This document shows, in pieces, positions 1 to 64,000 of a stretch of 64,000 bases of DNA. The DNA is taken from positions 480,001-544,000 of the forward strand of contig CP060223.1 of the NCBI GenBank assembly GCA_023898465.1. The letters run 5' to 3'. Source of the stretch: Candidatus Nomurabacteria bacterium (GTDB lineage Bacteria > Patescibacteriota > Patescibacteriia > HK-STAS-PATE-3). The position numbers were made by a program, and so were the translations under genes. The notes below the pieces were generated by a model. The model made no database searches, was not told where the DNA came from, and saw nothing but the letters and a program-made list of their open reading frames with translations. How positions within the stretch are numbered: position 1 is the first letter of the stretch; each line of letters begins with the position of its first letter.

Positions 1-59
1 AGCGCCGAGAAAAATTGGTGGCAAGTATTTGAATGTCTTATGAAAAAAATGTGACATTA

Positions 60-2012
60 CTACTCTACAAAAGTGAAAAAATTATAGTATCCCGTAGAAT
101 ATTCTAATCGAAATTTATCTTTTAATCGAGACTCTTCGACAATCTTCATCCTCAAATCTTGATCTTGAAAAAAATGATAAGAAGGGTCAAGTTGAGATTT
201 AATAATATCGGATCGACGATAATAGCTCGACTGCATATCCTCTTTTGTAAAAAGTGGGGCTAAACGCTGATAGTCAGGCTCTGCATTTGCGGTAATAAGA
301 TAGCGGACATGATACGCTTGCATTGTTTTTGCTAAACCACGAATAGCTATCGAATCTTCAAGTTTAGTTTCATCTAGAATATCAACATTTGCAAAACTGG
401 GACGCCCTGATCCTATCGTAAGTGTCATTACAAAACTCTCATCAATATATATATCATCTAAGTCCGTATGCTGACGTAAATATGTTAGTGCATCTAAGTA
501 TTCGGGACGTTGTTTTTCTAAGCGAACTTGAATTGCGTGCAGGTTTACTGGAAAGAGCCAGATGAAAGCATTAGCCAGAAAAAGAAGCATAAAAATCCTT
601 TTATTGAGAAGCTTGGCAATACCATACAAGGTCAAGGCTGCCGAAAAACACAAAAAAACTAGAATTATCAAGGTGTAATAATTATGAAAAAAGATTACCT
701 TGGAAGCGAGAATGAGATAAAAAACTGACGAAAATCCCAAAGTAATACCCATGTGCAAAATTCGCTTATTTGATTCTGTTTTTTGAAAAAAAATCAGAGG
801 ACTGCAAATTATCCCTGCTATTGCCAACCACGCTATTGGAGTTGTAACATACTCGCGCAATTGAGAAAGCAATTCTTTATACATCGGCCAATAGAGAATC
901 AATTGCCCGTCGGTCAAAAATTCTTTTACTGTATTTGAGTCTTTATTTTCCAACCAATAAAGAGTTATTCCTATAAAAACTAATCCGATACAAGCATACT
1001 TCCAAATTTGAAATTTTTGCACAAAAGCAACTATAGTTGCTATATATCTGGAAAAACGATGTCGGTAATGGATAAGGAGAAGTAAGGCGAGTAGCCAAAA
1101 AACAATAATAAAAGCGTCGCGTATGGGATAGCGCGGGAGACTAGATACAGCAGTCACAAGCATCCCGTATGGAATTGCCGCGATGAAAAAAAATGTAAGG
1201 CTTTGCTGAATAAAAAAAGAGATATTTTTTCGTTGTAACCAAAGCAACAATAGTGCAGCGGGAAGAAGCCACACACCAATAGAATCTTTCATCGTCAAAC
1301 CTAAACCAAAGCAAAGGCCAGCGGACATGATATAGACAGGATCTTTGGTTTTGAGTGACTCCGACAAAAAGGCTAAGGTTAAAAATGTACAAAGCAGCAA
1401 CAAATTATCATATACGGTAACAAAACTCGCAAAGCTAAGAATGGGATTTAACGCGAGTAAGCTTATTACTATTAACGAAGGGAATTTACTTATCCAATAT
1501 CGCAAAAAAATATATCCAGCGATTAAGGTGAGCATTCCGATCAAGTGTGTAAGTAAACGAGTATTCCATTCAAGCGAATTCTGAGGCAGCAGAGTATAAG
1601 TACCTGCTAAAGACCATTCCAAAACTGGAATGTGTGAAAAATCATTAAAAATTCCTTGGGGATTGCTTACGGGATTTGCTAAATATTTCCTTTGATGCCA
1701 AAAGGGATTTTTCATTTCAATCATGTGGAGCGCCGGCTCTACATAGGTGTTGTACTTTAATTCATGTTCACCAGTAAAATTGTATGAAAAATATGGAAGC
1801 TTAATCAGGGTCCAAGCGAATAGGATCAAGAAGAGAAACGTAAGGGCAATCCAGTTTTCACGAACGATAAAACGAAAAAACGATCCGAGGATAGGCAACT
1901 CCGCGAAACGTGGGAAGCGCGTCCTAAAGACCTCTACCCTCTTCGCGTCGTTCTGAGCCTCATTTTCACTTTCTTGCCCGATTTGTTTACCGAGCCTAGT
2001 TAGTACATTCAC
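60..2012 (-). CDS. GT-C superfamily glycosyltransferase (ArnT/PMT-like, GT39/GT83-type) polytopic membrane protein
   Basis: 650 aa with about 12 predicted TM helices in the N-terminal 450 aa and a soluble C-terminal domain, the typical lipid-linked sugar transferase architecture. Sits in a cluster with GT2, GtrA and nucleotide-sugar enzymes. Confidence 0.6.
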   Translation of the reverse strand: MNVLTRLGKQIGQESENEAQNDAKRVEVFRTRFPRFAELPILGSFFRFIVRENWIALTFLFLILFAWTLIKLPYFSYNFTGEHELKYNTYVEPALHMIEMKNPFWHQRKYLANPVSNPQGIFNDFSHIPVLEWSLAGTYTLLPQNSLEWNTRLLTHLIGMLTLIAGYIFLRYWISKFPSLIVISLLALNPILSFASFVTVYDNLLLLCTFLTLAFLSESLKTKDPVYIMSAGLCFGLGLTMKDSIGVWLLPAALLLLWLQRKNISFFIQQSLTFFFIAAIPYGMLVTAVSSLPRYPIRDAFIIVFWLLALLLLIHYRHRFSRYIATIVAFVQKFQIWKYACIGLVFIGITLYWLENKDSNTVKEFLTDGQLILYWPMYKELLSQLREYVTTPIAWLAIAGIICSPLIFFQKTESNKRILHMGITLGFSSVFYLILASKVIFFHNYYTLIILVFLCFSAALTLYGIAKLLNKRIFMLLFLANAFIWLFPVNLHAIQVRLEKQRPEYLDALTYLRQHTDLDDIYIDESFVMTLTIGSGRPSFANVDILDETKLEDSIAIRGLAKTMQAYHVRYLITANAEPDYQRLAPLFTKEDMQSSYYRRSDIIKSQLDPSYHFFQDQDLRMKIVEESRLKDKFRLEYSTGYYNFFTFVE

Positions 2013-2020
2013 AAAAACTC

Positions 2021-3367
2021 CTATCGCCCAATTCCTCGATAGTGCACGCCGGCCTTTTGCAAAGCAGACTTATCAAGCGCATTTTTACCGTCGATGAGGA
2101 CTTTTACATGATATTTCTTCCAGAGCTTGTTTGGGATATCGAGAAATGCCTGATGGTTTGTCACCAGAATCACTGCGTCTACCTTTGATAATAGAGCCTC
2201 TAGGCTCTCCACTGTGGATTTTTGTGGTACATGAGGGTCATACACCTCTACTTGCGCGCCAAGCTCTCTAAGACGCTCCTGAATGCGAAATGAGGGACTC
2301 TCGCGCACATCATCGATGTTGGCCTTATACGCTACCCCTAATATGCCTACTTTCGTACCCTTCACAGGCAGAGCAACTTGATTTAGTGCCTCTATGAGCT
2401 GCTTTACGGTATACTCTGGCATTCCATTATTAATCTCCCTCGCTAGCTTAAGGAACTTATGATCAAAGCCAATCTGCCTTGCTCGCTCAATGAGATAATA
2501 TGGATCAACGGGTATACAATGACCTCCAACGCCGCATGAAGGATAATGCGCTAAAAAGGCAAAAGGCTTTGTCTGAGCACCTTCAATAACATCTAAAATA
2601 TCAATGCCCAATTTGCTAAATGATTGTGCCATCTCATTCACAAAGGCAATATTAATATCGCGAAAAGAATTTTCCATTATCTTTGTCGCTTCCGCGGCCT
2701 TGAGAGATTCCATTGGCCGGATTGGCGCATCAATAATACTCTCATACAGCCGGATTGCCTTTGCTCTACCTTTTTTGGTATACGCGCCAATTACCCTGGG
2801 AATCGTTCGCACATTCCATTTTGCATTACCCGGATCAATTCGTTCAGGGCAATGCGCTAAGGTAAAATCTTTACCAGCATGAAGCCCAGATGTTTCTAAC
2901 ACGGGAAGGAGAACTTCTTCGCAAGTTCCAGGATTAATGGTGGACTCAATAATAATCAATTGTCCTTTGTGAAGATGCTTCGCAATTTTTTTACATGCAT
3001 CGATTACTGGACCATAATCAGGATTGTATGCGTGGTCAACTGGTGTAGGTACGCAAACAATTATAGCTTTTGCCTTTTTCACTACACTAAAATCAGTTGT
3101 AGCTAAGAAAGGATTCTTTTTTAAATTTTTACGGACTCGCACATCATCAATCGGAGATACACCAGCGCTGATCATTTCTGCTTTTTTTTGACTTCGAACG
3201 ACTCCCAGGACCTTATATCCCTTTTCAACAGCTAAGCATGCAAGTGGAAGACCAACATAACCCAATCCAACAACGGCTAAAGCCCCTTTCCTAGTTTTTT
3301 GTGAACGAATAGCACGCTTTTTACTTCGCATACTTTTGCTGCTTGAAAAACCAAGAGACTGTTTCAT
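2021..3367 (-). CDS. nucleotide-sugar dehydrogenase (UDP-glucose/GDP-mannose dehydrogenase family, WecC/TviB-like)
   Basis: N-terminal Rossmann motif VVGLGYVGLPLA. Its 448-aa length is typical of UDP-ManNAc/UDP-GlcNAc 6-dehydrogenases. The long basic N-terminal extension may reflect a later true start. Confidence 0.75.
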   Translation of the reverse strand: MKQSLGFSSSKSMRSKKRAIRSQKTRKGALAVVGLGYVGLPLACLAVEKGYKVLGVVRSQKKAEMISAGVSPIDDVRVRKNLKKNPFLATTDFSVVKKAKAIIVCVPTPVDHAYNPDYGPVIDACKKIAKHLHKGQLIIIESTINPGTCEEVLLPVLETSGLHAGKDFTLAHCPERIDPGNAKWNVRTIPRVIGAYTKKGRAKAIRLYESIIDAPIRPMESLKAAEATKIMENSFRDINIAFVNEMAQSFSKLGIDILDVIEGAQTKPFAFLAHYPSCGVGGHCIPVDPYYLIERARQIGFDHKFLKLAREINNGMPEYTVKQLIEALNQVALPVKGTKVGILGVAYKANIDDVRESPSFRIQERLRELGAQVEVYDPHVPQKSTVESLEALLSKVDAVILVTNHQAFLDIPNKLWKKYHVKVLIDGKNALDKSALQKAGVHYRGIGR

Positions 3368-4256
3368 TTATACCCATAGCAACATCAATGCTCGGCCCCC
3401 AATTCAACTCCTTGGCACTTTTTTGCACATCAAGACTACTCGCCATCAATTCACCGGGAATCTCCGGACCGTGCTTTGCTTCAAGATCGCTGTGCATGGA
3501 ATCTTTTATTAAGCTCCAAAGCTGGCTGATGCTGGTTTCTTGACTCGTACCAACGTTGAATATGCCGACACGATCCGAGTCAGCCGCCGCAATAAAAGCC
3601 CGCACAACGTCGGAAACGAATACGAAGTCTCGAGTTTGCGATCCGTCACCATTAATTTGCGGTGAACGATTGTGCAATACGTGATCAATAAATATTGCCA
3701 CTACACCCGCTTCACCCTTTGGATCTTGCCGAGGGCCGTATACATTTGCTAAGCGGAGTGCTGCGCTGGGCATCTTATACACTTTCGTATAAGCCGAAAG
3801 ATAATACTCAAAGGCCCGCTTCCCTATTCCGTACGGTGAAATAGGTGCAGCTAAACCAGTTTCTGGAGTTGGTCTTGCCTCATCTGCATCATAAATCGCC
3901 CCGCCGGTTGAGGCAAAGAGAAACTTCTCTACCTGTATTTCACGAGCCGCTTCAAGTAACTTAATACTACCAATAATATTAATATTGGCATCTTCGTCTG
4001 GATGTTCAAGTGAGTAGCGTAGATTTTTTTGCGCAGCTAAGTGAAATATCTGGTTCGGCTTAAACCTTTTAATTTCCTGAGCGGTCTTATCTTTACAGAT
4101 ATCAAGTTCTAAGAAATCAACCTCCGGATGCAAATACTCTTTATTGCCGGTGGACAAATCATCTATCACCAATACTCGATTACCCTGGGAGAGCAGCGCG
4201 TCAACCAAGTGAGAACCAATAAATCCAGCTCCCCCAGTTACGACGACTTTGCTCAT
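3321..4256 (-). CDS. NAD-dependent epimerase/dehydratase (UDP-sugar 4-epimerase-like SDR)
   Basis: [19 protein letters not shown] Rossmann motif. The YxxxK region is conserved and the 311-aa length fits GalE/WbpP-like enzymes. Confidence 0.7.
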
Positions 4257-5428
4257 AGGTATTTTTTGGCCGCCGATCGGAATTTAGCAGCTAAGGAGAG
4301 TTGCTCCCAACTAAAGCTTGCTTCTTTACGACCGAAGTGTCCATACGCTGCGGTTGGTCGATAAATAGGCCTACGTAAATTAAGGTGTTGGATAATACCA
4401 CCAGGAGTCAAATCCGCCACCTGGCGAACGATCTTTTCTAATTTACCATCGCTAATGACACCTGTGCCTTTTGTGTCGATAAGCACGCTGATAGGTTCAG
4501 CAACGCCAATGACGTAGGCGAGCTGTATTTCGCACTTCTTGGCAAGCTTTGCGCCGACAATATTTTTGGCAACATGTCTAGCCATGTATGAAGCTGATCG
4601 GTCAACCTTGGAAGGATCTTTACCAGAGAATGCTCCACCACCATGGCTACCGTGTCCTCCATAGGTATCGACAATAATTTTTCGTCCGGTCAAGCCTGCA
4701 TCAGCTGGAGGTCCACCCTTCACAAACTTTCCTGTCGCATTAATGAAGTGACGTGTTTTATTATCCATCCAGCGTCCTGCTATTGGTCGGATGACGTGCT
4801 TCATGACATCGCGCTCGACTTTTTTCTCGCTTACTTTTTCATTATGCTGCGTAGCAATAACAACAGTGTTTAAACGCTTTGCTTTACCATTTTCGTATTC
4901 GATCGCTACCTCAGTTTTACCATCCGGCCCTAAATAAGGCATTATTCCTTTCTTTCGCACGTATGCTAAGCGACGAGAAAGTTTATGAGACAGAATAATC
5001 GGCAATGGCATTAACTCAGGTGTTTCATCAGTGGCATAACCAAACATGAGTCCCTGATCACCTGCTCCTTGCTTTTTATACTTACCCTTACCCTCATCTA
5101 CACCCTGCGCAATATCAGCGCTCTGCTCATCAATTGCGACGATCACGCCGCAGTCCTGCCAATGAAATCCCATATTTGGATCAGTGTAGCCAATATCCCG
5201 AATAGTCTCTCGAGCTATTTTTGCAATATCAACATATCCCTTTGTCCTTATCTCTCCTGCAACAACAATCAAGCCGGTAGTTGCCATGGTTTCGACACCT
5301 GCGCGACTATGGGGATCCTGTCGTAATAATTCGTCAAGTATTGCGTCTGATATTTGATCGCACACCTTATCAGGGTGGCCTTCGGTTACTGACTCTGAAG
5401 TAAAGACATGATGTCGATTCGTTGACAT
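4253..5428 (-). CDS. metK: S-adenosylmethionine synthetase
   Basis: Hallmark MetK motifs [22 protein letters not shown] and DTYGG. The stop overlaps the downstream gene start. Confidence 0.92.
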
Positions 5429-5447
5429 GCTCCTAGTTCCTTAATTA

Positions 5448-6473
5448 TTACTGGTCTTTTGAAATACTAGCTGAAATATCAATATTTTTTGCGCCTTTAA
5501 AGTAATCAATGGTCCGGCGTAAGCCTTCTGATAAGGCCACTACTGGAAACCAGCCTAAGCGCTCTTTTGCCAAAGCTATATTAGGCACGCCCTGTATAAC
5601 TGTTGACTTAGTGTGTTCGGTAAAACGAGATCCTGATGTACTGCCCGTAAGTTCTTGAATGTACTTTACTACATCCTCTAGGCGATGTTGATCAGGACTA
5701 CCCAGATTAACTGGCCCTAACTCGCTTGATTTCATGAGTCGCAGTAAGCCCTCCACAATATCGCTGATGTAACAAAGAGTCGTGGTATCATCTGCTTTAC
5801 CGTATACCGTAATAGTTTCGTTACGCAACGCCGCATTAATCATTTCCGGCACCATTCTACCATCGTCTACGCGCAAGCGAGGACCATAGGTGTTAAAGAG
5901 TCGGGCGATTTTTGCCTTTAATGCGTATTTTTCTCGGTAGTGCACGGTTAAGCTTTCGGCAAAGCGCTTACCCTCACTAAAGGCCGATCGCGACCCAACC
6001 GGATTCACATAGCCCCAATATTCTTCTGGGTATGGAGTCCTTTCCATGGGTTCGCCATAAATGGCATCAGAAGAAGCCAAGAGAAAACTGGCTTGATATT
6101 TTTTCGCCATTTCAAGAGCATTCCGAGTTGCTTGAGCATTTGCTACCAGTGTTTCAACTGGCATCTGTAGATAATCCTTTGGTGAAGTCGGAGAGGCGAA
6201 ATGATAAATTTCCTGCACTCCTTGGAACTCCACTTGAAAAGGTTTAAGACCTGGCTCGTGATCAAGATCTATCGGATCAGACAAATCATGCTTCACAAAC
6301 TCAAAATTTGGATTTTGGAGAAGATGATTTATGTTTTCTTCTCGACCAGTTGAAAAATTGTCTAAACAAATAACCTTGTGTTGCTTCACCAGCTCATCAC
6401 AAAGATGAGATCCAATGAATCCTGCTCCACCTGTTACTAATATGTTTTTTCTTTCAAAAATGGGTCTGCTCAT
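5448..6473 (-). CDS. UDP-glucuronate (or UDP-2-acetamido-glucuronate) decarboxylase-like extended SDR (UXS/ArnA C-domain-like)
   Basis: [19 protein letters not shown]...VICLDNFSTGREENI is the classic UXS N-terminal signature. Length 341 aa. Confidence 0.65.
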   Translation of the reverse strand: MSRPIFERKNILVTGGAGFIGSHLCDELVKQHKVICLDNFSTGREENINHLLQNPNFEFVKHDLSDPIDLDHEPGLKPFQVEFQGVQEIYHFASPTSPKDYLQMPVETLVANAQATRNALEMAKKYQASFLLASSDAIYGEPMERTPYPEEYWGYVNPVGSRSAFSEGKRFAESLTVHYREKYALKAKIARLFNTYGPRLRVDDGRMVPEMINAALRNETITVYGKADDTTTLCYISDIVEGLLRLMKSSELGPVNLGSPDQHRLEDVVKYIQELTGSTSGSRFTEHTKSTVIQGVPNIALAKERLGWFPVVALSEGLRRTIDYFKGAKNIDISASISKDQ

Positions 6474-6482
6474 ACGCAGTAC

Positions 6483-7199
6483 TTAACGATAATGACCTAA
6501 AATGTCATGGTATCGAACACTAAGAAGCTCCCAAAAAGTTTTTATATAATCTGAGGGACGCACCTTACTAGCAAAATCATTCTTCCAAGTCACAGGAATT
6601 TCCTTCATCGTGAAGTGAAATTTTTTTGCCAGGAAAAGTATTTCAAAATCAAATCCCCACCCTCGTAGCTGCTGCTTTTGAAAAAGCATACGGCAGCGCT
6701 TACTATACAGTTTAAATCCGCATTGCGTATCTTCTATGCCGGACACTGCTAACCATTGAATCAACTTATTTCCAATTCGTCCCAGCGTTACCTTCACCGA
6801 AGATTGACGAACGGTAATATCAGCTTCGGGTAATGCTCGCGAGCCAATCAACACATCATACTGCTTACGCTCCGGCCAAAACTTAGCGAAATCTTGAATC
6901 GGAGTGGAGAGATCAGTATCGGTCAGCAACACCCAGACACCTCTTGCTTCTAGCATTCCAGCCTTAACGGCAGCACCTTTACCGCCATGTGGCACAGAAT
7001 GCACCCGGACCGGCTTCCCATAACCAGCTGCTAATCGAGCAGTACCATCCGTGCTACCATCATCCACCACCACTACCTCGTAGCTAAGATCGGGGTAGTG
7101 CTTGGGGAAATATTCAAGGATAGTTTCCAAGCTGGGAGGCAGGCGCTTCGCTTCATTATACGCCGGCAAAACAATGGAAAGCTCAACAGGATTTGACAT
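6483..7199 (-). CDS. GT2 polyprenyl-phosphate sugar synthase (DPM1/ArnC/GtrB-like)
   Basis: LSIVLPAYNE...VVVVDDGSTDGT, the DxD region and a 238-aa size all fit GT-A fold dolichol-P-mannose synthase-like enzymes. Confidence 0.7.
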   Translation of the reverse strand: MSNPVELSIVLPAYNEAKRLPPSLETILEYFPKHYPDLSYEVVVVDDGSTDGTARLAAGYGKPVRVHSVPHGGKGAAVKAGMLEARGVWVLLTDTDLSTPIQDFAKFWPERKQYDVLIGSRALPEADITVRQSSVKVTLGRIGNKLIQWLAVSGIEDTQCGFKLYSKRCRMLFQKQQLRGWGFDFEILFLAKKFHFTMKEIPVTWKNDFASKVRPSDYIKTFWELLSVRYHDILGHYR

Positions 7200-7299
7200 G
7201 ACTATTTCTTAATGTACGGCTCAATACTGAATAAAATGTGTACCGAGCTCGGCCGCTAGTATACCAATTTTTAAGCCTTTGGACAAGCAGGTCATATAC

Positions 7300-7731
7300 T
7301 TAATGCTGACGAAAGGTCCAAAATTTATTGGCAAAAAAATTCCAAAATAGCACAATGAGCACTGACACTATCTTTGCATAAATATCGTGCAATCCTACTA
7401 CGACAACAAAAAACCAAAGTCCTAATTCGGTTAGTACTGCGCCTACCGCACTCACAGCGACAAAGCGAGTGTATTGCCGACGAAAGGCTCTTTGACGATC
7501 ACGAAAAGTCCAGCGCTTATTTAAGGTAAAGCTTAAACTTACTGCGCTTAAAAATGCAACCGCGTTTGCTGCTAAAAAGGGAACGTGAAAAAAACGAGTG
7601 AGCGAAAAATAAATACTAAAGTCTAGGCAGGTATTCCCAAACCCAACAACACCAAACTTAATAAATTGCGCCAGGCCAGGCCGGCGCTCAATGAATGGGT
7701 GTTGGCGAATGTAGTTAACAAGCTGCTGCAT
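7300..7731 (-). CDS. GtrA family polysaccharide-synthesis membrane protein
   Basis: 143 aa with 4 TM helices and the FGVVGFGNTCLDF...NKRWTFR GtrA signature. It usually partners GT2 polyprenyl-P sugar synthases. Confidence 0.7.
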   Translation of the reverse strand: MQQLVNYIRQHPFIERRPGLAQFIKFGVVGFGNTCLDFSIYFSLTRFFHVPFLAANAVAFLSAVSLSFTLNKRWTFRDRQRAFRRQYTRFVAVSAVGAVLTELGLWFFVVVVGLHDIYAKIVSVLIVLFWNFFANKFWTFRQH

Positions 7732-10526
7732 TATCTTGGCTCAAAGTTTGCTCCAACGCTGATGCCACCGCGGAAAGCTGGATCAAAAGTAAACATTTGT
7801 TCAATGACACTTCCGTTACCATCAAAAACTCTCAGGTGTGGCCCTCCGCCAATCCCTGCACCCACAATGATATCGTCAGCCCCATCAGCATTCACATCCG
7901 CGCTCGCAATGCGTACTCCTCCGCGAAAATTCTCGGCAAAAGCGAAAAATTGAGACTGCACTTCCCCACTCGCATTAAATACTCGAACATGCGGTCCACC
8001 ATTACTTAAAGGAGCAACGACTATTTCTGATACGCCATTACCATCCACATCACCAACTGCCAGGTCTAAACCGATTCTAAAGTAGCTTGGGTAAGCGAAA
8101 AATTGAGAGACCAGTCCTCCACTCCCATTAAAAACACGCACATGTGGCCCACCGTTACTAATTGGCGCTACAACAATTTCAGGAATAGCATCCCCAGTCA
8201 CATCACCACATGCAACAGAGAGACCTATGCGAAAATATGATGGGTAGGCATAAAATTGACCGTATAAGCCTCCGCCGCTAAAAATGCGCACTTGGGGCGC
8301 TTTTCCTGCACCAGTACCCACAATAATTTCATCACGTCCATCACCATCCAAGTCGCAGGTTGCAATGCTTACTCCACCTCGATAACTTGGCGCATAGGCC
8401 ATAAACTGGTATTCCAAAGCCCCACGCGAGGAAAAGACGCGAATGTGTGGACCACCACTTGAAGCTGGCGCGCTTACAAATTCCATTAATCCATCTCGAT
8501 CAATATCACCTGAAGTAATATTCACTCCTCCAGTAAAGTTTGGAGCATAGGCCATTGTCTCCCATAGGAGACTCCCATCCTGACGCAAGGTTCGCACGGT
8601 TGGACTATGGTTGCTTAAAGGCGCGCTGAGTAGATTAACCCAAACGTCGTAGTTCATCGTATCAGTCGCTGTGCTCACTAACCCTGCCTGATCAGTGGCC
8701 TTCACTGTCACGGTGTTCAATCCCGGCCCTAAAGTAAGCACGCCGGAGTAGGTATTGCCATCACGAAAAGCAAGACGCCCATTCACGGTCACTTCAGCAA
8801 TTCCTGAATCATCGTCACGTGATACGCCAACGATATAATGACGTCGATTCCCGGTTGAGCTACCTGCAAAAGGATACGTTATGGTAACCGTTGGAGCCAG
8901 GGTGTCGATTTTTACTTCAAAGCTATGGGCACTTTCAATGTTGTCAGCAAGATCTTCGGCATAATATTCCACAGTTATATTACCTTTAGGCAAAGTCACT
9001 GCACTGGAGTATGTCTGCCAACTACCGCTATTAATGCGATAAAAAATTGCACTCACCCCAGCGGCATCATCGCTAGCGGACAATGTCATCTGCGGGGCTG
9101 TGCTATAAAAACCATTTTGGCCGTTTGGACTACTGGGACTGAGACTAGCTGAGGATACTGGCGGCGTAACATCAGTAGTGATAACAGACAAGCCGGCATC
9201 AATATCTAAAAGCCCGTATCCATACTCGAGATCATAGCCACTACTACCGAGGTCCTTAGCTGTTTCAGTAAGCACGCCTTTAGCATCAGCAGGATCAGCG
9301 CCGGCTGCTAAAAAGAGTGCTAAGGCAGCACTCACATGTGGAGTGGCCATCGACGTGCCCTGATAGCCCACATAACCAAAAGTGGTAAAATCAGCTGGTA
9401 GGCTATCCCCATCGAGGTTTGTGAATCCTTGCTGGATAATTGATGAGGAGCCATCCCCGCCTGGTGCAACCAAGGCGATATTTTGTCCATAATTAGAGTA
9501 CGAGGCGCGAGTATTTTGTGTGGTATTTCCGGTAGCTCCCACGGCAATAACTCCTGAGGTGCGAGCTGGGTATAGCAAGGTTGAGCTATTTGCATTTCCG
9601 GTAGCAGCGACCACTAGAATTCCCTGAGCAATAGCATCATTTACTGCGTCAGTCAGAGCCTGACTGTAGCTACTTGTTCCCAAGCTCATGGATATAATAT
9701 CAGCGCCGTGTGTTCGCGCATAATCAATCCCCTGCGCAATATCAGCAGTAGTACCATATCCATCTCTGGCTAAAACTTTAACCGGCATGATTGTGCTGTG
9801 ATATGCCAAACCCGCAGCGCCGAGGCTGTTATGTGTTGTCTCTGCTATGGTGCTACTTACATGTGTACCATGTCCATTATCATCATTCGGATGAGTATCT
9901 TCGTTTACAAAGTCATATCCAGTTGTGAAATTTGTGGCACTAAAATCTGGCGCTTTTGCATACTCTGCACCAGCTGATAAGCAATTACCCGGATTTTCTA
10001 CTAAACACTTCGCTGGGTTAGGGTCTGTATATGCTTGATAGGCAACGCCAGTATCTAAGACTGCGACGATAACACTCGGATCACCACCATGGGTTGGACT
10101 GCTCGTGTCATAATCCCAGGCCTGAGACGCTTTTACCTTTGTAAAATTCCATTGCTGGTTATACAAAGGATCATTAGGAGTGAAGGTTGCTCCTACTAAA
10201 TAATTTGGCTCTATATACCGAGTCTCAGGCAATGAGGCAAGTCTATCCTGCAAATCATTTGCCTCAGTTTCATTTGGTAATGAAAAAAGAAAACTCTGCG
10301 CACTTAATTGCTGCACAGTTAAGGAGGGAAAGGTCGAAAGTATAGTGGCGAGATGATCATTATCGGTAATAATGTCACCTTCCTCATTTGCACTTATACC
10401 AGTTGTGGTAAATCCCACAACCCGCTGACCAGGATATACAAACTGACTTTGCGCTTCTACTTGCGGACTAAAAAAACTGAAAATCCAAACTAGAACTATT
10501 CCGCCTATGAAGCGCCCCCATCTCAT
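7731..10526 (-). CDS. secreted subtilisin-like serine protease (peptidase S8) with C-terminal FG-GAP/beta-propeller repeats
   Basis: Signal peptide present. The S8 catalytic triad contexts DTGV, HGTHVSST and GTSMATPHVS are all there. The C-terminal 290 aa are about six repeats containing GGPHxRVF and xDxDGDGxxEIIVG (FG-GAP-like). The start overlaps the upstream gene stop (ATGA). Confidence 0.8.
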   Translation of the reverse strand: MRWGRFIGGIVLVWIFSFFSPQVEAQSQFVYPGQRVVGFTTTGISANEEGDIITDNDHLATILSTFPSLTVQQLSAQSFLFSLPNETEANDLQDRLASLPETRYIEPNYLVGATFTPNDPLYNQQWNFTKVKASQAWDYDTSSPTHGGDPSVIVAVLDTGVAYQAYTDPNPAKCLVENPGNCLSAGAEYAKAPDFSATNFTTGYDFVNEDTHPNDDNGHGTHVSSTIAETTHNSLGAAGLAYHSTIMPVKVLARDGYGTTADIAQGIDYARTHGADIISMSLGTSSYSQALTDAVNDAIAQGILVVAATGNANSSTLLYPARTSGVIAVGATGNTTQNTRASYSNYGQNIALVAPGGDGSSSIIQQGFTNLDGDSLPADFTTFGYVGYQGTSMATPHVSAALALFLAAGADPADAKGVLTETAKDLGSSGYDLEYGYGLLDIDAGLSVITTDVTPPVSSASLSPSSPNGQNGFYSTAPQMTLSASDDAAGVSAIFYRINSGSWQTYSSAVTLPKGNITVEYYAEDLADNIESAHSFEVKIDTLAPTVTITYPFAGSSTGNRRHYIVGVSRDDDSGIAEVTVNGRLAFRDGNTYSGVLTLGPGLNTVTVKATDQAGLVSTATDTMNYDVWVNLLSAPLSNHSPTVRTLRQDGSLLWETMAYAPNFTGGVNITSGDIDRDGLMEFVSAPASSGGPHIRVFSSRGALEYQFMAYAPSYRGGVSIATCDLDGDGRDEIIVGTGAGKAPQVRIFSGGGLYGQFYAYPSYFRIGLSVACGDVTGDAIPEIVVAPISNGGPHVRVFNGSGGLVSQFFAYPSYFRIGLDLAVGDVDGNGVSEIVVAPLSNGGPHVRVFNASGEVQSQFFAFAENFRGGVRIASADVNADGADDIIVGAGIGGGPHLRVFDGNGSVIEQMFTFDPAFRGGISVGANFEPR
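7750..8600 (-). repeat. tandem coding repeats (about 135-150 nt units) encoding FG-GAP-like repeats of the S8 protease
   Basis: Repeated DNA and protein motifs are visible: ...gtgtggcccaccgttact... and GGPHVRVFN/GGPHLRVFD/GGPHIRVFS. Unit boundaries are approximate. Confidence 0.5.
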
Positions 10527-11743
10527 GTCGACAGTGAACTTAAGATAACTTTACTGTTTTGCGTTACACCGTCCCGTAAGTAATTTATATCCACTTCAGC
10601 GCCTATAGTCACGGACTGGAGTAATTGCTGCAAGCTGTGGGACTGGTCAATATTTTGACCATTCACGGAGATAATGATGTCGCCGTCTTGTAGACCCGCC
10701 TCGCTGGCCGGCCCACCCTCAACAACTGCTGGGTCAGCCGCGGTCCCTGCCAACAAAAACCCATCATTTCGCTGATTCGTTTGGCTCTCACTTAATCCTA
10801 CTGAGTTATGCAAATCATAACCATGCACACCTAATCGAGTCCGTGTGATAAGTCCTGAACTGGTATAGGCCTGAAGAGCTGTTCGTATATATACAACAGG
10901 GAAAATACGATTTGGATTTTCTTGTTGCAAATATATACCTTGCAGAGAACCGTTTTGATCAACCACAATTGACCCCGGGCTCACCGCCGCTTCTCCACTC
11001 AGCAAAATATCGTGGGATAAGACCTCGCTTGATTCAAGCGAAAGCGGATCACTGTTTATTGATGCATTTGCGCTGACTAACTGCGTACTACGAATTTGCG
11101 GCACTCCAAGTGATCGATTCGCACTTAAAATATATAGCCCTTGCCCGGCGTGCAAATCCGCAGCTACACCAAAGCTCAATACTTGGTATTGCTCTCCGCT
11201 CACTTGACCAAGGCTTAGATCGCTAATTGGATCATAGGCAAGAATACTTACGTCCAACTTTTTTCCTGCATTAGTATATGCGACAACCTGACCACTAATG
11301 GTACTTGCATTAACTTTTCCATCAAAAACAAAGATACCATCAGTGGTAACAAAAGCTCCTGTACCAAGGTACGTGTACTGAGTATCCTCAACTTGATATA
11401 CACTAAGGAGTGATTGAGTCACTCGGTCATAAAGCGCCTGCCTGTCTTGGTCAATCCGATCGGTGCTCCCTGTCTCCCGAATAATAACCTCTCGAGCCTC
11501 ATTTGAGGTTTCTGCGAGACGAATATCTCGCCAAAAAGGCCATTGAGGGTTCTGTTGATATAGACTATTGAGAAGTACCATCCCTACTGCCCCAGATAAC
11601 AAACCAAATAGAACCGTGAAAAGAAGAATAGAAATCCAAGAAACTCGTTTACTTGGTTGCTCAATTGTACTTTGGTTATAAAGCTTCTCAACTGAGGCTT
11701 CTTGGGAATATTTTGGGGATGTGGGAGCGATCTTTGGTTTCAT
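10523..11743 (-). CDS. membrane-anchored HtrA-like trypsin-fold protein with C-terminal PDZ domain, probably catalytically inactive
   Basis: N-terminal TM and a PDZ-like C-terminus (GLQDGDIIISVNGQNI). The positions expected for the catalytic His (after the TTDG strand) and the GNSGGP serine motif are not conserved (GEAAVSPGS). Confidence 0.5.
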   Translation of the reverse strand: MKPKIAPTSPKYSQEASVEKLYNQSTIEQPSKRVSWISILLFTVLFGLLSGAVGMVLLNSLYQQNPQWPFWRDIRLAETSNEAREVIIRETGSTDRIDQDRQALYDRVTQSLLSVYQVEDTQYTYLGTGAFVTTDGIFVFDGKVNASTISGQVVAYTNAGKKLDVSILAYDPISDLSLGQVSGEQYQVLSFGVAADLHAGQGLYILSANRSLGVPQIRSTQLVSANASINSDPLSLESSEVLSHDILLSGEAAVSPGSIVVDQNGSLQGIYLQQENPNRIFPVVYIRTALQAYTSSGLITRTRLGVHGYDLHNSVGLSESQTNQRNDGFLLAGTAADPAVVEGGPASEAGLQDGDIIISVNGQNIDQSHSLQQLLQSVTIGAEVDINYLRDGVTQNSKVILSSLST

Positions 11744-11753
11744 ACTTGTACAA

Positions 11754-12518
11754 CTAAACCCAGGAGGCGGTTCCTAATATAATCACGAGTAAGATAAATG
11801 ATAACACAAGAGGACGCAGTATCATGTTGCGTTCAATTTTCTCCTTTAATGCAGCCCGATGCATGGCCACCAAGGTGTAGTAAATGATTGTAATAACAGC
11901 TCCATTTACAATGAAATTTGTTGGAAAAAAGCTCATCACGATAAAGACCTCACTGAGCATGATGGAAAAAACAGCAAACCAGCGCCAACCCCGCACATCC
12001 AGGGTCTTTTTTACCCATAACATTTCATAAGAAACGCTCACGACTACTAAAACCCAAAAAGGCAAGAGCATGAACCAGTTAAATCCCAAAAAAACTATCA
12101 TTCCGTAAAGAGAGGCGCTGGCAAAGAACATAACCACTAACGCAAATCCATTTGAAAGGTTTTCTAAAGCAAAGGGTTGATATCTACCCGGCGAGTAGTG
12201 GTAATGAAAGATTTGTCGATAATAAAAACCAAGAGCAAACGGGATGATAATAGTGATGCCCCATCGAATAAATGACGAGGTGATAAACAAGACAATACTT
12301 TGACTACTGAGATATAACCAAAATGGCAGGATAAGAAGTGACCAAAAAGTTAGCGACCTCCACTGCCGTCCAGCTAGCAAATACACACTAAGGATATTCC
12401 ACACCGTGAGAATGGCGCCGATTATCCAAACTAAGCCAGGACGGAGAGTGAGGACAAACATCCCGCTAAGGAAGACTATTGTTGAAAAGGCTGGTAAAAA
12501 TCTAATAAACGCAAGCAT
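11754..12518 (-). CDS. polytopic membrane protein, function unknown
   Basis: 254 aa with about 8 hydrophobic helices and no recognisable motif. Confidence 0.45.
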   Translation of the reverse strand: MLAFIRFLPAFSTIVFLSGMFVLTLRPGLVWIIGAILTVWNILSVYLLAGRQWRSLTFWSLLILPFWLYLSSQSIVLFITSSFIRWGITIIIPFALGFYYRQIFHYHYSPGRYQPFALENLSNGFALVVMFFASASLYGMIVFLGFNWFMLLPFWVLVVVSVSYEMLWVKKTLDVRGWRWFAVFSIMLSEVFIVMSFFPTNFIVNGAVITIIYYTLVAMHRAALKEKIERNMILRPLVLSFILLVIILGTASWV

Positions 12519-12519
12519 G

Positions 12520-13137
12520 CTATATTCTTCCTAAACCATTTGGGTTATAACCGTTTTTTACCTCTTCGCCATCACTAAAACCGTCACCATCGCTATCTTC
12601 TTCAGTCGGATCAGTTTGATATACATACACCTCTAGAAGGTCGTTTAAGCCATCACCATCGGTGTCGCTTTTCTCTGGGTCAGAGCCATATTGCGCCTCT
12701 AGACGATCGAGTAGTCCATCATTATCTGTATCGGTTCGATATGACACCGAGCTATTTACATTACTCGTATTCGTATTTTGATTTACTGCCCTACTGCTTG
12801 ATGTAGCACTCGTCTGAGTTTGCTGGACTTCACTTGCATTTGTTCCTGGTTGACGTTCAGGTAAAATTCGACGGATCGAATCTTGTAATGCATTCGTGGT
12901 GGAATTTGTTGTTGCTTCAGAGTCATCTTTTTTTGGCACGAGTAAAAGAATTCCACCCCCAACTATTACAATCCCGCTGAGAGAAAGGAGTAGCATGGTA
13001 AATACCCGAGGACTCTTGGGCGATATAACTTTCTTAACATCTGGCTCACTAAATGCGACTGGTTCATCAGGCAAACCAGGACTGTTCAGGGTCCCGCGAG
13101 AGTCGTCGTGCTCAAATTCTGAGTTGGTCTCGGGCAT
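12520..13137 (-). CDS. membrane-anchored protein with C-terminal thrombospondin type-3-like Ca-binding repeats
   Basis: Single TM, an S/T/N-rich linker, and C-terminal DTDNDGLLD...DTDGDGLND...DSDGDGFSDGEEVKNGYNPNG repeats. Confidence 0.55.
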   Translation of the reverse strand: MPETNSEFEHDDSRGTLNSPGLPDEPVAFSEPDVKKVISPKSPRVFTMLLLSLSGIVIVGGGILLLVPKKDDSEATTNSTTNALQDSIRRILPERQPGTNASEVQQTQTSATSSSRAVNQNTNTSNVNSSVSYRTDTDNDGLLDRLEAQYGSDPEKSDTDGDGLNDLLEVYVYQTDPTEEDSDGDGFSDGEEVKNGYNPNGLGRI

Positions 13138-13143
13138 AGCTCA

Positions 13144-13863
13144 TTAACTCTCGAGTCGACCGGATCCCAGAGGGCTATATCCGTTATTTACCTCTTCACC
13201 ATCCAAATAGCCGTCGCCATCGGAATCAGGGTTCAATGGATCGGTGTTATATATGTACACTTCTTTAAAATCGCCAAGATCGTCTCCATCGCTATCACTT
13301 AGGGTTGGATCAGTACCAAGAGCAGCCTCTTGCGTATCAGTTATGCCATCTCTGTCAGTATCAACGTTGGAATTTGTGTTTTGCGCACTGCTGTTTTGAT
13401 TCGACTGATTTGTACTTGTGTTCGTGTTTGACGTATTTGTAGCCTGATTAGCATTTGAGGTGTTTGTATTTGTGGTAAATTCGGTACCAGTATTCAAATT
13501 ACTCGTATTAGTATTGCTTGTGCGATTTACCACAGTGTTACTTGCCTGATTGCTTACCGTATTGGTCGTTTCTGTATTTACATTAGTATTGGTGTCGCTG
13601 GGTAAAAAGAAGAAGTAATATGCAGCCGCTCCACCCGCTACCACCACCAGGATAACGAGGAGTACCCAAAGCCAAGCCTTAGATCCTTTTTTAGGTGGAG
13701 GCGTTTGTGCCTGCCACTGAGGCTGAGGCGGAGTATTTTGATTTTGTTGCGGAATAAAGGGATTTTGAGGTGCTGGCGGAGGTGTAGCTTGTGGAAAACT
13801 TGGAGCTGCACGCATGCCTTGATCTGGCTGCGCTGTTGGTGTTGACTCTTGGTTCTCAAACAT
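13144..13863 (-). CDS. paralogous membrane-anchored TSP3-repeat protein (Pro/Gln-rich N-terminus, T/N/S low-complexity linker)
   Basis: Same C-terminal DTDRDGITD...DSDGDDLGD...DSDGDGYLDGEEVNNGYSPLG module as 12520-13137. The start was moved to the internal ATG at 13863 because the upstream part of the ORF reads as AT-rich promoter. Confidence 0.55.
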   Translation of the reverse strand: MFENQESTPTAQPDQGMRAAPSFPQATPPPAPQNPFIPQQNQNTPPQPQWQAQTPPPKKGSKAWLWVLLVILVVVAGGAAAYYFFFLPSDTNTNVNTETTNTVSNQASNTVVNRTSNTNTSNLNTGTEFTTNTNTSNANQATNTSNTNTSTNQSNQNSSAQNTNSNVDTDRDGITDTQEAALGTDPTLSDSDGDDLGDFKEVYIYNTDPLNPDSDGDGYLDGEEVNNGYSPLGSGRLES

Positions 13864-14032
13864 ACAAATCCCCTTTACATTAATTACAACGCCTTGAGTG
13901 TACCTGATTTTATAAAAAAAGACTAGAGAATAATATCGAGAGATTGTCAACTCTCTACCAAAAAGCCCCAGTTGGTACTGGAGCATGATTGGTATCGCCG
14001 GCTTACTAAGGAATTCGGCGAGAAGTTCTCAA

Positions 14033-14569
14033 CTAATGAAGATTGGTTTGCAACTGAGCCTTTTGTAGGAGCTTCATTGCCTCGCTAGTAATTACCTGCA
14101 CCTTTTCCTCCCCTTTATCAACTATTTTTTGTAGCACTTCAAAGGGGTGTAGCTTGGTAAAGTTTCCTTGCACCACTTTCTTTGTTTGCTTCTGAATTGC
14201 TCGCGGCATAACTTTTACGACATCATTCATCATATGCTGAGGGGAAAAGATATATGCTGCAGTAACCTTACCACTGTGCATAATCGTCTGCAGACTGCTC
14301 TCTAACTGACGGAGAAACTTCACTCGCAAGGAAGCCTCCACATCTTCTCGCACCGCGCCAGAAGCAAGAGTTTTTCCACCTCGGCGTTTGGCAAAATGGC
14401 CCTCCTTATCTGAGTATTCCGGCGCCTCGATTCTATATGAGAGCACGTTTTCTATTGTGCCATTCATTGCCTCATAGAGCTCGAGGGATTTTGTCCCAGT
14501 CACAATAAACAAGGCGCGCTCATTAGTAAACTGAGGCAGTGTTTGCGTAATATGTAATCTTCGTCGCAT
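14033..14569 (-). CDS. hypothetical protein
   Basis: Start set at the internal ATG at 14569, preceded by a strong AGGAGG RBS. No confident motif. There is a faint resemblance to bacterial eRF1-like host-attachment family proteins that is not verifiable here. Confidence 0.4.
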   Translation of the reverse strand: MRRRLHITQTLPQFTNERALFIVTGTKSLELYEAMNGTIENVLSYRIEAPEYSDKEGHFAKRRGGKTLASGAVREDVEASLRVKFLRQLESSLQTIMHSGKVTAAYIFSPQHMMNDVVKVMPRAIQKQTKKVVQGNFTKLHPFEVLQKIVDKGEEKVQVITSEAMKLLQKAQLQTNLH

Positions 14570-14913
14570 AGATCCTCCTACATAAGTTAATAGTTTGAAG
14601 CTATCTCTATATGTATTACCTGAGGGCGAAGAGCATTCTTTCACTTCCACAATGGGGATGAAAAAACCGAGGAGGCAGTTGGCGTTCACTCGGATTCCCC
14701 TGGCGCAGCTGGTGCTGTAGTTGCAGTCCTTTGCTGAATAGATTGTATGTTTAGGTTACTCGCCACAAAAGCACATGTCAATATTGACGCTAGGTAAAAA
14801 CTCTTGTGCAATAATATTTTTTAGTTCGGGGAATCGAAAATCGCCTGCGAATGTTACAGCAGCTTCTTTGCTCTATGCAATTTACCCGTCTCAAGAAATA
14901 ATCTTCGCTGCGA

Positions 14914-14987
14914 TGGCTCGGGAGCAGGGACTCGAACCCCGGTTACTAGGGCCAGAACCTAGCGTCCTACCACTAGACGACTCCCGA
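14914..14987 (-). tRNA. tRNA-Gln (anticodon CUG), CCA encoded
   Basis: Manual fold gives a 7-bp acceptor stem (TCGGGAG/CTCCCGA), a D-arm with AGTGGTAG loop, an anticodon stem CTAGG/CCTAG with loop TTCTGGC, a T-arm CGGGG-TTCGAGT-CCCTG, discriminator G and CCA. Confidence 0.8.
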
Positions 14988-15047
14988 ATCAACGCAGCGC
15001 GATAATGTACAGATTTCCCCTTATATCGTACAGAATACTACCCTACC

Positions 15048-16673
15048 TTATGCGCTAAAAGCCTGCAAGACCTTGTCCCAAGTGCTATCACCAGTCGAAA
15101 CCTCTGAGCGACTAGGGGCCGCTTTTGCAGGGGCCACGCGATCACTCGTATCAAGACTCACATCATCCAAGCGTTGAGGAATATCATCAGCCCGCGTGTA
15201 CTCTACTCGCTCAACCACCCCTTCAATTTTTAAGTCCTCGCCAGTCAATTCACGAAGTGCTTCAAGAAGCACTGCCCTATTTTTATGCTCAAGCAGCTGG
15301 TCACGATGAAATGGATAAGCTGCTGAAATAGTAAAAACCCCCTCCTCTTTGGCTTTTGGACGACACACTTTTAATACCACGGCCAAGCTATGTGAACTTT
15401 CGCTCACCTTTAACACTAATGACTCCCAGAGCTTTTGTACCCCCACGTCAGCAGGTAAAGAGGCTTTTACGGGTTTTTCTTTTTTTGCCTTAGGAGCTGG
15501 CGCTTCGGTTTTTTCCTCTACTTGAGGGATTTCCTCGGTGGGAGCACTAGGGGTTGAAGGAGGCTCAGGTGGGCTTGGCGGATCTTCAGGTGGACGACTT
15601 ATTGTCTCCCCTCCCTGGGATTGTTCAAGTATAAAAAGCTCTATTGGAAGCTCTGGCACTTGTACATCACGAAGCATGCCTTCCAGCTCCAATAATCCAC
15701 GCAACCAACTAGACAACATGCCTGGTCGTAATTTGGTTGAGAGTTCGGCTATATCACCTTTCTTTGCCTGTTTTTCCGCTGCTGTTTGGATTAAATCTTG
15801 CACCACGCCCAACATATCGAGATAGAACTGCTCAACGCGACTACCCGCCGCTAAGGCCTCACGCAATTCATTCCGTGCTTGCAGTGGATCCGCTTCAGTG
15901 ATTGCGGTAAAAACCTTAATAGCCCGCTCGCGGTCACGTCGAGGCAAAACCATTGCCGCAACCTCTTCAGTTATTTCCTTTTCTTCGAGGGAGAGAAGCT
16001 GACTTAAAAGACTCTCTGCATCGCGAATTGAACCGTCTGCTAAGTGAGCTACCTGCTCTAAGACTGAATCAACAACTTTTACCTTTTCCTTCTTACATAA
16101 ATCCTGCAGTCGATCGAGTAAATCTTCTGCCTCTAGACGGCGAAAATCAAAACGCTGACAACGTGAAATAATAGTTTCCGGAACCCGTTCAATGTCAGTT
16201 GTTGCAAAAATAAATACCACAAACTCAGGTGGCTCTTCAATTATCTTAAGTAGTGCGTTAAATGCTGAGGTCGACAGCATATGCACCTCATCGATAATAA
16301 ACACTTTATACGGAAAAACACTCGGACGAGTGCGTGCGTTTGGAATGATGTTCTCGCGCACATTATCTACCTGGGTATGAGAGGCCGCGTCCATTTCAAT
16401 GACATCCATTGCGCGATTCTCACGAAAGGCCTGACAATTTGCACACTTGGTACACGGCTCAGCTCCTTGGCGCTGTGCACAATTGATCGCCTTTGCAAAA
16501 ATGCGAGCAGTGGTTGTTTTACCAACCCCTCTCGGACCAGTGAACATATAGGCATGGCCAATACGGTCGCTGATGATCTCCCGCTCCAAAGGCAAACGAA
16601 TATGCTTTTGGTTCACTAAATCAGCAAAAGTCTGCGGTCGGTAGGTACGTGATAATGAGGTAGTTCCAGCCAT
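15048..16673 (-). CDS. dnaX: DNA polymerase III subunits gamma/tau
   Basis: RPQTFADLVNQ...GPRGVGKTTTARIFAKAINC, a Zn-module CxxC...C, and a Pro-rich tau linker. Confidence 0.9.
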   Translation of the reverse strand: MAGTTSLSRTYRPQTFADLVNQKHIRLPLEREIISDRIGHAYMFTGPRGVGKTTTARIFAKAINCAQRQGAEPCTKCANCQAFRENRAMDVIEMDAASHTQVDNVRENIIPNARTRPSVFPYKVFIIDEVHMLSTSAFNALLKIIEEPPEFVVFIFATTDIERVPETIISRCQRFDFRRLEAEDLLDRLQDLCKKEKVKVVDSVLEQVAHLADGSIRDAESLLSQLLSLEEKEITEEVAAMVLPRRDRERAIKVFTAITEADPLQARNELREALAAGSRVEQFYLDMLGVVQDLIQTAAEKQAKKGDIAELSTKLRPGMLSSWLRGLLELEGMLRDVQVPELPIELFILEQSQGGETISRPPEDPPSPPEPPSTPSAPTEEIPQVEEKTEAPAPKAKKEKPVKASLPADVGVQKLWESLVLKVSESSHSLAVVLKVCRPKAKEEGVFTISAAYPFHRDQLLEHKNRAVLLEALRELTGEDLKIEGVVERVEYTRADDIPQRLDDVSLDTSDRVAPAKAAPSRSEVSTGDSTWDKVLQAFSA

Positions 16674-16742
16674 ACGATATGCAAAAGCTCACCCATTTTA
16701 GCGAAGGTGAAGTGTTTTGACAACGGAGCAGTGCTTTTGGCT

Positions 16743-17411
16743 CTAGACTGGGGAGTCTAGATCGTCTTCTGCCACTTCAGTCGGAAATTCTTCGAGTGGT
16801 GCTACTGGAGTACCGTCGGACTTTTTGATGATATTTTCCACAGCTGCCCACTGGCTATCCTTTTCTTTTGGCACCAAAATAACGATCTCATCGCCTACCT
16901 CGCCTTTAAAATACGTCACACTGGCCAAAAGCACTTTATATGCTCGATTGGCAGCCGCAACCTCGAATTCGCCACTGGTTTCATCGCGCAATAATTGACC
17001 AATGAGTCGTTGTCGCTCAGTTGGGCCAATCTGCTTATACACAAACGAACCATCGGTCATAATAGTGAGTTTAAGGCGATCGCCTTCAACTAGCTTGGAT
17101 TTTGAGGCATAGTTTGCCGGCACCGAGTACTGCTTGCCATCAGGTCCCAGCATATTTTGACCGTCAAAGAGGCCTTCAACTACTTTGGCGCCGTTTTCAA
17201 CAGTCATTTTACCGTTTTGACGAGCCTGAGCTAAGAGGTCGGTATTTGCGCCAACTGCCTCTGTGCCATCATCCTCAAGCATGGCCTTGGCTCTCGCTAG
17301 GCTCTGCTCGGCACTTTCAATCAATTGACGTATGATTTTTGCGTTATTTCCGTTACTCATTTTGGCTTTCTTTGTGGAAACAGCATAGCAGCCTTTCCCC
17401 CCTGTCGTCAA
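16743..17411 (-). CDS. hypothetical protein
   Basis: 222-aa ORF with no recognisable motif. The start is uncertain (TTG at 17411 overlapping the upstream stop, or ATG at 17360). Confidence 0.35.
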   Translation of the reverse strand: MTTGGKGCYAVSTKKAKMSNGNNAKIIRQLIESAEQSLARAKAMLEDDGTEAVGANTDLLAQARQNGKMTVENGAKVVEGLFDGQNMLGPDGKQYSVPANYASKSKLVEGDRLKLTIMTDGSFVYKQIGPTERQRLIGQLLRDETSGEFEVAAANRAYKVLLASVTYFKGEVGDEIVILVPKEKDSQWAAVENIIKKSDGTPVAPLEEFPTEVAEDDLDSPV

Positions 17412-17944
17412 CGTATATAGAGGTAGACTGTCCCGCTCTTTGGATCAGGTTTATCAGCCTTTTTTGGAGAAATATTGGGGAAAGGAAAAGCATAGCTTAC
17501 TAAGCGACTTCCCGGTTTTGCCTCGGCTAACCACTTCTTTTCAAGCTTAGCCATGGCTTTTGGAGTAAGAAAACAGGCAATTAGATCGGCTTGATCAAGC
17601 TTCTGATGAAAAAAATCTCGGAAATGCATTTTTGCCTGTGATCGAGCTAAACCGCGCAAACGCCATAACGAGGCAAGGTAAGGAAGAAGCGAAATCTCAA
17701 AACCCTCCGCCCGAGCCTGATATTGCTTTACCGCATGAAGCAAAAAGCGGCCGTCACCGGCTCCCAGGTCCATGACAAGCTCGCCTGGCTGGACATTGCT
17801 TAACTGAAACATCCGCTCAACATCACGTTGACGAGTAGGAAGCCAAGGCGCTGCCCGCAAGCCAGCGAAAGCAGCGCTACCAAGAAATAAAATAAGAAAG
17901 ACAAAGAAGATGAAAATTGGCGATGTGGAAGCGAGGCTTACCAT
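17408..17944 (-). CDS. membrane-anchored class I SAM-dependent methyltransferase
   Basis: N-terminal TM helix followed by methyltransferase motif I (VMDLGAGDGRFLL). Confidence 0.55.
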   Translation of the reverse strand: MVSLASTSPIFIFFVFLILFLGSAAFAGLRAAPWLPTRQRDVERMFQLSNVQPGELVMDLGAGDGRFLLHAVKQYQARAEGFEISLLPYLASLWRLRGLARSQAKMHFRDFFHQKLDQADLIACFLTPKAMAKLEKKWLAEAKPGSRLVSYAFPFPNISPKKADKPDPKSGTVYLYIR

Positions 17945-17955
17945 ATTAAGGCGAC

Positions 17956-20581
17956 CTATGCTTTACCATTAGCGAACCTTGGCCAAGGCCAAAGAGCACT
18001 ATGATACAAGTAATAAATCCCGTTGCGATAAGCGCAAAACCCACAGTAGACCCGCTCAAAATAAATACTCCATACCAAAGTGGGCTGACGAGACAATTCA
18101 CGGACCTGCTGTGCTGCTAATTCGGGGTTTGATGCGGTCGGCGGCAATGACTGCATATTAAAAGCACGAGCCGCAGTATTCTGTATCAAAAGCTTCACAT
18201 ACGCATTATAGCGCTCAATGTTAATCACATCATACTCATTAAAGACCGGTGAAAACTGTCGAGCAAAAACTTCTGCATCTTCCGCCCACCCGGAAAGCCA
18301 ACAAAGTCCCAACTGTACCCAAGACCGCGTCTCGCATGGTCGACTTACCGTCTTCAATAAGCTGACCTAGATATTGATGCGCAAGTGTTAAGCAGAGTCG
18401 ATACTTACGCGCTTCGGAAAGAATAGTTGCAATTGATGGCGTAATAAAATTTTGAAATTCATCAATGTACAGGTAAAAATCTTTGCGCTCTGTTTCAGGC
18501 AAAGCCGCCCGTGACATTGCGGCCATTTGAAGCTTGGTTACCAGGATAAGCCCAAGCAGATTAGAGTTCACTTCACCGGTCCGTCCCTTGGAGAGGTTCA
18601 CCAAGAGTATTTTTTGTTCATCCATTATTTTCCTAAAGTCAAACCCGGAGTGCGGTTGACCAATGATGTTGCGCATCATGCGGTTTTCTACAAAGCGACC
18701 GACTTTAGAAATAAGATAGCCAAGCATTTCGGACTTGTGGAAGTCTGAAGTCTGTGCCATTTCCTTTTCCCAAAAAGCCCGAACAACCGGATCTTGCACC
18801 TTACTCAACTTATATCGCTGGAAAGTCTTGTCAGTAAACATGCGTGGAATATCAACAATCGTTCCTGGTGCCTCGCGATCAGCCGCTAAAGTAAGCATAA
18901 CGTTACGCATATTATGCTCAAACATCGGGCCAATCATTTCTGGCGGGAAAAGCTTGTAGAAAATGGCAATCATTTCTTGTATAGCAAAGTCGATTTGCTC
19001 TTCTCCCTCAGCATCAAGCATATTCAAGCCAATGGGACGCTCAGTATCAGCCGGCTCAAACAATACCACATCCTTCATGCGTTCTTCTGGTATCGAGCCC
19101 AGTAAATGCTCAACTAAATCACCATGCGGATCAATCACGCAGACACCTTCACCGTTGCGAATATCCTGCTTGGCCATTTCCTGCATTTCAACCGATTTAC
19201 CTGTGCCGGTAATACCAATGATATAGGCATGACGGCGACGATCTTCTCGCGAAATACGTATGGGCGTGCGAGCGCCCCGATAGATATTTGTACCAAGTAA
19301 GAGACCTTCCTGTGGCACATTGACCGGTGGTGGCGCCTTACGAGCACCCAACCAAAGAATATTTGGAGTCTCAATCGTGGCTGAGGGCAGGTGATAAAGA
19401 CTGGCCAATTCCTCAGTATTTAACACATAGCGACGGCCCTCATTAAAACTACGATAAACAAAGTCCCGCACAAAACGAGTTTTAGAAAGGAGGGAGCGTT
19501 GTCGAAATCCATTACCTGATTCTGGTGAGGTGTATTGGGAAAAGGCATTCACCACGGCCTGATGAATCATGCGTGCTCGCGCTAGGGTTTGGGAGGCGGC
19601 AATGACACGTATATTCACATGAAAACCTGATTTAGAAGACTTTACCCCAATAGCCTCCACCTTACTCTGCTCAGCCGGCGTCATTTGATATGGAGTCATT
19701 TCCCGTTCCATCCGCTGCCGTCGATCAGCTTCACTTGTACCAGAGACGCTTGATTGCAAAGTACGGAAAGTGGCGCCCAGCACTGACATAGCACCTGAAT
19801 TACCTTGCCCAACCGGCTTACCATCCTGAATACGTCTGGCAATAGCATGTCCGCTCTTTTGCCAGCTCGTACCTGCCGGACGCAAGACCATTTGAATTGC
19901 CGCGCCTTCATTAGGGTCCAGCTTTGACATCACATTAGTTAATGCGTTCAGTGGATCAGACTCAAGTGTACGGTAGCTGCGTATTGGATAGGCGGAAGCT
20001 TTTGCGAGCGTCAAATAACTTCCCGCCACATAACCCTGCGGAGGGAAAATATTATAGTCAGGCACTTCCTCAATATGCGCCATGGGATATTGCGCTTGTA
20101 CTTGTGATTCGAGGAGCTGCTGCAAGTGTCTCGGTACGGCCATGTAAAACTTTATCAATCCCTTTTGCGCAACAATTTCAAACGCGAGATGATCGGTTCG
20201 GCCATAGAGAAAATTATACCAAGCGTTCGTAAGAATATTTGCGTGCTGTTCAGCCTTGATGCCAGCTAGGTTGGCATAGAGCGTTTCTGCCACGGAGAGG
20301 AGTTCGCGCGGATCACTTGGTTGATGTTCATCTTGCGCCGCCTCTTTAGGCACTGTTACGAGCAGTACTACATGCTCCAAAGCAACTGGCACACGATGCT
20401 TTGCTCGCACATACCAGCGAATTAACCAGAGGGCTAATACAACAACCAGCCCAAAAAGCACTATTGGCCATACTACTTGCACTATAGGTTGCTCAAAAAA
20501 ACTCTGGCTAATATCTTCAACCGAGGGGGTGGCTAAACTTCCACCTGGCCCGCCTATTTGTAATAATGCACCAAAAATCAT
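17956..20581 (-). pseudogene. TraD/TraG/VirD4-like type IV coupling-protein family P-loop ATPase, interrupted by a frameshift near 18290
   Basis: Walker A IGITGTGKSVE, a DPHGD motif, Walker B LYIDEFQNF and the TLAHQYLGQL region typical of T4CPs. The reading frame switches between the 780-aa ORF (ending with junk ...RCRSFCSTVFTGL) and the 133-aa ORF (AEDAEVFARQFSPVF...), probably at the G-run ccgggtgggcgg. Confidence 0.55.
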
Positions 20582-21099
20582 AAATCCTTTTCTGGATGAC
20601 GTAAGCGCAAAATCTTATCTGTCTTAATTTTTGCTTCTTGCTCGAGATAATATTGACTCACGCCCGGGATAAATCGTAGCCAACGTAAAATAACCTTCGT
20701 TATGGCCTGTACCTTTACTTTTACCGCACTCAGCAATTCGGTAACCTTTTGAGCGGTTTTTTCTCCTTCTTGTTTGAAGCGCTGCTGCTGCTCAGGACTC
20801 ATCCCGCGAAAAACCTCTTGCAGATTTTCCTCCAAAATAGCCTCTACCTGCTGCGCTGGCGTACCATAAGGGAGGGCCGGCTCTATTTGACTGGTCTTAG
20901 TCTGCGGTTGAGCAATTCGTCGTCGAGATTCCGTATCAGAATGTATTTTTTCCTGCTCGTGTTGCGACTCACTTTCAAGAACCCTTTCAGGCTGCGGAGC
21001 CTGTTCAATCCCAAATTCAGGAGCTATCGCCTCGGGCTTTGCACGCTCTGGCGAAAAAGCCGGTGGTGCTTCTTGATGTTCCTTTGTTTGATCAGCCAC
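20578..21099 (-). CDS. hypothetical acidic/Gln-rich protein, co-transcribed with the T4CP-like gene
   Basis: The stop overlaps the T4CP-like start (ATGA). The antisense 167-aa ORF is Leu/Arg/Ser-rich and rejected. Confidence 0.45.
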   Translation of the reverse strand: MADQTKEHQEAPPAFSPERAKPEAIAPEFGIEQAPQPERVLESESQHEQEKIHSDTESRRRIAQPQTKTSQIEPALPYGTPAQQVEAILEENLQEVFRGMSPEQQQRFKQEGEKTAQKVTELLSAVKVKVQAITKVILRWLRFIPGVSQYYLEQEAKIKTDKILRLRHPEKDL

Positions 21100-21272
21100 G
21101 TGTGTTCCCCTATACCCCTTAAAACAAATGAAAGTATAACATTTTCATCTTGCTTTCTCAACTTGAAGAAAAAAGAAAAGCCCCGCTCCAATTTGTTCGG
21201 AAGACTCCTCGGGATGAGAAGTGCTCGGAACAAACCAGAGCGGAGCAGATAAGGCCTTACCCAATCAACGGC

Positions 21273-21458
21273 TTAGTATGCACCCATGTACACACTTGCA
21301 CCGACAGCCCATAAAAAGCTGAAAAGAATGAGTAGGGCAGAAAGTGTGACACCTTCCATAACTTCAACCAGGACATGTGGCTGTGCTTTAGCTTGGGCAG
21401 CAGCTGGCTGGTCAGTAGTTGAAGCTACCGGTGTGGTATTCATTTGTGATGGTTCCAT
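21273..21458 (-). CDS. small (61 aa) protein with C-terminal TM helix
   Basis: A Thr/Ala-rich N-terminus followed by a single hydrophobic helix. Coding status is uncertain. Confidence 0.3.
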   Translation of the reverse strand: MEPSQMNTTPVASTTDQPAAAQAKAQPHVLVEVMEGVTLSALLILFSFLWAVGASVYMGAY

Positions 21459-21528
21459 TTTTCTTTTTCCTTTTTGCTCCGTTGTACTGAACGGAGATAA
21501 TTTTTTTTAAACCGACTCCCTTCGACCT

Positions 21529-22530
21529 TTATACGGGAACTTGGTTTCGAGATGATGAGGTGGGAAGTGTTGGCGCAATCTTAGGAGCATGCGCTTGCAG
21601 CTCTTCTTCCAGTCGGTTGTCCTTTTCCCACTCTTGGACAACGGTCAGAATATCAGATTCGATAACTGTTGGTACTTTGCCGTCTTGATTGTTCAGTGAC
21701 TCGAGTTTTACTTTGGCAGCCGCTTCATCAATCACATCAATTGCTTTATCCGGGAAATGACGGTTGCTTAATTTTTGATTAGAAAGTTGCACCGCATAAT
21801 TTAATGCCTCGTCGGTAATACGTACACCATGGTGCTTTTCATATCGCGAACGTAATCCATACAAAATTTTTAAAGTCATGTCGGCACTTGGCTCTTCAAT
21901 GGCAACCGGCTGGAAGCGTCGCTCTAGAGTACTGTCACGTGAAATATAATTTGTATACTCTTCAGGGGTAGAAGCGCCAATGACTTGTAACTCACCGCGT
22001 GCTAGAGCCGGCTTCAGAATATCGGCTGCATCAATTGCACCAGATGCCTCACCTGCCTCGGCTAAGGTATGAATCTCGTCGATGAACAAAATGATTGTTC
22101 GGTTCGCATGAATGATTTCATCGCGTAAAGTTTTTAAGCGCTTCTCAAATTCACCGCGATATTTTGTGCCAGCAACCAAGCCAGCTAAGTCGAGAGCTAG
22201 CACGCGTTTCCCTTTCAAAGTTTCGGGAACTTTTCCGTTGGCAATTTCGCTGGCTAACTCCTCAACTATAGCCGTCTTACCAACTCCTGAGTAACCGATC
22301 AACACGGGATTATTTTTTGTACGGCGTGAGAGAATTTGAATAAGTCGATGAATCTCATGACTGCGACCAATCACTGGATCTAATTTCCCTTGGCGTGCAA
22401 GGTGGGTTAAATCATTTGCGTATAAACCTAAAGTCGAGACATGATGGCCGCCATCCCTCTGTCCCTTAACGTAATAAAAAATTACCAGCAGTCCAATCAA
22501 CCCAATTCCGAGTGGTACAAATATTTCCAT
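21529..22530 (-). CDS. membrane-tethered AAA+ ATPase corresponding to a lone ClpA/ClpB/ClpC D1 module
   Basis: N-terminal TM helix, then [39 protein letters not shown] (the Clp D1 Walker A context), Walker [11 protein letters not shown], sensor/arginine-finger region and the small AAA subdomain. There is no N-domain and no D2 domain. Confidence 0.65.
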
Positions 22531-22578
22531 AACCTTTTTTGTTTTTCTTTTGCTTACAGCGCTTAACGCTGTACGTTT

Positions 22579-22842
22579 TTATTCTTCTGAGGTAACAAAG
22601 ACTTGATCTACGCCGAGCACTTCGCCATTGCGATATGTTTTTGTCGCGCTAGCGGTCGGGATAGTGTCTTGCTTCCCGCCTGTCCAAGTGTAGATGGCGG
22701 AAAAAAGAACTGAGCCAAGTACGATAACACCCACTGACACAACATAGAGCAGGGCTATTTTTTGACTTGTGCTTACTTGTGTAGTGGTTTGTACTGGGAT
22801 TGTTTTTTTATTTGGCATAAGGCCTCCTGGTTTGAAAAACAA
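22579..22842 (-). CDS. small membrane protein
   Basis: 87 aa with one TM segment. Confidence 0.35.
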   Translation of the reverse strand: MFFKPGGLMPNKKTIPVQTTTQVSTSQKIALLYVVSVGVIVLGSVLFSAIYTWTGGKQDTIPTASATKTYRNGEVLGVDQVFVTSEE

Positions 22843-23184
22843 AGACCATATTCAGTCTTTGTGTTTCTTTTACATTTACTATTCTAGCACACTTTTTTAC
22901 TTTTTGCAAGCATAAAATAACGCGTCAATTGTTTCGGCAATGTTCAATTTAATATATTACCAAACTCCCTGGACTACCACGTTCAGGGAGAGCGCTTCTT
23001 CCGCGAAGGTGGTACTTCGCGGAATTGTAAAGGTGACTTTATTGCCCCCCCTCCCTTCCCTATTCCATGCACCGTCCAAGATAAATTCTTGGACTACGCG
23101 GTTATTATTTTCTCCTGCGTAGCGCAGGCGAAGAATTCATCTTCGCCATTCAGCATCGCTGGAGTTTATACAAAAACTTCAGGC

Positions 23185-23223
23185 AAAAGAAAGACGCCTG
23201 CACTCAAATGAGTAACAGGCGTC
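23185..23223 (-). terminator. rho-independent terminator of lipoprotein gene 23264-23713
   Basis: 8-bp stem GACGCCTG...CAGGCGTC followed on the minus strand by TTTCTTTT. Confidence 0.5.
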
Positions 23224-23263
23224 ATGGTGGTGAGTGAGTCGGGAAGATCATACTTCCTCCTCA

Positions 23264-23713
23264 CTACTGTCCGCGAACCGTGAAGTCCGGTCCGCCGTTG
23301 TTGTTGGTGCACACCGCGACGACCCAAGCGTACTTGCCCGTGAAACCGCGGACGGTTTCAACTTCGTAGATGCGCTCAGCCGTGATCGCCGGCACGTTGA
23401 TGGTGAAAGTACGAAACACACGATCACTGATCTGTGACTGATACACTTTGATAGTGTATCGCCCCTCGTTCAGGGTCATAGTCCCGTACTCATTGGGATG
23501 CACGGTCAGTCTTCGCGGCGGAGTACCGTCTTGCTCGTCCGCCGCTGCATGCCGAGTGATCTCGTACGACAAGGTGTAGTTCCAGTCGTTCGAGAAGATG
23601 CCTTCCGAACCTGCGAAATCCGGTCCCGTGAGCGTGAATGCACACCCAGAGAGGAGCGACGCTACGATGCCCAGAAGAGCAACGATAGCGAAGAAACGGT
23701 TGAACACCTGCAT
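23264..23713 (-). CDS. lipoprotein (signal peptide + LSGC lipobox), function unknown; GC-rich
   Basis: MQVFNRFFAIVALLGIVASLLSGC. Confidence 0.55.
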   Translation of the reverse strand: MQVFNRFFAIVALLGIVASLLSGCAFTLTGPDFAGSEGIFSNDWNYTLSYEITRHAAADEQDGTPPRRLTVHPNEYGTMTLNEGRYTIKVYQSQISDRVFRTFTINVPAITAERIYEVETVRGFTGKYAWVVAVCTNNNGGPDFTVRGQ

Positions 23714-23719
23714 TGTTCA

Positions 23720-24142
23720 TTACCTCCCAATCACCACGCCAGCAGCGTAGCGATGGTTGTAGTAGCGGAAGCTCCGTCCTTGATATGGGACGAAGAACTT
23801 TCCGTCACGTGTCTTCTTCCCATCGACGTTGAAGGATGTCCAGAGATACTTGCCCTCCGGATACCACTTCACGAAAGTCGGACATGTTCCGTCCAACGTG
23901 AATTGGTCCAGAGGATTCCTGTCAGAATCGTAGACGATCACTCGTTGCGTGAAATCCCGAAGTGGACCAGTGTTGGCGAAGATGACTTCCCCGCCTCCAG
24001 TCGACTCCACCACCTCGTGTCCATGCGCGACAGGGTTGTCGCACACGAAAACTTCGTGACAGAAGCGAGCTGTCGGTCCGCAACCCGTGAGGAGGGTCAC
24101 GCCAGCAGTCAACAACATGATGACAAAGAGCGAGCGGTTCAT
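23720..24142 (-). CDS. lipoprotein (LTGC lipobox), function unknown; GC-rich
   Basis: MNRSLFVIMLLTAGVTLLTGC. The 6-nt gap to the downstream gene suggests one operon. Confidence 0.55.
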   Translation of the reverse strand: MNRSLFVIMLLTAGVTLLTGCGPTARFCHEVFVCDNPVAHGHEVVESTGGGEVIFANTGPLRDFTQRVIVYDSDRNPLDQFTLDGTCPTFVKWYPEGKYLWTSFNVDGKKTRDGKFFVPYQGRSFRYYNHRYAAGVVIGR

Positions 24143-24187
24143 TTTCCTTTCCTCCGTAGCTAGAGTGCTTCCAATTGTGAACAGAGC

Positions 24188-24216
24188 ATGATAGCATATT
24201 TTCTCTATTTTGTCAA
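24188..24216 (-). promoter_or_regulatory. sigma70-like promoter (TTGACA-17-TATCAT) for the lipoprotein operon
   Basis: The minus strand reads TTGACAaaatagagaaaatatgcTATCAT, followed by a GGAGGA RBS before the ATG at 24142. Confidence 0.4.
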
Positions 24217-24244
24217 GAGGAGTAATAAATAACCTCCAACCGAA

Positions 24245-24268
24245 AGCTGAAGATGGCCATCTTCAGCT
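24245..24268. promoter_or_regulatory. 24-bp perfect palindrome AGCTGAAGATGGCCATCTTCAGCT in a divergent intergenic region
   Basis: Read directly from the sequence. It lies between the lipoprotein operon start and cysS, and is an operator-like dyad. Confidence 0.35.
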
Positions 24269-24316
24269 GCGAATACTATTGCCCATGCACTCCTCTACTT
24301 GCTACACTTCCCCTAC

Positions 24317-25693
24317 ATGGAACTCCAGCTATTCAACACACTGACACGACAGAAAGAAATATTTACTCAACCAGACCAGAGTCCGGTAAAAATGTATTCA
24401 TGCGGACCAACGGTGTATGGCTTCGCGCACATTGGTAATCTCCGCACCTATGTGTTTAGCGACCTCCTCCGCCGAACTCTTGAGTACAATGGTTTCAAAG
24501 TTGCCCAAGTCATGAACAGCACCGACGTTGGACATCTCACCGACGATGCTGATCAGGGAGAAGATAAAGTCGAGCAACAAGCCAAACGTGAAGCAAAAAG
24601 TGCGCTCGAGCTCACTCGTTCCTATGAGGAAGCCTTTCTTCATGATTTAGATGCCCTGCATATCGAACGCCCTACCCAATGGCTACGTGCGAGCGAACAC
24701 ATCCAAGAACAAATTGCCTTGATTCAACAACTTGAGGCAAAAGGGGTTACCTATCAGACTAGCGATGGAATTTATTATGACACCAGCACCTTCCCCCGCT
24801 ACGGCGAATTCGCCCGACTACATACGGCCGGACAACAGGAAGGCGCCCGCGTGCAAGTGAATACTGAGAAGCGTCATCCGACTGACTTTGCTCTGTGGAA
24901 GTTCAGTCCAGCTAACCAACAGCGCCAAATGGAATGGGGTTCTCCTTGGGGAGTTGGCTTCCCGGGCTGGCATCTAGAGTGTTCAGCTATGGTGATGAAA
25001 GCCTTTGGACCGACTGCTGATATTCACACCGGCGGTATTGATCATATTCCTGTCCACCATACGAATGAAATTGCCCAGAGCGAAGCAGTGACCGGCCAAG
25101 CGCTGGCCCGTTTCTGGCTGCATGGCGAATTCCTTATAATAGACGAGGGTCGTATGGGTAAATCTGAAGGAAATGCGCTTACCTTAAAAACACTGCAGGC
25201 AAAGGCCTTTGATCCTATCGCCTACCGCTTCTGGCTATTGCAAACTCATTATCGCACCAAGTTAAACTTTACCTGGGAAGCTCTCGAGGCAGCCCAGCGA
25301 GGTTGGCAAAACATGACTGCCGAAATAGAGCGTTGGGGCGCTATAGAGCCGGGACAAAGGAATGAAGATTTTGAGCAGCGCTTCCACGAAGCCATCAACA
25401 ATGATTTAGATCTGCCAAAATCTATGGCTATAACTTGGGAGTTGTTGCGCTCGGAAATACCTACCAATGATAAACTGGCCACCCTCTTAGGTTTTGATCG
25501 AGTTCTTGGACTAGGTATTGAAAGCATCCGCCCAATTACGCTGCCTGAGGAATTAAACACCTTATTACAAGAGCGCGAAACAGCCAGACAGGCAAAGGAC
25601 TGGGAAAAGGCGGATACGCTTCGTCAGCAACTTCTCGATGCTGGGTATGTAGTTGAGGATCGACCAAGCGGCGCTTTTGTCCGCCGAGCCTAA
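24317..25693 (+). CDS. cysS: cysteine--tRNA ligase
   Basis: MYSCGPTVYGFAHIGNLRTY (the CysRS signature with HIGH motif) and the KMSKS-like GRMGKSEGN. The start was set at ATG 24317 (MELQLFNTLTRQKE aligns with CysRS N-termini). Confidence 0.9.
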   Translation: MELQLFNTLTRQKEIFTQPDQSPVKMYSCGPTVYGFAHIGNLRTYVFSDLLRRTLEYNGFKVAQVMNSTDVGHLTDDADQGEDKVEQQAKREAKSALELTRSYEEAFLHDLDALHIERPTQWLRASEHIQEQIALIQQLEAKGVTYQTSDGIYYDTSTFPRYGEFARLHTAGQQEGARVQVNTEKRHPTDFALWKFSPANQQRQMEWGSPWGVGFPGWHLECSAMVMKAFGPTADIHTGGIDHIPVHHTNEIAQSEAVTGQALARFWLHGEFLIIDEGRMGKSEGNALTLKTLQAKAFDPIAYRFWLLQTHYRTKLNFTWEALEAAQRGWQNMTAEIERWGAIEPGQRNEDFEQRFHEAINNDLDLPKSMAITWELLRSEIPTNDKLATLLGFDRVLGLGIESIRPITLPEELNTLLQERETARQAKDWEKADTLRQQLLDAGYVVEDRPSGAFVRRA

Positions 25694-26068
25694 TTACACT
25701 GAGACAAAGCTTTTTGCATAGGTGATGGCTTCATCCATGCCGCCTTCGTATTTCACCACGTACTGATCAGCCACTTCCCTACCTGCTTGCATATCCACGC
25801 GTGAACATAGGGAGCTAAGGAGTATTAAGGGGATGTGCTTTGTACGCTGGTCAGCTTTAATGCAACGAGCAGAGGCAATTCCATTCATCACTGGCATAAC
25901 AATATCTGAAATTATCAGGTCCGGCTTTTCATTCATAACTATAGATACCGGATCAGCACTTGGGTTAGTAAAGTGTCGCACCTCAAAGCCAGCTTGGCGC
26001 AGACGCTGGCCAAACTTTTCTGCAAAAGCTGGGTCATCTTCAAAATGAAGTACTCGAGGTTTAGACAC
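25694..26068 (-). CDS. single-domain response regulator (CheY-like receiver)
   Basis: The D..D...K receiver pattern (DIVMPVMNG) in a 124-aa protein. Confidence 0.7.
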   Translation of the reverse strand: MSKPRVLHFEDDPAFAEKFGQRLRQAGFEVRHFTNPSADPVSIVMNEKPDLIISDIVMPVMNGIASARCIKADQRTKHIPLILLSSLCSRVDMQAGREVADQYVVKYEGGMDEAITYAKSFVSV

Positions 26069-26147
26069 AGAAGGAGTATAGCAAACTTTCTATATACTTA
26101 TGCTATAGTAAGACTGCTTAAATAATTGGATCATTTACGAGGGGAAA

Positions 26148-26834
26148 ATGAAAATACTACTCATCGAAGACAACCCAGAAATCCGTGAGTTTCTCAAGCC
26201 GGCTTTAGAAGCGGAGGCTTTTTCAGTTGATATTGCTGAGAATGGTAACATTGGTGCAAAAATGTCATGGGATCACACCTATGACTTGATTATTTTGGAC
26301 TACATGCTGCCGGATAAAAATGGCTGGGAAGTATGCCAAGAAATAAGAAATCGTGGAAATAAGGTACCTATTCTCGCACTTTCGGTGGTAAATGATACCG
26401 AAAAGAAAGTAGAATTTCTCAACTCAGGCGCTGATGACTATCTCACGAAACCTTTTTCCTTTAATGAATTATTAGCCAGAATTAGGGCACTTTTGCGTCG
26501 ACCCGATACTTTTGTGCACAATACACTGGCCGTTGGTGACCTTGAAATGGATCTCATTCAGCAAACAGTACGATGTGGGGGCCAAGAAGTATATCTAACT
26601 CGCAAAGAGTTTGAATTATTGGAGTATTTAATGCGAAACCCAGATCGTCCTTTATCCCGAGGAATGATTATTGAGCATGTCTGGGATATGGCAATTAATA
26701 CTTTTTCAAACACAATAGAAACGCATATTTTCAATTTGCGTCGGAAGCTCAATGAAAAAGCTTCGCGACAAATAATCGAAACACTCCCGGGTCGAGGTTA
26801 TAAAATAAGTTCAGTTTCCAAAATCACTTCTTAA
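26148..26834 (+). CDS. OmpR/PhoB-family response regulator (receiver + winged-helix)
   Basis: MKILLIEDNPEI...DLIILDYMLPDKNGWEV...LTKPFSFNELLARIRALLRR and a C-terminal trans_reg_C domain. Confidence 0.85.
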   Translation: MKILLIEDNPEIREFLKPALEAEAFSVDIAENGNIGAKMSWDHTYDLIILDYMLPDKNGWEVCQEIRNRGNKVPILALSVVNDTEKKVEFLNSGADDYLTKPFSFNELLARIRALLRRPDTFVHNTLAVGDLEMDLIQQTVRCGGQEVYLTRKEFELLEYLMRNPDRPLSRGMIIEHVWDMAINTFSNTIETHIFNLRRKLNEKASRQIIETLPGRGYKISSVSKITS

Positions 26835-27051
26835 GATAAAGTTAAGCAATTCTTTATCTCACCTGCTCTATAGTACATGTGCGCCTTGCTGGTCGACATT
26901 GCGCAGTAGTACAAATTTAATAGGAATAAGCCACATGAGCACCTTACTGGAGCAAATGCTCAACCAAGTTGAGACGCGGGGGGAATTGCAGAGCACCGAA
27001 ATTGCTCTGCAGCAAAGTGAGTTCCAGCCCTGGTCTCCCTGATAGCGCAAA

Positions 27052-28506
27052 ATGAACGCTCCGACGCCTCAGTTTGGAAACGGCTTTTTTTCAAAACCGA
27101 ACTACCCGCGTAAGGGCGTTCATTTTTTTCGTCTGCTTTTTGCACTTAAATCCATTGATGAGGATAAGCGTCGTAAGGAATTTATTCTCCTTATTATTCT
27201 GACGACCTCCATACTTATTGTCCTAGCGCTGAATCTCAGCGTACTTATTCGATTACTGCAAAGCCCTGACTTCACCGATCTGCGAGTTGCCGTCCCTTTC
27301 ATCATACTTCTCGCCTTTGTTTTTCTCTTCTGGTTAATGAAAAAACAACACATTACGATTACATCGTACATTGTCGTTGGAGTATATTTCTTCAGTATAA
27401 GCTTTGCTGCTTATACTTGGGGTATTGATTTGCCGGCCGCACTACTGAGTTTTGGTGTCCTCCTTTTTATTTCCGGAATGCTTATTTCAGCTCGCTTTGG
27501 TATTGGCTTGGCTATTGCCACTGCGGCTATCTTGATTTATTTTGCGTATCTGGAAGAGCACGGTATACACACACCGGACCGAGCCTGGATACAACAAGGG
27601 ATACGAGTAAGCGATGCCATAAATTTTTCTATCATACTGCTCTTTTTAACTGTGATCTCATGGCTGGCTAACTCCCAAATCAATAAATCTTTGCAACGCG
27701 CTCGATATTCTGAGGAAGCCCTGAAACAAGAGAAAGACCTACTAGAAATTACGGTACAAAATCGCACAAAGGCTTTGCGAAAAATTGAGCTACAAAAAAT
27801 ATCCGAGCTGTCTCAATTTGCTGAATTTGGCCGACTAGCAGCAGGACTGTTTCATGATCTCATTAATCCACTTAATGGCCTGCTCTTAAATATCCATCGC
27901 CTCTAACAAAGTGATGAAGCAAAGCAAGGAGACACACAAGAACGTATACAGCAAGCCGTAAAAGTAGGAGCTAAATTACAAGAATTTATTCAAAGGATTA
28001 AAAAGCAAATTAGTCGGGAACAAAGCCATGAAATATTTTTCCCAGCAAATGAGATTAGCGATGTTATCGAGCTACTGCGATACCAAAGCACTGAAGCAAA
28101 GGTGCATATCGCCTGCGTGACCACTAGAGAAATTTCCATTTATGGCTCCCCTCTCCTGTTTAGACAGCTCATACTCAATCTCCTAACCAACGCGATTGAG
28201 GCGTATCAAGGAACTGAGCAAAAAGATAAAACTGTACTCATCACACTTCATGCAGATAATGCAAATAATGAACTGAGCGTCCGAGATCATGGAGTTGGTA
28301 TCCCGAAAGATAAGCTCTATAAAATATTTGAGCCATTTTATACGACCAAGCCTAGTGATACTGGGATAGGCATTGGACTATCCACCGTTAAAAGTATTGT
28401 TGAGCAAGAATTGGGAGGAAGTATTAAGGTGCAAAGCGGCGAATATACAACCTTTACCATTCGTTGGCCTCAAAACTCTTCACCGACGCGACATGGAGAA
28501 CACTAA
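27052..28506 (+). pseudogene. membrane sensor histidine kinase interrupted by a single in-frame TAA (27904-27906)
   Basis: ORF 27052-27906 has 6 TM helices and ends inside the HisKA region (FHDLINPLNGL...NIHRL*). ORF 28102-28506 (HATPase_c, with N-box, G1 DHGVGIP and G2 GIGLGL) is in the same frame. The whole interval 27052-28506 is one frame with one stop. Confidence 0.6.
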
Positions 28507-30439
28507 TGCGCAGATCATCAAACAAGGACTACGTTACCTACAAAACATACAAACAAAAGAAGGGGGCTTCCTCAGTCAATCAAGCCCACTAAGCGAAAAA
28601 AATCCCAGGGGAATTCCGCGCCTCACGAGTTTTTTTACTTCACATGTACTTTTTTGCCTTGCTCAACTTCGCGAGTACACTGAAACAGAACTCATCATTA
28701 AGAAAGCCGAGCATTTTTTACGTTCACAAATTAACGCGCAGGGTTCATTTAATTACTGGAATAGAACAAGTACAGAGGCTACACAAATCCCCTATCCGGA
28801 TGACCTCGATGATACGATATGTGGATGGAATGCGCTCCATCTACTTCACACCGACGGTCTAAGCGGCGCTGAGTTGGCCAAGCTCACTCAACTCCTTATT
28901 CATCAGGAAGAGCAACCCGGCGGACCCTACCGCACCTGGCTACTGAATTCTCACTCCCCTGATGGTGAATGGTCAGATACTGATTTGGCAGTCAATGCAC
29001 ATATCGCCCGCCTTTTACGTTACCTCGGAGTAAAAACACCGCGCCTAGATGCTTTTTTAGAAAATGCATTGCGACAGGAAGTTCTCCTCTCGCGATATTA
29101 TCCTAGCTCCTTCCCAATCCTCTATGCGCTCTCCTATCGTAGCCCTCAAAAACATTCAAGCTTTATTCTACGTCATATCAAGAAGCTCCAACTCCCTGAC
29201 GGCACCTGGGGTAATCCATTACATAACGCTTTAGCTATTGAAACGCTGAGGGAGCTTGGCATTCGAGAAAATGAATTCGATAGCACTCGTGCGCAACAGT
29301 CCTTACGGGAAGCTCAAGAAAAAGGAGCTTGGCCAGCCATTGCTTATTGTATTGATCCCTGCTTCGAGGGCGAACAAATGATTGCTCGATCGAGCGCCCT
29401 TACAACCGCATACTGCCTACTTGCACTACATCAAAAAGAGAAAAAATCTCCTGTAACTATCGCAAAGGCAAATGAAAGCGAGGCGCGCTTTCTGCATGAC
29501 GTCCATCAAATTCTTTCTTATAAAATTACTAGTCTTGCGCCAGAGTTACAAGATCAGGGTAAGCAAACAATACTGCACTTTATTGAAAAAAAAGAAAACG
29601 CACATATCGCACTCCTCTCTTTACTAAGTTACCGAGCACTTTCCTCAAATATACTTAGATCCGACTATGAGTATCTGCTACGTCTCGCAATAAATAATAT
29701 CTATGGATGGATTGCCTATGGCATTTACGATCACATTCTCGATGAAAAAGATCTCATTGAGAAGCTACCTCTCGCCAATGTTTTACTCCGCACTCTTCAA
29801 TCAGAATACACTAAGCTTTTGCAATATATCCCGGGAGGTATTACTTATCTCGAAAACACTCTTAATGCCATAGACGCGGCTAATGCATGGGAAATTGACC
29901 ATTGCCGACTACACGTTAATGAAAAAAAACTTAAGCTACCCCAACACTTGCCTGCATTTAAGGATCTTTCGCAGCTAGCACAAAAAAGCTTTGGACATGC
30001 ACTACCAGCAATAACGGTATTTGCGCTCCACGGCTATAGCTTAGAAGAAGCTCCCCTTCAACATTTGCAAAACTTTTTTAAACACTTCCTCATAGCACGT
30101 CAGTTAAACGATGATGCACATGACTGGCTTACTGACTTAACAAAAGGAAGAATCACGCCAGCCAACCTGCGGGTGATTAAAAAAATATCAACTAAAGAAA
30201 TTAACTTTCAAGAGGATCTTACAAAACTAAAAAAAATGTATTGGGAAGAATGTATCAATGATATTAGTCAAGAAATTCTTCAGCATATTGCTGAAGCAAA
30301 AAATGAGCTTGGACAAATTAATATAGCAAATCCTGAGTACCTCAGCTCACTTCTTCACTCCTCGGAAACTGCAGCTAAAGAGGCAAAAAAACAAAGTAAG
30401 CAAATACTAGGCTTTCTAAAAAACTTTCATCCAGCCTAG
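28493..30439 (+). CDS. two-domain protein with an N-terminal prenyltransferase-beta/class II terpene-cyclase-like alpha-alpha toroid domain (DLDDT motif) and a C-terminal all-helical domain with Asp-rich motifs
   Basis: The start was reset to ATG 28493 (MENTNAQ), which overlaps the HK stop by 14 nt. Repeats of KEGGFLSQ, AQGSFNYW, QPGGPYRTW, LPDGTWGN and EKGAWP match prenyltransferase/squalene-cyclase QW-type repeats. PYPDDLDDTICGW resembles the class II DxDDTA motif. The C-terminal half carries YDHILDEKD and LNDDAHDWLTD. Confidence 0.5.
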   Translation: MENTNAQIIKQGLRYLQNIQTKEGGFLSQSSPLSEKNPRGIPRLTSFFTSHVLFCLAQLREYTETELIIKKAEHFLRSQINAQGSFNYWNRTSTEATQIPYPDDLDDTICGWNALHLLHTDGLSGAELAKLTQLLIHQEEQPGGPYRTWLLNSHSPDGEWSDTDLAVNAHIARLLRYLGVKTPRLDAFLENALRQEVLLSRYYPSSFPILYALSYRSPQKHSSFILRHIKKLQLPDGTWGNPLHNALAIETLRELGIRENEFDSTRAQQSLREAQEKGAWPAIAYCIDPCFEGEQMIARSSALTTAYCLLALHQKEKKSPVTIAKANESEARFLHDVHQILSYKITSLAPELQDQGKQTILHFIEKKENAHIALLSLLSYRALSSNILRSDYEYLLRLAINNIYGWIAYGIYDHILDEKDLIEKLPLANVLLRTLQSEYTKLLQYIPGGITYLENTLNAIDAANAWEIDHCRLHVNEKKLKLPQHLPAFKDLSQLAQKSFGHALPAITVFALHGYSLEEAPLQHLQNFFKHFLIARQLNDDAHDWLTDLTKGRITPANLRVIKKISTKEINFQEDLTKLKKMYWEECINDISQEILQHIAEAKNELGQINIANPEYLSSLLHSSETAAKEAKKQSKQILGFLKNFHPA

Positions 30440-30463
30440 AACTGTGAAAACTTCCTGGCGCTC

Positions 30464-31108
30464 TTAATTTTTCACGCTAATCCCGCCAAACATAGCCGTA
30501 CCCTGAATTGTCAGAGTCTTGCTCGCATTTGGATCGGGTTGTGATTTATCCTCTGAGCCACCTAAGATCGGTGTTACATTCATCACCACCCGCACATTTT
30601 TTGGCACAATAATATCAATACCAGCAAAACTGGCTGATGCGTTCAGGACTGATTGCTCAGCCAAATCTGCTTCGCGAAAATCTAACTTAATGCCACCGAA
30701 CCAGGCTGAGCTTTGTCCTTCCTTAAAATGACCAGTCACTTTGCGTTCTATACCGCTAAATACCACGCTTGCATCAGCTGACCCTTGATCCTCCTTCATC
30801 CTTCCATCCCATTGCTTTCCCATGACGATCCGGGCACCAAAGACAATGATAATGATTGGCCAGAATAAGGTCCAGGCAGATTTCGCAAAGAGATCGAGTT
30901 GATCAATAAACAATAATAAGCCAACTAAAATAATGAGGGCCGGACCAAACCACATGCGACGATTATTATTCAATGCGTAAAAACCTACTGCGATTATTGC
31001 CAAGGACCACCAAAAATTTGGTAGATTGTCTGCCCAAGCAAGATCAAGCTGCTGCAGGAGAAAACCCAAGCCTAATAAAATCAAGAAAAAACCTATAAGT
31101 TTGCGCAT
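30464..31108 (-). CDS. LiaF-like cell-envelope stress membrane protein (N-terminal TM helices + C-terminal toast-rack/DUF2154-like domain)
   Basis: 3-4 TM helices followed by a beta-rich C-terminal domain (GGIKLDFREADL...GGISVKN). It is convergent with the TCS operon. Confidence 0.5.
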   Translation of the reverse strand: MRKLIGFFLILLGLGFLLQQLDLAWADNLPNFWWSLAIIAVGFYALNNNRRMWFGPALIILVGLLLFIDQLDLFAKSAWTLFWPIIIIVFGARIVMGKQWDGRMKEDQGSADASVVFSGIERKVTGHFKEGQSSAWFGGIKLDFREADLAEQSVLNASASFAGIDIIVPKNVRVVMNVTPILGGSEDKSQPDPNASKTLTIQGTAMFGGISVKN

Positions 31109-31162
31109 ACTACATCCATTAAGATTCTGATACTATAAGCATACACCTCTCAGTACAGCTGT

Positions 31163-31825
31163 CTATAGGGTATCAAGATGCCGGTTCTGTCGAAACCATT
31201 GCTTCTGTAGCTGGTAATTCGGCAAAATACTGGCGACCCGCTGCCAAAATTTCTTGCTGTGATTATGCTCAAGTAGATGGGCTAACTCATGTACGAGCAC
31301 ATAATCAATTGCTTCGGAGGGTAATAAGATAAGACGCCAGCTCAAAGCGATATTTCCACCCAGACTGCAGGAACCCCAGCGTGTTTTAGCGCTGCTCAAA
31401 CGAAGTTTTTTATACTTTAAGCCGGTCCGCTCGCTCCATTCCTGAATTCGTGAAAAAAGATATTCTCGCGCCTCTCTCTTGTACCATTCGTGCACTAGTT
31501 TTTTTGCCTGAAGTCTTTTTTGTGTTGGTAGAAGCAAAACATCATCTCGGAGAGTTGCTTTTTTTATTGAGGAAAAATGTAGGGTAAATATTTTACCTTT
31601 ATAGTTAAAACGCTCCCCTTCTTGATATTGTTTTACTTTTCTCGGTCCACCGTTCTTTCTTATCCGTTGGAGATGCTGCTCAATCCAGGTCGACTTCTGT
31701 CGTAGGAGTTCTTCGATTTTTTCTACCGGGAATTGAAGAGGAGCTCGGATCAGCAATTGCGCTTCGGGCGTAATCAATACTGCCACACTTCTTCGGCGTG
31801 ACCGAATAAGGCGATACGTATGCAT
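31163..31825 (-). CDS. YgjP-like metal-dependent hydrolase (DUF45/M48-like, HExxH)
   Basis: YVLVHELAHLLEHNHSKKFW. Confidence 0.65.
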   Translation of the reverse strand: MHTYRLIRSRRRSVAVLITPEAQLLIRAPLQFPVEKIEELLRQKSTWIEQHLQRIRKNGGPRKVKQYQEGERFNYKGKIFTLHFSSIKKATLRDDVLLLPTQKRLQAKKLVHEWYKREAREYLFSRIQEWSERTGLKYKKLRLSSAKTRWGSCSLGGNIALSWRLILLPSEAIDYVLVHELAHLLEHNHSKKFWQRVASILPNYQLQKQWFRQNRHLDTL

Positions 31826-32191
31826 TTATTTCCCGGACTTTACTTTTAACTCACGCAAACGATGAGTAAGTAGCTGACGGAGTAGACTAAGAGGAATCTT
31901 GGAATCGAAAGGAAACTGTAGTGTGGCTTTACCTGTTTGATACGGTGCGAGTTTCTTTGCCCATTTTGAATCAGAACGCATGCTCGACATAACAAAGAAG
32001 CTCACATGATCACGAAATGCAGCAAAATATGCTAGACGACCATTCCAGTCATAATAAGGCATACCATAGCTTATCTTTTCTTCCGCCTTAGGTGCTACGG
32101 TTGTTATTAATTTCCGTATTTGCCGTAGCATTGGCTGGGCTTTCTTCGGCGCTGCACTAATATATGCACTTACTGTTTTAGCTTTTTGCAT
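31826..32191 (-). CDS. DUF1801 (YdhG-like) domain protein
   Basis: SAYISAAPKKAQPMLRQIRKLI...EKISYGMPYY matches the family pattern. Confidence 0.6.
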   Translation of the reverse strand: MQKAKTVSAYISAAPKKAQPMLRQIRKLITTVAPKAEEKISYGMPYYDWNGRLAYFAAFRDHVSFFVMSSMRSDSKWAKKLAPYQTGKATLQFPFDSKIPLSLLRQLLTHRLRELKVKSGK

Positions 32192-32193
32192 AG

Positions 32194-32514
32194 CTACTTC
32201 TTTCTTGCGGTTTTCTTATTTCGTTTCTCAAGTATCCCTCGTACTGAAGGACTAACTGCTTTATCTTTTCTATGAATACAGCCTAACCAACAACATGGAC
32301 GTCGCATACCTTCCTTTAGCTCACTCACCACTCGTCGGACATGCTCCTTTCTCGTTTCTTCCTTTTTCACAAAGGTGGTCCAACAAATCCACTCATTACG
32401 AGCAAGTGGTGTAAGTTTCTCCCATAATCCAAGAGCGGCCTTATCAGCGCTTAATGCTTTTTGTAGGTCAGGTGGAACTGTATGAGCTGTTCCAGGGGAA
32501 ATTTTTTGAGACAT
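32194..32514 (-). CDS. YdeI/OmpD-associated family protein
   Basis: LTPLARNEWICWTTFVKKEETRKEHVRRVVSELKEGMRRPCCW matches the family. Confidence 0.55.
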   Translation of the reverse strand: MSQKISPGTAHTVPPDLQKALSADKAALGLWEKLTPLARNEWICWTTFVKKEETRKEHVRRVVSELKEGMRRPCCWLGCIHRKDKAVSPSVRGILEKRNKKTARKK

Positions 32515-32567
32515 TTTAGTCGTAGTGTTTATTTCTTCACTTCTGATATTAACACATGCAAGATGTA

Positions 32568-32813
32568 TTATGAAATATCAATTTCAGCTTGGTAACCCGC
32601 TTCGCGAACCGCTTGAATAAGCTGGTCAGCCTTTACCTCATCACCGTGCGTAACCTCGGTGCGTGCTTTCGCATAATTAGTTTTTGAAGAATCAACACCA
32701 GGCAAATCCTCAATACTATCATCAATGGTCATGCTACATGAAGTACAATGCATACCACTAATTTTTAGAAGGGTCTTTTGCCTATCGCTTTGTTTTTTAC
32801 GTTGAAAAAACAT
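32568..32813 (-). CDS. copZ: heavy-metal-associated (HMA) copper chaperone, CopZ-like
   Basis: GMHCTSCSMTIDDSIEDLPGV. The true start may be internal. Confidence 0.7.
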   Translation of the reverse strand: MFFQRKKQSDRQKTLLKISGMHCTSCSMTIDDSIEDLPGVDSSKTNYAKARTEVTHGDEVKADQLIQAVREAGYQAEIDIS

Positions 32814-32829
32814 AATTGGATATTGTGAA

Positions 32830-33876
32830 TTAAATAACTTCCATCACGCCTGTATACATACCCATAGAACATGAATATGTATATCGGCCCGGTTGCGTTG
32901 GAGTAAATTGAAAACTTTGTCGGTCAGTGGGACGCAAAAAAGTGTCAATACCAAATTGTCGAAAAGTAAAAGCAACCGCACAAGAATATACGTCATTACT
33001 CTGCAATATCAACTCCACTGGCTTATTCTTTTCAACCGCAAAATATCGGGGCGAGTACCCTTGACCCAACACGTTAATGGTTACTCGCTGCACACCGTTA
33101 GTAAGTACCACTTCATCACTAACAGCCTTTGGTGTGCTTGTGTTCTGAAATTTTGCAATAATTTTTTCATACGTAATTGGTGCATCATACACATTAAGGA
33201 TCCCGTTGAAGCTGATAAGCGACAAGACAATCAAAATAGCAGCGGCAGTTTTTTGAAACCATCCATGCATCGTATCTGAGAGCTTCGCGGTCATGACGCC
33301 AAGTAAGGTAAAAATTGGTGAAGTACCAAGCACAAAGAAAAACATAATAAGGGCTCCAGCTATAGGACTGCCACTAGTAACTGCCACCACTTCCATTGCC
33401 TGAGTAACGCCGCAAGGGATAAAGACGGTCAAGACCCCTAATACTGCGGGGGCAAATAAAGTATCGCTCTTACTTGATTTCTTCACAAAGCGCTGCAGCC
33501 AACGCGGTGGCTGAAATGCTAAGAAGCGAAAGATTGGATGCACGTTTAATAAGTTCATTGCTGTAGCAAACATAAACAACGCTGCAGCAAGTTGAAAAGC
33601 GATACGCACATTTAATCCTATCGCTAACACTGAACCAAGCCAGCCAAGCAAAAAACCAAAGGCGGTGTGTACAATTAATTTCGCTAGTAAAAAAATACCT
33701 ACTGGCCAAATATCTGTTCCGCGGATTCGTGCATCGCTAGATTTTAGTGATGTTTTTCCGTTTTCAGATCGTTCCTTCTGATTAGCTATCACGCCTGCCA
33801 ACAACCCCCCTTGGACAGCTAGGCAGGTTAAGCCACCGGTAGTTAAGCCTGCTAAGAAAAAAACCCAATAATTCAT
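32830..33876 (-). CDS. polytopic membrane protein with C-terminal cupredoxin-like domain (putative copper-handling)
   Basis: About 7 TM helices and a C-terminal beta-sandwich with Cys/His/Met (YSCAVAF...[16 protein letters not shown]). The start overlaps the copA stop. Confidence 0.5.
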
Positions 33877-36104
33877 ATGTGTGATCGAAACGTTTTTAAT
33901 CGTAAGGCATTAAGCACAACTGAAACACTTGAAAAGGCCATTGCAGCGCCTGCCCAAATTGGATTGATAGTAATTCCCCAAATCGGCGCTAATGCTCCCA
34001 TGGCAACGGGTATGAGAAGAACATTATAACCAAAAGCCCAAGCAAGATTTTGCCAAATATTCTTCATAGTTGCTCGAGAAAGCGCAAGAGTCACTGGAAT
34101 TAACCGTAAGTCTGGACGAAGTAACACAACTCCAGCGGTCGCAATAGCAACATCAGTTCCCTGCCCCATTGCAATACTTAGATCCGCCGCTGCCAAGGCA
34201 GGCGCGTCGTTAATTCCATCCCCAATCATTGCGACGCCTTTTTTCTGCTGCTGCAGCTCTTTTATTCGCTGCTCTTTTTCTTGTGGAAGCACCTGTCCGA
34301 TAACTTGCGAAAGTTTAAGCTCACGCTGCACGTGCTGCGCTGCTTCTCTAGTATCACCAGTGAGCATTATGGTCTGTATGCCCTGATGATTTAAGGCGGC
34401 AATTACGCTGGCGGATTCCTCACGTATCGTATCAGCAATACTAAAGGAGACGAGGGCTTCATGATTGTCGGCCACATATACACGAGACATATTCACTGGC
34501 ATGAATTGAGCCTGGTCTGCATCGATTTGGATATTCTCTTGAGCCAACAGTGAGGCACTACCAATATTCATTTGACCGATAGTATCCTTAGCCCGAACTC
34601 CTTTTCCGGGCACATCAATTATTTCAGGCGCTGTTTCTGCGCTAGGTATTCCTTTGTCATTGATATACTGCGCAATAGCTTTTGCTAAAGGATGATTTGA
34701 GCGTTCTTCAATTGTCCGGACACGGCCAAGTAACTCTTGCTGCTCCTGGACGGAAAAAGTACGCATCATTTGTATATCTTGTACACGGGGCTTGCCTTCC
34801 GTTAAGGTGCCAGTTTTATCAAACACAATGGTCTGCACACGTCTCCCCAATTCAAGCGCTTCAGCATTTTTTATAAGTATCCCAAGCTCTGAACCCTTAC
34901 CAATGCCGACCATAATTGAAGTGGGAGTGGCTAAGCCGAGCGCGCAGGGACAAGCAATAATAAGCACACTCACCATGCTTACAAGTGCGTGTGCCCAAAC
35001 TGGATCTGGTCCAAAAAATAACCAAAGTCCAAAAGTGAGCAATGAAAGAGCGATAACAATTGGCACGAAATATGCTGAGATCTTGTCAGCTAAATTCTGT
35101 ACCGGGGGTCGAGATCCTTGCGCTTCTTCAACTAAGCGTACGATTTGTGCCAGCATAGTTTCATCACCCACTCGTCTTGCTTCCATCTCAAAAGCACCGC
35201 TAGTATTCATAGTTGCGCCAATTACCTGGTCTCCTGCCTTTTTCTCTACTGGCAAGCCTTCCCCAGTCACCATGCTTTCGTCTACCGCAGAGGATCCAGA
35301 CACAATATTCCCATCAACAGGAACTTTTTCACCTGGCTTCACTAAAATACGGTCTCCTACACGCACGTCAGTAAGGGGAAGATCCTGCCAAGTTTTTTTT
35401 TGAAATACATGCGCTATTTTTGCCTCTAGCTTCAACAAACGCTTCATTGCTGTAGCTGCCTGACCTTTTGCTCGCAACTCGAGAAATTTACCCAGTAACA
35501 CTAATGTAATTACCGTAGCTGAAGTTTCAAAGTACGCTAGCTGACTAATACCTAATGCCGCTAATTGATTTTCGTAAACTATTGAGAATGCTGAGGAGGC
35601 ATAGGCTACGCTAGTTCCTAAGGCGATAAGCGTATCCATATTGGCCGTGCGATTTTTCAGCGCAGACCAAGCGCTCAGGTAATAGTTTTTTCCAGCCCAA
35701 AACTGTACCGGGGTGGCAAGTATCCACATCAACCATGACTGACGCAGCCAATCAGGCGCTCCTGGCACCATCGCGCCAATAAGCAATAGTACAGTGAGTG
35801 GGAAAGAAACAAACAATCTCTGTCTCAACTGACGCAACTCTTCGACTCGTTCCTTTTCCGTAAGATCGCCGTGATCATGTACGCCTATGTGCGCTTTATA
35901 ACCCAACTTTGCAACGGTTTGCCCTATTTCATACTCTGGAGTTGCATGAGGGTCGAAGCTAACTGCTGCTTGATGATTTCCATAATTTACCGTTGCCTCT
36001 TTTACACCTGGAAGTTTCTTTAGACGACGTTGGATATTTGCCGCACAGCTTGCGCAATGCATGCCAGACACATGAAAATTGATCTGTTGGACATTATTTG
36101 GCAT
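33873..36104 (-). CDS. copA: copper-translocating P1B-type ATPase
   Basis: N-terminal HMA GMHCASC, a CPC motif ([13 protein letters not shown]), DKTGTLT, TGD and [10 protein letters not shown]. The start was set at ATG 36104 (MPNNVQQ), because the longer ORF start overlaps the regulator gene. Confidence 0.9.
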
Positions 36105-36573
36105 ATTTTCCTGGATTTTTTTGAAAAGCCTTTTTACATCCACTCGCGCAAAAATAATATTTCTTCCCCTGATATTGCATGGCCGCGCCGGCCGTACTCG
36201 GAGAGACACGCATGTGACATACAGGGTCATGCACGATTGGCATAAGATCCTTCATTGTCCTACTGAATTCATCAGGTTTTTTATCGCCCTGTTGAACAAC
36301 AATAATGTCGCGAATAAGTTGACTCGCCTTAGCAAAATTCGGATGAGCTAAATGGTATCGAAGACGCTTTCCCAGCCGATGATAACTTACCGCTCCAGCA
36401 TCACGAAGTATTTTAAGATGCTGACTGAGATTTGCTTGTGGCAAACCAAGCATGTCTTGCATTTCCTCAACCGTTGCTGGGCCTTCTTTTAGTAAATGTA
36501 AAACCTCCAAACGGCGCGGATGTGCAAGCGCTTTTAAAAGCTTGGCGTGGAGTTTAAAAACTTGTTCATACAT
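36094..36573 (-). CDS. ArsR/SmtB-family metalloregulator fused to a C-terminal YHS/TRASH metal-binding domain
   Basis: HTH ([16 protein letters not shown]...[24 protein letters not shown]) and a C-terminal CHMRV...YYFCASGC domain. The start is at ATG 36573 and the 3' end overlaps the copA start by 11 nt. Confidence 0.7.
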
Positions 36574-36623
36574 ATTCGCTATTTCGAATATATATACTTC
36601 AGAAAAAACTGTCAAGAAATCCC

Positions 36624-37880
36624 CTATCGAATGTAGACGACCGCGCCTGTGCTAAAGGTGTTTATATCTTTACACGCCTGACCTGGAAAAACCTCAGCCC
36701 GTAATTTACGACTCTCCAGCATCTCTACCATAAAACATCCAGCTGAACTTGTTCCTGAACGCAGCTCCAGAGTGCTGCTCAAACTTGATCTATCCCAAAC
36801 TTGGCCATCAGCGTAATAGACTTGCTCGTAAAGGTCATAGGCTACCCGGCCGTTTTCTGGACTAATATCAACTGGCTTAGCAGCGTCGTGAGCAATAGTG
36901 AACTGTGAAGCGCCATCTGGCCAGTTACCTATTGAAATTACCGTAGCGCTAGGGTCGAGATGATCTGGAGCGATCGCGAGATGGGTAGTCCAATACGCAG
37001 ACGGATCATTGCCCGCATAACCATTTGTGGTCCCATCAGGATTCATCACAAACCAGGTGCCAATTAACCGTCCATCAATATCATAGTCAATCTTGCCGCT
37101 ACGTGGTTCAACTGTACGTAAATACTGGGTCAAAGCTAGGGAGCGAAGTTCTTCAGTGTAGTACGGCAGCGGATCAACAGTATGAATCTTCCACGATTCA
37201 CGCTCATAATGCTCCGGCACCACGAAGCCGCTAAGCTCGCTCTCTGTATCCCAAACAGCAAAATCGAGAGTCTGCCCGCCGATACTCCCTATACGTTGTC
37301 CAGCCTTCACAGGTAAATCAATACTATTCCCCTGCTGCTGATAGGCACTAAGTATATCAGGTGCTAAACCAGTGACTAAATCATAGTAGTAAAATAGATG
37401 ACAACTCATGCTGAATACTATCCGAAAGTCTGTCACGGTCTTGTTCGCATTTTGCCCCTGACCAGAGTGGGTACGCGTCCCTATATCAACAATCCGCGCA
37501 TCGGCCATTGCGTATACTGGATAGGCATCAATAGGTGAATCAAAAGGCTCGGGTGAGAAGTATTGATGATCAATTGGGGTGACGTGCCCACCGATCATTA
37601 ATCCGTATGGGATAATAAATCCAACATCGCTAGGGTCCATGGGATAATCGGTAAGCAAGGGTTTGTCGGTTCCCTGACAATGTCCATGACTTAATTCCTG
37701 ACCAGCTACATCAGCCGGCGTCCTCGCCTGCTCTTGTGTATTGATATTTTCTTCATTTTGCATTGAGGAGTTTTGATTTTGACTAACAGTATTGTCGTTA
37801 TTTCTACGAGTGAATAGCACAATAAGCACTGCCAGAAGAATGAGGACAGCGATGATGACGAGCGTCGCTACTTTTTTCAT
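36624..37880 (-). CDS. membrane-anchored/secreted hypothetical protein
   Basis: N-terminal TM and signal anchor, then a 380-aa extracytoplasmic domain with no confident motif. Confidence 0.45.
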   Translation of the reverse strand: MKKVATLVIIAVLILLAVLIVLFTRRNNDNTVSQNQNSSMQNEENINTQEQARTPADVAGQELSHGHCQGTDKPLLTDYPMDPSDVGFIIPYGLMIGGHVTPIDHQYFSPEPFDSPIDAYPVYAMADARIVDIGTRTHSGQGQNANKTVTDFRIVFSMSCHLFYYYDLVTGLAPDILSAYQQQGNSIDLPVKAGQRIGSIGGQTLDFAVWDTESELSGFVVPEHYERESWKIHTVDPLPYYTEELRSLALTQYLRTVEPRSGKIDYDIDGRLIGTWFVMNPDGTTNGYAGNDPSAYWTTHLAIAPDHLDPSATVISIGNWPDGASQFTIAHDAAKPVDISPENGRVAYDLYEQVYYADGQVWDRSSLSSTLELRSGTSSAGCFMVEMLESRKLRAEVFPGQACKDINTFSTGAVVYIR

Positions 37881-37969
37881 ATGGGTAAGTATAGCATAGA
37901 AAAAATAGCTTACTCAGTATGAGTAGATTTTAATAGGCATTAAAAGGATTTTCGCTGTAAAATATCTCT

Positions 37970-38446
37970 TTACTGCCCTTGCTCGAAATCCTTCAGGATA
38001 CGCAAGTATTTTGCTTGAGTATCACTACCAATTTGTGGATGCGTAAAAACCGGCATTACACCGGTTATTGCTATGATATTTCTTACTTCATCAAAATAGA
38101 ATCCATCCAACGTTGCAATAAAGAGCCAAGAAGGATTCCAAGACTTAGCCATCCGTTTAGCATCTATAAGCACATATTCAGGACTTAGTTGTTTTTGATA
38201 TTTTACCTCTATCAATCTGACTTCGCTTGTTGCATGATCAATGACAGCGAAATCTGGCGCGGTACGTAAAATATTAACTGTTGGATTATCTTGTGAATAA
38301 CCCTGCTGGATAAGCTCAGGGATAATTTTTTCATACCCAAATTCGAGTACTGTAAATTGGCGTGATTCGCGAAACATTTGTGCAAATATCGTTTCAGCAA
38401 TTTTACCTTTAATGAGATTGTGAGTGAATTCTGTTGAGGTAGACAT
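37970..38446 (-). CDS. hypothetical protein with PD-(D/E)xK nuclease-like motif
   Basis: PDFAVIDHATSEVRLIEVKYQK fits the D...E.K core. Confidence 0.4.
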   Translation of the reverse strand: MSTSTEFTHNLIKGKIAETIFAQMFRESRQFTVLEFGYEKIIPELIQQGYSQDNPTVNILRTAPDFAVIDHATSEVRLIEVKYQKQLSPEYVLIDAKRMAKSWNPSWLFIATLDGFYFDEVRNIIAITGVMPVFTHPQIGSDTQAKYLRILKDFEQGQ

Positions 38447-38598
38447 TATTTTTTCTTAATAAACTTTTTCAACTTTACTTGAATGTAGGTTGCCGCAATA
38501 GTAAACAGAAGTATTATTCCAAAAGCAGGAAGAAATACTTTCAGCATTATTCCCATAAACCTACTTGTACCTTCAACAAGCTGAGGATCGGCAGGCAT

Positions 38599-38784
38599 TT
38601 ATCTTGTTTTCTTCTTATAGCAGCTATAACAAAGCGAACGATCGCGGGAAATAACTGTACCACAACTCCGGCACTTTTTCGTGCCATACTTTTTTACACT
38701 CGAAGACTTTTTCTTAGTCTGGCATGAGTAGCACAGTGTATACGTTCCTGTTGTTTTTGTTCCACAGCGGCTGCATTTAGGCAT
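38599..38784 (-). CDS. lysine-rich duplicated zinc-ribbon protein (61 aa)
   Basis: Two copies of CxxCGT-x(6-7)-LCYSC-KKK. The start was set at internal ATG 38784 (MPKCSRCG) because the ORF's 5' part overlaps the small gene at 38790-38966. Confidence 0.4.
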   Translation of the reverse strand: MPKCSRCGTKTTGTYTLCYSCQTKKKSSSVKKYGTKKCRSCGTVISRDRSLCYSCYKKKTR

Positions 38785-38789
38785 ACTTA

Positions 38790-38966
38790 CTACGCCCCCA
38801 AAAACTTCAGCGCCTCGTAGACAAAGAAAACGGGCCAGATAATCGCTTTTAACAAACCGAGTACGCCAATCCAAAATGAAGTCGCTACCGAGATATAGTA
38901 GATAGCGGCACCGATCAGACCGAGACCATAGAAAGCCCCACTACTCCCTGCATTTGCCTTATTCAT
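38790..38966 (-). CDS. small (58 aa) Gly-zipper membrane protein, below the ORF-track cutoff
   Basis: ATG at 38966 preceded by an AAGGAG RBS. Translation is MNKANAGSSGAFYGLGLIGAAIYYISVATSFWIGVLGLLKAIIWPVFFVYEALKFLGA. Confidence 0.4.
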   Translation of the reverse strand: MNKANAGSSGAFYGLGLIGAAIYYISVATSFWIGVLGLLKAIIWPVFFVYEALKFLGA

Positions 38967-39000
38967 ATAACTCCTTAACTAATTATGTTTACAGGACAAA

Positions 39001-39258
39001 TTATACCACTTCGCGACGAACATAAAATAGACAACAAAGGGATACAGTCGCCGGAAACAAATATACCAAATCAAACCACCCTATTTGATCAGTGATAGTC
39101 AAAAAAATATTCAACAACATGAGTAGAGCAAGCATCCAGTAGGCCCACTTCTTTTTCAATCGTAATTGCCAAGTAAGTAAGAAGAGCGCAAAAGCATTTA
39201 CTAACGCAAAGCTAGAATAAAAGAAGCGGTAATCTGAGTCGCGAAATAACCAAAACAA
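39001..39258 (-). CDS. small membrane protein
   Basis: 85 aa with 2-3 TM helices. Confidence 0.35.
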   Translation of the reverse strand: MFWLFRDSDYRFFYSSFALVNAFALFLLTWQLRLKKKWAYWMLALLMLLNIFLTITDQIGWFDLVYLFPATVSLCCLFYVRREVV

Positions 39259-39391
39259 CGCAAAGCATACCCAGAAGGCCGCAATGCTATAGAGTAGTCG
39301 AATGGTAAAAGTGAAATAATTTATAGTCGAAGCATATTATTGATAAGTGGAAAGGAAAAGCCGCCGGTAAAGACCAACGGCTAGATGAAAT

Positions 39392-39877
39392 CTAGGCCGC
39401 TCGTTGCTCAGTCCTCAGGATAGCAGAAGCACGACGATACGCTTTGTCTCGCACCGCCTTTGGTACATCCTGCTCTCTTAAGGCACCTTGAATCGAGCCT
39501 AGCTGCACCTCATTCCCCTTACGATAAAAGGTGAGCACAAAGCCTTCAGCGCCTATTTCCACTCGACCATGTAGACGATCAACCTCCAGCACCTCGGTCT
39601 CTGCATCTTGTTCACCCATATGAGCCTCCTGGTCGGGAAAAAGCTCTTCTTGGATTGGTCGCATGTGTCTTTCACGCATATATATATTGTACGCCTCAAG
39701 CAGGAAAAGTAAAAGTAGTCTTGACGAGCCCAAGGCTCGGGGTTTATTATAGCGACACTTCTCAAGCCGACAGAGAAGTTGTCTCAGAATCCGTTTTGTC
39801 GGCACTCTCGCGTGAATGTTTCGCGGTTCATCGAGAGCGTAGAACGGCGATAGGCTGATGGGACCGATCCCACTCAA
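39392..39877 (-). CDS. hypothetical protein
   Basis: No motif. The real start is possibly internal (MRERHMRPIQ). Confidence 0.3.
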   Translation of the reverse strand: MSGIGPISLSPFYALDEPRNIHARVPTKRILRQLLCRLEKCRYNKPRALGSSRLLLLFLLEAYNIYMRERHMRPIQEELFPDQEAHMGEQDAETEVLEVDRLHGRVEIGAEGFVLTFYRKGNEVQLGSIQGALREQDVPKAVRDKAYRRASAILRTEQRAA

Positions 39878-40034
39878 AAGCCGAAAAAAAACGGGATCCT
39901 GCCCCAGGCATCAATACTTGTCGCCCGAATTCCAATCGGGAAACATAGATGCGCTGGGGCTCCATTTTTTTATAGATACCTAAAAGCCAGGAGCTGCCCT
40001 CTCCTGGCCTTTGAGGCTGAAAGGAGGAATGAGC

Positions 40035-41186
40035 CTAATTATCTATTTCAAAATCCCAGAGTGCTTGTACCTGCGACGCGCTTAGGCCGGTGCGTGTCGC
40101 AATCTCTTGAGCCAAACTTGAGGTGCTGGTATTTGCAGAGGTCCACTCATAGCGCTGTGTATCACCACGGCGGGCTTTAATTTCTGTGCCATCTTCACGT
40201 ACCCGGACTTCTATTTCCCATTGGGCTTCTTCTTCATCGCCGTGATCCTCTGAATCGTTTGAATTACTATTACTGTTATGTGAATTGGTATCATCATTCA
40301 CATTTCCTTCATGAGAGTTGGTTGCATCTACATGCGTATTCTTATTATCATTTCCATGATCATCATTGGTGTCAGAATGGTCATCACTGCTATTGGCATT
40401 TTGCAGATCTACACCATCATACTCAATTTTGATAGCTGCCCGAACTTGGGCTTCGCTTAAGCCTAAACGGTCGGTAACTGCTTTAATAATTTCTTCACGA
40501 TCAGTCGTAGTCAGGGTAAACTCACTGTGCTGATTTGCTACTTCAGCCTGAACAAAGGCTTGTGCACCAGCTACGTGCACTTCAATTTCAATTCGCTGAA
40601 GACTATGACTGTTTTGTGCGTCTTCAATCTCACGCAGTTTTACTTCAACGTTACTTAGCGTCGCTGCAGCATGCTCATTTTCTTTGGCTTCTAATTCATC
40701 GCGCACTTCAGCTACGGTTTGTTGCGCATTTTGCAGAGCGGAATTTACATGATCAGCAGCATCTCGAGCTAGTTGCTCCTTTTGCTCTTGCTCTAACTCA
40801 GCTAGCTCTTTTGCTCGCTCAGCTGCAATCTCAGCCTGGATGCGGAGTCGCGCCTCAGCTGAGGTGGCTAAATTTAAACGGACTTGCTCGACGGCTTGAT
40901 CAATACCAAAGAGCCAATCTCCTGGCTTGGCATTATTCGCTGCGAGGACAGTGCCGGTGCCGCTGCCTAATAACACGATAGCGATAAGGATGCTTGCAAT
41001 CATATTTTTGTGATTAAGGAAAAAACCTGATCGCTGCTTATATCGATCAGCTTCCGGGACTGTTACGCTCGATGCAGCCATACGCAAACGAGCCTCAATA
41101 CGTTCACGGGCAGCCGGAGATAAAGACTGAGAATGAGACATCTTTAACAGCTTGATAATTTCTTTTGATGAAAAATGTTTCGACAT
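40035..41186 (-). CDS. putative anti-sigma factor (single-pass membrane protein with long coiled-coil and a His/Asn/Asp-rich C-terminal region)
   Basis: Immediately downstream of the ECF sigma gene. One TM helix, and the extracytoplasmic segment is rich in AEIAAERAKELAELEQEQKEQLA coiled coil. Confidence 0.5.
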   Translation of the reverse strand: MSKHFSSKEIIKLLKMSHSQSLSPAARERIEARLRMAASSVTVPEADRYKQRSGFFLNHKNMIASILIAIVLLGSGTGTVLAANNAKPGDWLFGIDQAVEQVRLNLATSAEARLRIQAEIAAERAKELAELEQEQKEQLARDAADHVNSALQNAQQTVAEVRDELEAKENEHAAATLSNVEVKLREIEDAQNSHSLQRIEIEVHVAGAQAFVQAEVANQHSEFTLTTTDREEIIKAVTDRLGLSEAQVRAAIKIEYDGVDLQNANSSDDHSDTNDDHGNDNKNTHVDATNSHEGNVNDDTNSHNSNSNSNDSEDHGDEEEAQWEIEVRVREDGTEIKARRGDTQRYEWTSANTSTSSLAQEIATRTGLSASQVQALWDFEIDN

Positions 41187-41190
41187 ATAT

Positions 41191-41736
41191 TTACGAATAA
41201 GAGAGTTGTTCCATTTCCTTGCGTAAGGCTTGCAAAGCCCTATGTTTCAATACGCGCACATTGAGAGCACTGATCTGCATTACTTTTGCCACTTCACTTA
41301 TACTTAGATCCTCTCGATAAAGCATATGGAGCAGAGTTGCGTAGCGTTCAGGAAGGCGGGTTAAGGCTGATTCCATTTCCCGCTCCATTATTACATCTGG
41401 CATCTCATCCGGATCACTTGATAAAGTATGACTCACGCTCTCAATATCAACCTGGGTGCGTTGGCCACGATAATGATCAATCAAGCGGAAACGGGCAATT
41501 TGAAAAAGCCAGGTAGAGAATTTTGCATGTTTCTGCTCCTTATATCGGGGCAATGAGCGAATCATTTCAAGAAAAACAGTTTGGGTTAAATCCTCAGCTG
41601 TTTCCTGACTACTGACCCGCATAAGCAAGAAACGGAACACCCGGTCTCCGAAAAGGTGGAAAAGTTCGGCCACCCCTTCTTGATCCCCTTGTTGCGCTCT
41701 GGCGACGATTTCCTGTACTTGGCTTTCGTGTTGCAT
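41191..41736 (-). CDS. ECF-type RNA polymerase sigma factor (sigma-70 regions 2 and 4)
   Basis: DLTQTVFLEMIRSLPRY...FSTWLFQIARFRLIDHYR region 2 and a C-terminal region-4 HTH. Confidence 0.85.
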   Translation of the reverse strand: MQHESQVQEIVARAQQGDQEGVAELFHLFGDRVFRFLLMRVSSQETAEDLTQTVFLEMIRSLPRYKEQKHAKFSTWLFQIARFRLIDHYRGQRTQVDIESVSHTLSSDPDEMPDVIMEREMESALTRLPERYATLLHMLYREDLSISEVAKVMQISALNVRVLKHRALQALRKEMEQLSYS

Positions 41737-41749
41737 AGCGTATATTAGT

Positions 41750-41777
41750 ATATCGGAAATAGGATTATTTTGTTACA
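41750..41777 (-). promoter_or_regulatory. candidate ECF-type autoregulatory promoter (TGTAAC-N16-CGATAT)
   Basis: The minus strand reads TGTAACaaaataatcctatttcCGATAT just upstream of the sigma-factor ATG, resembling SigW/ECF-type -35/-10 elements. Confidence 0.3.
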
Positions 41778-41798
41778 TCTACCAAGAAATGCTATTAC

Positions 41799-41827
41799 TT
41801 GACATTTTTTCATATCTAGTCTAGTAT
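41799..41827 (+). promoter_or_regulatory. near-consensus sigma70 promoter (TTGACA-17-TAGTAT) firing into an ORF-free region
   Basis: TTGACAttttttcatatctagtcTAGTAT. Confidence 0.45.
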
Positions 41828-41834
41828 ATGCACT

Positions 41835-42191
41835 CGATGTTCATTAGAAATGAGAGAGAGGCGGGATGAGATAGGTGTCCCCCCAGACACCTCGCTACCT
41901 TCATACAGCGGTAGTTGCATCATCCCACTGCCCGAAGCGGCTCCCCACCCTTGTTACTACTTGTACTGGCTTCATCCCTAAGGATCCCCCGCCAGTCTGG
42001 TGCTGACATGTTCGGCGTCATATCCTTATGGTCTATTGGCTGCAAAGCTGATCACCTTTTGTGATGATGACTCACCGATGCTTCGGCTCAGATGCCTCTC
42101 TCTCCACCTACGCCTGCGCACCTGAGCACTCCCCCAGGCTCACTGCGCATGTGCCCCCGTCGTGTCGTTGTACCGACGGGGGTGCTTTTTT
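41835..42191 (+). ncRNA. candidate structured non-coding RNA (about 360 nt) of unknown family
   Basis: No ORF of at least 60 aa in any frame over about 500 nt. It has a defined promoter and an intrinsic terminator. Visible helices include an 11-bp long-range pairing gagagagaggc/gcctctctctc, a GGTGTCcccccaGACACC hairpin and a C(UUCG)G tetraloop. Confidence 0.35.
42153..42191 (+). terminator. rho-independent terminator
   Basis: GCCCCCGTCG-11nt loop-CGACGGGGGT followed by TTTTTT. Confidence 0.6.
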
Positions 42192-42202
42192 ATAAAAAGA
42201 AA

Positions 42203-42226
42203 TCCCCAGGCCGATTGGTCTGGGGA
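42203..42226 (-). terminator. terminator hairpin for the heliorhodopsin operon (bidirectional pair with the previous)
   Basis: TCCCCAGgccgattggtCTGGGGA. On the minus strand it is followed by TTTCTTTTTAT. Confidence 0.4.
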
Positions 42227-42232
42227 TGAGAA

Positions 42233-42736
42233 CTAGAACTGTTGTGCTGAACGCATCCGATGAAGCGTGCTACACACCAGTCCAATACCAGAGCGACGCT
42301 CTACACAGAACTGATACACCCGTTGCGCCGCCATGAGCTTTTCATAGAGCGCCTGACCATGCTTAGTGGCTAGTTCGTTTCGCATCTCCCGGTCTAGACC
42401 TTGGTAATACGAACCAAGCAGCAGATAGCGCACTAGAAGCCACCCCAGTAACCCGGAGCTGAGCAGCATCGCTGTTAAAGCACCGGGCAGAGTCAGATAC
42501 CCGAGCAAATCCTCCAGTCTTGCCCAGTAGTACACTGCAACAAGCTCAAATAGCAGAAACGCTAGCGTGGCTATAGTTGACCCTATCCGGATAAACAGGC
42601 GCCACCTTTTCACTCTCTCGCACAACTCTAGAATCTCTTCTTCTTGAACACTGAGTTGCGCGTAGAGGAAATTCGACATATGCACCTCCCTCTTGCATAC
42701 CCAAAAGCAGTCTACACCCGCTGCACTGCAGGTCAA
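42233..42736 (-). CDS. membrane protein, function unknown (last gene of the heliorhodopsin operon)
   Basis: 2-3 TM helices. A 9-nt gap to the HeR gene. The likely start is at the internal MSNFLYAQL. Confidence 0.45.
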   Translation of the reverse strand: MTCSAAGVDCFWVCKREVHMSNFLYAQLSVQEEEILELCERVKRWRLFIRIGSTIATLAFLLFELVAVYYWARLEDLLGYLTLPGALTAMLLSSGLLGWLLVRYLLLGSYYQGLDREMRNELATKHGQALYEKLMAAQRVYQFCVERRSGIGLVCSTLHRMRSAQQF

Positions 42737-42745
42737 GCATTCAGG

Positions 42746-43528
42746 TTAAGGCCGGAGAGTACCGGAAAACATTTGCCAGGCTAGAGCTGATTTCGCCACC
42801 AGGGACAAAATCATATAGGCCTTTTCACCGTAGAGATAGTCCTGCCATTTCCCTATCTTCTTATACTGCAGGACCATGTTAATCGCGAAGATGTTAAAGG
42901 TGACAAAGATGGTGGCCACAATGAAATAAACAAAGGTAGGAATCTCCACTCCGGTCGACTGTACCGCGCCAATGAAGAAAGCAACAATGACCAGCCAGGG
43001 AATTAAGCCAGCCAAAACTCCTATCCAGTACGAAAGCCAATTCGTATGCTTGGTCGTCTGATTATGTACTTCCATCATCAAGCCCATGAGATTCATAATC
43101 GCATTCAAGGCAAACAGCGAAATGAGTAGCCAAAGATCGTACACACCACAAAGCATGGCAATAACTACAATCATAACTGACGAGGATAAGGCATACTCAG
43201 CCCAACGCAGCTTGTTGATGCCCTTTTTCAAATTCTCCTCATACCATTCCCGCAAAGGTCCGGCTAGAAGGAAATGCGCAAAAGCAGAAAGGAAGAGAAA
43301 GACCGCTACGGTGGGGCCTAAGCGTAAGTCAAACAAATGCTCAGGAAGTGGAGCTACACCAAAAACTGGATTATTTGGATCGATTTTCAGGTATGAAGTA
43401 ACAACTGGTAAAGATGAATTATTGCTTATCAAAACCATAATGACGCCTTGCACGAAGTGAAGGGCGGCCATTGACCAATTCCAGACTTGTAGTTTTTTTA
43501 ACTGCTCTTTTTGACTACGCATTTTCAT
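42746..43528 (-). CDS. heliorhodopsin (inverted-topology microbial rhodopsin)
   Basis: Strong family signatures: RWAEYALSSSVMIVVIAML (TM3 with counterion Glu), YMILSLVAKSALAWQMFSGTL (TM7 with Schiff-base Lys), and conserved His in LHFVQG and AFAHFLLAG. Confidence 0.85.
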   Translation of the reverse strand: MKMRSQKEQLKKLQVWNWSMAALHFVQGVIMVLISNNSSLPVVTSYLKIDPNNPVFGVAPLPEHLFDLRLGPTVAVFLFLSAFAHFLLAGPLREWYEENLKKGINKLRWAEYALSSSVMIVVIAMLCGVYDLWLLISLFALNAIMNLMGLMMEVHNQTTKHTNWLSYWIGVLAGLIPWLVIVAFFIGAVQSTGVEIPTFVYFIVATIFVTFNIFAINMVLQYKKIGKWQDYLYGEKAYMILSLVAKSALAWQMFSGTLRP

Positions 43529-43546
43529 ACCCCCCCCTTTTTTTCT

Positions 43547-43885
43547 TTACTTAAACCGTTTGCCTAGCCACGCGCCAATCCAAACGGCAAAAAGAATAAT
43601 ACCAAAAAGAATAAGTTGCCACAACCATTGTTCGCTTTCACGCCATAGCATTAGTAGCACGAATAGTGCAGCTGGTACTAGCCAAATACCCGTCCACGCT
43701 TTCCAAAGTGATGGAAACGCAAAAGTAAAGCCAGCGCTAAAAAGCAAGTACACTGCAAAAATTATTGCTCCAGCAACTATGTAATCATTTATCCCGGCGC
43801 TATCAGAAAAAAGCACATTCAGGACGAGAAAAAATCCAAAGAGGCAGCTAAGTAGACAGGCAAGGATAATCAAAAACGTACGCAT
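43547..43885 (-). CDS. small polytopic membrane protein (first gene of the heliorhodopsin operon)
   Basis: 112 aa with 3-4 TM helices. An 18-nt gap to the HeR gene. Confidence 0.45.
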   Translation of the reverse strand: MRTFLIILACLLSCLFGFFLVLNVLFSDSAGINDYIVAGAIIFAVYLLFSAGFTFAFPSLWKAWTGIWLVPAALFVLLMLWRESEQWLWQLILFGIILFAVWIGAWLGKRFK

Positions 43886-43925
43886 ATACTAAAGTATATC
43901 ACTTGCCTCGGTCTTTGCGTAGTAC

Positions 43926-45614
43926 TTACTTAGGCTCTGCTACTGGATCTGTAAGCGACGCTCCTGCTGCTGCCATCTCTTCGTGTTCAGCGTCTCTAGG
44001 TAAGAAGAAGGATGCAATGAGGGTGAGTAAGGTAAAAGCAGCTGCGTAATTCATCACATCTTTGTTTGAATCAACGATTGCCTCGTACTGTAGACGGGAT
44101 AACTGCGGCAGCAGTTCAGCTGGGATGTTAGAGGTATCACCCGGTTCAGCGTTACCGAAAGTACGAGCCTGCTCCTCAATCGCTTCAATCAACTGAGGCT
44201 TCATTGCCTCAGGGATATTTACCAAGTCCTGGACGCCTGTTTCAACATGAGAGAGTAAGGAGCTTAAGAGAATCGTCCCAATAATAGCCGTACCAAGTGC
44301 CTGGCCCACAGTACGGAAGGTGGTATTTAAACCTGACGCTTGGCCAGAAAACTGCAGTGGAATAGTGGCTAAAGTAAGATTGGTAATCTGGGACATGATT
44401 AATCCAAAACCAAAGCCATACAAGGCAAGACCGGGAATCAAATCCCATTGACTCATATCAACTGAGAACTCGCTCTTGAGCACAAAAGCACTGATGAAAG
44501 AGATGAGAATGCCGAGCTGAATAATGTAGCGAGCGTGGAAGCGACCAGTGAAACGTGAGAAAAGCCCAGCGGCGATAAACAAGGCGATCGACATCGGCAT
44601 CAATGCTAGGCCCGTATCAAAGGCGCTTAAACCCAAAATAGCCTGTAGTAAAACTGGAATGGTAAAGAAGATGCCAGATTGAGCTAATACGAGAATGGTC
44701 AATGTCACAATGCCAGTGGAAAAAGCTCGATTCTGCAATATCACTGGATTCATAAGGGGCACTAAACCATCTGCACGTTGTGAACGATGTAAGCGTCGCT
44801 GCCAAAAACCAAAAAAGATGAGTATGAGCACGCCAAGGGCTACTGCTATTGGGGTAATGGAAAGGTCAAAAGGATGTATAGCAATATCGCCCATAGAATA
44901 AATCTCTTTTGCCTTCCACCAACCGTACTGACTTGCTTCCAAGAGGCCAAACACCACCGAACCAAGACCAAACGCTGACAGGATGGCGCCTAAATAATCA
45001 AGCTTCTCGCGTGAAGCATCATGCGTGCGTGGATCACGAATATAGCGAGCCAGAGCGAGAATAACTATGACAATAATCACCTCAGTAGCAAAAGCCCAGC
45101 GCCAGCTAAAATGCGTAGTCATATAACCGCCGAATAGTGGTCCAAGTGCTGCAGTCGCGCCAGCGGTGCCGCCCCAGATGCCGAAGGCAATGCGCAAATC
45201 CCTGCCGCGGTAATTCGCCAAAATAAGCGAAACAGTAGCTGGCATCATCAATGCCGCTCCAATGCCCTCAATAATTGACCAGCCTAATATCAACACATTT
45301 ACGTTCGGACTGAGTGCGGCAGTGATAGTGCCGGTCGCATACACCACTACGCCGATAAGGAAAAGCTTTTTGCGGCCATACATATCACCTATTCTGCCAC
45401 CAGTGAGCATAAAGGCTGCCATAACAAGAGAATAGATGGTGATGGCCCACTGCACATTTCGCAAGCTTGTACCGAGATCATGCACAACGTTTCGAATAGA
45501 AACATTAAGCATGGTGGTATCAAAGATGATAATCACCAAAGCAAGGCTAAGTACAACTACTAGGCCCCACTTCTGGAACCAAGCGCGAATAGGATGTGAA
45601 GTATTTGTTTCCAT
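43926..45614 (-). CDS. MFS transporter, DHA2 (EmrB/QacA)-like 14-TM drug:H+ antiporter family
   Basis: 14 predicted TM helices, the MFS motif A region GRIGDMYGRKKLF and an MPATVSLI motif. The start is at ATG 45614. Confidence 0.8.
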   Translation of the reverse strand: METNTSHPIRAWFQKWGLVVVLSLALVIIIFDTTMLNVSIRNVVHDLGTSLRNVQWAITIYSLVMAAFMLTGGRIGDMYGRKKLFLIGVVVYATGTITAALSPNVNVLILGWSIIEGIGAALMMPATVSLILANYRGRDLRIAFGIWGGTAGATAALGPLFGGYMTTHFSWRWAFATEVIIVIVILALARYIRDPRTHDASREKLDYLGAILSAFGLGSVVFGLLEASQYGWWKAKEIYSMGDIAIHPFDLSITPIAVALGVLILIFFGFWQRRLHRSQRADGLVPLMNPVILQNRAFSTGIVTLTILVLAQSGIFFTIPVLLQAILGLSAFDTGLALMPMSIALFIAAGLFSRFTGRFHARYIIQLGILISFISAFVLKSEFSVDMSQWDLIPGLALYGFGFGLIMSQITNLTLATIPLQFSGQASGLNTTFRTVGQALGTAIIGTILLSSLLSHVETGVQDLVNIPEAMKPQLIEAIEEQARTFGNAEPGDTSNIPAELLPQLSRLQYEAIVDSNKDVMNYAAAFTLLTLIASFFLPRDAEHEEMAAAGASLTDPVAEPK

Positions 45615-45715
45615 AATTGCAAAAAAATGAATGGCCGTACTCACCCGGAGCACTCCCGGATAATAACGTAACGTCAAGTATACTCGCCGCTCAATAACTT
45701 GTCGAGACTACGGCA

Positions 45716-46258
45716 TCATATCTTCCGAGCGTCATAGGCCCAGTGTAGCAGCGCCTGACGTTGCCGACGGCGACAAGCCATATCACGAGGCGCGCAATAC
45801 TTCTTGATTTGACCAACGTGACGACGAATAGCTTTCCAGCGCTTTATTTGACGCTCATCCTCCCTGGGAATACGACGGCCTGAATAATAGCGACAGTACC
45901 ATTGAAACCAACCTCGTGGATCCTCTGGATAAATCCAGCCTTTGCGCTGCCACTCTGCTAAAGATTGACTAGCGTCGACAGCAAAGAAATTGAGGTGGGG
46001 ATTATGGGTGGAGGATAATCGTGCGCCGCGAAACCATGAAGCGGGAAATTCTTTTTGACAATCATTGAGGTACTTACCCCCAAAAACACCTAGTCGCAGC
46101 ATCTGCGCAGGACTTAATTCAGGCGTAAACTCTGGAGCAAAGTTTCGGCCAGGCGCTTCTGTCCGGTAGTATGTGTAGGCCTGCTGAAAGCTATCGTTTA
46201 CTTTAACTTTTTTCTTCATAATCCCCTGTTGAAGCTTGCCGCACCCAGCGCTGCTCAA
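45716..46258 (-). CDS. conserved hypothetical protein (basic, Trp/Tyr/Arg-rich)
   Basis: No confident family assignment. The likely start is at the internal MKKKVKV. Confidence 0.4.
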   Translation of the reverse strand: MSSAGCGKLQQGIMKKKVKVNDSFQQAYTYYRTEAPGRNFAPEFTPELSPAQMLRLGVFGGKYLNDCQKEFPASWFRGARLSSTHNPHLNFFAVDASQSLAEWQRKGWIYPEDPRGWFQWYCRYYSGRRIPREDERQIKRWKAIRRHVGQIKKYCAPRDMACRRRQRQALLHWAYDARKI

Positions 46259-46541
46259 TATAGAGCACTCGCCACCACCATCGCCCTAAGAAATACCCAC
46301 CAATCGCTCCAAGTAGTAACAAGCCAATTTGAATGTATGGTGGAAGCGCACATCCCCAGGTCCAATGTATAACCTGTCCATTTTTCTCAGCCCAGCTTAA
46401 ATACCACTGCTCAATTCCTAAATGTAACAGCAAACTTAACAGCACGCCGAACACAGTAGCGCTAATGAGATAAAGTGCATGTTTGAACGGGGTTGCTTTA
46501 AGTGGTCCGCGATGAAACATATTTAGAAAAGATTTAACCAA
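46203..46541 (-). CDS. small membrane protein
   Basis: 112 aa with 2 TM helices. The 3' end overlaps the next ORF. Confidence 0.3.
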   Translation of the reverse strand: MVKSFLNMFHRGPLKATPFKHALYLISATVFGVLLSLLLHLGIEQWYLSWAEKNGQVIHWTWGCALPPYIQIGLLLLGAIGGYFLGRWWWRVLYIEQRWVRQASTGDYEEKS

Positions 46542-49500
46542 CCAAAGAGGTCTTGCACTGATCCTAGGATTACCTGCACAACTGTTTGTTCTTGCTGTGG
46601 AGTAAGAATAGTCAGAGGCTCAGACACCGAGGTCTGTCCACTGGAATCCGTGCTCTCCACCTTGAACTGATACACCGAACCTGGCTCAAAACTTGTCAAA
46701 ACGACAACGTGCCGTTTCGTATAGTTTGTATCAAGTGGCGTGGCTTCGGTAATTGCTTCATCAGCACTGGCAACACCCTGTCGATAGTACACTCGACTAG
46801 TGGCTGGCTCATTTGTTAGCCAGCTGATGATGGTTTGGACTTTAGTATCACGGCCCGGGGAAAGGGCTGAGTCAGTTTGAATCTGCGAGATAAGCGGAGG
46901 CGCATTCTCATCGCCGGTCACAAAGGAGTCAAGCGTCTTGGAAACCGTATTGCCATCTGCATCAACACTTACCAACTCAATTGCGTAAGTCACTCCAGAC
47001 TCAAAACTATCTACAGTCACCTGATGAATAATGGTTTGCGTATCATCTCGAACACTGCTTAACTCATCGACCGCTTTGATGTTATTGCGATAAGGTATCA
47101 CCCGTACAGTGGCATCTGCATCACGAGTGGTGGTCCAGCGGAATACCGCTTCCTCGCTTGATATTTTTTCGACGGCATAATTTTGAATATCAAAAACCTG
47201 CGGATCAGTAGTGAAACTAAAGTCTGCACTTTGCGTTGTCTGGCTAATCTTTGTTCGACTACGCACTTGGTAATGATAGGTTGTATCAGGCTGTAAGTTG
47301 TAAACCGTAACTGAATGGGTCGTGCTATAGGTTTCCGCATCACCCACCACCTGAGTATACTGTTGTGCCAGAGCAAAGTCAGCATCTGAAGCGTAAGCTA
47401 CCAGGGCATTAGAGTCTTTATCAGTTCTCCATTGGATAGTGACTGAAGTTGGACCAACATCCACGCGAGGCTCTCCACTAATAAGCGGAGTAGGAATTAT
47501 TTTTGATAACTCCTCGATGAGTTGATACTGCTCTTCTAAACTTAGCTCTAAAATATCAATGCTAACATTGCCATAGAGATCATTCAGTAGATCAAGATTT
47601 TCTTCAAGGATATTCTTAATCTCATCAGGATTGTTTCTATCGATTGGTGCAGTGCCAGACGTAGTGAATGTTTTATCGCCGGTAATCGACGTGTTGCCGC
47701 TTGCATCAACGGAAATAACTCGATAATGATAAGTAGACCCACTGTTTAATTGTTGCAGAGTAAGGCTATGACTGGTGGCATAAGTCCAGTCACCATAAAT
47801 AGTTCCGTAAACTGTGGTAAGGCCAAATTGAATAAAGCTATTCGCTTCCTCACTTGTAGTCCAACGCACAGTGGCAGCGCTATCGCTAATGTTTACCACC
47901 TCGATGCCGGTTATGCTTGGATTTGTCTCATCCTTACTACCATCAATAGCATCTTGTTCACGTTGCTCTACATCTGATTCCTCAGACAGCATTTCTAAAG
48001 TGCTAAAGGATTTTTCTGTACTCGTTGTGCTATTACCTGAAGCATCAACTGACGAAACAGTGTAATAGTATGTCGTCTTAGGGCTGAGATTACTTAAGGT
48101 AACTAAATGGGTTAGGTTGAGACTTTCGTCTAAGCTCGTTGTAACCGTATAATTTCCCGAGCTTGTCCCATAACGCAATTGAGATGTTGCTCGCTCGTTA
48201 CTTAGCCAGGTAACTACTGCTCGAGTGTCAATGACCGGATCGGCCTGTATATTTGATAAGACTGGTGGCACTGTATCACTAGTCGTAACAAAGGAGTAAT
48301 ATTCACCACCGTTGTTATCAAAAGCTACGCCTGAGGTTACATAGTAGTAATACAGGGTACCGTTTGTCAGTCCTGATAACTTCACTAAATGATTCATCGT
48401 TGGTGGAGTATCCAGACCAACCTCAATGGCATCACTCATATCTGAATTCACTGAATAGAAGACGTGTGAATCAGACTCTACATCAGTTAACCAGCTTATA
48501 CTCGCTTCAGTATTACTCACCTCTTGCGTACTTACATTAGAAATTGCTGGACCACTTAAGGTTGTTACCGTATATCCATCACCTCCGTCAGAGTCAGTTG
48601 CCGAGTTCCCACCCGGATCCTCTGAACGAACTCTGAAATAGTACGTTGTCGAGGGATCGAGTCCGGTAAGTATGACTCGGTGAACACCAACACCTGCTTC
48701 ATTATCCATCAGAGTTGCAACACCGATAGTCGTACCAAAATCAGCTGGGGTATCTGAATATCCAATAGTAGAATCAGAGAGCTCATCTGTCTCCCAGGTA
48801 ATAGTGACCGTCTGAGTACCTATCTGACTGGTTGCTACATTTGAAATAGTTGGAGGCGTACTATCAGTACCTCCTTGTCCGTTGGCAGACTCTGAGACAA
48901 CCGCCGAGTAGTAAGAAAAATTTCCATCGCTATCTTCGCTTGATATCTTATACCAATAGCTTGTATCTGCTGTAACACTTTGATCGAGATAATAGTTAAT
49001 TGCTCTATCGCTTATGTGGCTAATCGTACTATAGCTCGTGCCGTCTGTTGAACGATACACCGTGTATTCGCTAAAGCCTGGGTCGGGCAGTGCTACTGCC
49101 TTCCAAGAAATAAAGAGTTGATAGGCATCAGCTTCTACATTACTAATATCACGAATAATCACTGTTGTTGGTGTTTCTGGTGTTACCGCTGATGCACTAC
49201 TGCTGGTATTTTTGTACGCATCACGGAAACGGACATAGACTGTATCTGGATCAGTAACCAAGGAAATAGTTGAGGAAGAGGCATAGCTTACCCACGTCGC
49301 GCCAACAAAGTCACTCCGCAAAGATACTTGCATTTCAAGGCTGCTATCATCAGAGCCGGAGAGATCGAGAGAAGCGGGGTCAGTACGTGCGTCCACCACA
49401 ATTGCCGGACTACCGAGGACTGGGTCTTTTACATCAAGAGTAAAGGCGCTTGTTTCATCGCTGGCTGTATTATTTGCTAATTCCCCATCATCAATAGTGA

Positions 49501-51943
49501 CTCTAATTAAGGTAGTGGTGCTATAGGTCCCATCGATTTGGGCTTTTGCGTTCCAGCTTGCACTATATTCAGTGTAATTAGTTTCATCGATGTCTTTAGG
49601 ATCGGTTGCCCCGGATGATAGCCCTGTGGTCACGTTAAACCAATCAAGGCCATTATTTAACGAATATTCAAAACTCGGGGTCACCTGTCCTGAGCCAGAG
49701 CTGCCATCTGGGTCACGAACTGAGTAAGTGATAAGCACGCTACCATCACTGCTTTGCTGGGTAGCTGTTGGTGCGCCCTCAAACTCAGGCGGTGCATTTA
49801 CCACATACACCATAGTTGCATCATACAGTGTTGGCGCCGCATAACCGTTTGAAGACTCTAGCCATACCTTATACTGCATCCACTGATCATTCGTACTATC
49901 GGTATGAGTGCTATTCACCGTCTCTCCGCCACTTGGATCAGTATAATAATCCCCTGTGCCGCTAGGACCAAGCCAGCTTGACCAAGTACCAGGAGATCCT
50001 GAGCTATCTGGAGCGGTCCGAATCTGAAATTTGATTTCAGTACCACTCGGTAGATTTTCTGTCCAGCGCATACCCCCCAGCGCATTTAATGCATCGGTGC
50101 TATCAAAAGCAGATGAGGTCAGTGTTTGTGATGATGGGTATTGTTGATAACCGATGCTAATGTCTTCAAAGTGCGGCGAAGCACTAGTATCACTCGTCGA
50201 CATACTCACTCGATATTGAATGTATTGCTCACCATCCGTGACGCAAGCGTCAGAACTAATATCATTCCCGCTCGTTAAATTACCGCATCCGGACCAATCA
50301 GGTGCTCCACTCATGCCTGAATCATTTGAGGTACGAGCCTGAACAGTTAAAGTGGTGCTTCCTGGAACGGTAGCATTCCAACTTAAGGTATCAAAAACAG
50401 TGTTTCCGTTTGTATTAAGTGCCGCTGAGGTGAAAGTGCCCGGTGTAAGATAGGTTGAAGGAATATTAATGGCTAATCCGCTTGCACCATCAGCCATATA
50501 GCTAGTGGTGCCTGATTGCAACACATGTTTTCCGAGCGCGGTAAGTGCGGTGCTGCTCACTTCTGATGGAGAGGTTGGATTGCTCACATCAAGCACTTTT
50601 AAGCTTGCGTCATCAATAATGTACAAGTCTGTGCCTACCGCCTCTACTGAACGCACATCAGTCAAACCTGTACTATAAGCCCCTATGCGAACCGGGACAG
50701 ATGGATTACTAATATCAATAATAGTGACACCAACCGAGGAGTCTGCGGTATATGCGTAGCTACCTACTATAGCTACATCATATCCTTCATCAAAGGCTTC
50801 AAAATCATACGAATATCCTCGTACACCGCTAATAGAACCCGGGGTTCCAATATTGTATATGTTTAAACTCGCAGCCTCTCCGTAATCATCGTACCCAACC
50901 CCATATAAGTAATCACCATCAGCAACCAGGCGATACGGTCTTGCTTGATATGAAACGTTTGACGCACTGAGACTTGGGTTTACCGGATCCGCCAAAGACA
51001 ACACATAAATGCGCATCACACGACAAAAACCTGAACAACCTCCTACTGCAAAACCGGCATACAAATATGATCCACGAAGGTATACGCTGTACACCTCTCC
51101 CGTGCTTGTATATTGCCCTACTAAGCTCGGCGCATTTTTGTTGCTAATATCCACTACACGAACATCACCGGTATAGTCAGCAAGATACGCATAGTTGCCT
51201 GAAACGGTAACGTCTCGCGCGTCGTTTGTGTCGACACTACCAAGGGGCTGAGGTGATAAAGGATTCGAAATATCAAAAATTTTCAAACCATCAACGCCAT
51301 CGGCAATATAGGCATAATTACCGTCGACAAAAACTCCTTTTGCGTCAGTGGTGTCGGAATAGGCAGTGCCACCACTTGATTGGGCCAACTCAACATAGGC
51401 CCCACTTCCCGATCCCGTGACTTGAGTGCTACTCGTGGTACCTGTACCAAAATCAGCATCACTCGTTTGCACGAGAGACTGCGACGTGGTAGTTAAGCTT
51501 AGTTCCGTGCCAATGTTAAGGTTTGCATCAGCTGCTGAGTACTCATTCCAACCTGTCTGATCACCTGGATGCTGAGCAGTATTTGCAGTTTGACCACCGC
51601 TCCAGTCTGTCTGCACCCAATAATAAGTGGCCGCTCGAGAGGAACCAATAGTGAGAGCCCAAAATGTCACGCTAATGAGTAAAACAGACGAAATAATTGC
51701 TCCTGCGTAACGTCGAGAACTTTTAAAAGGCTTTATTACCTTTTGCGCTACCTTTTTATTACGTTTTAAGGAAATGGCAAGTACCCATCCAAAATATAAT
51801 GGGATAAACGCGGTATAAGGACGCTGCTTCTTGCGTTTCGCGCGAAGAAGCGTTGTTTTTTTCTGTAAGCTGGCTGATAAAGAAAATATTCCGAAACCAG
51901 CTCTTTTTGGGGGGCTTTTTTTCGCCGACCTTTTTTTGGTCAC
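46523..51943 (-). CDS. giant (about 1800 aa) membrane-anchored surface protein with LVIVD beta-propeller repeats and multiple fibronectin-III-like domains
   Basis: N-terminal signal anchor, and repeats of the YAYIADGVDGLKIFDISNP / VRVVDISN / VTIIDISNP type (LVIVD family). Many units of about 90 aa follow (VTITWETD..., ASISWLTD..., AVVTWLSN..., ATVRWTTS...) typical of FN3 or purple-acid-phosphatase-N-like domains. The extreme N-terminus (poly-K from A/C homopolymers) may not be translated. Confidence 0.75.
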   Translation of the reverse strand: MTKKRSAKKSPPKRAGFGIFSLSASLQKKTTLLRAKRKKQRPYTAFIPLYFGWVLAISLKRNKKVAQKVIKPFKSSRRYAGAIISSVLLISVTFWALTIGSSRAATYYWVQTDWSGGQTANTAQHPGDQTGWNEYSAADANLNIGTELSLTTTSQSLVQTSDADFGTGTTSSTQVTGSGSGAYVELAQSSGGTAYSDTTDAKGVFVDGNYAYIADGVDGLKIFDISNPLSPQPLGSVDTNDARDVTVSGNYAYLADYTGDVRVVDISNKNAPSLVGQYTSTGEVYSVYLRGSYLYAGFAVGGCSGFCRVMRIYVLSLADPVNPSLSASNVSYQARPYRLVADGDYLYGVGYDDYGEAASLNIYNIGTPGSISGVRGYSYDFEAFDEGYDVAIVGSYAYTADSSVGVTIIDISNPSVPVRIGAYSTGLTDVRSVEAVGTDLYIIDDASLKVLDVSNPTSPSEVSSTALTALGKHVLQSGTTSYMADGASGLAINIPSTYLTPGTFTSAALNTNGNTVFDTLSWNATVPGSTTLTVQARTSNDSGMSGAPDWSGCGNLTSGNDISSDACVTDGEQYIQYRVSMSTSDTSASPHFEDISIGYQQYPSSQTLTSSAFDSTDALNALGGMRWTENLPSGTEIKFQIRTAPDSSGSPGTWSSWLGPSGTGDYYTDPSGGETVNSTHTDSTNDQWMQYKVWLESSNGYAAPTLYDATMVYVVNAPPEFEGAPTATQQSSDGSVLITYSVRDPDGSSGSGQVTPSFEYSLNNGLDWFNVTTGLSSGATDPKDIDETNYTEYSASWNAKAQIDGTYSTTTLIRVTIDDGELANNTASDETSAFTLDVKDPVLGSPAIVVDARTDPASLDLSGSDDSSLEMQVSLRSDFVGATWVSYASSSTISLVTDPDTVYVRFRDAYKNTSSSASAVTPETPTTVIIRDISNVEADAYQLFISWKAVALPDPGFSEYTVYRSTDGTSYSTISHISDRAINYYLDQSVTADTSYWYKISSEDSDGNFSYYSAVVSESANGQGGTDSTPPTISNVATSQIGTQTVTITWETDELSDSTIGYSDTPADFGTTIGVATLMDNEAGVGVHRVILTGLDPSTTYYFRVRSEDPGGNSATDSDGGDGYTVTTLSGPAISNVSTQEVSNTEASISWLTDVESDSHVFYSVNSDMSDAIEVGLDTPPTMNHLVKLSGLTNGTLYYYYVTSGVAFDNNGGEYYSFVTTSDTVPPVLSNIQADPVIDTRAVVTWLSNERATSQLRYGTSSGNYTVTTSLDESLNLTHLVTLSNLSPKTTYYYTVSSVDASGNSTTSTEKSFSTLEMLSEESDVEQREQDAIDGSKDETNPSITGIEVVNISDSAATVRWTTSEEANSFIQFGLTTVYGTIYGDWTYATSHSLTLQQLNSGSTYHYRVISVDASGNTSITGDKTFTTSGTAPIDRNNPDEIKNILEENLDLLNDLYGNVSIDILELSLEEQYQLIEELSKIIPTPLISGEPRVDVGPTSVTIQWRTDKDSNALVAYASDADFALAQQYTQVVGDAETYSTTHSVTVYNLQPDTTYHYQVRSRTKISQTTQSADFSFTTDPQVFDIQNYAVEKISSEEAVFRWTTTRDADATVRVIPYRNNIKAVDELSSVRDDTQTIIHQVTVDSFESGVTYAIELVSVDADGNTVSKTLDSFVTGDENAPPLISQIQTDSALSPGRDTKVQTIISWLTNEPATSRVYYRQGVASADEAITEATPLDTNYTKRHVVVLTSFEPGSVYQFKVESTDSSGQTSVSEPLTILTPQQEQTVVQVILGSVQDLFGWLNLF

Positions 51944-51988
51944 GACAAAATTATCCCACTTTTTCCACTATTGAGCAAGTGAAAACTA

Positions 51989-53188
51989 TTACTTATATCG
52001 CAGCGCTTCCAATGGATCCATATTTGCAGCGCGACGTGAAGGAAAAATACCAGTTAAGAAACCGATGAAGGTGGAAAAAACAATAATAACCACAACAAAC
52101 CACAGTGGTTCATAAAATAAATCTAAAGAGCGTCCACCTAAGCGCATCGCCAGGAAATTTAATCCAACATTAGTAATTTGACCAGCCAAAAATCCTAATA
52201 ATACGCCACCCAGACCACCGAGAAAGCCCATCAACATTGACTCGATTAAAAACATCTTACGAATATCCGCTCGCGTAACACCAACCGAGCGCATAATACC
52301 TATTTCATTAATACGTTCGAGTAAGGCAATTGTCATGGTATTAAACATACCAATTGCTGAAACAACTAAGGCAATTAATCCAAAGAGACCGAGGATGATT
52401 TGTAGCACGTTAAATATCTGATTTGCCTGGGAGATGATGTCGGATAATGAGGAAACAAGGTATCCACGAGCAATAATTTGATCACGAACAGTCGCCAGCG
52501 CATCCTGCTCAGCTACTTTCACCTTTACTAGGTCATAGGACTCAATGTCATCAATGCCCAACTCTTGAAGCGGCACATAGGCAAAACTTGATGTTTCATC
52601 TTCAATAATTCCCTGAACTGTGAAGCTCTGCTCCACCTCACGCACATCAACGGTTTCAAAACCCTGCTCATCAAGCTGTGCCACATATACGGTCATAGTC
52701 ACTTCTTGATGCAACATCTCGTCAGCACTCTTATTAAAGAGCTTAGCGGCAGCACTTGATAACACAATTGCCTGACTTGCCTCACTGCTAAATATTTCAC
52801 CTTGATCGACTTGCAAGCCATGTAGTCTGAAAAAATTTGGGTCTACTGCTTGTAAAAGGGAGTCACTGCTCAAGCCCTGGAAGTGGATCTGGCCGGAAAA
52901 GCTCTTCAAACGCGCAGTTTCTGTTACCTCTGGTAAATCCTCTAGATTCTTTAAGGATGCGTCATCCAACACAACCAAGCCGGAATCTCCAGGGGCAACA
53001 TCTAAGCTTAACAATGCATCGGCGGTGGTAATTTGGCTTAAAATAACTCTTTGTAAACCATAGCCTAGCGATACGAGGAAGAGCACTGCGCCAATACCGA
53101 TACCCACGCCTAAGATCGTTAAAAAGGTCCGCATTGGACGGGTAGTAAACATACGCGTCGAAAGTGAAAGGAGATCCGGAATACGCAT
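51989..53188 (-). CDS. ABC transporter permease, FtsX/MacB-like with periplasmic domain
   Basis: TM1, a large extracytoplasmic domain, then 3 C-terminal TM helices. Confidence 0.8.
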   Translation of the reverse strand: MRIPDLLSLSTRMFTTRPMRTFLTILGVGIGIGAVLFLVSLGYGLQRVILSQITTADALLSLDVAPGDSGLVVLDDASLKNLEDLPEVTETARLKSFSGQIHFQGLSSDSLLQAVDPNFFRLHGLQVDQGEIFSSEASQAIVLSSAAAKLFNKSADEMLHQEVTMTVYVAQLDEQGFETVDVREVEQSFTVQGIIEDETSSFAYVPLQELGIDDIESYDLVKVKVAEQDALATVRDQIIARGYLVSSLSDIISQANQIFNVLQIILGLFGLIALVVSAIGMFNTMTIALLERINEIGIMRSVGVTRADIRKMFLIESMLMGFLGGLGGVLLGFLAGQITNVGLNFLAMRLGGRSLDLFYEPLWFVVVIIVFSTFIGFLTGIFPSRRAANMDPLEALRYK

Positions 53189-53190
53189 AC

Positions 53191-54537
53191 TTACTCGACC
53201 TGATACTTACCTAACATAATTAGTTCTAGACGGCGAGCTAATTTACGAGCTGTTTGTCTGTTATATCCTAAGCCGCCCTCATCCCACGGTAAATCAAATT
53301 GACGAAAAGCTTCTTTTTGATCAATAACACCCTGTAAACGATTTTGAAGTACTGTATTGAAACGACGCAGTTCATCCGCGCTCCTCATATGAATAGCAAA
53401 CACATCGAGGAGATAATGTCGAATTGTGTGCACTCGTTCTTCTTCGCTTGTAGCTTGCGCTTCGCCCTCTCTTTGCTGAAGTAGTTTAATTTCCTCGACA
53501 AGCTGGGCGATCTTTTCAGTCATCTTTTCTGCGGTGCGATGATCCAAGCCAAAGCCGCCGTCCTCAATATTGAGGTCAAGTAACTGTTCTAAACGCTGAT
53601 CCTCACGCAGCCCGCTCATCAACATGTGCTGCACTTGCTCCTCTAGCTTTGACAATTGAGGAAGTGTTAATCCTGTCAGCACCTCGGTAACAATCTCACG
53701 CGACTTATAGGGCAGAAGCAAATGTTCAATATGCTGAGGCTCTAAGGTGGTATATGATCGCAGGAGTAATTCGAGATTATGCGGCACAACGGGCGGCACC
53801 TCTTTTACCTCTTTCACGCCGGGATGAATAGCTCGGTTCACTTTCGTCTGAATGATCTGCCCATCCTTCATATAAAAAACCCGATGGGCTAAATGCAAAT
53901 GGGCCGGATTATGCGTGACGAGAATAATCGTCTTATTTCTTTTCTCATTTAGCTCATGAATCAAATCCATCACATCATTGGCTGACTTTGAATCAAGGTT
54001 TCCAACCGGCTCATCCGCAAGCACAATGTCGGGATTATTTACTAGAGCGCGACAAATAGCCACTCGTTGCTGCTGACCACCAGAAAGCTCTGTTGGCAAT
54101 TTTTCAGCCTGGGTAATCACGCCAAAGTGCTTGAGAAGCTCGTTAGCAAGCTTAGTTCGCTCGGCCACCGCAGTATGAATTGCCATTTGCGGCAAAAGTA
54201 CATTTTTGCGAACTGATAAGGTTGGTATCAAATAGAAGGCTTGAAAAATCATGCCAATCTTATGCTGGCGATACTCAGCAATCTCTCGCATGGTCAGATG
54301 AGCAATGTCTTTTTTATCTACTGAAATATTTCCATGCGTATGGGTTTCTAGGCCAGCAATTGAATAGAGTAAGGTAGACTTTCCACAACCCGAAGGGCCA
54401 AAGAAAATAATAAATTCACCTGGATAAATTTCCAGGTTAATACGCTGAAGTGCTTTCACTTCATTCTTGCGACCCATAAAATAGGTCACGTTAAGGTCTT
54501 TTACTTCAATAATTGGCTGTAGTACTTGCTTGCCCAC
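53191..54537 (-). CDS. ABC transporter ATP-binding protein (MacB/LolD-like) with an about 220-aa C-terminal extension containing a duplicated motif
   Basis: Walker A GPSGCGKST, signature LSGGQQQRVAICRAL and Walker B VLADEP. The extension carries two copies of an EDGGFGLDHRTAEKM / DEGGLGYNRQTARKL motif. Confidence 0.85.
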   Translation of the reverse strand: MGKQVLQPIIEVKDLNVTYFMGRKNEVKALQRINLEIYPGEFIIFFGPSGCGKSTLLYSIAGLETHTHGNISVDKKDIAHLTMREIAEYRQHKIGMIFQAFYLIPTLSVRKNVLLPQMAIHTAVAERTKLANELLKHFGVITQAEKLPTELSGGQQQRVAICRALVNNPDIVLADEPVGNLDSKSANDVMDLIHELNEKRNKTIILVTHNPAHLHLAHRVFYMKDGQIIQTKVNRAIHPGVKEVKEVPPVVPHNLELLLRSYTTLEPQHIEHLLLPYKSREIVTEVLTGLTLPQLSKLEEQVQHMLMSGLREDQRLEQLLDLNIEDGGFGLDHRTAEKMTEKIAQLVEEIKLLQQREGEAQATSEEERVHTIRHYLLDVFAIHMRSADELRRFNTVLQNRLQGVIDQKEAFRQFDLPWDEGGLGYNRQTARKLARRLELIMLGKYQVE

Positions 54538-54597
54538 CTTCGCGTATACTCCGACAGCTGAATAAAACTCTTTTAAGTATACGCTTTTTTGAGGAAC

Positions 54598-55716
54598 TTA
54601 TCTAGTTTTTGCCTGCCAAATAGGCATTTGCGCAAGTTCCGCCATTGCTTCACTTGCCTCAATAATTCCCCCTCCAATAAGCTCATCCCCTTGATAAAAC
54701 ACGATGAACTGTCCTGGCGTGACTGCACGCTGTGCTGTAGTGAAAGAAACGCGCAAGTGCCCATCCTGCTTCTCAATCACGCAATCCTGGGCTGGCTGAC
54801 GGTAACGAATGCGAGCCTGGCAATGATAAGGAAATTCTGGCTCTCTCATTGTCCAACTTGGCTCAATCATGCTCAGCCAGGTAGAGTAAAGCAAAGGGTG
54901 CTTATTCCCCTGCACGGCAATAAGACGATTATGCTCGGTATCTTTTACTGCCACATAGTACGGAATACCCGTGCCGCTCACCCCTAGGCCTTCTCGCTGG
55001 CCAATGGTGGCAAATATACTTCCCTGGTGCTGACCAATAACCTTACCCTCTGGAGTTATCACCTCGCCGGGCTGCTTGTGCAAGCGTGTTTGTAAAAATT
55101 CAGCGATATTCACTGGACCAACAAAGCAGATACCCTGGCTGTCTTTTTTCTCCGCTGTGCGCAGTCCGGCTTCTCGCGCCATCTTTCGCACTTCAGGTTT
55201 TGTATACTCACCGATTGGAAAAAACGCGTAGGGCAAACTGCGCTGATCTAAACTCATGAGAAAATACGACTGATCTTTGTTGCTATCTAAACCCTGGAGA
55301 AGATGAGACCCATCTGCATCATGACGCACTCGGGCATAATGTCCGGTTGCAACTGCATCATATCCTTCGGCAAGCGCCCGTTGTAAAAATAATCCAAACT
55401 TAATCTCCTTATTACAAAGAATATCAGGATTTGGCGTGCGACCTGCAGCGTATTCTGCAAAGAAGATATCCATAACCCGTTGACGATACTCTTCTTCAAA
55501 ATCCCAGACTTCGAAAGGAATGCCTAACTGGGTAGCAACCCGGACCGCATCTTTGCGATCAGCTTCTTCTGAGCAGTATGGCGAAATCTTGGACTTGGTC
55601 CAGTTTTTCATAAATACGCCCGTGATGTCATATCCTTGGTCTCGCAATAAAAGTGCGGCAACCGAAGAATCAACCCCACCGGACATACCTACGGCGATTT
55701 TTTTCTTCTTCGTCAT
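54598..55716 (-). CDS. mnmA: tRNA-specific 2-thiouridylase
   Basis: PP-loop KIAVGMSGGVDSSVAA and catalytic-Cys contexts. The start is at ATG 55716. Confidence 0.9.
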   Translation of the reverse strand: MTKKKKIAVGMSGGVDSSVAALLLRDQGYDITGVFMKNWTKSKISPYCSEEADRKDAVRVATQLGIPFEVWDFEEEYRQRVMDIFFAEYAAGRTPNPDILCNKEIKFGLFLQRALAEGYDAVATGHYARVRHDADGSHLLQGLDSNKDQSYFLMSLDQRSLPYAFFPIGEYTKPEVRKMAREAGLRTAEKKDSQGICFVGPVNIAEFLQTRLHKQPGEVITPEGKVIGQHQGSIFATIGQREGLGVSGTGIPYYVAVKDTEHNRLIAVQGNKHPLLYSTWLSMIEPSWTMREPEFPYHCQARIRYRQPAQDCVIEKQDGHLRVSFTTAQRAVTPGQFIVFYQGDELIGGGIIEASEAMAELAQMPIWQAKTR

Positions 55717-55759
55717 AGCGACGCAATGTACCACATGCCGAAGCCTGATGCAAGCATCT

Positions 55760-56905
55760 TTACTTGCCTAGCGCGGTATAGAGGTCATAGACATCAGTCG
55801 TACCCTCTCGCAAAACTTCAACATACATACGGACGCTCCCATCGCTCTGCGTAATAACTTCCGGCTGTCGAATACTGCGATTGTTTGGACCGAGCAATAC
55901 GGCTTGATTGGTTTTCGTAAAAGTGAGTCCATCACTGCTCTCGGCTTGGAAAATTGCCAAGCTTTGTACAATGTTCCCGTCTTGCGAAATGTCACTTCGC
56001 GGCGCAGCGTAATAGAGAATGTAATCCTCCCCTAGGTAGTGAAGCGCTGGATCATATACCGTTGCGGCTATGCGTTCACCTTCCCAGATCCAGTCCTGAC
56101 CAACATTTTCTGAAAGCATGCTCACAATTCGATCACCCTGAGACTCATATACCATACGCAAGTTGCCATTTGGGAGAAGCAGGAGATCAGGACTACTCAA
56201 CAAGCCTGCATCATTACGAGCACCATCAACAATTTTGCCGTGCTGGCTAAAACGCAATCCATCAGAAGAAAAGGCTACATAAAAAGCGCGAGGTTGATCA
56301 ATCTGCGGCACTTCAATTTTTTGTCGAGGTGATAACTCATACACCATGATGAAATACTCACTCGAAATTTGAAGCACTGCTGGATTATGAATTTCCGGAC
56401 GGCGATCAAAAGGAATGCTAGTGTCCTCAGAAATGCCGGTTGACTCGGGATCACCAAATTCTACCCCATCTTGAGAAGTTCTCCGATAAATATTCCCATC
56501 CTGCACATAGTAGAGTGCGATCGTGCCATCGGGGTACACAATACTTGAAACATTAGTAATACCTCGTAAGATCGGCTCATCACTGAGGGTCCAGCTTTGT
56601 GGCGCGTCAAGGTCAGGCGCTTCTGGTATGACAAAGGAATAATCGTTTTCTGCGCTTGAGGTATTGGTGATAGGCCCCGGGGTTAATGTAGTTCCAGGGT
56701 TATACCAACGGGTGAGCAGAGCTATGCTAAAAAGGACAATTGAAAGCACAAGTGTCTGCCAATACAAACGCGGAATACTATACAACTTTGTTTTTTTGTT
56801 TCGCGTCGACCTAATCCGATTCCTCAAGGTCGTCCCAGCGACCGAGGATTTCCTTTTGGGTCTGCTGGAGGCACGACGCGCAGTAGTCTTCACTGCCCTC
56901 CTCAT
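55760..56905 (-). CDS. membrane-anchored extracytoplasmic BNR/Asp-box repeat protein (sialidase/glycoside-hydrolase-like beta-propeller)
   Basis: Basic N-terminus plus TM, with SxDG Asp-box motifs (TSQDGVEF, FSSDGLRF, ESSDGLTF, TQSDGSVRMY). Confidence 0.5.
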   Translation of the reverse strand: MRRAVKTTARRASSRPKRKSSVAGTTLRNRIRSTRNKKTKLYSIPRLYWQTLVLSIVLFSIALLTRWYNPGTTLTPGPITNTSSAENDYSFVIPEAPDLDAPQSWTLSDEPILRGITNVSSIVYPDGTIALYYVQDGNIYRRTSQDGVEFGDPESTGISEDTSIPFDRRPEIHNPAVLQISSEYFIMVYELSPRQKIEVPQIDQPRAFYVAFSSDGLRFSQHGKIVDGARNDAGLLSSPDLLLLPNGNLRMVYESQGDRIVSMLSENVGQDWIWEGERIAATVYDPALHYLGEDYILYYAAPRSDISQDGNIVQSLAIFQAESSDGLTFTKTNQAVLLGPNNRSIRQPEVITQSDGSVRMYVEVLREGTTDVYDLYTALGK

Positions 56906-57023
56906 ATTTTTTCTTGCACTGTTTACAAGTTTTCACTGACTCAGTATAACAGAAATCTTTTTTTAGCCCAAAAAAACCAAAGTGGCATGGAAAGAAACAA
57001 TACGTTATACTGCTCGTATGCAT
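56811..57023 (-). CDS. possible small Cys-rich zinc-ribbon protein (CxxC-x11-CxxC)
   Basis: CKQCKKKYEEGSEDYCASC. It overlaps the 5' end of the downstream gene by about 95 nt, so coding status is doubtful. Confidence 0.2.
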   Translation of the reverse strand: MHTSSITYCFFPCHFGFFGLKKDFCYTESVKTCKQCKKKYEEGSEDYCASCLQQTQKEILGRWDDLEESD

Positions 57024-57398
57024 ATTATTTTTCGTTGGATTCTTAACGCACTCGCCCTCCTCCTGGTCGCCTATCTCCTGCCTGGATTTGCGGTTGATTC
57101 TTTTTATGCCGCGCTTATTACCGCGCTTATCCTAGGCATCCTGAACGCGGTTATCCGACCGCTGCTCATCATCCTCACCCTGCCCGTTACCATCCTCACT
57201 CTCGGACTTTTCACCTTTGTGATTAATGCCCTGCTTATCTGGTTTGTAGCGAGCTTTGTGCAAGGATTTCAGGTTGATGGATTTGGACCTGCTTTCCTAG
57301 CTGGATTACTACTTTGGATTATTTCTTGGTTCACCAACGGACTTACAAAAAAGCGCAACACAAAACCAAAAGTGGAAGTATTAGGTCAACCTAAATAG
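57018..57398 (+). CDS. DUF360/phage-holin-4-like small membrane protein
   Basis: 4 TM helices and the family pattern LLPGFAVDSFYAALITALILGILNAVIRPLL. The start is at ATG 57018. Confidence 0.55.
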   Translation: MHIIFRWILNALALLLVAYLLPGFAVDSFYAALITALILGILNAVIRPLLIILTLPVTILTLGLFTFVINALLIWFVASFVQGFQVDGFGPAFLAGLLLWIISWFTNGLTKKRNTKPKVEVLGQPK

Positions 57399-57404
57399 CC
57401 CTGC

Positions 57405-58886
57405 ATGCAACGCGCCTCCGGAGTCTTACTGCCGGTCTCTTCACTACCTAGTCCCTATGGCATTGGTGATTTTGGGCCATCTGCGTATACCTATGTAGAT
57501 TGGCTGCAGGAAGCAGGTCAGAGATACTGGACCATCCTGCCTCTCCTTATCCCTGACTCGCTGGGGTCACCCTTTAATACCGTTTCCGCCTTTGCGCTGA
57601 ATTGGCAACTTATTAGCCCGGAACTTCTGGTACAACAGAAACTCCTTGATGCAAAAACTGCTCGTGCGCTACAGAGTGATGCAAAACGAGTTCGCCATCG
57701 TGAGGTAGCGCAAACAAAACGCCGAATTTTGCACCAAGCTTGGAAATATTTCCTTCTTCATGCAAGCGCTCAGCAACGGCGTGACTTTGCTGCTTTTCAA
57801 AAGCAAGAAAAAGACTGGCTAGACGATTTTGCGCTTTATATGGCAATCAAAGAAACGCAGCGAGGTCGACCCTGGTTTCGTTGGATCAACGTCTATCGAG
57901 AACGAGATTTTAAAGCACTGCAAAAGTTTCGCGAGAAACAAAGCGATAGGATACAGCAGCACGCTTTTGGCCAATGGGTTGCTACTCAACAATGGCAGTC
58001 ATTAAAAGACTATGCCAATAAAAAAGGTGTGCGTATTTTTGGCGATCTCCCTTTCGCCGTAGCGCATGACAGCGTTGATGTTTGGAGTCATCCAGAACTT
58101 TTTTACATAAGCCCGCAGGGTAAATCCCTCCAAGTACTTGGAGTTCCACCTGATAGTTTTTCTAAAACCGGACAACTGTGGGGTTCACCGGCTTATAAGT
58201 GGAAAAAACACGCAGCTACTCACTTCCAGTGGTGGGTGCAACGCTTTGCTAAAGCAAGTCAGCTCTATGACATGCTCCGGCTCGATCATTTCCGTGGTTA
58301 CGCAGCGAACTGGGTTATTCCTGGAAAAGCAAAAACAGCCAAGGGTGGACACTGGGAAAAAGTGCCTGGTAAAAAACTCTTCCGCGCAATTCAGAAAAAG
58401 GCTCAACACCTACACTGTGTGGCCGAAGACCTGGGTGTCATAACACCGGATGTGATTGCGCTAAGGAATGCTCTTCAATTTCCCGGCATGCGCATACTTG
58501 AATTTGGCCTAAGTGATGGCAAGCGAAGTGTGCACCATCCTGATAATTATCCAATAAACTGTGTAGCCTATACCGGCACCCACGACCTCCCTCCACTCAA
58601 ACAGTGGTTCCACAATGCAAAGCGCACAAGTAAAATGAATGCGACACGCTATGGGCAGAGCGACACCCAACACATTGGGCAAAATCTCATCCACGCCCTG
58701 CTATGGAACAAAGCGAAAATAGTAATCATACAAATGCAAGACCTGCTTGCGCTTGGCCAGGGCAGCCGTATAAACACCCCAGCCACCAAGCGAAATAACT
58801 GGAGCTGGAGATTGACTTCGACCTCTCTCAGCAAAAAAACAGCGCGAGAGCTAAAAAGTCTGCTCAAAGAAACGCGTCGGATCTAG
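57405..58886 (+). CDS. malQ: 4-alpha-glucanotransferase (amylomaltase, GH77)
   Basis: GVLLPVSSLPSPYGIGDFG N-terminal signature and GH77 catalytic regions. Confidence 0.85.
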   Translation: MQRASGVLLPVSSLPSPYGIGDFGPSAYTYVDWLQEAGQRYWTILPLLIPDSLGSPFNTVSAFALNWQLISPELLVQQKLLDAKTARALQSDAKRVRHREVAQTKRRILHQAWKYFLLHASAQQRRDFAAFQKQEKDWLDDFALYMAIKETQRGRPWFRWINVYRERDFKALQKFREKQSDRIQQHAFGQWVATQQWQSLKDYANKKGVRIFGDLPFAVAHDSVDVWSHPELFYISPQGKSLQVLGVPPDSFSKTGQLWGSPAYKWKKHAATHFQWWVQRFAKASQLYDMLRLDHFRGYAANWVIPGKAKTAKGGHWEKVPGKKLFRAIQKKAQHLHCVAEDLGVITPDVIALRNALQFPGMRILEFGLSDGKRSVHHPDNYPINCVAYTGTHDLPPLKQWFHNAKRTSKMNATRYGQSDTQHIGQNLIHALLWNKAKIVIIQMQDLLALGQGSRINTPATKRNNWSWRLTSTSLSKKTARELKSLLKETRRI

Positions 58887-58963
58887 TCTTTACTTTTCTT
58901 GTAGAATGCGATAAGTATTGTACAGATTTTGGATAGGTCGCACATTAAAATGGAGGTAATCGG

Positions 58964-59563
58964 ATGTCGCTTATTCAGGCTCGTGTACACGAGCAAATAG
59001 CCTTCAGCAATCAAGCTGATTTCACACGACTACTGCAGCGCTATCTCGTCGCGGACCAAATCCAGCCGGGGCATCAGAACGGTACAGCTGAAGTCTCGGA
59101 AAGGCCGCGGGTGGTTCGTTTTCCTGGATGCCTGGTAGTGACGGCCGCCTATCGAAACCTCGCAGTTGGAGGGATCGACCGGTCAGACCTGCACAGACTG
59201 CATCACTTGCACGCATCACTTCGCGCCGAGCTGTATGAACCTGATGAGCTGGCCCGGGTTGGATTCTGGTCGCAGACTGATCCGGCTGCCGTCGTCACTC
59301 TCACAGCCCTGGGTGGCGGGATTCAAGAGGTTCGCTTCTTCGAATCCGAATGGCAAAGGTGCGATCAAATTCCACTCTTCTTCCAACGACTCCGTGAAGA
59401 GCATGGCGATGACGCAAATATCATCGTGCTAGAAGCGGCAGCTGCGAAGGAGATGCTCGAACTGGGCATCACGCCAAAGAGCTTGCAGTGTTTCTTGGTC
59501 CAGATCGATGCCCACCGGGTTTCTGTCGTCGACAACTTCATGCCAACTTTCGTGCCCAAGTAG
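58964..59563 (+). CDS. hypothetical protein (GC-rich, probably acquired)
   Basis: GGAGGT RBS 6 nt upstream of the start, no motif, and marked GC elevation relative to the flanks. Confidence 0.45.
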   Translation: MSLIQARVHEQIAFSNQADFTRLLQRYLVADQIQPGHQNGTAEVSERPRVVRFPGCLVVTAAYRNLAVGGIDRSDLHRLHHLHASLRAELYEPDELARVGFWSQTDPAAVVTLTALGGGIQEVRFFESEWQRCDQIPLFFQRLREEHGDDANIIVLEAAAAKEMLELGITPKSLQCFLVQIDAHRVSVVDNFMPTFVPK

Positions 59564-59575
59564 GAGGATCTCCCA

Positions 59576-59607
59576 GGCCCTGAGGTAAACACTTCAGGGC
59601 CTTTTTT
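59576..59607 (+). terminator. rho-independent terminator
   Basis: GGCCCTGA-loop-TCAGGGCC followed by TTTTTT. Confidence 0.55.
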
Positions 59608-59621
59608 ATTTTACGTATGAC

Positions 59622-59649
59622 TTGACAAAAGCCCTCTTTTTAGTATACT
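59622..59649 (+). promoter_or_regulatory. sigma70-like promoter (TTGACA-16-TATACT)
   Basis: TTGACAaaagccctctttttagTATACT, with a GAGGAGG RBS before the GTG start at 59719. Confidence 0.45.
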
Positions 59650-59718
59650 GGCCGGTCTAGAAATAGTAGTAGCTATCGAACGGAACGTATATTCACAAAG
59701 GGAAGAGGAGGCTCAAAC

Positions 59719-61161
59719 GTGGTGCAGAAGACTGCCACGGCTTGGGTCGTGGCATTCATTCTTCTGTTCTGCCACGCTCAAGCCTCGACTGCTACAGTCA
59801 CTCATTTCGTTTTTGGCATGCGCGGCAACGCGAATGTCGACGTGTGTGACAACGGCGACCTTCGCCAGTTTCACACCACGCCGGCAGGTGGACTCGTATT
59901 CACCAGTATGGGAGGTGGCGAATTCGAGATCGGTCTCGAGGGTCAAGTCAGCTGCAGTCGTGATGGAGGAGGTGGAGAAAACCTCATCCAAAACGGCGCT
60001 TTTGACCAGGGCACTTGCTCAGAATGGGAATTGGAGGACCCCAATGGACGCGCTGCAGCATCCTGTAGCAATGAGGGTCGCGTCACCGTGCAGAGTAGCG
60101 GACAATACTACGAAGTCCAGCTCAAGCAATCGATCCCGCTGATCAATGGTCAATGGTATCGTCTGAGCTTCGACGGCGACAGTAGCGTTCGCCACATCAT
60201 ACCGGTCGGAATTATCAATCCGGCCAGCTATGATTCGATCGGCCTCTGGGCTGATTGCGATCTGCACACCGATCGACGCAGCTTCGAATACCTTTTTCGC
60301 TCCAGTGAGACCATCTCTGATGCACGCTTCAGTTTCTACATTGGTGAACATCCGGCGACCTATCGTTTCGACAACGTAACGATAGTGCCGGTTGATCCCA
60401 GTGCAGACTGTTTCCGTGCTCCAGGTGAACTCATTGTGAACGGAGGGTTCGAGTGCGATCAGGTCTGCCAGCACGCTTGGCGATTCGAGGATCACTTTGG
60501 ACCCGGCTATGCTCTGTGCGATGCTGTGTCCCATAGTGGTGCTCACTCAGCCAAGCTACGACCAGCTCAAGCGGGTCAGTACTACGAAACGCAGTATCAG
60601 CAGCTTGTCACTGTCCAACAGGGACAACGCTATGAATTGCGTTTCTACGCCCGGACCAATCGTGACCCGCAGACTATTGTGGTCGAGCTGGTTGACCCAC
60701 AGAGCTTTGCGAACCGCGGACTCGTCTTTGGTCCCGTGCTCAACAGTAGCTGGACTGAGGTGCGACAAAGCTTCACTGCCAATCGTAGTGGTGTTGCTCG
60801 TCTCGGTTTTGCGGTTGGTAACTGGGACCCTGGTACTCCGGTCTGGATCGACGACGTCAGCTTGCGTCCGGTACTTAGCGTCGGAGGCGGTGACGCACAA
60901 AGCGCGACACCATCAGCCCTGGCCACCCAAGCGAACGCTGCAGTCTTTGCTCTAGAGCAACGAGCTGATGTTCGTATCAACGTCTTTGACGTGGGAGGAC
61001 GTCAAATTGCTGGCGAGTCTCGCTCCTTGTCTGCCGGGACTCATACCTACATCTGGGACGGATTGCTGCACAGCGGTGTCCGTGCTCCCAGCGGCATTTA
61101 CTTTGTCCAGGTCACCGGCGCTAGTGTCCATGCCATCAAACGCATTGTAATGGTGCGTTAG
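59719..61161 (+). CDS. secreted protein with two CBM4_9-like carbohydrate-binding modules and a C-terminal T9SS-type (Por/FlgD-Ig-like) sorting domain; GC-rich
   Basis: GTG start and a signal peptide. There are two modules of about 150 aa starting NGAFDQG... / NGGFECD... with a conserved Trp/Tyr pattern. The C-terminal 70 aa (RINVFDVGGRQIA...GIYFVQV...KRIVMVR) match the sorting-domain pattern. Confidence 0.6.
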   Translation: MVQKTATAWVVAFILLFCHAQASTATVTHFVFGMRGNANVDVCDNGDLRQFHTTPAGGLVFTSMGGGEFEIGLEGQVSCSRDGGGGENLIQNGAFDQGTCSEWELEDPNGRAAASCSNEGRVTVQSSGQYYEVQLKQSIPLINGQWYRLSFDGDSSVRHIIPVGIINPASYDSIGLWADCDLHTDRRSFEYLFRSSETISDARFSFYIGEHPATYRFDNVTIVPVDPSADCFRAPGELIVNGGFECDQVCQHAWRFEDHFGPGYALCDAVSHSGAHSAKLRPAQAGQYYETQYQQLVTVQQGQRYELRFYARTNRDPQTIVVELVDPQSFANRGLVFGPVLNSSWTEVRQSFTANRSGVARLGFAVGNWDPGTPVWIDDVSLRPVLSVGGGDAQSATPSALATQANAAVFALEQRADVRINVFDVGGRQIAGESRSLSAGTHTYIWDGLLHSGVRAPSGIYFVQVTGASVHAIKRIVMVR

Positions 61162-61194
61162 AGGCTGGAACCATGCGTCAACACATCTACAACA

Positions 61195-61230
61195 GCGCCT
61201 GAAGAGATTTACTCTCTCAGGCGCTTTTTT
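61195..61230 (+). terminator. rho-independent terminator
   Basis: GCGCCTGA-loop-TCAGGCGC followed by TTTTTT. Confidence 0.55.
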
Positions 61231-61287
61231 GTATATGAAAAGCCGCCAAAGTTCCGAAGAAGCTTGGCGGCGAGAGACGAGGAGGGA

Positions 61288-61611
61288 TCAGGCGCCCTCA
61301 GTACTGACCTCCTCCTTCCCGCAAAGATGCAGGATGAATGACAATAGCGTGAGGAACCCGAGGATCCCGCCTGCAATAAGCAGGAACCAGCGGCCGAGGT
61401 CTCCGAAGAAACCCCGATAGACTCCTTCGATGAAGGGACGATGACCCGTGCCTTCAAACACGAGTACCGTGGGGAATCCTCCCCAAAACATGAGGAGGGA
61501 GATGATCGCAAGAGTCGCCACCGACACACCCATGGCAAAGGGCGACAGAATGATCGCCAGTCCCATGTGCTTTCCGACCAGCTTGAGCAAACCCGTAAAC
61601 AAGCGTGCCAT
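61288..61611 (-). CDS. small membrane protein (3 TM), GC-rich
   Basis: The start is at ATG 61611 (MARLFTG). A hairpin GCCGCCAA...TTGGCGGC plus T-rich tract lies downstream on the minus strand. Confidence 0.4.
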   Translation of the reverse strand: MARLFTGLLKLVGKHMGLAIILSPFAMGVSVATLAIISLLMFWGGFPTVLVFEGTGHRPFIEGVYRGFFGDLGRWFLLIAGGILGFLTLLSFILHLCGKEEVSTEGA

Positions 61612-61721
61612 AATAGTATTCCTCGTATGTACCGACCTCAAAAGGTCGAGTTTGAGTCAATGTACAAAACGTATCTGGGCAATATAATAGCACATTTCGT
61701 TTATTTTGTCAATATATAAAG

Positions 61722-62996
61722 CTAAAATCTTGCTAATCTTGGCGAATTATCATGCAATACTGTGCTTGCTGCAATAGTTTTACGGAAGCCCACTCGCTCT
61801 TGCGCATGCTTCCGTACATTCCACATTGCTCCCCAACGCAACATATACGCACCATAACGCTCATGCACTCGATCAATCACTGCTTCAACAGCATCGTGAT
61901 TTACCTCGGGCCAAATCTTGAGCTGACCGCTCCTTGGGCGTAAGCGAAAAGTGCCTATGCCTAAAAAAGTAAGGAAGCGTCCATGAACTTCTGGTGCTAA
62001 CATATCCCAGGCCAATTGAAAAAGCTTTCGCCCTTCGCGTAGCCCATCACCTAACTTACGCTGTCCACCGTGTGAAGCGCCTTCAGCCATACGGGTATAT
62101 TCACTTGGCACACTGCGAGCCATTGCCCAGATGCCATGGGCTTCTAAGTTCTTCTGGCGCAATTCCCGAGCAGTCTTTTCGCAAAGCTTCATCAACACCG
62201 CTCGGTGAAAAGTGTGATCGCGCGTACGTTCACGCAAGACATGCGTATGTCCAATTGACTTCGGGTCTCGCTCCTCCTGCACACCGCCTAATTCAATCCC
62301 TTGCACATTTGCCCAGAGCTCATAGCCACGCACTCCGAGAGCCTCCATTAGATTAGTAACTGGATAGCGATAAAGATCCTCGAGAGTAAAAATACCTAAA
62401 GCATGCAGGCGACGTTCATAGCCCTTATTAATCCCCCAAGCCTCAGTCACTGGTCGGCCGGCCAAGTAGCTTGGCACCTGGCGCCGCTCAAGCACAACCG
62501 TCCCACCCTTTGGCGCAATATCAGAGGCGAACTTAGCTAACCAGCGAGTTGGTGCTACCCCAATGGAACACCGCAGCCACTCGCCCACCTCGCGAAAAAT
62601 ACGCTGACGAAAAGCCTCACCTATCTTCGCCACTTCATCAAGTGAATGGGCGTCACCAGTGAAATCAACAAAAGCCTCGTCAATTGAGTAAGGCTCGATA
62701 TCCTCAGAGTACTCAGCCATGATACGAAAAATTGCTTCAGTGGTGGAATGATACTTTGGTGGATCAACCTCTACCACCTTCAGGGCAGGATAAATGTGCA
62801 AACCATCCTTCACCCGCATACCAGTCACAATGCCTAACGCTTTTGCTTCTCGTGAAGTGGCAATCATGCAGCCTCCCGGCGCCATGGTGGCGGCAATGCC
62901 GACCGGCCGACCTCGCAACTTCGGATTCGCCTGCTGCTCGACTGAGGCGAAATACGAGTTCATATCGAAATGGAGAATGAGGCGAGAATGAGACAT
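61722..62996 (-). CDS. dinB: Y-family DNA polymerase IV
   Basis: ILHFDMNSYFASVE...SIDEAFVDFTG catalytic motifs and a 424-aa length. Confidence 0.85.
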   Translation of the reverse strand: MSHSRLILHFDMNSYFASVEQQANPKLRGRPVGIAATMAPGGCMIATSREAKALGIVTGMRVKDGLHIYPALKVVEVDPPKYHSTTEAIFRIMAEYSEDIEPYSIDEAFVDFTGDAHSLDEVAKIGEAFRQRIFREVGEWLRCSIGVAPTRWLAKFASDIAPKGGTVVLERRQVPSYLAGRPVTEAWGINKGYERRLHALGIFTLEDLYRYPVTNLMEALGVRGYELWANVQGIELGGVQEERDPKSIGHTHVLRERTRDHTFHRAVLMKLCEKTARELRQKNLEAHGIWAMARSVPSEYTRMAEGASHGGQRKLGDGLREGRKLFQLAWDMLAPEVHGRFLTFLGIGTFRLRPRSGQLKIWPEVNHDAVEAVIDRVHERYGAYMLRWGAMWNVRKHAQERVGFRKTIAASTVLHDNSPRLARF

Positions 62997-63136
62997 ACGA
63001 TTACTTAACTAGATTGACAAAACAAGCTTATGGGTGGTAAGTAAGAGGACTGTCTGATGCCCCTGAATCGGGTGTCTGTGAGCACTTACTCACATCCGTG
63101 GTGGAGACAGTGTTCCTTACACAGGAGGTAAAACCT

Positions 63137-63655
63137 ATGAGTCGCAAGAGTGCTCACCAAACGAGGACTCCATCAGACATCAACGAAGAATCACCCTTTC
63201 TCAGAACGCTCTACTATTCCTTGATGAAGTGGAGTACGGTCCCGAGGAAAGAGATCGTGCCCGAACTACAGGACGAAATGAGACTGCGAGCTGAGACAAT
63301 GGGTCTCAGCGTCACTCTCTCCAGCGGCGTTCAGGGACCGAGCTACACCGACGTCGTGCTTGGGCTTTACGTCCTGCTGACCCGTAGCTACGTCGAGAGG
63401 TCTATCCAGAACATCATCTGGGGAGTCCTGGGTCACTGCACAAATCATCAGTTCGCCAAGTTCATCCGTTTGACCAACGCGCGGCACAACCCTAATCCCG
63501 AGAGCAGGACAAGGGCGATGAGGGCGCTCTATGAAATCGCTTCATTGGGCCATAGTCGCTGGCTCAATGTTGGGAAGTCCTGGCAACGGGGCGCGAGGTG
63601 GCGCATGAACGAGCTGATCAACTCTGGTCGCTTCGAGGCCCCAATCTATTGGTAA
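63137..63655 (+). CDS. hypothetical protein (GC-rich), divergent from dinB
   Basis: AGGAGG RBS 7 nt upstream of ATG 63137 (MSRKSAHQ). No motif. Confidence 0.4.
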   Translation: MSRKSAHQTRTPSDINEESPFLRTLYYSLMKWSTVPRKEIVPELQDEMRLRAETMGLSVTLSSGVQGPSYTDVVLGLYVLLTRSYVERSIQNIIWGVLGHCTNHQFAKFIRLTNARHNPNPESRTRAMRALYEIASLGHSRWLNVGKSWQRGARWRMNELINSGRFEAPIYW

Positions 63656-63698
63656 GGAAGCTACATAGCCCAGACACTCCGGTGTGCTGGGCTTTTTT

Positions 63699-63884
63699 CT
63701 ACTTCACAAACTCCACCTTTTCACACTCACTGCAATACATAGGCTTCATCGCATGCGTCACAAAGGAAGGTAAAGCACGCATAGGCTTAGCGCATTGACT
63801 GCAGCGCTTTGTGCCCCGCTCCTGTTTTGTTTCTCGAATCGTACGCGGTGTCATATATTTTCGTTTGCCCTCCATAGACACCAT
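63699..63884 (-). CDS. possible small zinc-ribbon protein (CxxC...CxxC)
   Basis: CSQCAKPM...CSECEKVEF. Coding status is uncertain. Confidence 0.25.
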   Translation of the reverse strand: MVSMEGKRKYMTPRTIRETKQERGTKRCSQCAKPMRALPSFVTHAMKPMYCSECEKVEFVK

Positions 63885-64000
63885 TCCAAGCGTATGGTGT
63901 CAAAACAAAGATCAAAAGTGTTGTCCTGGCTTGAAACAGCAAAATGATAATAAAGCTTATTGCCATCTCGGCGCCGATAGGTCAGATTCACCCGCTCCAC

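Follow-up and report, generated by a model that had tools for sequence, protein, structure and literature searches.

A predicted secreted tandem-CBM protein with a T9SS-related C-terminal domain in a GC-rich mosaic block of a Candidatus Nomurabacteria genome

Characterised members of the CBM_4_9 family bind xylan, beta-glucan or cellulose, and T9SS tails serve as a bioinformatic marker of T9SS cargo and, implicitly, of T9SS-bearing FCB-group diderms. The T9SS is confined to the diderm FCB superphylum (PMC12398890, PMC9170169). The window analysed here, a stretch of 64,000 nucleotides, combines both elements in a single gene of a Candidatus Nomurabacteria MAG (lineage Patescibacteria/Parcubacteria; 1.08-Mb contig at NCBI). 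MnmA of the window shows 100% identity to a protein of this bacterium from the 1,082,586-bp NCBI contig. This genome encodes a heliorhodopsin (42746-43528, E 2e-98), and heliorhodopsins are confined to monoderms, Patescibacteria among them (PMC8612252; 10.1101/356287). Because the CPR host carries this monoderm-only marker, a T9SS is not expected in it; we take the host to be monoderm on the basis of the submitter's taxonomic label, the marker gene and the literature. No T9SS machinery genes were seen among the about 45 annotated ORFs of the 71-kb extended sequence, which also served as composition background, nor does this sequence contain a second tail-bearing ORF, and the host's own large surface proteins bear N-terminal anchors. 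The genome context without T9SS genes that an earlier note on this DNA had described thus holds for these 71 kb, and the identity of the host is the stronger argument.

The locus comprises the following features (window coordinates):

58964..59563, plus strand: ORF of a 199-aa orphan protein (USN54043.1 / H6760_02635)
59575..59602, plus strand: intrinsic-terminator-like hairpin 3' of the 199-aa gene, 12-bp stem with 7 GC pairs, then TTTTTATTTT
59622..59649, plus strand: putative sigma-70-like promoter TTGACA-16-TATACT upstream of the CBM gene (11/12, consensus match only)
59707-59713, plus strand: SD GAGGAGG before the CBM gene
59719..61161, plus strand: predicted secreted protein with tandem CBMs and a T9SS-derived C-terminal domain, 480 aa, USN54044.1 (ORF, Pfam, NCBIfam, AlphaFold model)
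59719..59784, plus strand: signal-peptide-like N-terminus, aa 1-22, MVQKTATAWVVAFILLFCHAQA-S (hydrophobic segment, AxA motif by eye)
59785..59973, plus strand: N-terminal region, aa 23-85, beta-rich, pLDDT 56-68, conserved with the full-length relative P0005
59974..60402, plus strand: CBM_4_9 module 1, aa ~86-228 (Pfam; pLDDT 87-97)
60403..60873, plus strand: CBM_4_9 module 2, aa ~229-385 (Pfam best stretch 237-366; pLDDT 75-95)
60874..60930, plus strand: Gly/Ala/Ser-rich disordered linker, aa 386-404 (pLDDT <50 for residues 388-404)
60931..61158, plus strand: C-terminal beta-sandwich of 6-7 strands, aa 405-480, FlgD_ig / T9SS type-A-tail homolog (PF13860; pLDDT 87-94)
61194..61231, no strand assigned: hairpin AGCGCCTGA ... 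TCAGGCGCT, then TTTTTTG (inverted repeat I4), between the convergent CBM and membrane-protein genes
61288..61611, minus strand: ORF of a 107-aa small membrane protein (USN54045.1 / H6760_02645), 2-3 hydrophobic/TM segments
61684..61712, minus strand (61712-61684): sigma-70-like promoter match TTGACA-17-TATTAT with extended TG (11/12), upstream of the membrane-protein gene
61722..62996, minus strand: DinB/Pol IV-type Y-family polymerase gene (Pfam IMS, NCBIfam Pol IV), in the wider GC-elevated block
63137..63655, plus strand: 172-aa orphan ORF, GC3 0.694 (maximum within the block)

The three ORFs named in the earlier note, those of the 199-aa hypothetical, the double-CBM and the small membrane protein, all exist, and the two CBM4_9 modules are borne out by profile and fold. 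PF02018 matches the 480-aa protein in two stretches (E 1.5e-16; 61.4 bits vs GA 25.9), and an MSA-based AlphaFold model (pLDDT 81.9 overall, about 90 for the modules) consists of two beta-jelly rolls, a disordered linker and a C-terminal sandwich. Foldseek matches module 1 to the CBM22-1-CBM22-2 tandem of Paenibacillus Xyn10C (4xup) and to Cellulomonas CBM4 (1gui, TMt 0.75), and the CBM modules also to the CBM4-type structures 4bj0 and 2y64 (TMt 0.72), the latter being Rhodothermus CBM4-2. The two modules are internal duplicates, as seen from a local alignment of the halves and from DNA repeat D1 (GQYYE). They share only 13-23% sequence identity with characterised CBMs, too little for inferring a ligand. 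Most relatives bear a glycoside hydrolase or peptidase, whereas Pfam and NCBIfam searches found no catalytic domain in the 480-aa protein and no family match for aa 23-85. The domain content thus points to a non-catalytic, lectin-like secreted protein with predicted carbohydrate binding. Its N-terminus shows K4, a hydrophobic core at residues 9-18 and AQA-S by inspection and hydropathy, a signal-peptide-like arrangement that is conserved in P0005 and P0275 and suggests Sec export. The NCBI entry begins at an internal GTG and comprises 470 aa; both the SD position and the N-terminus conserved with P0005 speak for the longer start used here.

The C-terminal tail resembles T9SS type A C-terminal domains (TIGR04183/PF18962; RgpB 5hfs, 5ag8; FCB 'FlgD_ig-type' tails) in its placement at the end of a multidomain protein with a Sec signal, in its size of ~76 aa, in its modelled beta-sandwich behind a flexible linker and in its WDG...SG(I/V)YF...K-hhhh-(K/R)-COOH end. 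Proteins with related tails are typical cargo, namely M23 peptidases and GH16 glucanases with CBMs. Ending in ...SGIYFVQVTGASVHAIKRIVMVR-COOH, the tail has kept the GxYF...K-hhhh-R terminus, and with it the extreme C-terminal position, the GxY strand and the basic/hydrophobic last strand; a K/R terminus is shared by 117 of the 120 best tail-family members. The tail differs from these domains in its scores and in its first strand. That the last ~70 aa would form a Por/FlgD-Ig-like sorting domain is true for FlgD_ig (PF13860, residues 405-468, 29.6 bits, GA 27), whereas TIGR04183 is narrowly missed (20.5 bits, cut-off 23) and PF18962 (Por_Secre_tail) is not reached (13.9 bits, cut-off 27); the label 'T9SS-type sorting domain' can therefore be kept as a statement of homology, and as profile membership it narrowly fails the curated cut-offs. 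Nine of 10 relatives pass TIGR04183, including P0005 (27.9/23). The tail-opening PNPF (PNP/NPF) motif, which marks the first strand in the FCB 'FlgD_ig-type' subfamily, is present in all of the 120 best family members; the 480-aa protein has TPSALA instead, and P0005 likewise lacks PNPF, with IESKLP at that position. The PorV/PorU-dependent outer-membrane translocation and A-LPS attachment of type A cargo would not apply in a monoderm CPR host.

A profile built from the 12 closest tails retrieved 2164 proteins. Taxonomically, the named proteins among the best 120 of these are FCB-group T9SS proteins ('T9SS type A sorting domain-containing protein') from Zixibacteria, Gemmatimonadetes, Krumholzibacteria, Latescibacteria, Eisenbacteria and Bacteroidetes, with no CPR member among them. 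In PDB profile searches, the tail matches FlgD, PorU and PorZ as well as the tails of RgpB, endonuclease I and mirolase; PorU and PorZ match across most of the domain, and for its last ~22 residues the matches are confined to T9SS cargo tails (RgpB 5hfs/7pq4, endonuclease I 8glk_D, mirolase 8qb1). These comparisons make the tail a clear homolog of genuine T9SS type-A tails, a relationship that is established only transitively. Because it scores below both curated T9SS cut-offs, it could equally be called a generic FlgD-type Ig domain.

The FlgD Ig-like domain (PF13860; 7eh9, 7bhq, 3osv, 3c12) is indeed the only tail-region profile above GA, and FlgD itself provides the best PDB sequence matches of the tail profile (central strands, E 4e-10 to 2e-7). 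These matches, however, end before the last strand, which fits only T9SS cargo tails; the Ig domain of the 480-aa protein is terminal and not embedded, and the FlgD N-terminal and tudor-like parts are missing. The FlgD hook-capping protein was rejected as an assignment: NCBIfam FlgD equivalogs score 11-23 bits vs 230-383 and match the Ig part only, and the window contains no flagellar genes.

The stretch 58960-61640 is compositionally distinct, as had been proposed from inspection. Its GC of 0.546 (54.6%) is the highest of all 2.68-kb windows in the 71-kb extended sequence (mean 0.459, sd 0.027) and is equalled by no other; GC3 of the 199-aa, CBM and membrane-protein genes reaches 0.595, 0.565 and 0.685 (background 0.418 +/- 0.053; z +2.8 to +5.0), and tetranucleotide distance is maximal at 58501-61200 (z = 5.1). 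GC steps up abruptly at the malQ stop codon, the left block edge, and k-mer composition has host values again on both sides of the block. Neither the limit at 61640 nor the notion of one block was upheld: the GC-elevated stretch extends, more weakly, to about 65.5 kb, taking in dinB (GC 0.511, GC3 0.475) and several small orphan ORFs, and it is an evolutionary mosaic of several histories, not a single unit. Like genomic islands, it is sharply set off in composition, holds orphan genes and differs in gene content between sister lineages, the 172-aa ORF being absent from the sister lineage described below. Unlike them, it has no integrase or transposase family among its ORFs in profile searches, no meaningful flanking direct repeats and no adjacent tRNA insertion site (the sole tRNA lies at 14914-14987), and it holds the conserved dinB and is common to lineages with a malQ dS of ~1, so it is old as well as mosaic.

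This sister lineage is represented by a contig from a third, unrelated sample (L010), which is collinear with the window from inside malQ as far as dinB, with the 199-aa gene and the CBM gene in between, at 85% nucleotide identity. Amino-acid identities between the two are mosaic, with 95% for the CBM gene, 94.6% for dinB, 64% for the 199-aa gene and about 30% for the fast-evolving membrane-protein gene (32% over 62 aa), and dS values spread similarly (CBM gene 0.33, dinB 0.47, malQ 0.99, 199-aa gene 1.47). Since dS of the CBM gene is far below that of malQ, the data suggest that its allele was swapped between the two lineages fairly recently. Low dN/dS was found for dinB (0.065) and the 199-aa gene (0.16), as well as for the CBM gene (0.081) and its tail (0.068). 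Within the tail, 9 synonymous stand against 2 nonsynonymous differences (binomial P = 1.4e-4 under neutrality), with no indels or stops and a constraint as strong as in the CBMs. Judged from these alignments, gene and tail are under purifying selection, with the tail signal coming from 11 substitutions only; the recent allele exchange shortens the time over which this selection was sampled.

Composition and distribution support a horizontal origin of the CBM gene, because its GC3 and k-mer composition are foreign, because its family is extremely rare, and because the tail family otherwise occurs in FCB-group diderms while the host belongs to the CPR. The only full-length relative, P0005, is 42% identical, and its gene (60.6% GC) lies on 58% GC contigs that share no synteny with the window. 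The acquisition is not recent, because the malQ-island junction is common to the window and the sister lineage, which have diverged to a malQ dS of about 1. The horizontal acquisition assumed in the earlier note is thus retained for the gene, as an old event and not as the arrival of one unit.

We favour the reading, at a probability of roughly 0.6, that the 480-aa protein is an imported lectin whose former T9SS tail has been retained by selection as a functional Ig-like module. An ancestor of the Candidatus Nomurabacteria lineage would have gained the gene from a donor lineage of higher GC, where proteins of this kind serve as T9SS cargo. In a one-membrane host without a T9SS, Sec would take the protein outside the cell via the N-terminal signal peptide alone, and the tail would have ceased to be a sorting signal recognised by PorV/PorU. 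It would instead stay as an independently folded beta-sandwich on a flexible linker, held by purifying selection, which implies that the mature protein may benefit from it, most plausibly through solubility/stability, oligomerisation, or surface binding and retention; the surface could be that of the cell itself (wall or S-layer) or the glycans displayed by a partner cell. The loss of PNPF would fit a release from T9SS-specific constraint. Of the two alternatives offered earlier, a tail that is simply an Ig-like fold is favoured because only one tail protein and no candidate machinery occur in 71 kb, the host is presumably monoderm and PNPF is lost; for the other, an uncharacterised sorting route, we found no positive evidence.

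The tail could also be a neutral relic, with only the CBMs functional and with an import, or a re-import from the sister lineage, too recent for decay. A short residence is suggested by the low dS of the CBM gene and dinB relative to malQ and the 199-aa gene; PNPF has already gone, the TIGR04183 score has fallen under its cut-off, and the disordered linker parts the tail from the CBMs, so that the tail may be dispensable for their fold. Against a relic stand the excess of synonymous changes and the intact reading frame described above, at a constraint equal to that of the CBMs; moreover, P0005, despite its divergence, also has a full-length tail, and the model folds the tail of the 480-aa protein with confidence. 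We consider a neutral relic unlikely.

We regard it as very improbable that the tail is a live sorting or attachment signal of an uncharacterised, non-T9SS CPR route, for instance a wall or S-layer tether or a hand-over to partner cells. Such a route could explain why the strands of the T9SS signal (GxY ... K-hhhh-K/R-COOH) are kept under purifying selection, and an M23 peptidase labelled 'Patescibacteria group bacterium' (P0092) bears a bona fide T9SS-type tail as well (TIGR04183, 37.3 bits). Against it stand the single tail-bearing ORF of the 71 kb with no candidate machinery nearby, the missing CPR representatives among the named proteins in the best 120 tail-family matches, and a full-text literature search that found no published report of a CPR route. 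Both CPR-labelled tail genes are, furthermore, foreign in their contigs (+10% GC here; 49% vs 39% for P0092), which points to sporadic imports rather than to a lineage-wide system.

An assembly or binning artefact, that is, DNA of a higher-GC organism misjoined to a CPR contig, has a negligible probability: the abrupt GC step at malQ, the exact start of two Logan contigs (L003, L004) at window position 58877, the left block edge, and the lack of a record of the exact MalQ product elsewhere could hint at it, but both contigs join the block rightward to host-like dinB, T4CP and SecDF, with L003 running on through host-like genes of 45% GC (T4CP, DUF8128, sigma factor, SecDF), the unrelated sample is collinear across the malQ junction, the NCBI contig spans 1.08 Mb, and host-like k-mer composition resumes on both sides.

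The tail thus lies on well-supported CPR DNA, with three independent assemblies in addition to the 1.08-Mb contig. Tail matches in non-FCB MAGs need not be binning errors, and a sorting domain can apparently outlast its secretion system as a structural module. CPR bacteria, with their very small genomes and cell-dependent lifestyle, may take up genes for surface or glycan-binding proteins from distant diderms and retain them, and such imports would bear on their attachment to hosts or substrates. Current understanding is not overturned by these results, as horizontal transfer into CPR is a known phenomenon, and so are this fold and this protein family. It is highly doubtful whether CPR episymbionts exapt imported T9SS cargo tails in general as a T9SS-independent tether of secreted lectins and lysins, perhaps even recognised by a new CPR-specific sorting route; if true, this would be a first case of a secretion signal switching its job from diderm to monoderm cells. 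Candidates for such a tether, which would attach either to the envelope of the symbiont or to a partner's cell surface, are the 480-aa protein and the P0092 peptidase.

The earlier note had assigned a clean promoter and terminator to each of the three genes. Near-consensus promoters precede the CBM and the membrane-protein gene (11/12 each) and might drive their expression, whereas no near-consensus -35/-10 pair was found for the 199-aa gene, which has an SD GGAGGT 6 nt upstream. A strong terminator-like hairpin with a T-run follows the 199-aa gene; the CBM and membrane-protein genes probably share the hairpin at 61194-61231 as a common terminator, and the total of promoter- and terminator-like sites in the region does not exceed that of shuffled sequence. 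Neither small protein matches a Pfam, NCBIfam or PHROG family, and the 199-aa protein, in which no signal peptide, TM or hydrophobic segment was detected, is probably cytoplasmic. We found no evidence for a joint function of the two flanking genes with the CBM protein; they share its GC-rich signature, and their divergence histories are quite different.

The GC-rich block carries three genes of the same Candidatus Nomurabacteria MAG (locus tags H6760_02635-02645), which are listed here with their predicted expression signals.

Genes and predicted expression signals of the block
58964-59563, + strand, gene for a 199-aa protein (USN54043.1) with no Pfam, NCBIfam or PHROG match and no hydrophobic segment
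59575-59602, hairpin with a 12-bp stem and a T-run, downstream of the 199-aa gene
59622-59649, promoter-like TTGACA-16-TATACT, near consensus, upstream of the CBM gene along with a GAGGAGG Shine-Dalgarno sequence
59719-61161, + strand, gene for the 480-aa CBM protein (USN54044.1), deposited as 'carbohydrate binding domain-containing protein'
61194-61231, hairpin with a T-run, separating the CBM gene from the membrane gene convergent to it
61288-61611, - strand, gene for a 107-aa membrane protein (USN54045.1) with two or three TM-like segments
61712-61684, - strand, promoter-like TTGACA-17-TATTAT, upstream of the membrane gene

The 107-aa protein matched no family in Pfam, NCBIfam or PHROGs, and a 117-aa version of this gene with a TTG start was set aside in favour of the ATG start, which is preceded by a GAGGAA Shine-Dalgarno sequence. 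The earlier note had credited each gene with a clean promoter and terminator. This holds in part: the CBM and membrane genes have promoter-like sites and both hairpins are followed by T-runs, but the search turned up no such promoter for the 199-aa gene, and promoter- or terminator-like sites are no more numerous in the region than in shuffled sequence. The placement of the predicted signals is suggestive, not proof.

The CBM protein carries genuine CBM_4_9 and FlgD_ig domains. Its double-CBM architecture, as first noticed, is upheld by two CBM_4_9 stretches above the Pfam gathering score (E 1.5e-16, 61.4 bits vs 25.9), which are internal duplicates, and no catalytic domain was detected with Pfam or NCBIfam. 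The AlphaFold model that we used was built on a 50-sequence alignment (mean pLDDT 81.9; 40 from the single sequence) and comprises a signal-peptide helix, a beta-rich low-confidence region (25-85), two jelly rolls (pLDDT ~90-97 and ~75-95), a disordered linker (388-404) and a sandwich of six to seven strands (405-478, pLDDT 87-94). Foldseek matches of the jelly rolls include the CBM22 tandem 4xup, CBM4 1gui (TMt 0.75) and CBM4-2 2y64/4bj0. Because CBMs dominated the top 50 matches of the full model, none of which was specific to the tail, the tail was compared by sequence profile.

When 1.84 billion representatives were scanned exhaustively with HMMER, 3319 relatives of the CBM protein came back. 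Only one of them, P0005 (486 aa, 42% identity, residues 5-486), is a full-length homolog, and many others have the tail, the pair of CBMs, or the two together. Among 43 close relatives, CBM_4_9 occurs in 40 and a strong Por_Secre_tail in 10, with M23 peptidases (6) and GH16/KRE6-type glucanases (7) as catalytic partners. The CBM protein is a version that lacks a catalytic domain.

The C-terminal tail had been read as a T9SS-type sorting domain, a claim that stands as homology and falls slightly short in two of the curated profiles. Residues 405-468 match FlgD_ig (PF13860) above the Pfam gathering score (29.6 vs 27), and of ten relatives examined, nine reach the cut-off of TIGR04183 ('T9SS type A sorting domain') with 26-41 bits (P0005, 27.9), but the tail itself remains below the cut-offs of TIGR04183 (20.5 bits vs 23, NCBIfam) and Por_Secre_tail (PF18962; 13.9 vs 27, Pfam). 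A profile of the twelve tails nearest to that of the CBM protein retrieves 2164 database proteins. Nearly all of the best 120 of these have precomputed PF18962 and PF13860 hits, and those with an NCBI name are called 'T9SS type A sorting domain-containing protein' and belong to Zixibacteria, Gemmatimonadetes, Krumholzibacteria, Latescibacteria, Eisenbacteria and Bacteroidetes. One protein of that name, P0320, carries a Thermoplasmata archaeon MAG label, which is either a binning error or one more out-of-place T9SS-type tail.

Among PDB structures, the FlgD Ig-like domain (7eh9, 7bhq, 3osv; E 4e-10 to 3e-9) gives the best matches to the middle strands of the tail profile, PorU (6za2) and PorZ (5m11) align to most of the domain, and the final ~22 residues are matched by T9SS cargo tails only, namely RgpB (5hfs/7pq4), endonuclease I (8glk_D) and mirolase (8qb1). 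The tail retains the signature WDG...SGIYF...IKRIVMVR-COOH, and a K or R stands at the C-terminal end in 117 of the best 120 family members. All of these 120 have PNP/NPF at the domain start, a motif that is missing from the tails of the CBM protein and P0005. Judged by these profiles, the tail is homologous to the FCB-type T9SS type-A tail, in a divergent and slightly eroded form that narrowly fails strict profile membership. The CBM protein therefore resembles T9SS cargo in homology and architecture and differs from it in the curated profile score, if narrowly, and in the N-terminal tail motif; the third feature of such cargo, a T9SS in the host, is almost certainly lacking.

The host itself is characterized by the following genes in the window.

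Window genes bearing on the host
54598-55734, mnmA, a compositionally normal housekeeping gene whose product is 100% identical to a MAG protein of Candidatus Nomurabacteria encoded on a 1,082,586-bp contig, with the next matches at 64% or below
42746-43528, - strand, heliorhodopsin (Pfam E 2e-98), GC3 raised (0.513)
42233-42736, - strand, 167-aa orphan ORF downstream of heliorhodopsin, GC3 unusually high (0.565)

Relatives of MalQ in genome contigs reach only 40% and 29% identity. Candidatus Nomurabacteria is placed in the Parcubacteria/Patescibacteria (CPR) group, and the heliorhodopsin family is reported to be confined to monoderm prokaryotes, with Patescibacteria listed as carriers (PMC8612252; 10.1101/356287). 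The other gene content of the window is in keeping with a CPR genome and includes PMT_2 glycosyltransferases, TSP3 repeats, DUF5667 beside an ECF sigma factor, genes resembling T4SS coupling proteins, and giant surface proteins that are anchored at the N-terminus. Neither outer-membrane nor T9SS genes were found within the window. The T9SS is described as specific to the diderm FCB superphylum (PMC12398890, PMC9170169), and its absence from the host genome is strongly expected. A search of the literature for T9SS tails in CPR/Patescibacteria returned nothing relevant.

Selection on the tail was assessed by Nei-Gojobori estimates against L010, a contig of a sister lineage (window 58153-64000 vs L010 1-6413). 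The 76 codons of the tail differ at nine synonymous and two nonsynonymous positions (dN/dS 0.068), and two or fewer nonsynonymous changes among 11 have a probability of 1.4e-4 under neutrality. The tail is therefore maintained and not decaying, at least across the sampled interval; that it persists as a neutral relic is unlikely, although this is the stronger of the two competing accounts of its presence.

As the best-supported account, we propose that the CBM gene, once imported by an ancestor, would be expressed from its own promoter and ribosome binding site, and that its product would be exported by Sec, with a signal peptide predicted from sequence and conservation with P0005 to be cut after AQA. 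Because Sec export would suffice for release from a cell with no outer membrane, as established T9SS biology and the envelope type of the host imply, the tail would not be required for secretion. The mature protein is predicted to bind a glycan through its two CBM4/22-like modules, whose fold is well modelled, and the selected tail may stay as a folded Ig-like module with a role in, for example, stability, oligomerisation or surface retention. The idea that the tail is instead read by an unknown sorting route seems decidedly improbable to us. The CBM protein is already deposited under a generic annotation, and neither its family nor its fold nor horizontal transfer into CPR is new; the mild novelty lies in the well-supported presence, in the genome of a monoderm CPR bacterium, of a T9SS-derived tail that is under purifying selection.

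The horizontal acquisition asserted in the earlier note is backed by composition, family rarity, tail taxonomy and host identity. The P0005 gene has 60.6% GC and a GC3 of 0.71 and lies on contigs of 58% GC that come from environmental metagenomes; a sample label on one contig, 'ANAN16', presumably refers to an aquifer study. No synteny was found between the flanks of the window locus and the P0005 contigs, in which the downstream ORF is unrelated to the 107-aa membrane protein, and a search of metagenome contigs for closer relatives with an alignment of the CBM protein, P0005 and P0275, a relative that shares its N-terminus, gave only distant CBM matches (23-34% identity). Higher GC, a T9SS-type tail and cargo-like relatives together make a diderm lineage that uses T9SS tails the probable donor.

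Another CPR-labelled genome also appears to have imported T9SS-type cargo: P0092 (MBU0707197.1; L011 10001-13090) is an M23 peptidoglycan peptidase with repeated CBM-like modules from a 'Patescibacteria group bacterium' MAG. Its tail is bona fide T9SS type-A (TIGR04183, 37.3 bits), and its gene, at 49% GC, lies beside glycolysis and Pta-AckA genes in a contig of 39% GC. The same foreign signature in both genes suggests sporadic imports, not a CPR-wide system.

For composition, the window was lengthened by 7.1 kb from the identical independent contig L003. The anomaly at 58960-61640 is confirmed: with 54.6% GC vs 45.9 +/- 2.7%, this stretch ranks first among all windows of its size in the extended sequence, and its tetranucleotide distance from the rest of the window is the maximum (z = 5.1), with z ~0 beyond 65.6 kb. 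The signal sits at synonymous positions, as GC3 is 0.595, 0.565 and 0.685 in the 199-aa, CBM and membrane genes vs 0.418 +/- 0.053 in 45 background genes. The proposed right limit at 61640 does not hold, because GC3 remains raised through a dinB-type polymerase gene (61722-62996, 0.475) and small orphan ORFs to ~64.7 kb, including a 132-aa ORF just beyond the window end (0.556). Searches at the block for att-like or flanking repeats, an integrase, a transposase, a tRNA site and phage or plasmid similarity found none apart from an 87-bp umuC/dinB match, and Rfam gave a single tRNA in the window.

That the block is an assembly artefact, a chimeric join, is scarcely credible: two independent Logan contigs, L003 and L004 (SRR12358675/SRR12358676), do start at the identical base, window 58877, which is the left edge of the block and 10 nt before the malQ stop codon, and which in these two samples may mark a break in coverage at the border of the island or strain heterogeneity, but L003 passes from the block into host-typical 45% GC genes (T4CP-like, DUF8128, sigma factor, SecDF), and L010, from an unrelated run (SRR17818317), shares 85% nucleotide identity and gene order with window 58153-61291, from the malQ interior through the 199-aa and CBM genes and on to dinB. 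The block is therefore truly embedded in the chromosome of this lineage, and it was in place before the two lineages diverged to dS ~1 at malQ.

Divergence from L010 differs gene by gene, so that the 'island' is a mosaic of differing histories. Amino-acid identity, dS and dN/dS are 94.8%, 0.33 and 0.081 for the CBM gene, 94.6%, 0.47 and 0.065 for dinB, 86%, 0.99 and 0.086 for the malQ C-terminus, and 64%, 1.47 and 0.16 for the 199-aa gene. The membrane gene keeps its position (L010 3142-3459, - strand) between neighbours that are 95% identical, but is alignable at 32% over 62 aa only, and is either very fast-evolving or replaced. In the CBM and dinB genes dS is low, which suggests that the CPR lineages later exchanged alleles or recombined over part of the block. 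The three genes were also considered as an operon or functional module; this was rejected because promoters and terminators are separate, one gene runs convergently, and the genes have diverged from the sister lineage to widely different degrees (95%, 64% and ~30% aa identity).

Several further features of the region were observed. The highest GC3 of the region (0.694) is found in a 172-aa orphan ORF at 63137-63655 (+), which is present in the window and L003 and missing from L010, where 324 bp of unrelated spacer stand instead. Two T4SS coupling-protein-like (TrwB/VirD4) genes lie at window 18239-20581 (-) and at L003 5820-9011 (-), the latter just right of the window end and paired with a DUF8128 protein. 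Both match one PHROG of unknown function, phrog_5156 (E 2e-66 and 5e-12), and the pair directly borders the GC-rich block.

Elsewhere in the window, a 221-aa orphan ORF at 23498-24163 (+; GC3 0.55, no Pfam match) immediately precedes cysS (24299-25693, +; GC3 0.475), and together they form a GC-rich patch (23498-25693, tetranucleotide distance z = 2.8) that is probably 'island 1' of the earlier note. The second most atypical stretch of the window, 46523-51943 (-), encodes a giant 1806-aa surface protein with LVIVD repeats, multiple Pur_ac_phosph_N/fn3 domains and an N-terminal basic/TM anchor, and deviates in its tetranucleotides (distance z ~3, GC-normalised correlation z ~-3.5). At 32830-36230 (-), a copper-type P1B ATPase (HMA + E1-E2 ATPase) adjoins a fusion of a DsbD-like transmembrane protein with a cupredoxin domain; in a CPR genome of ~1 Mb, the two resemble a compact module for copper handling.
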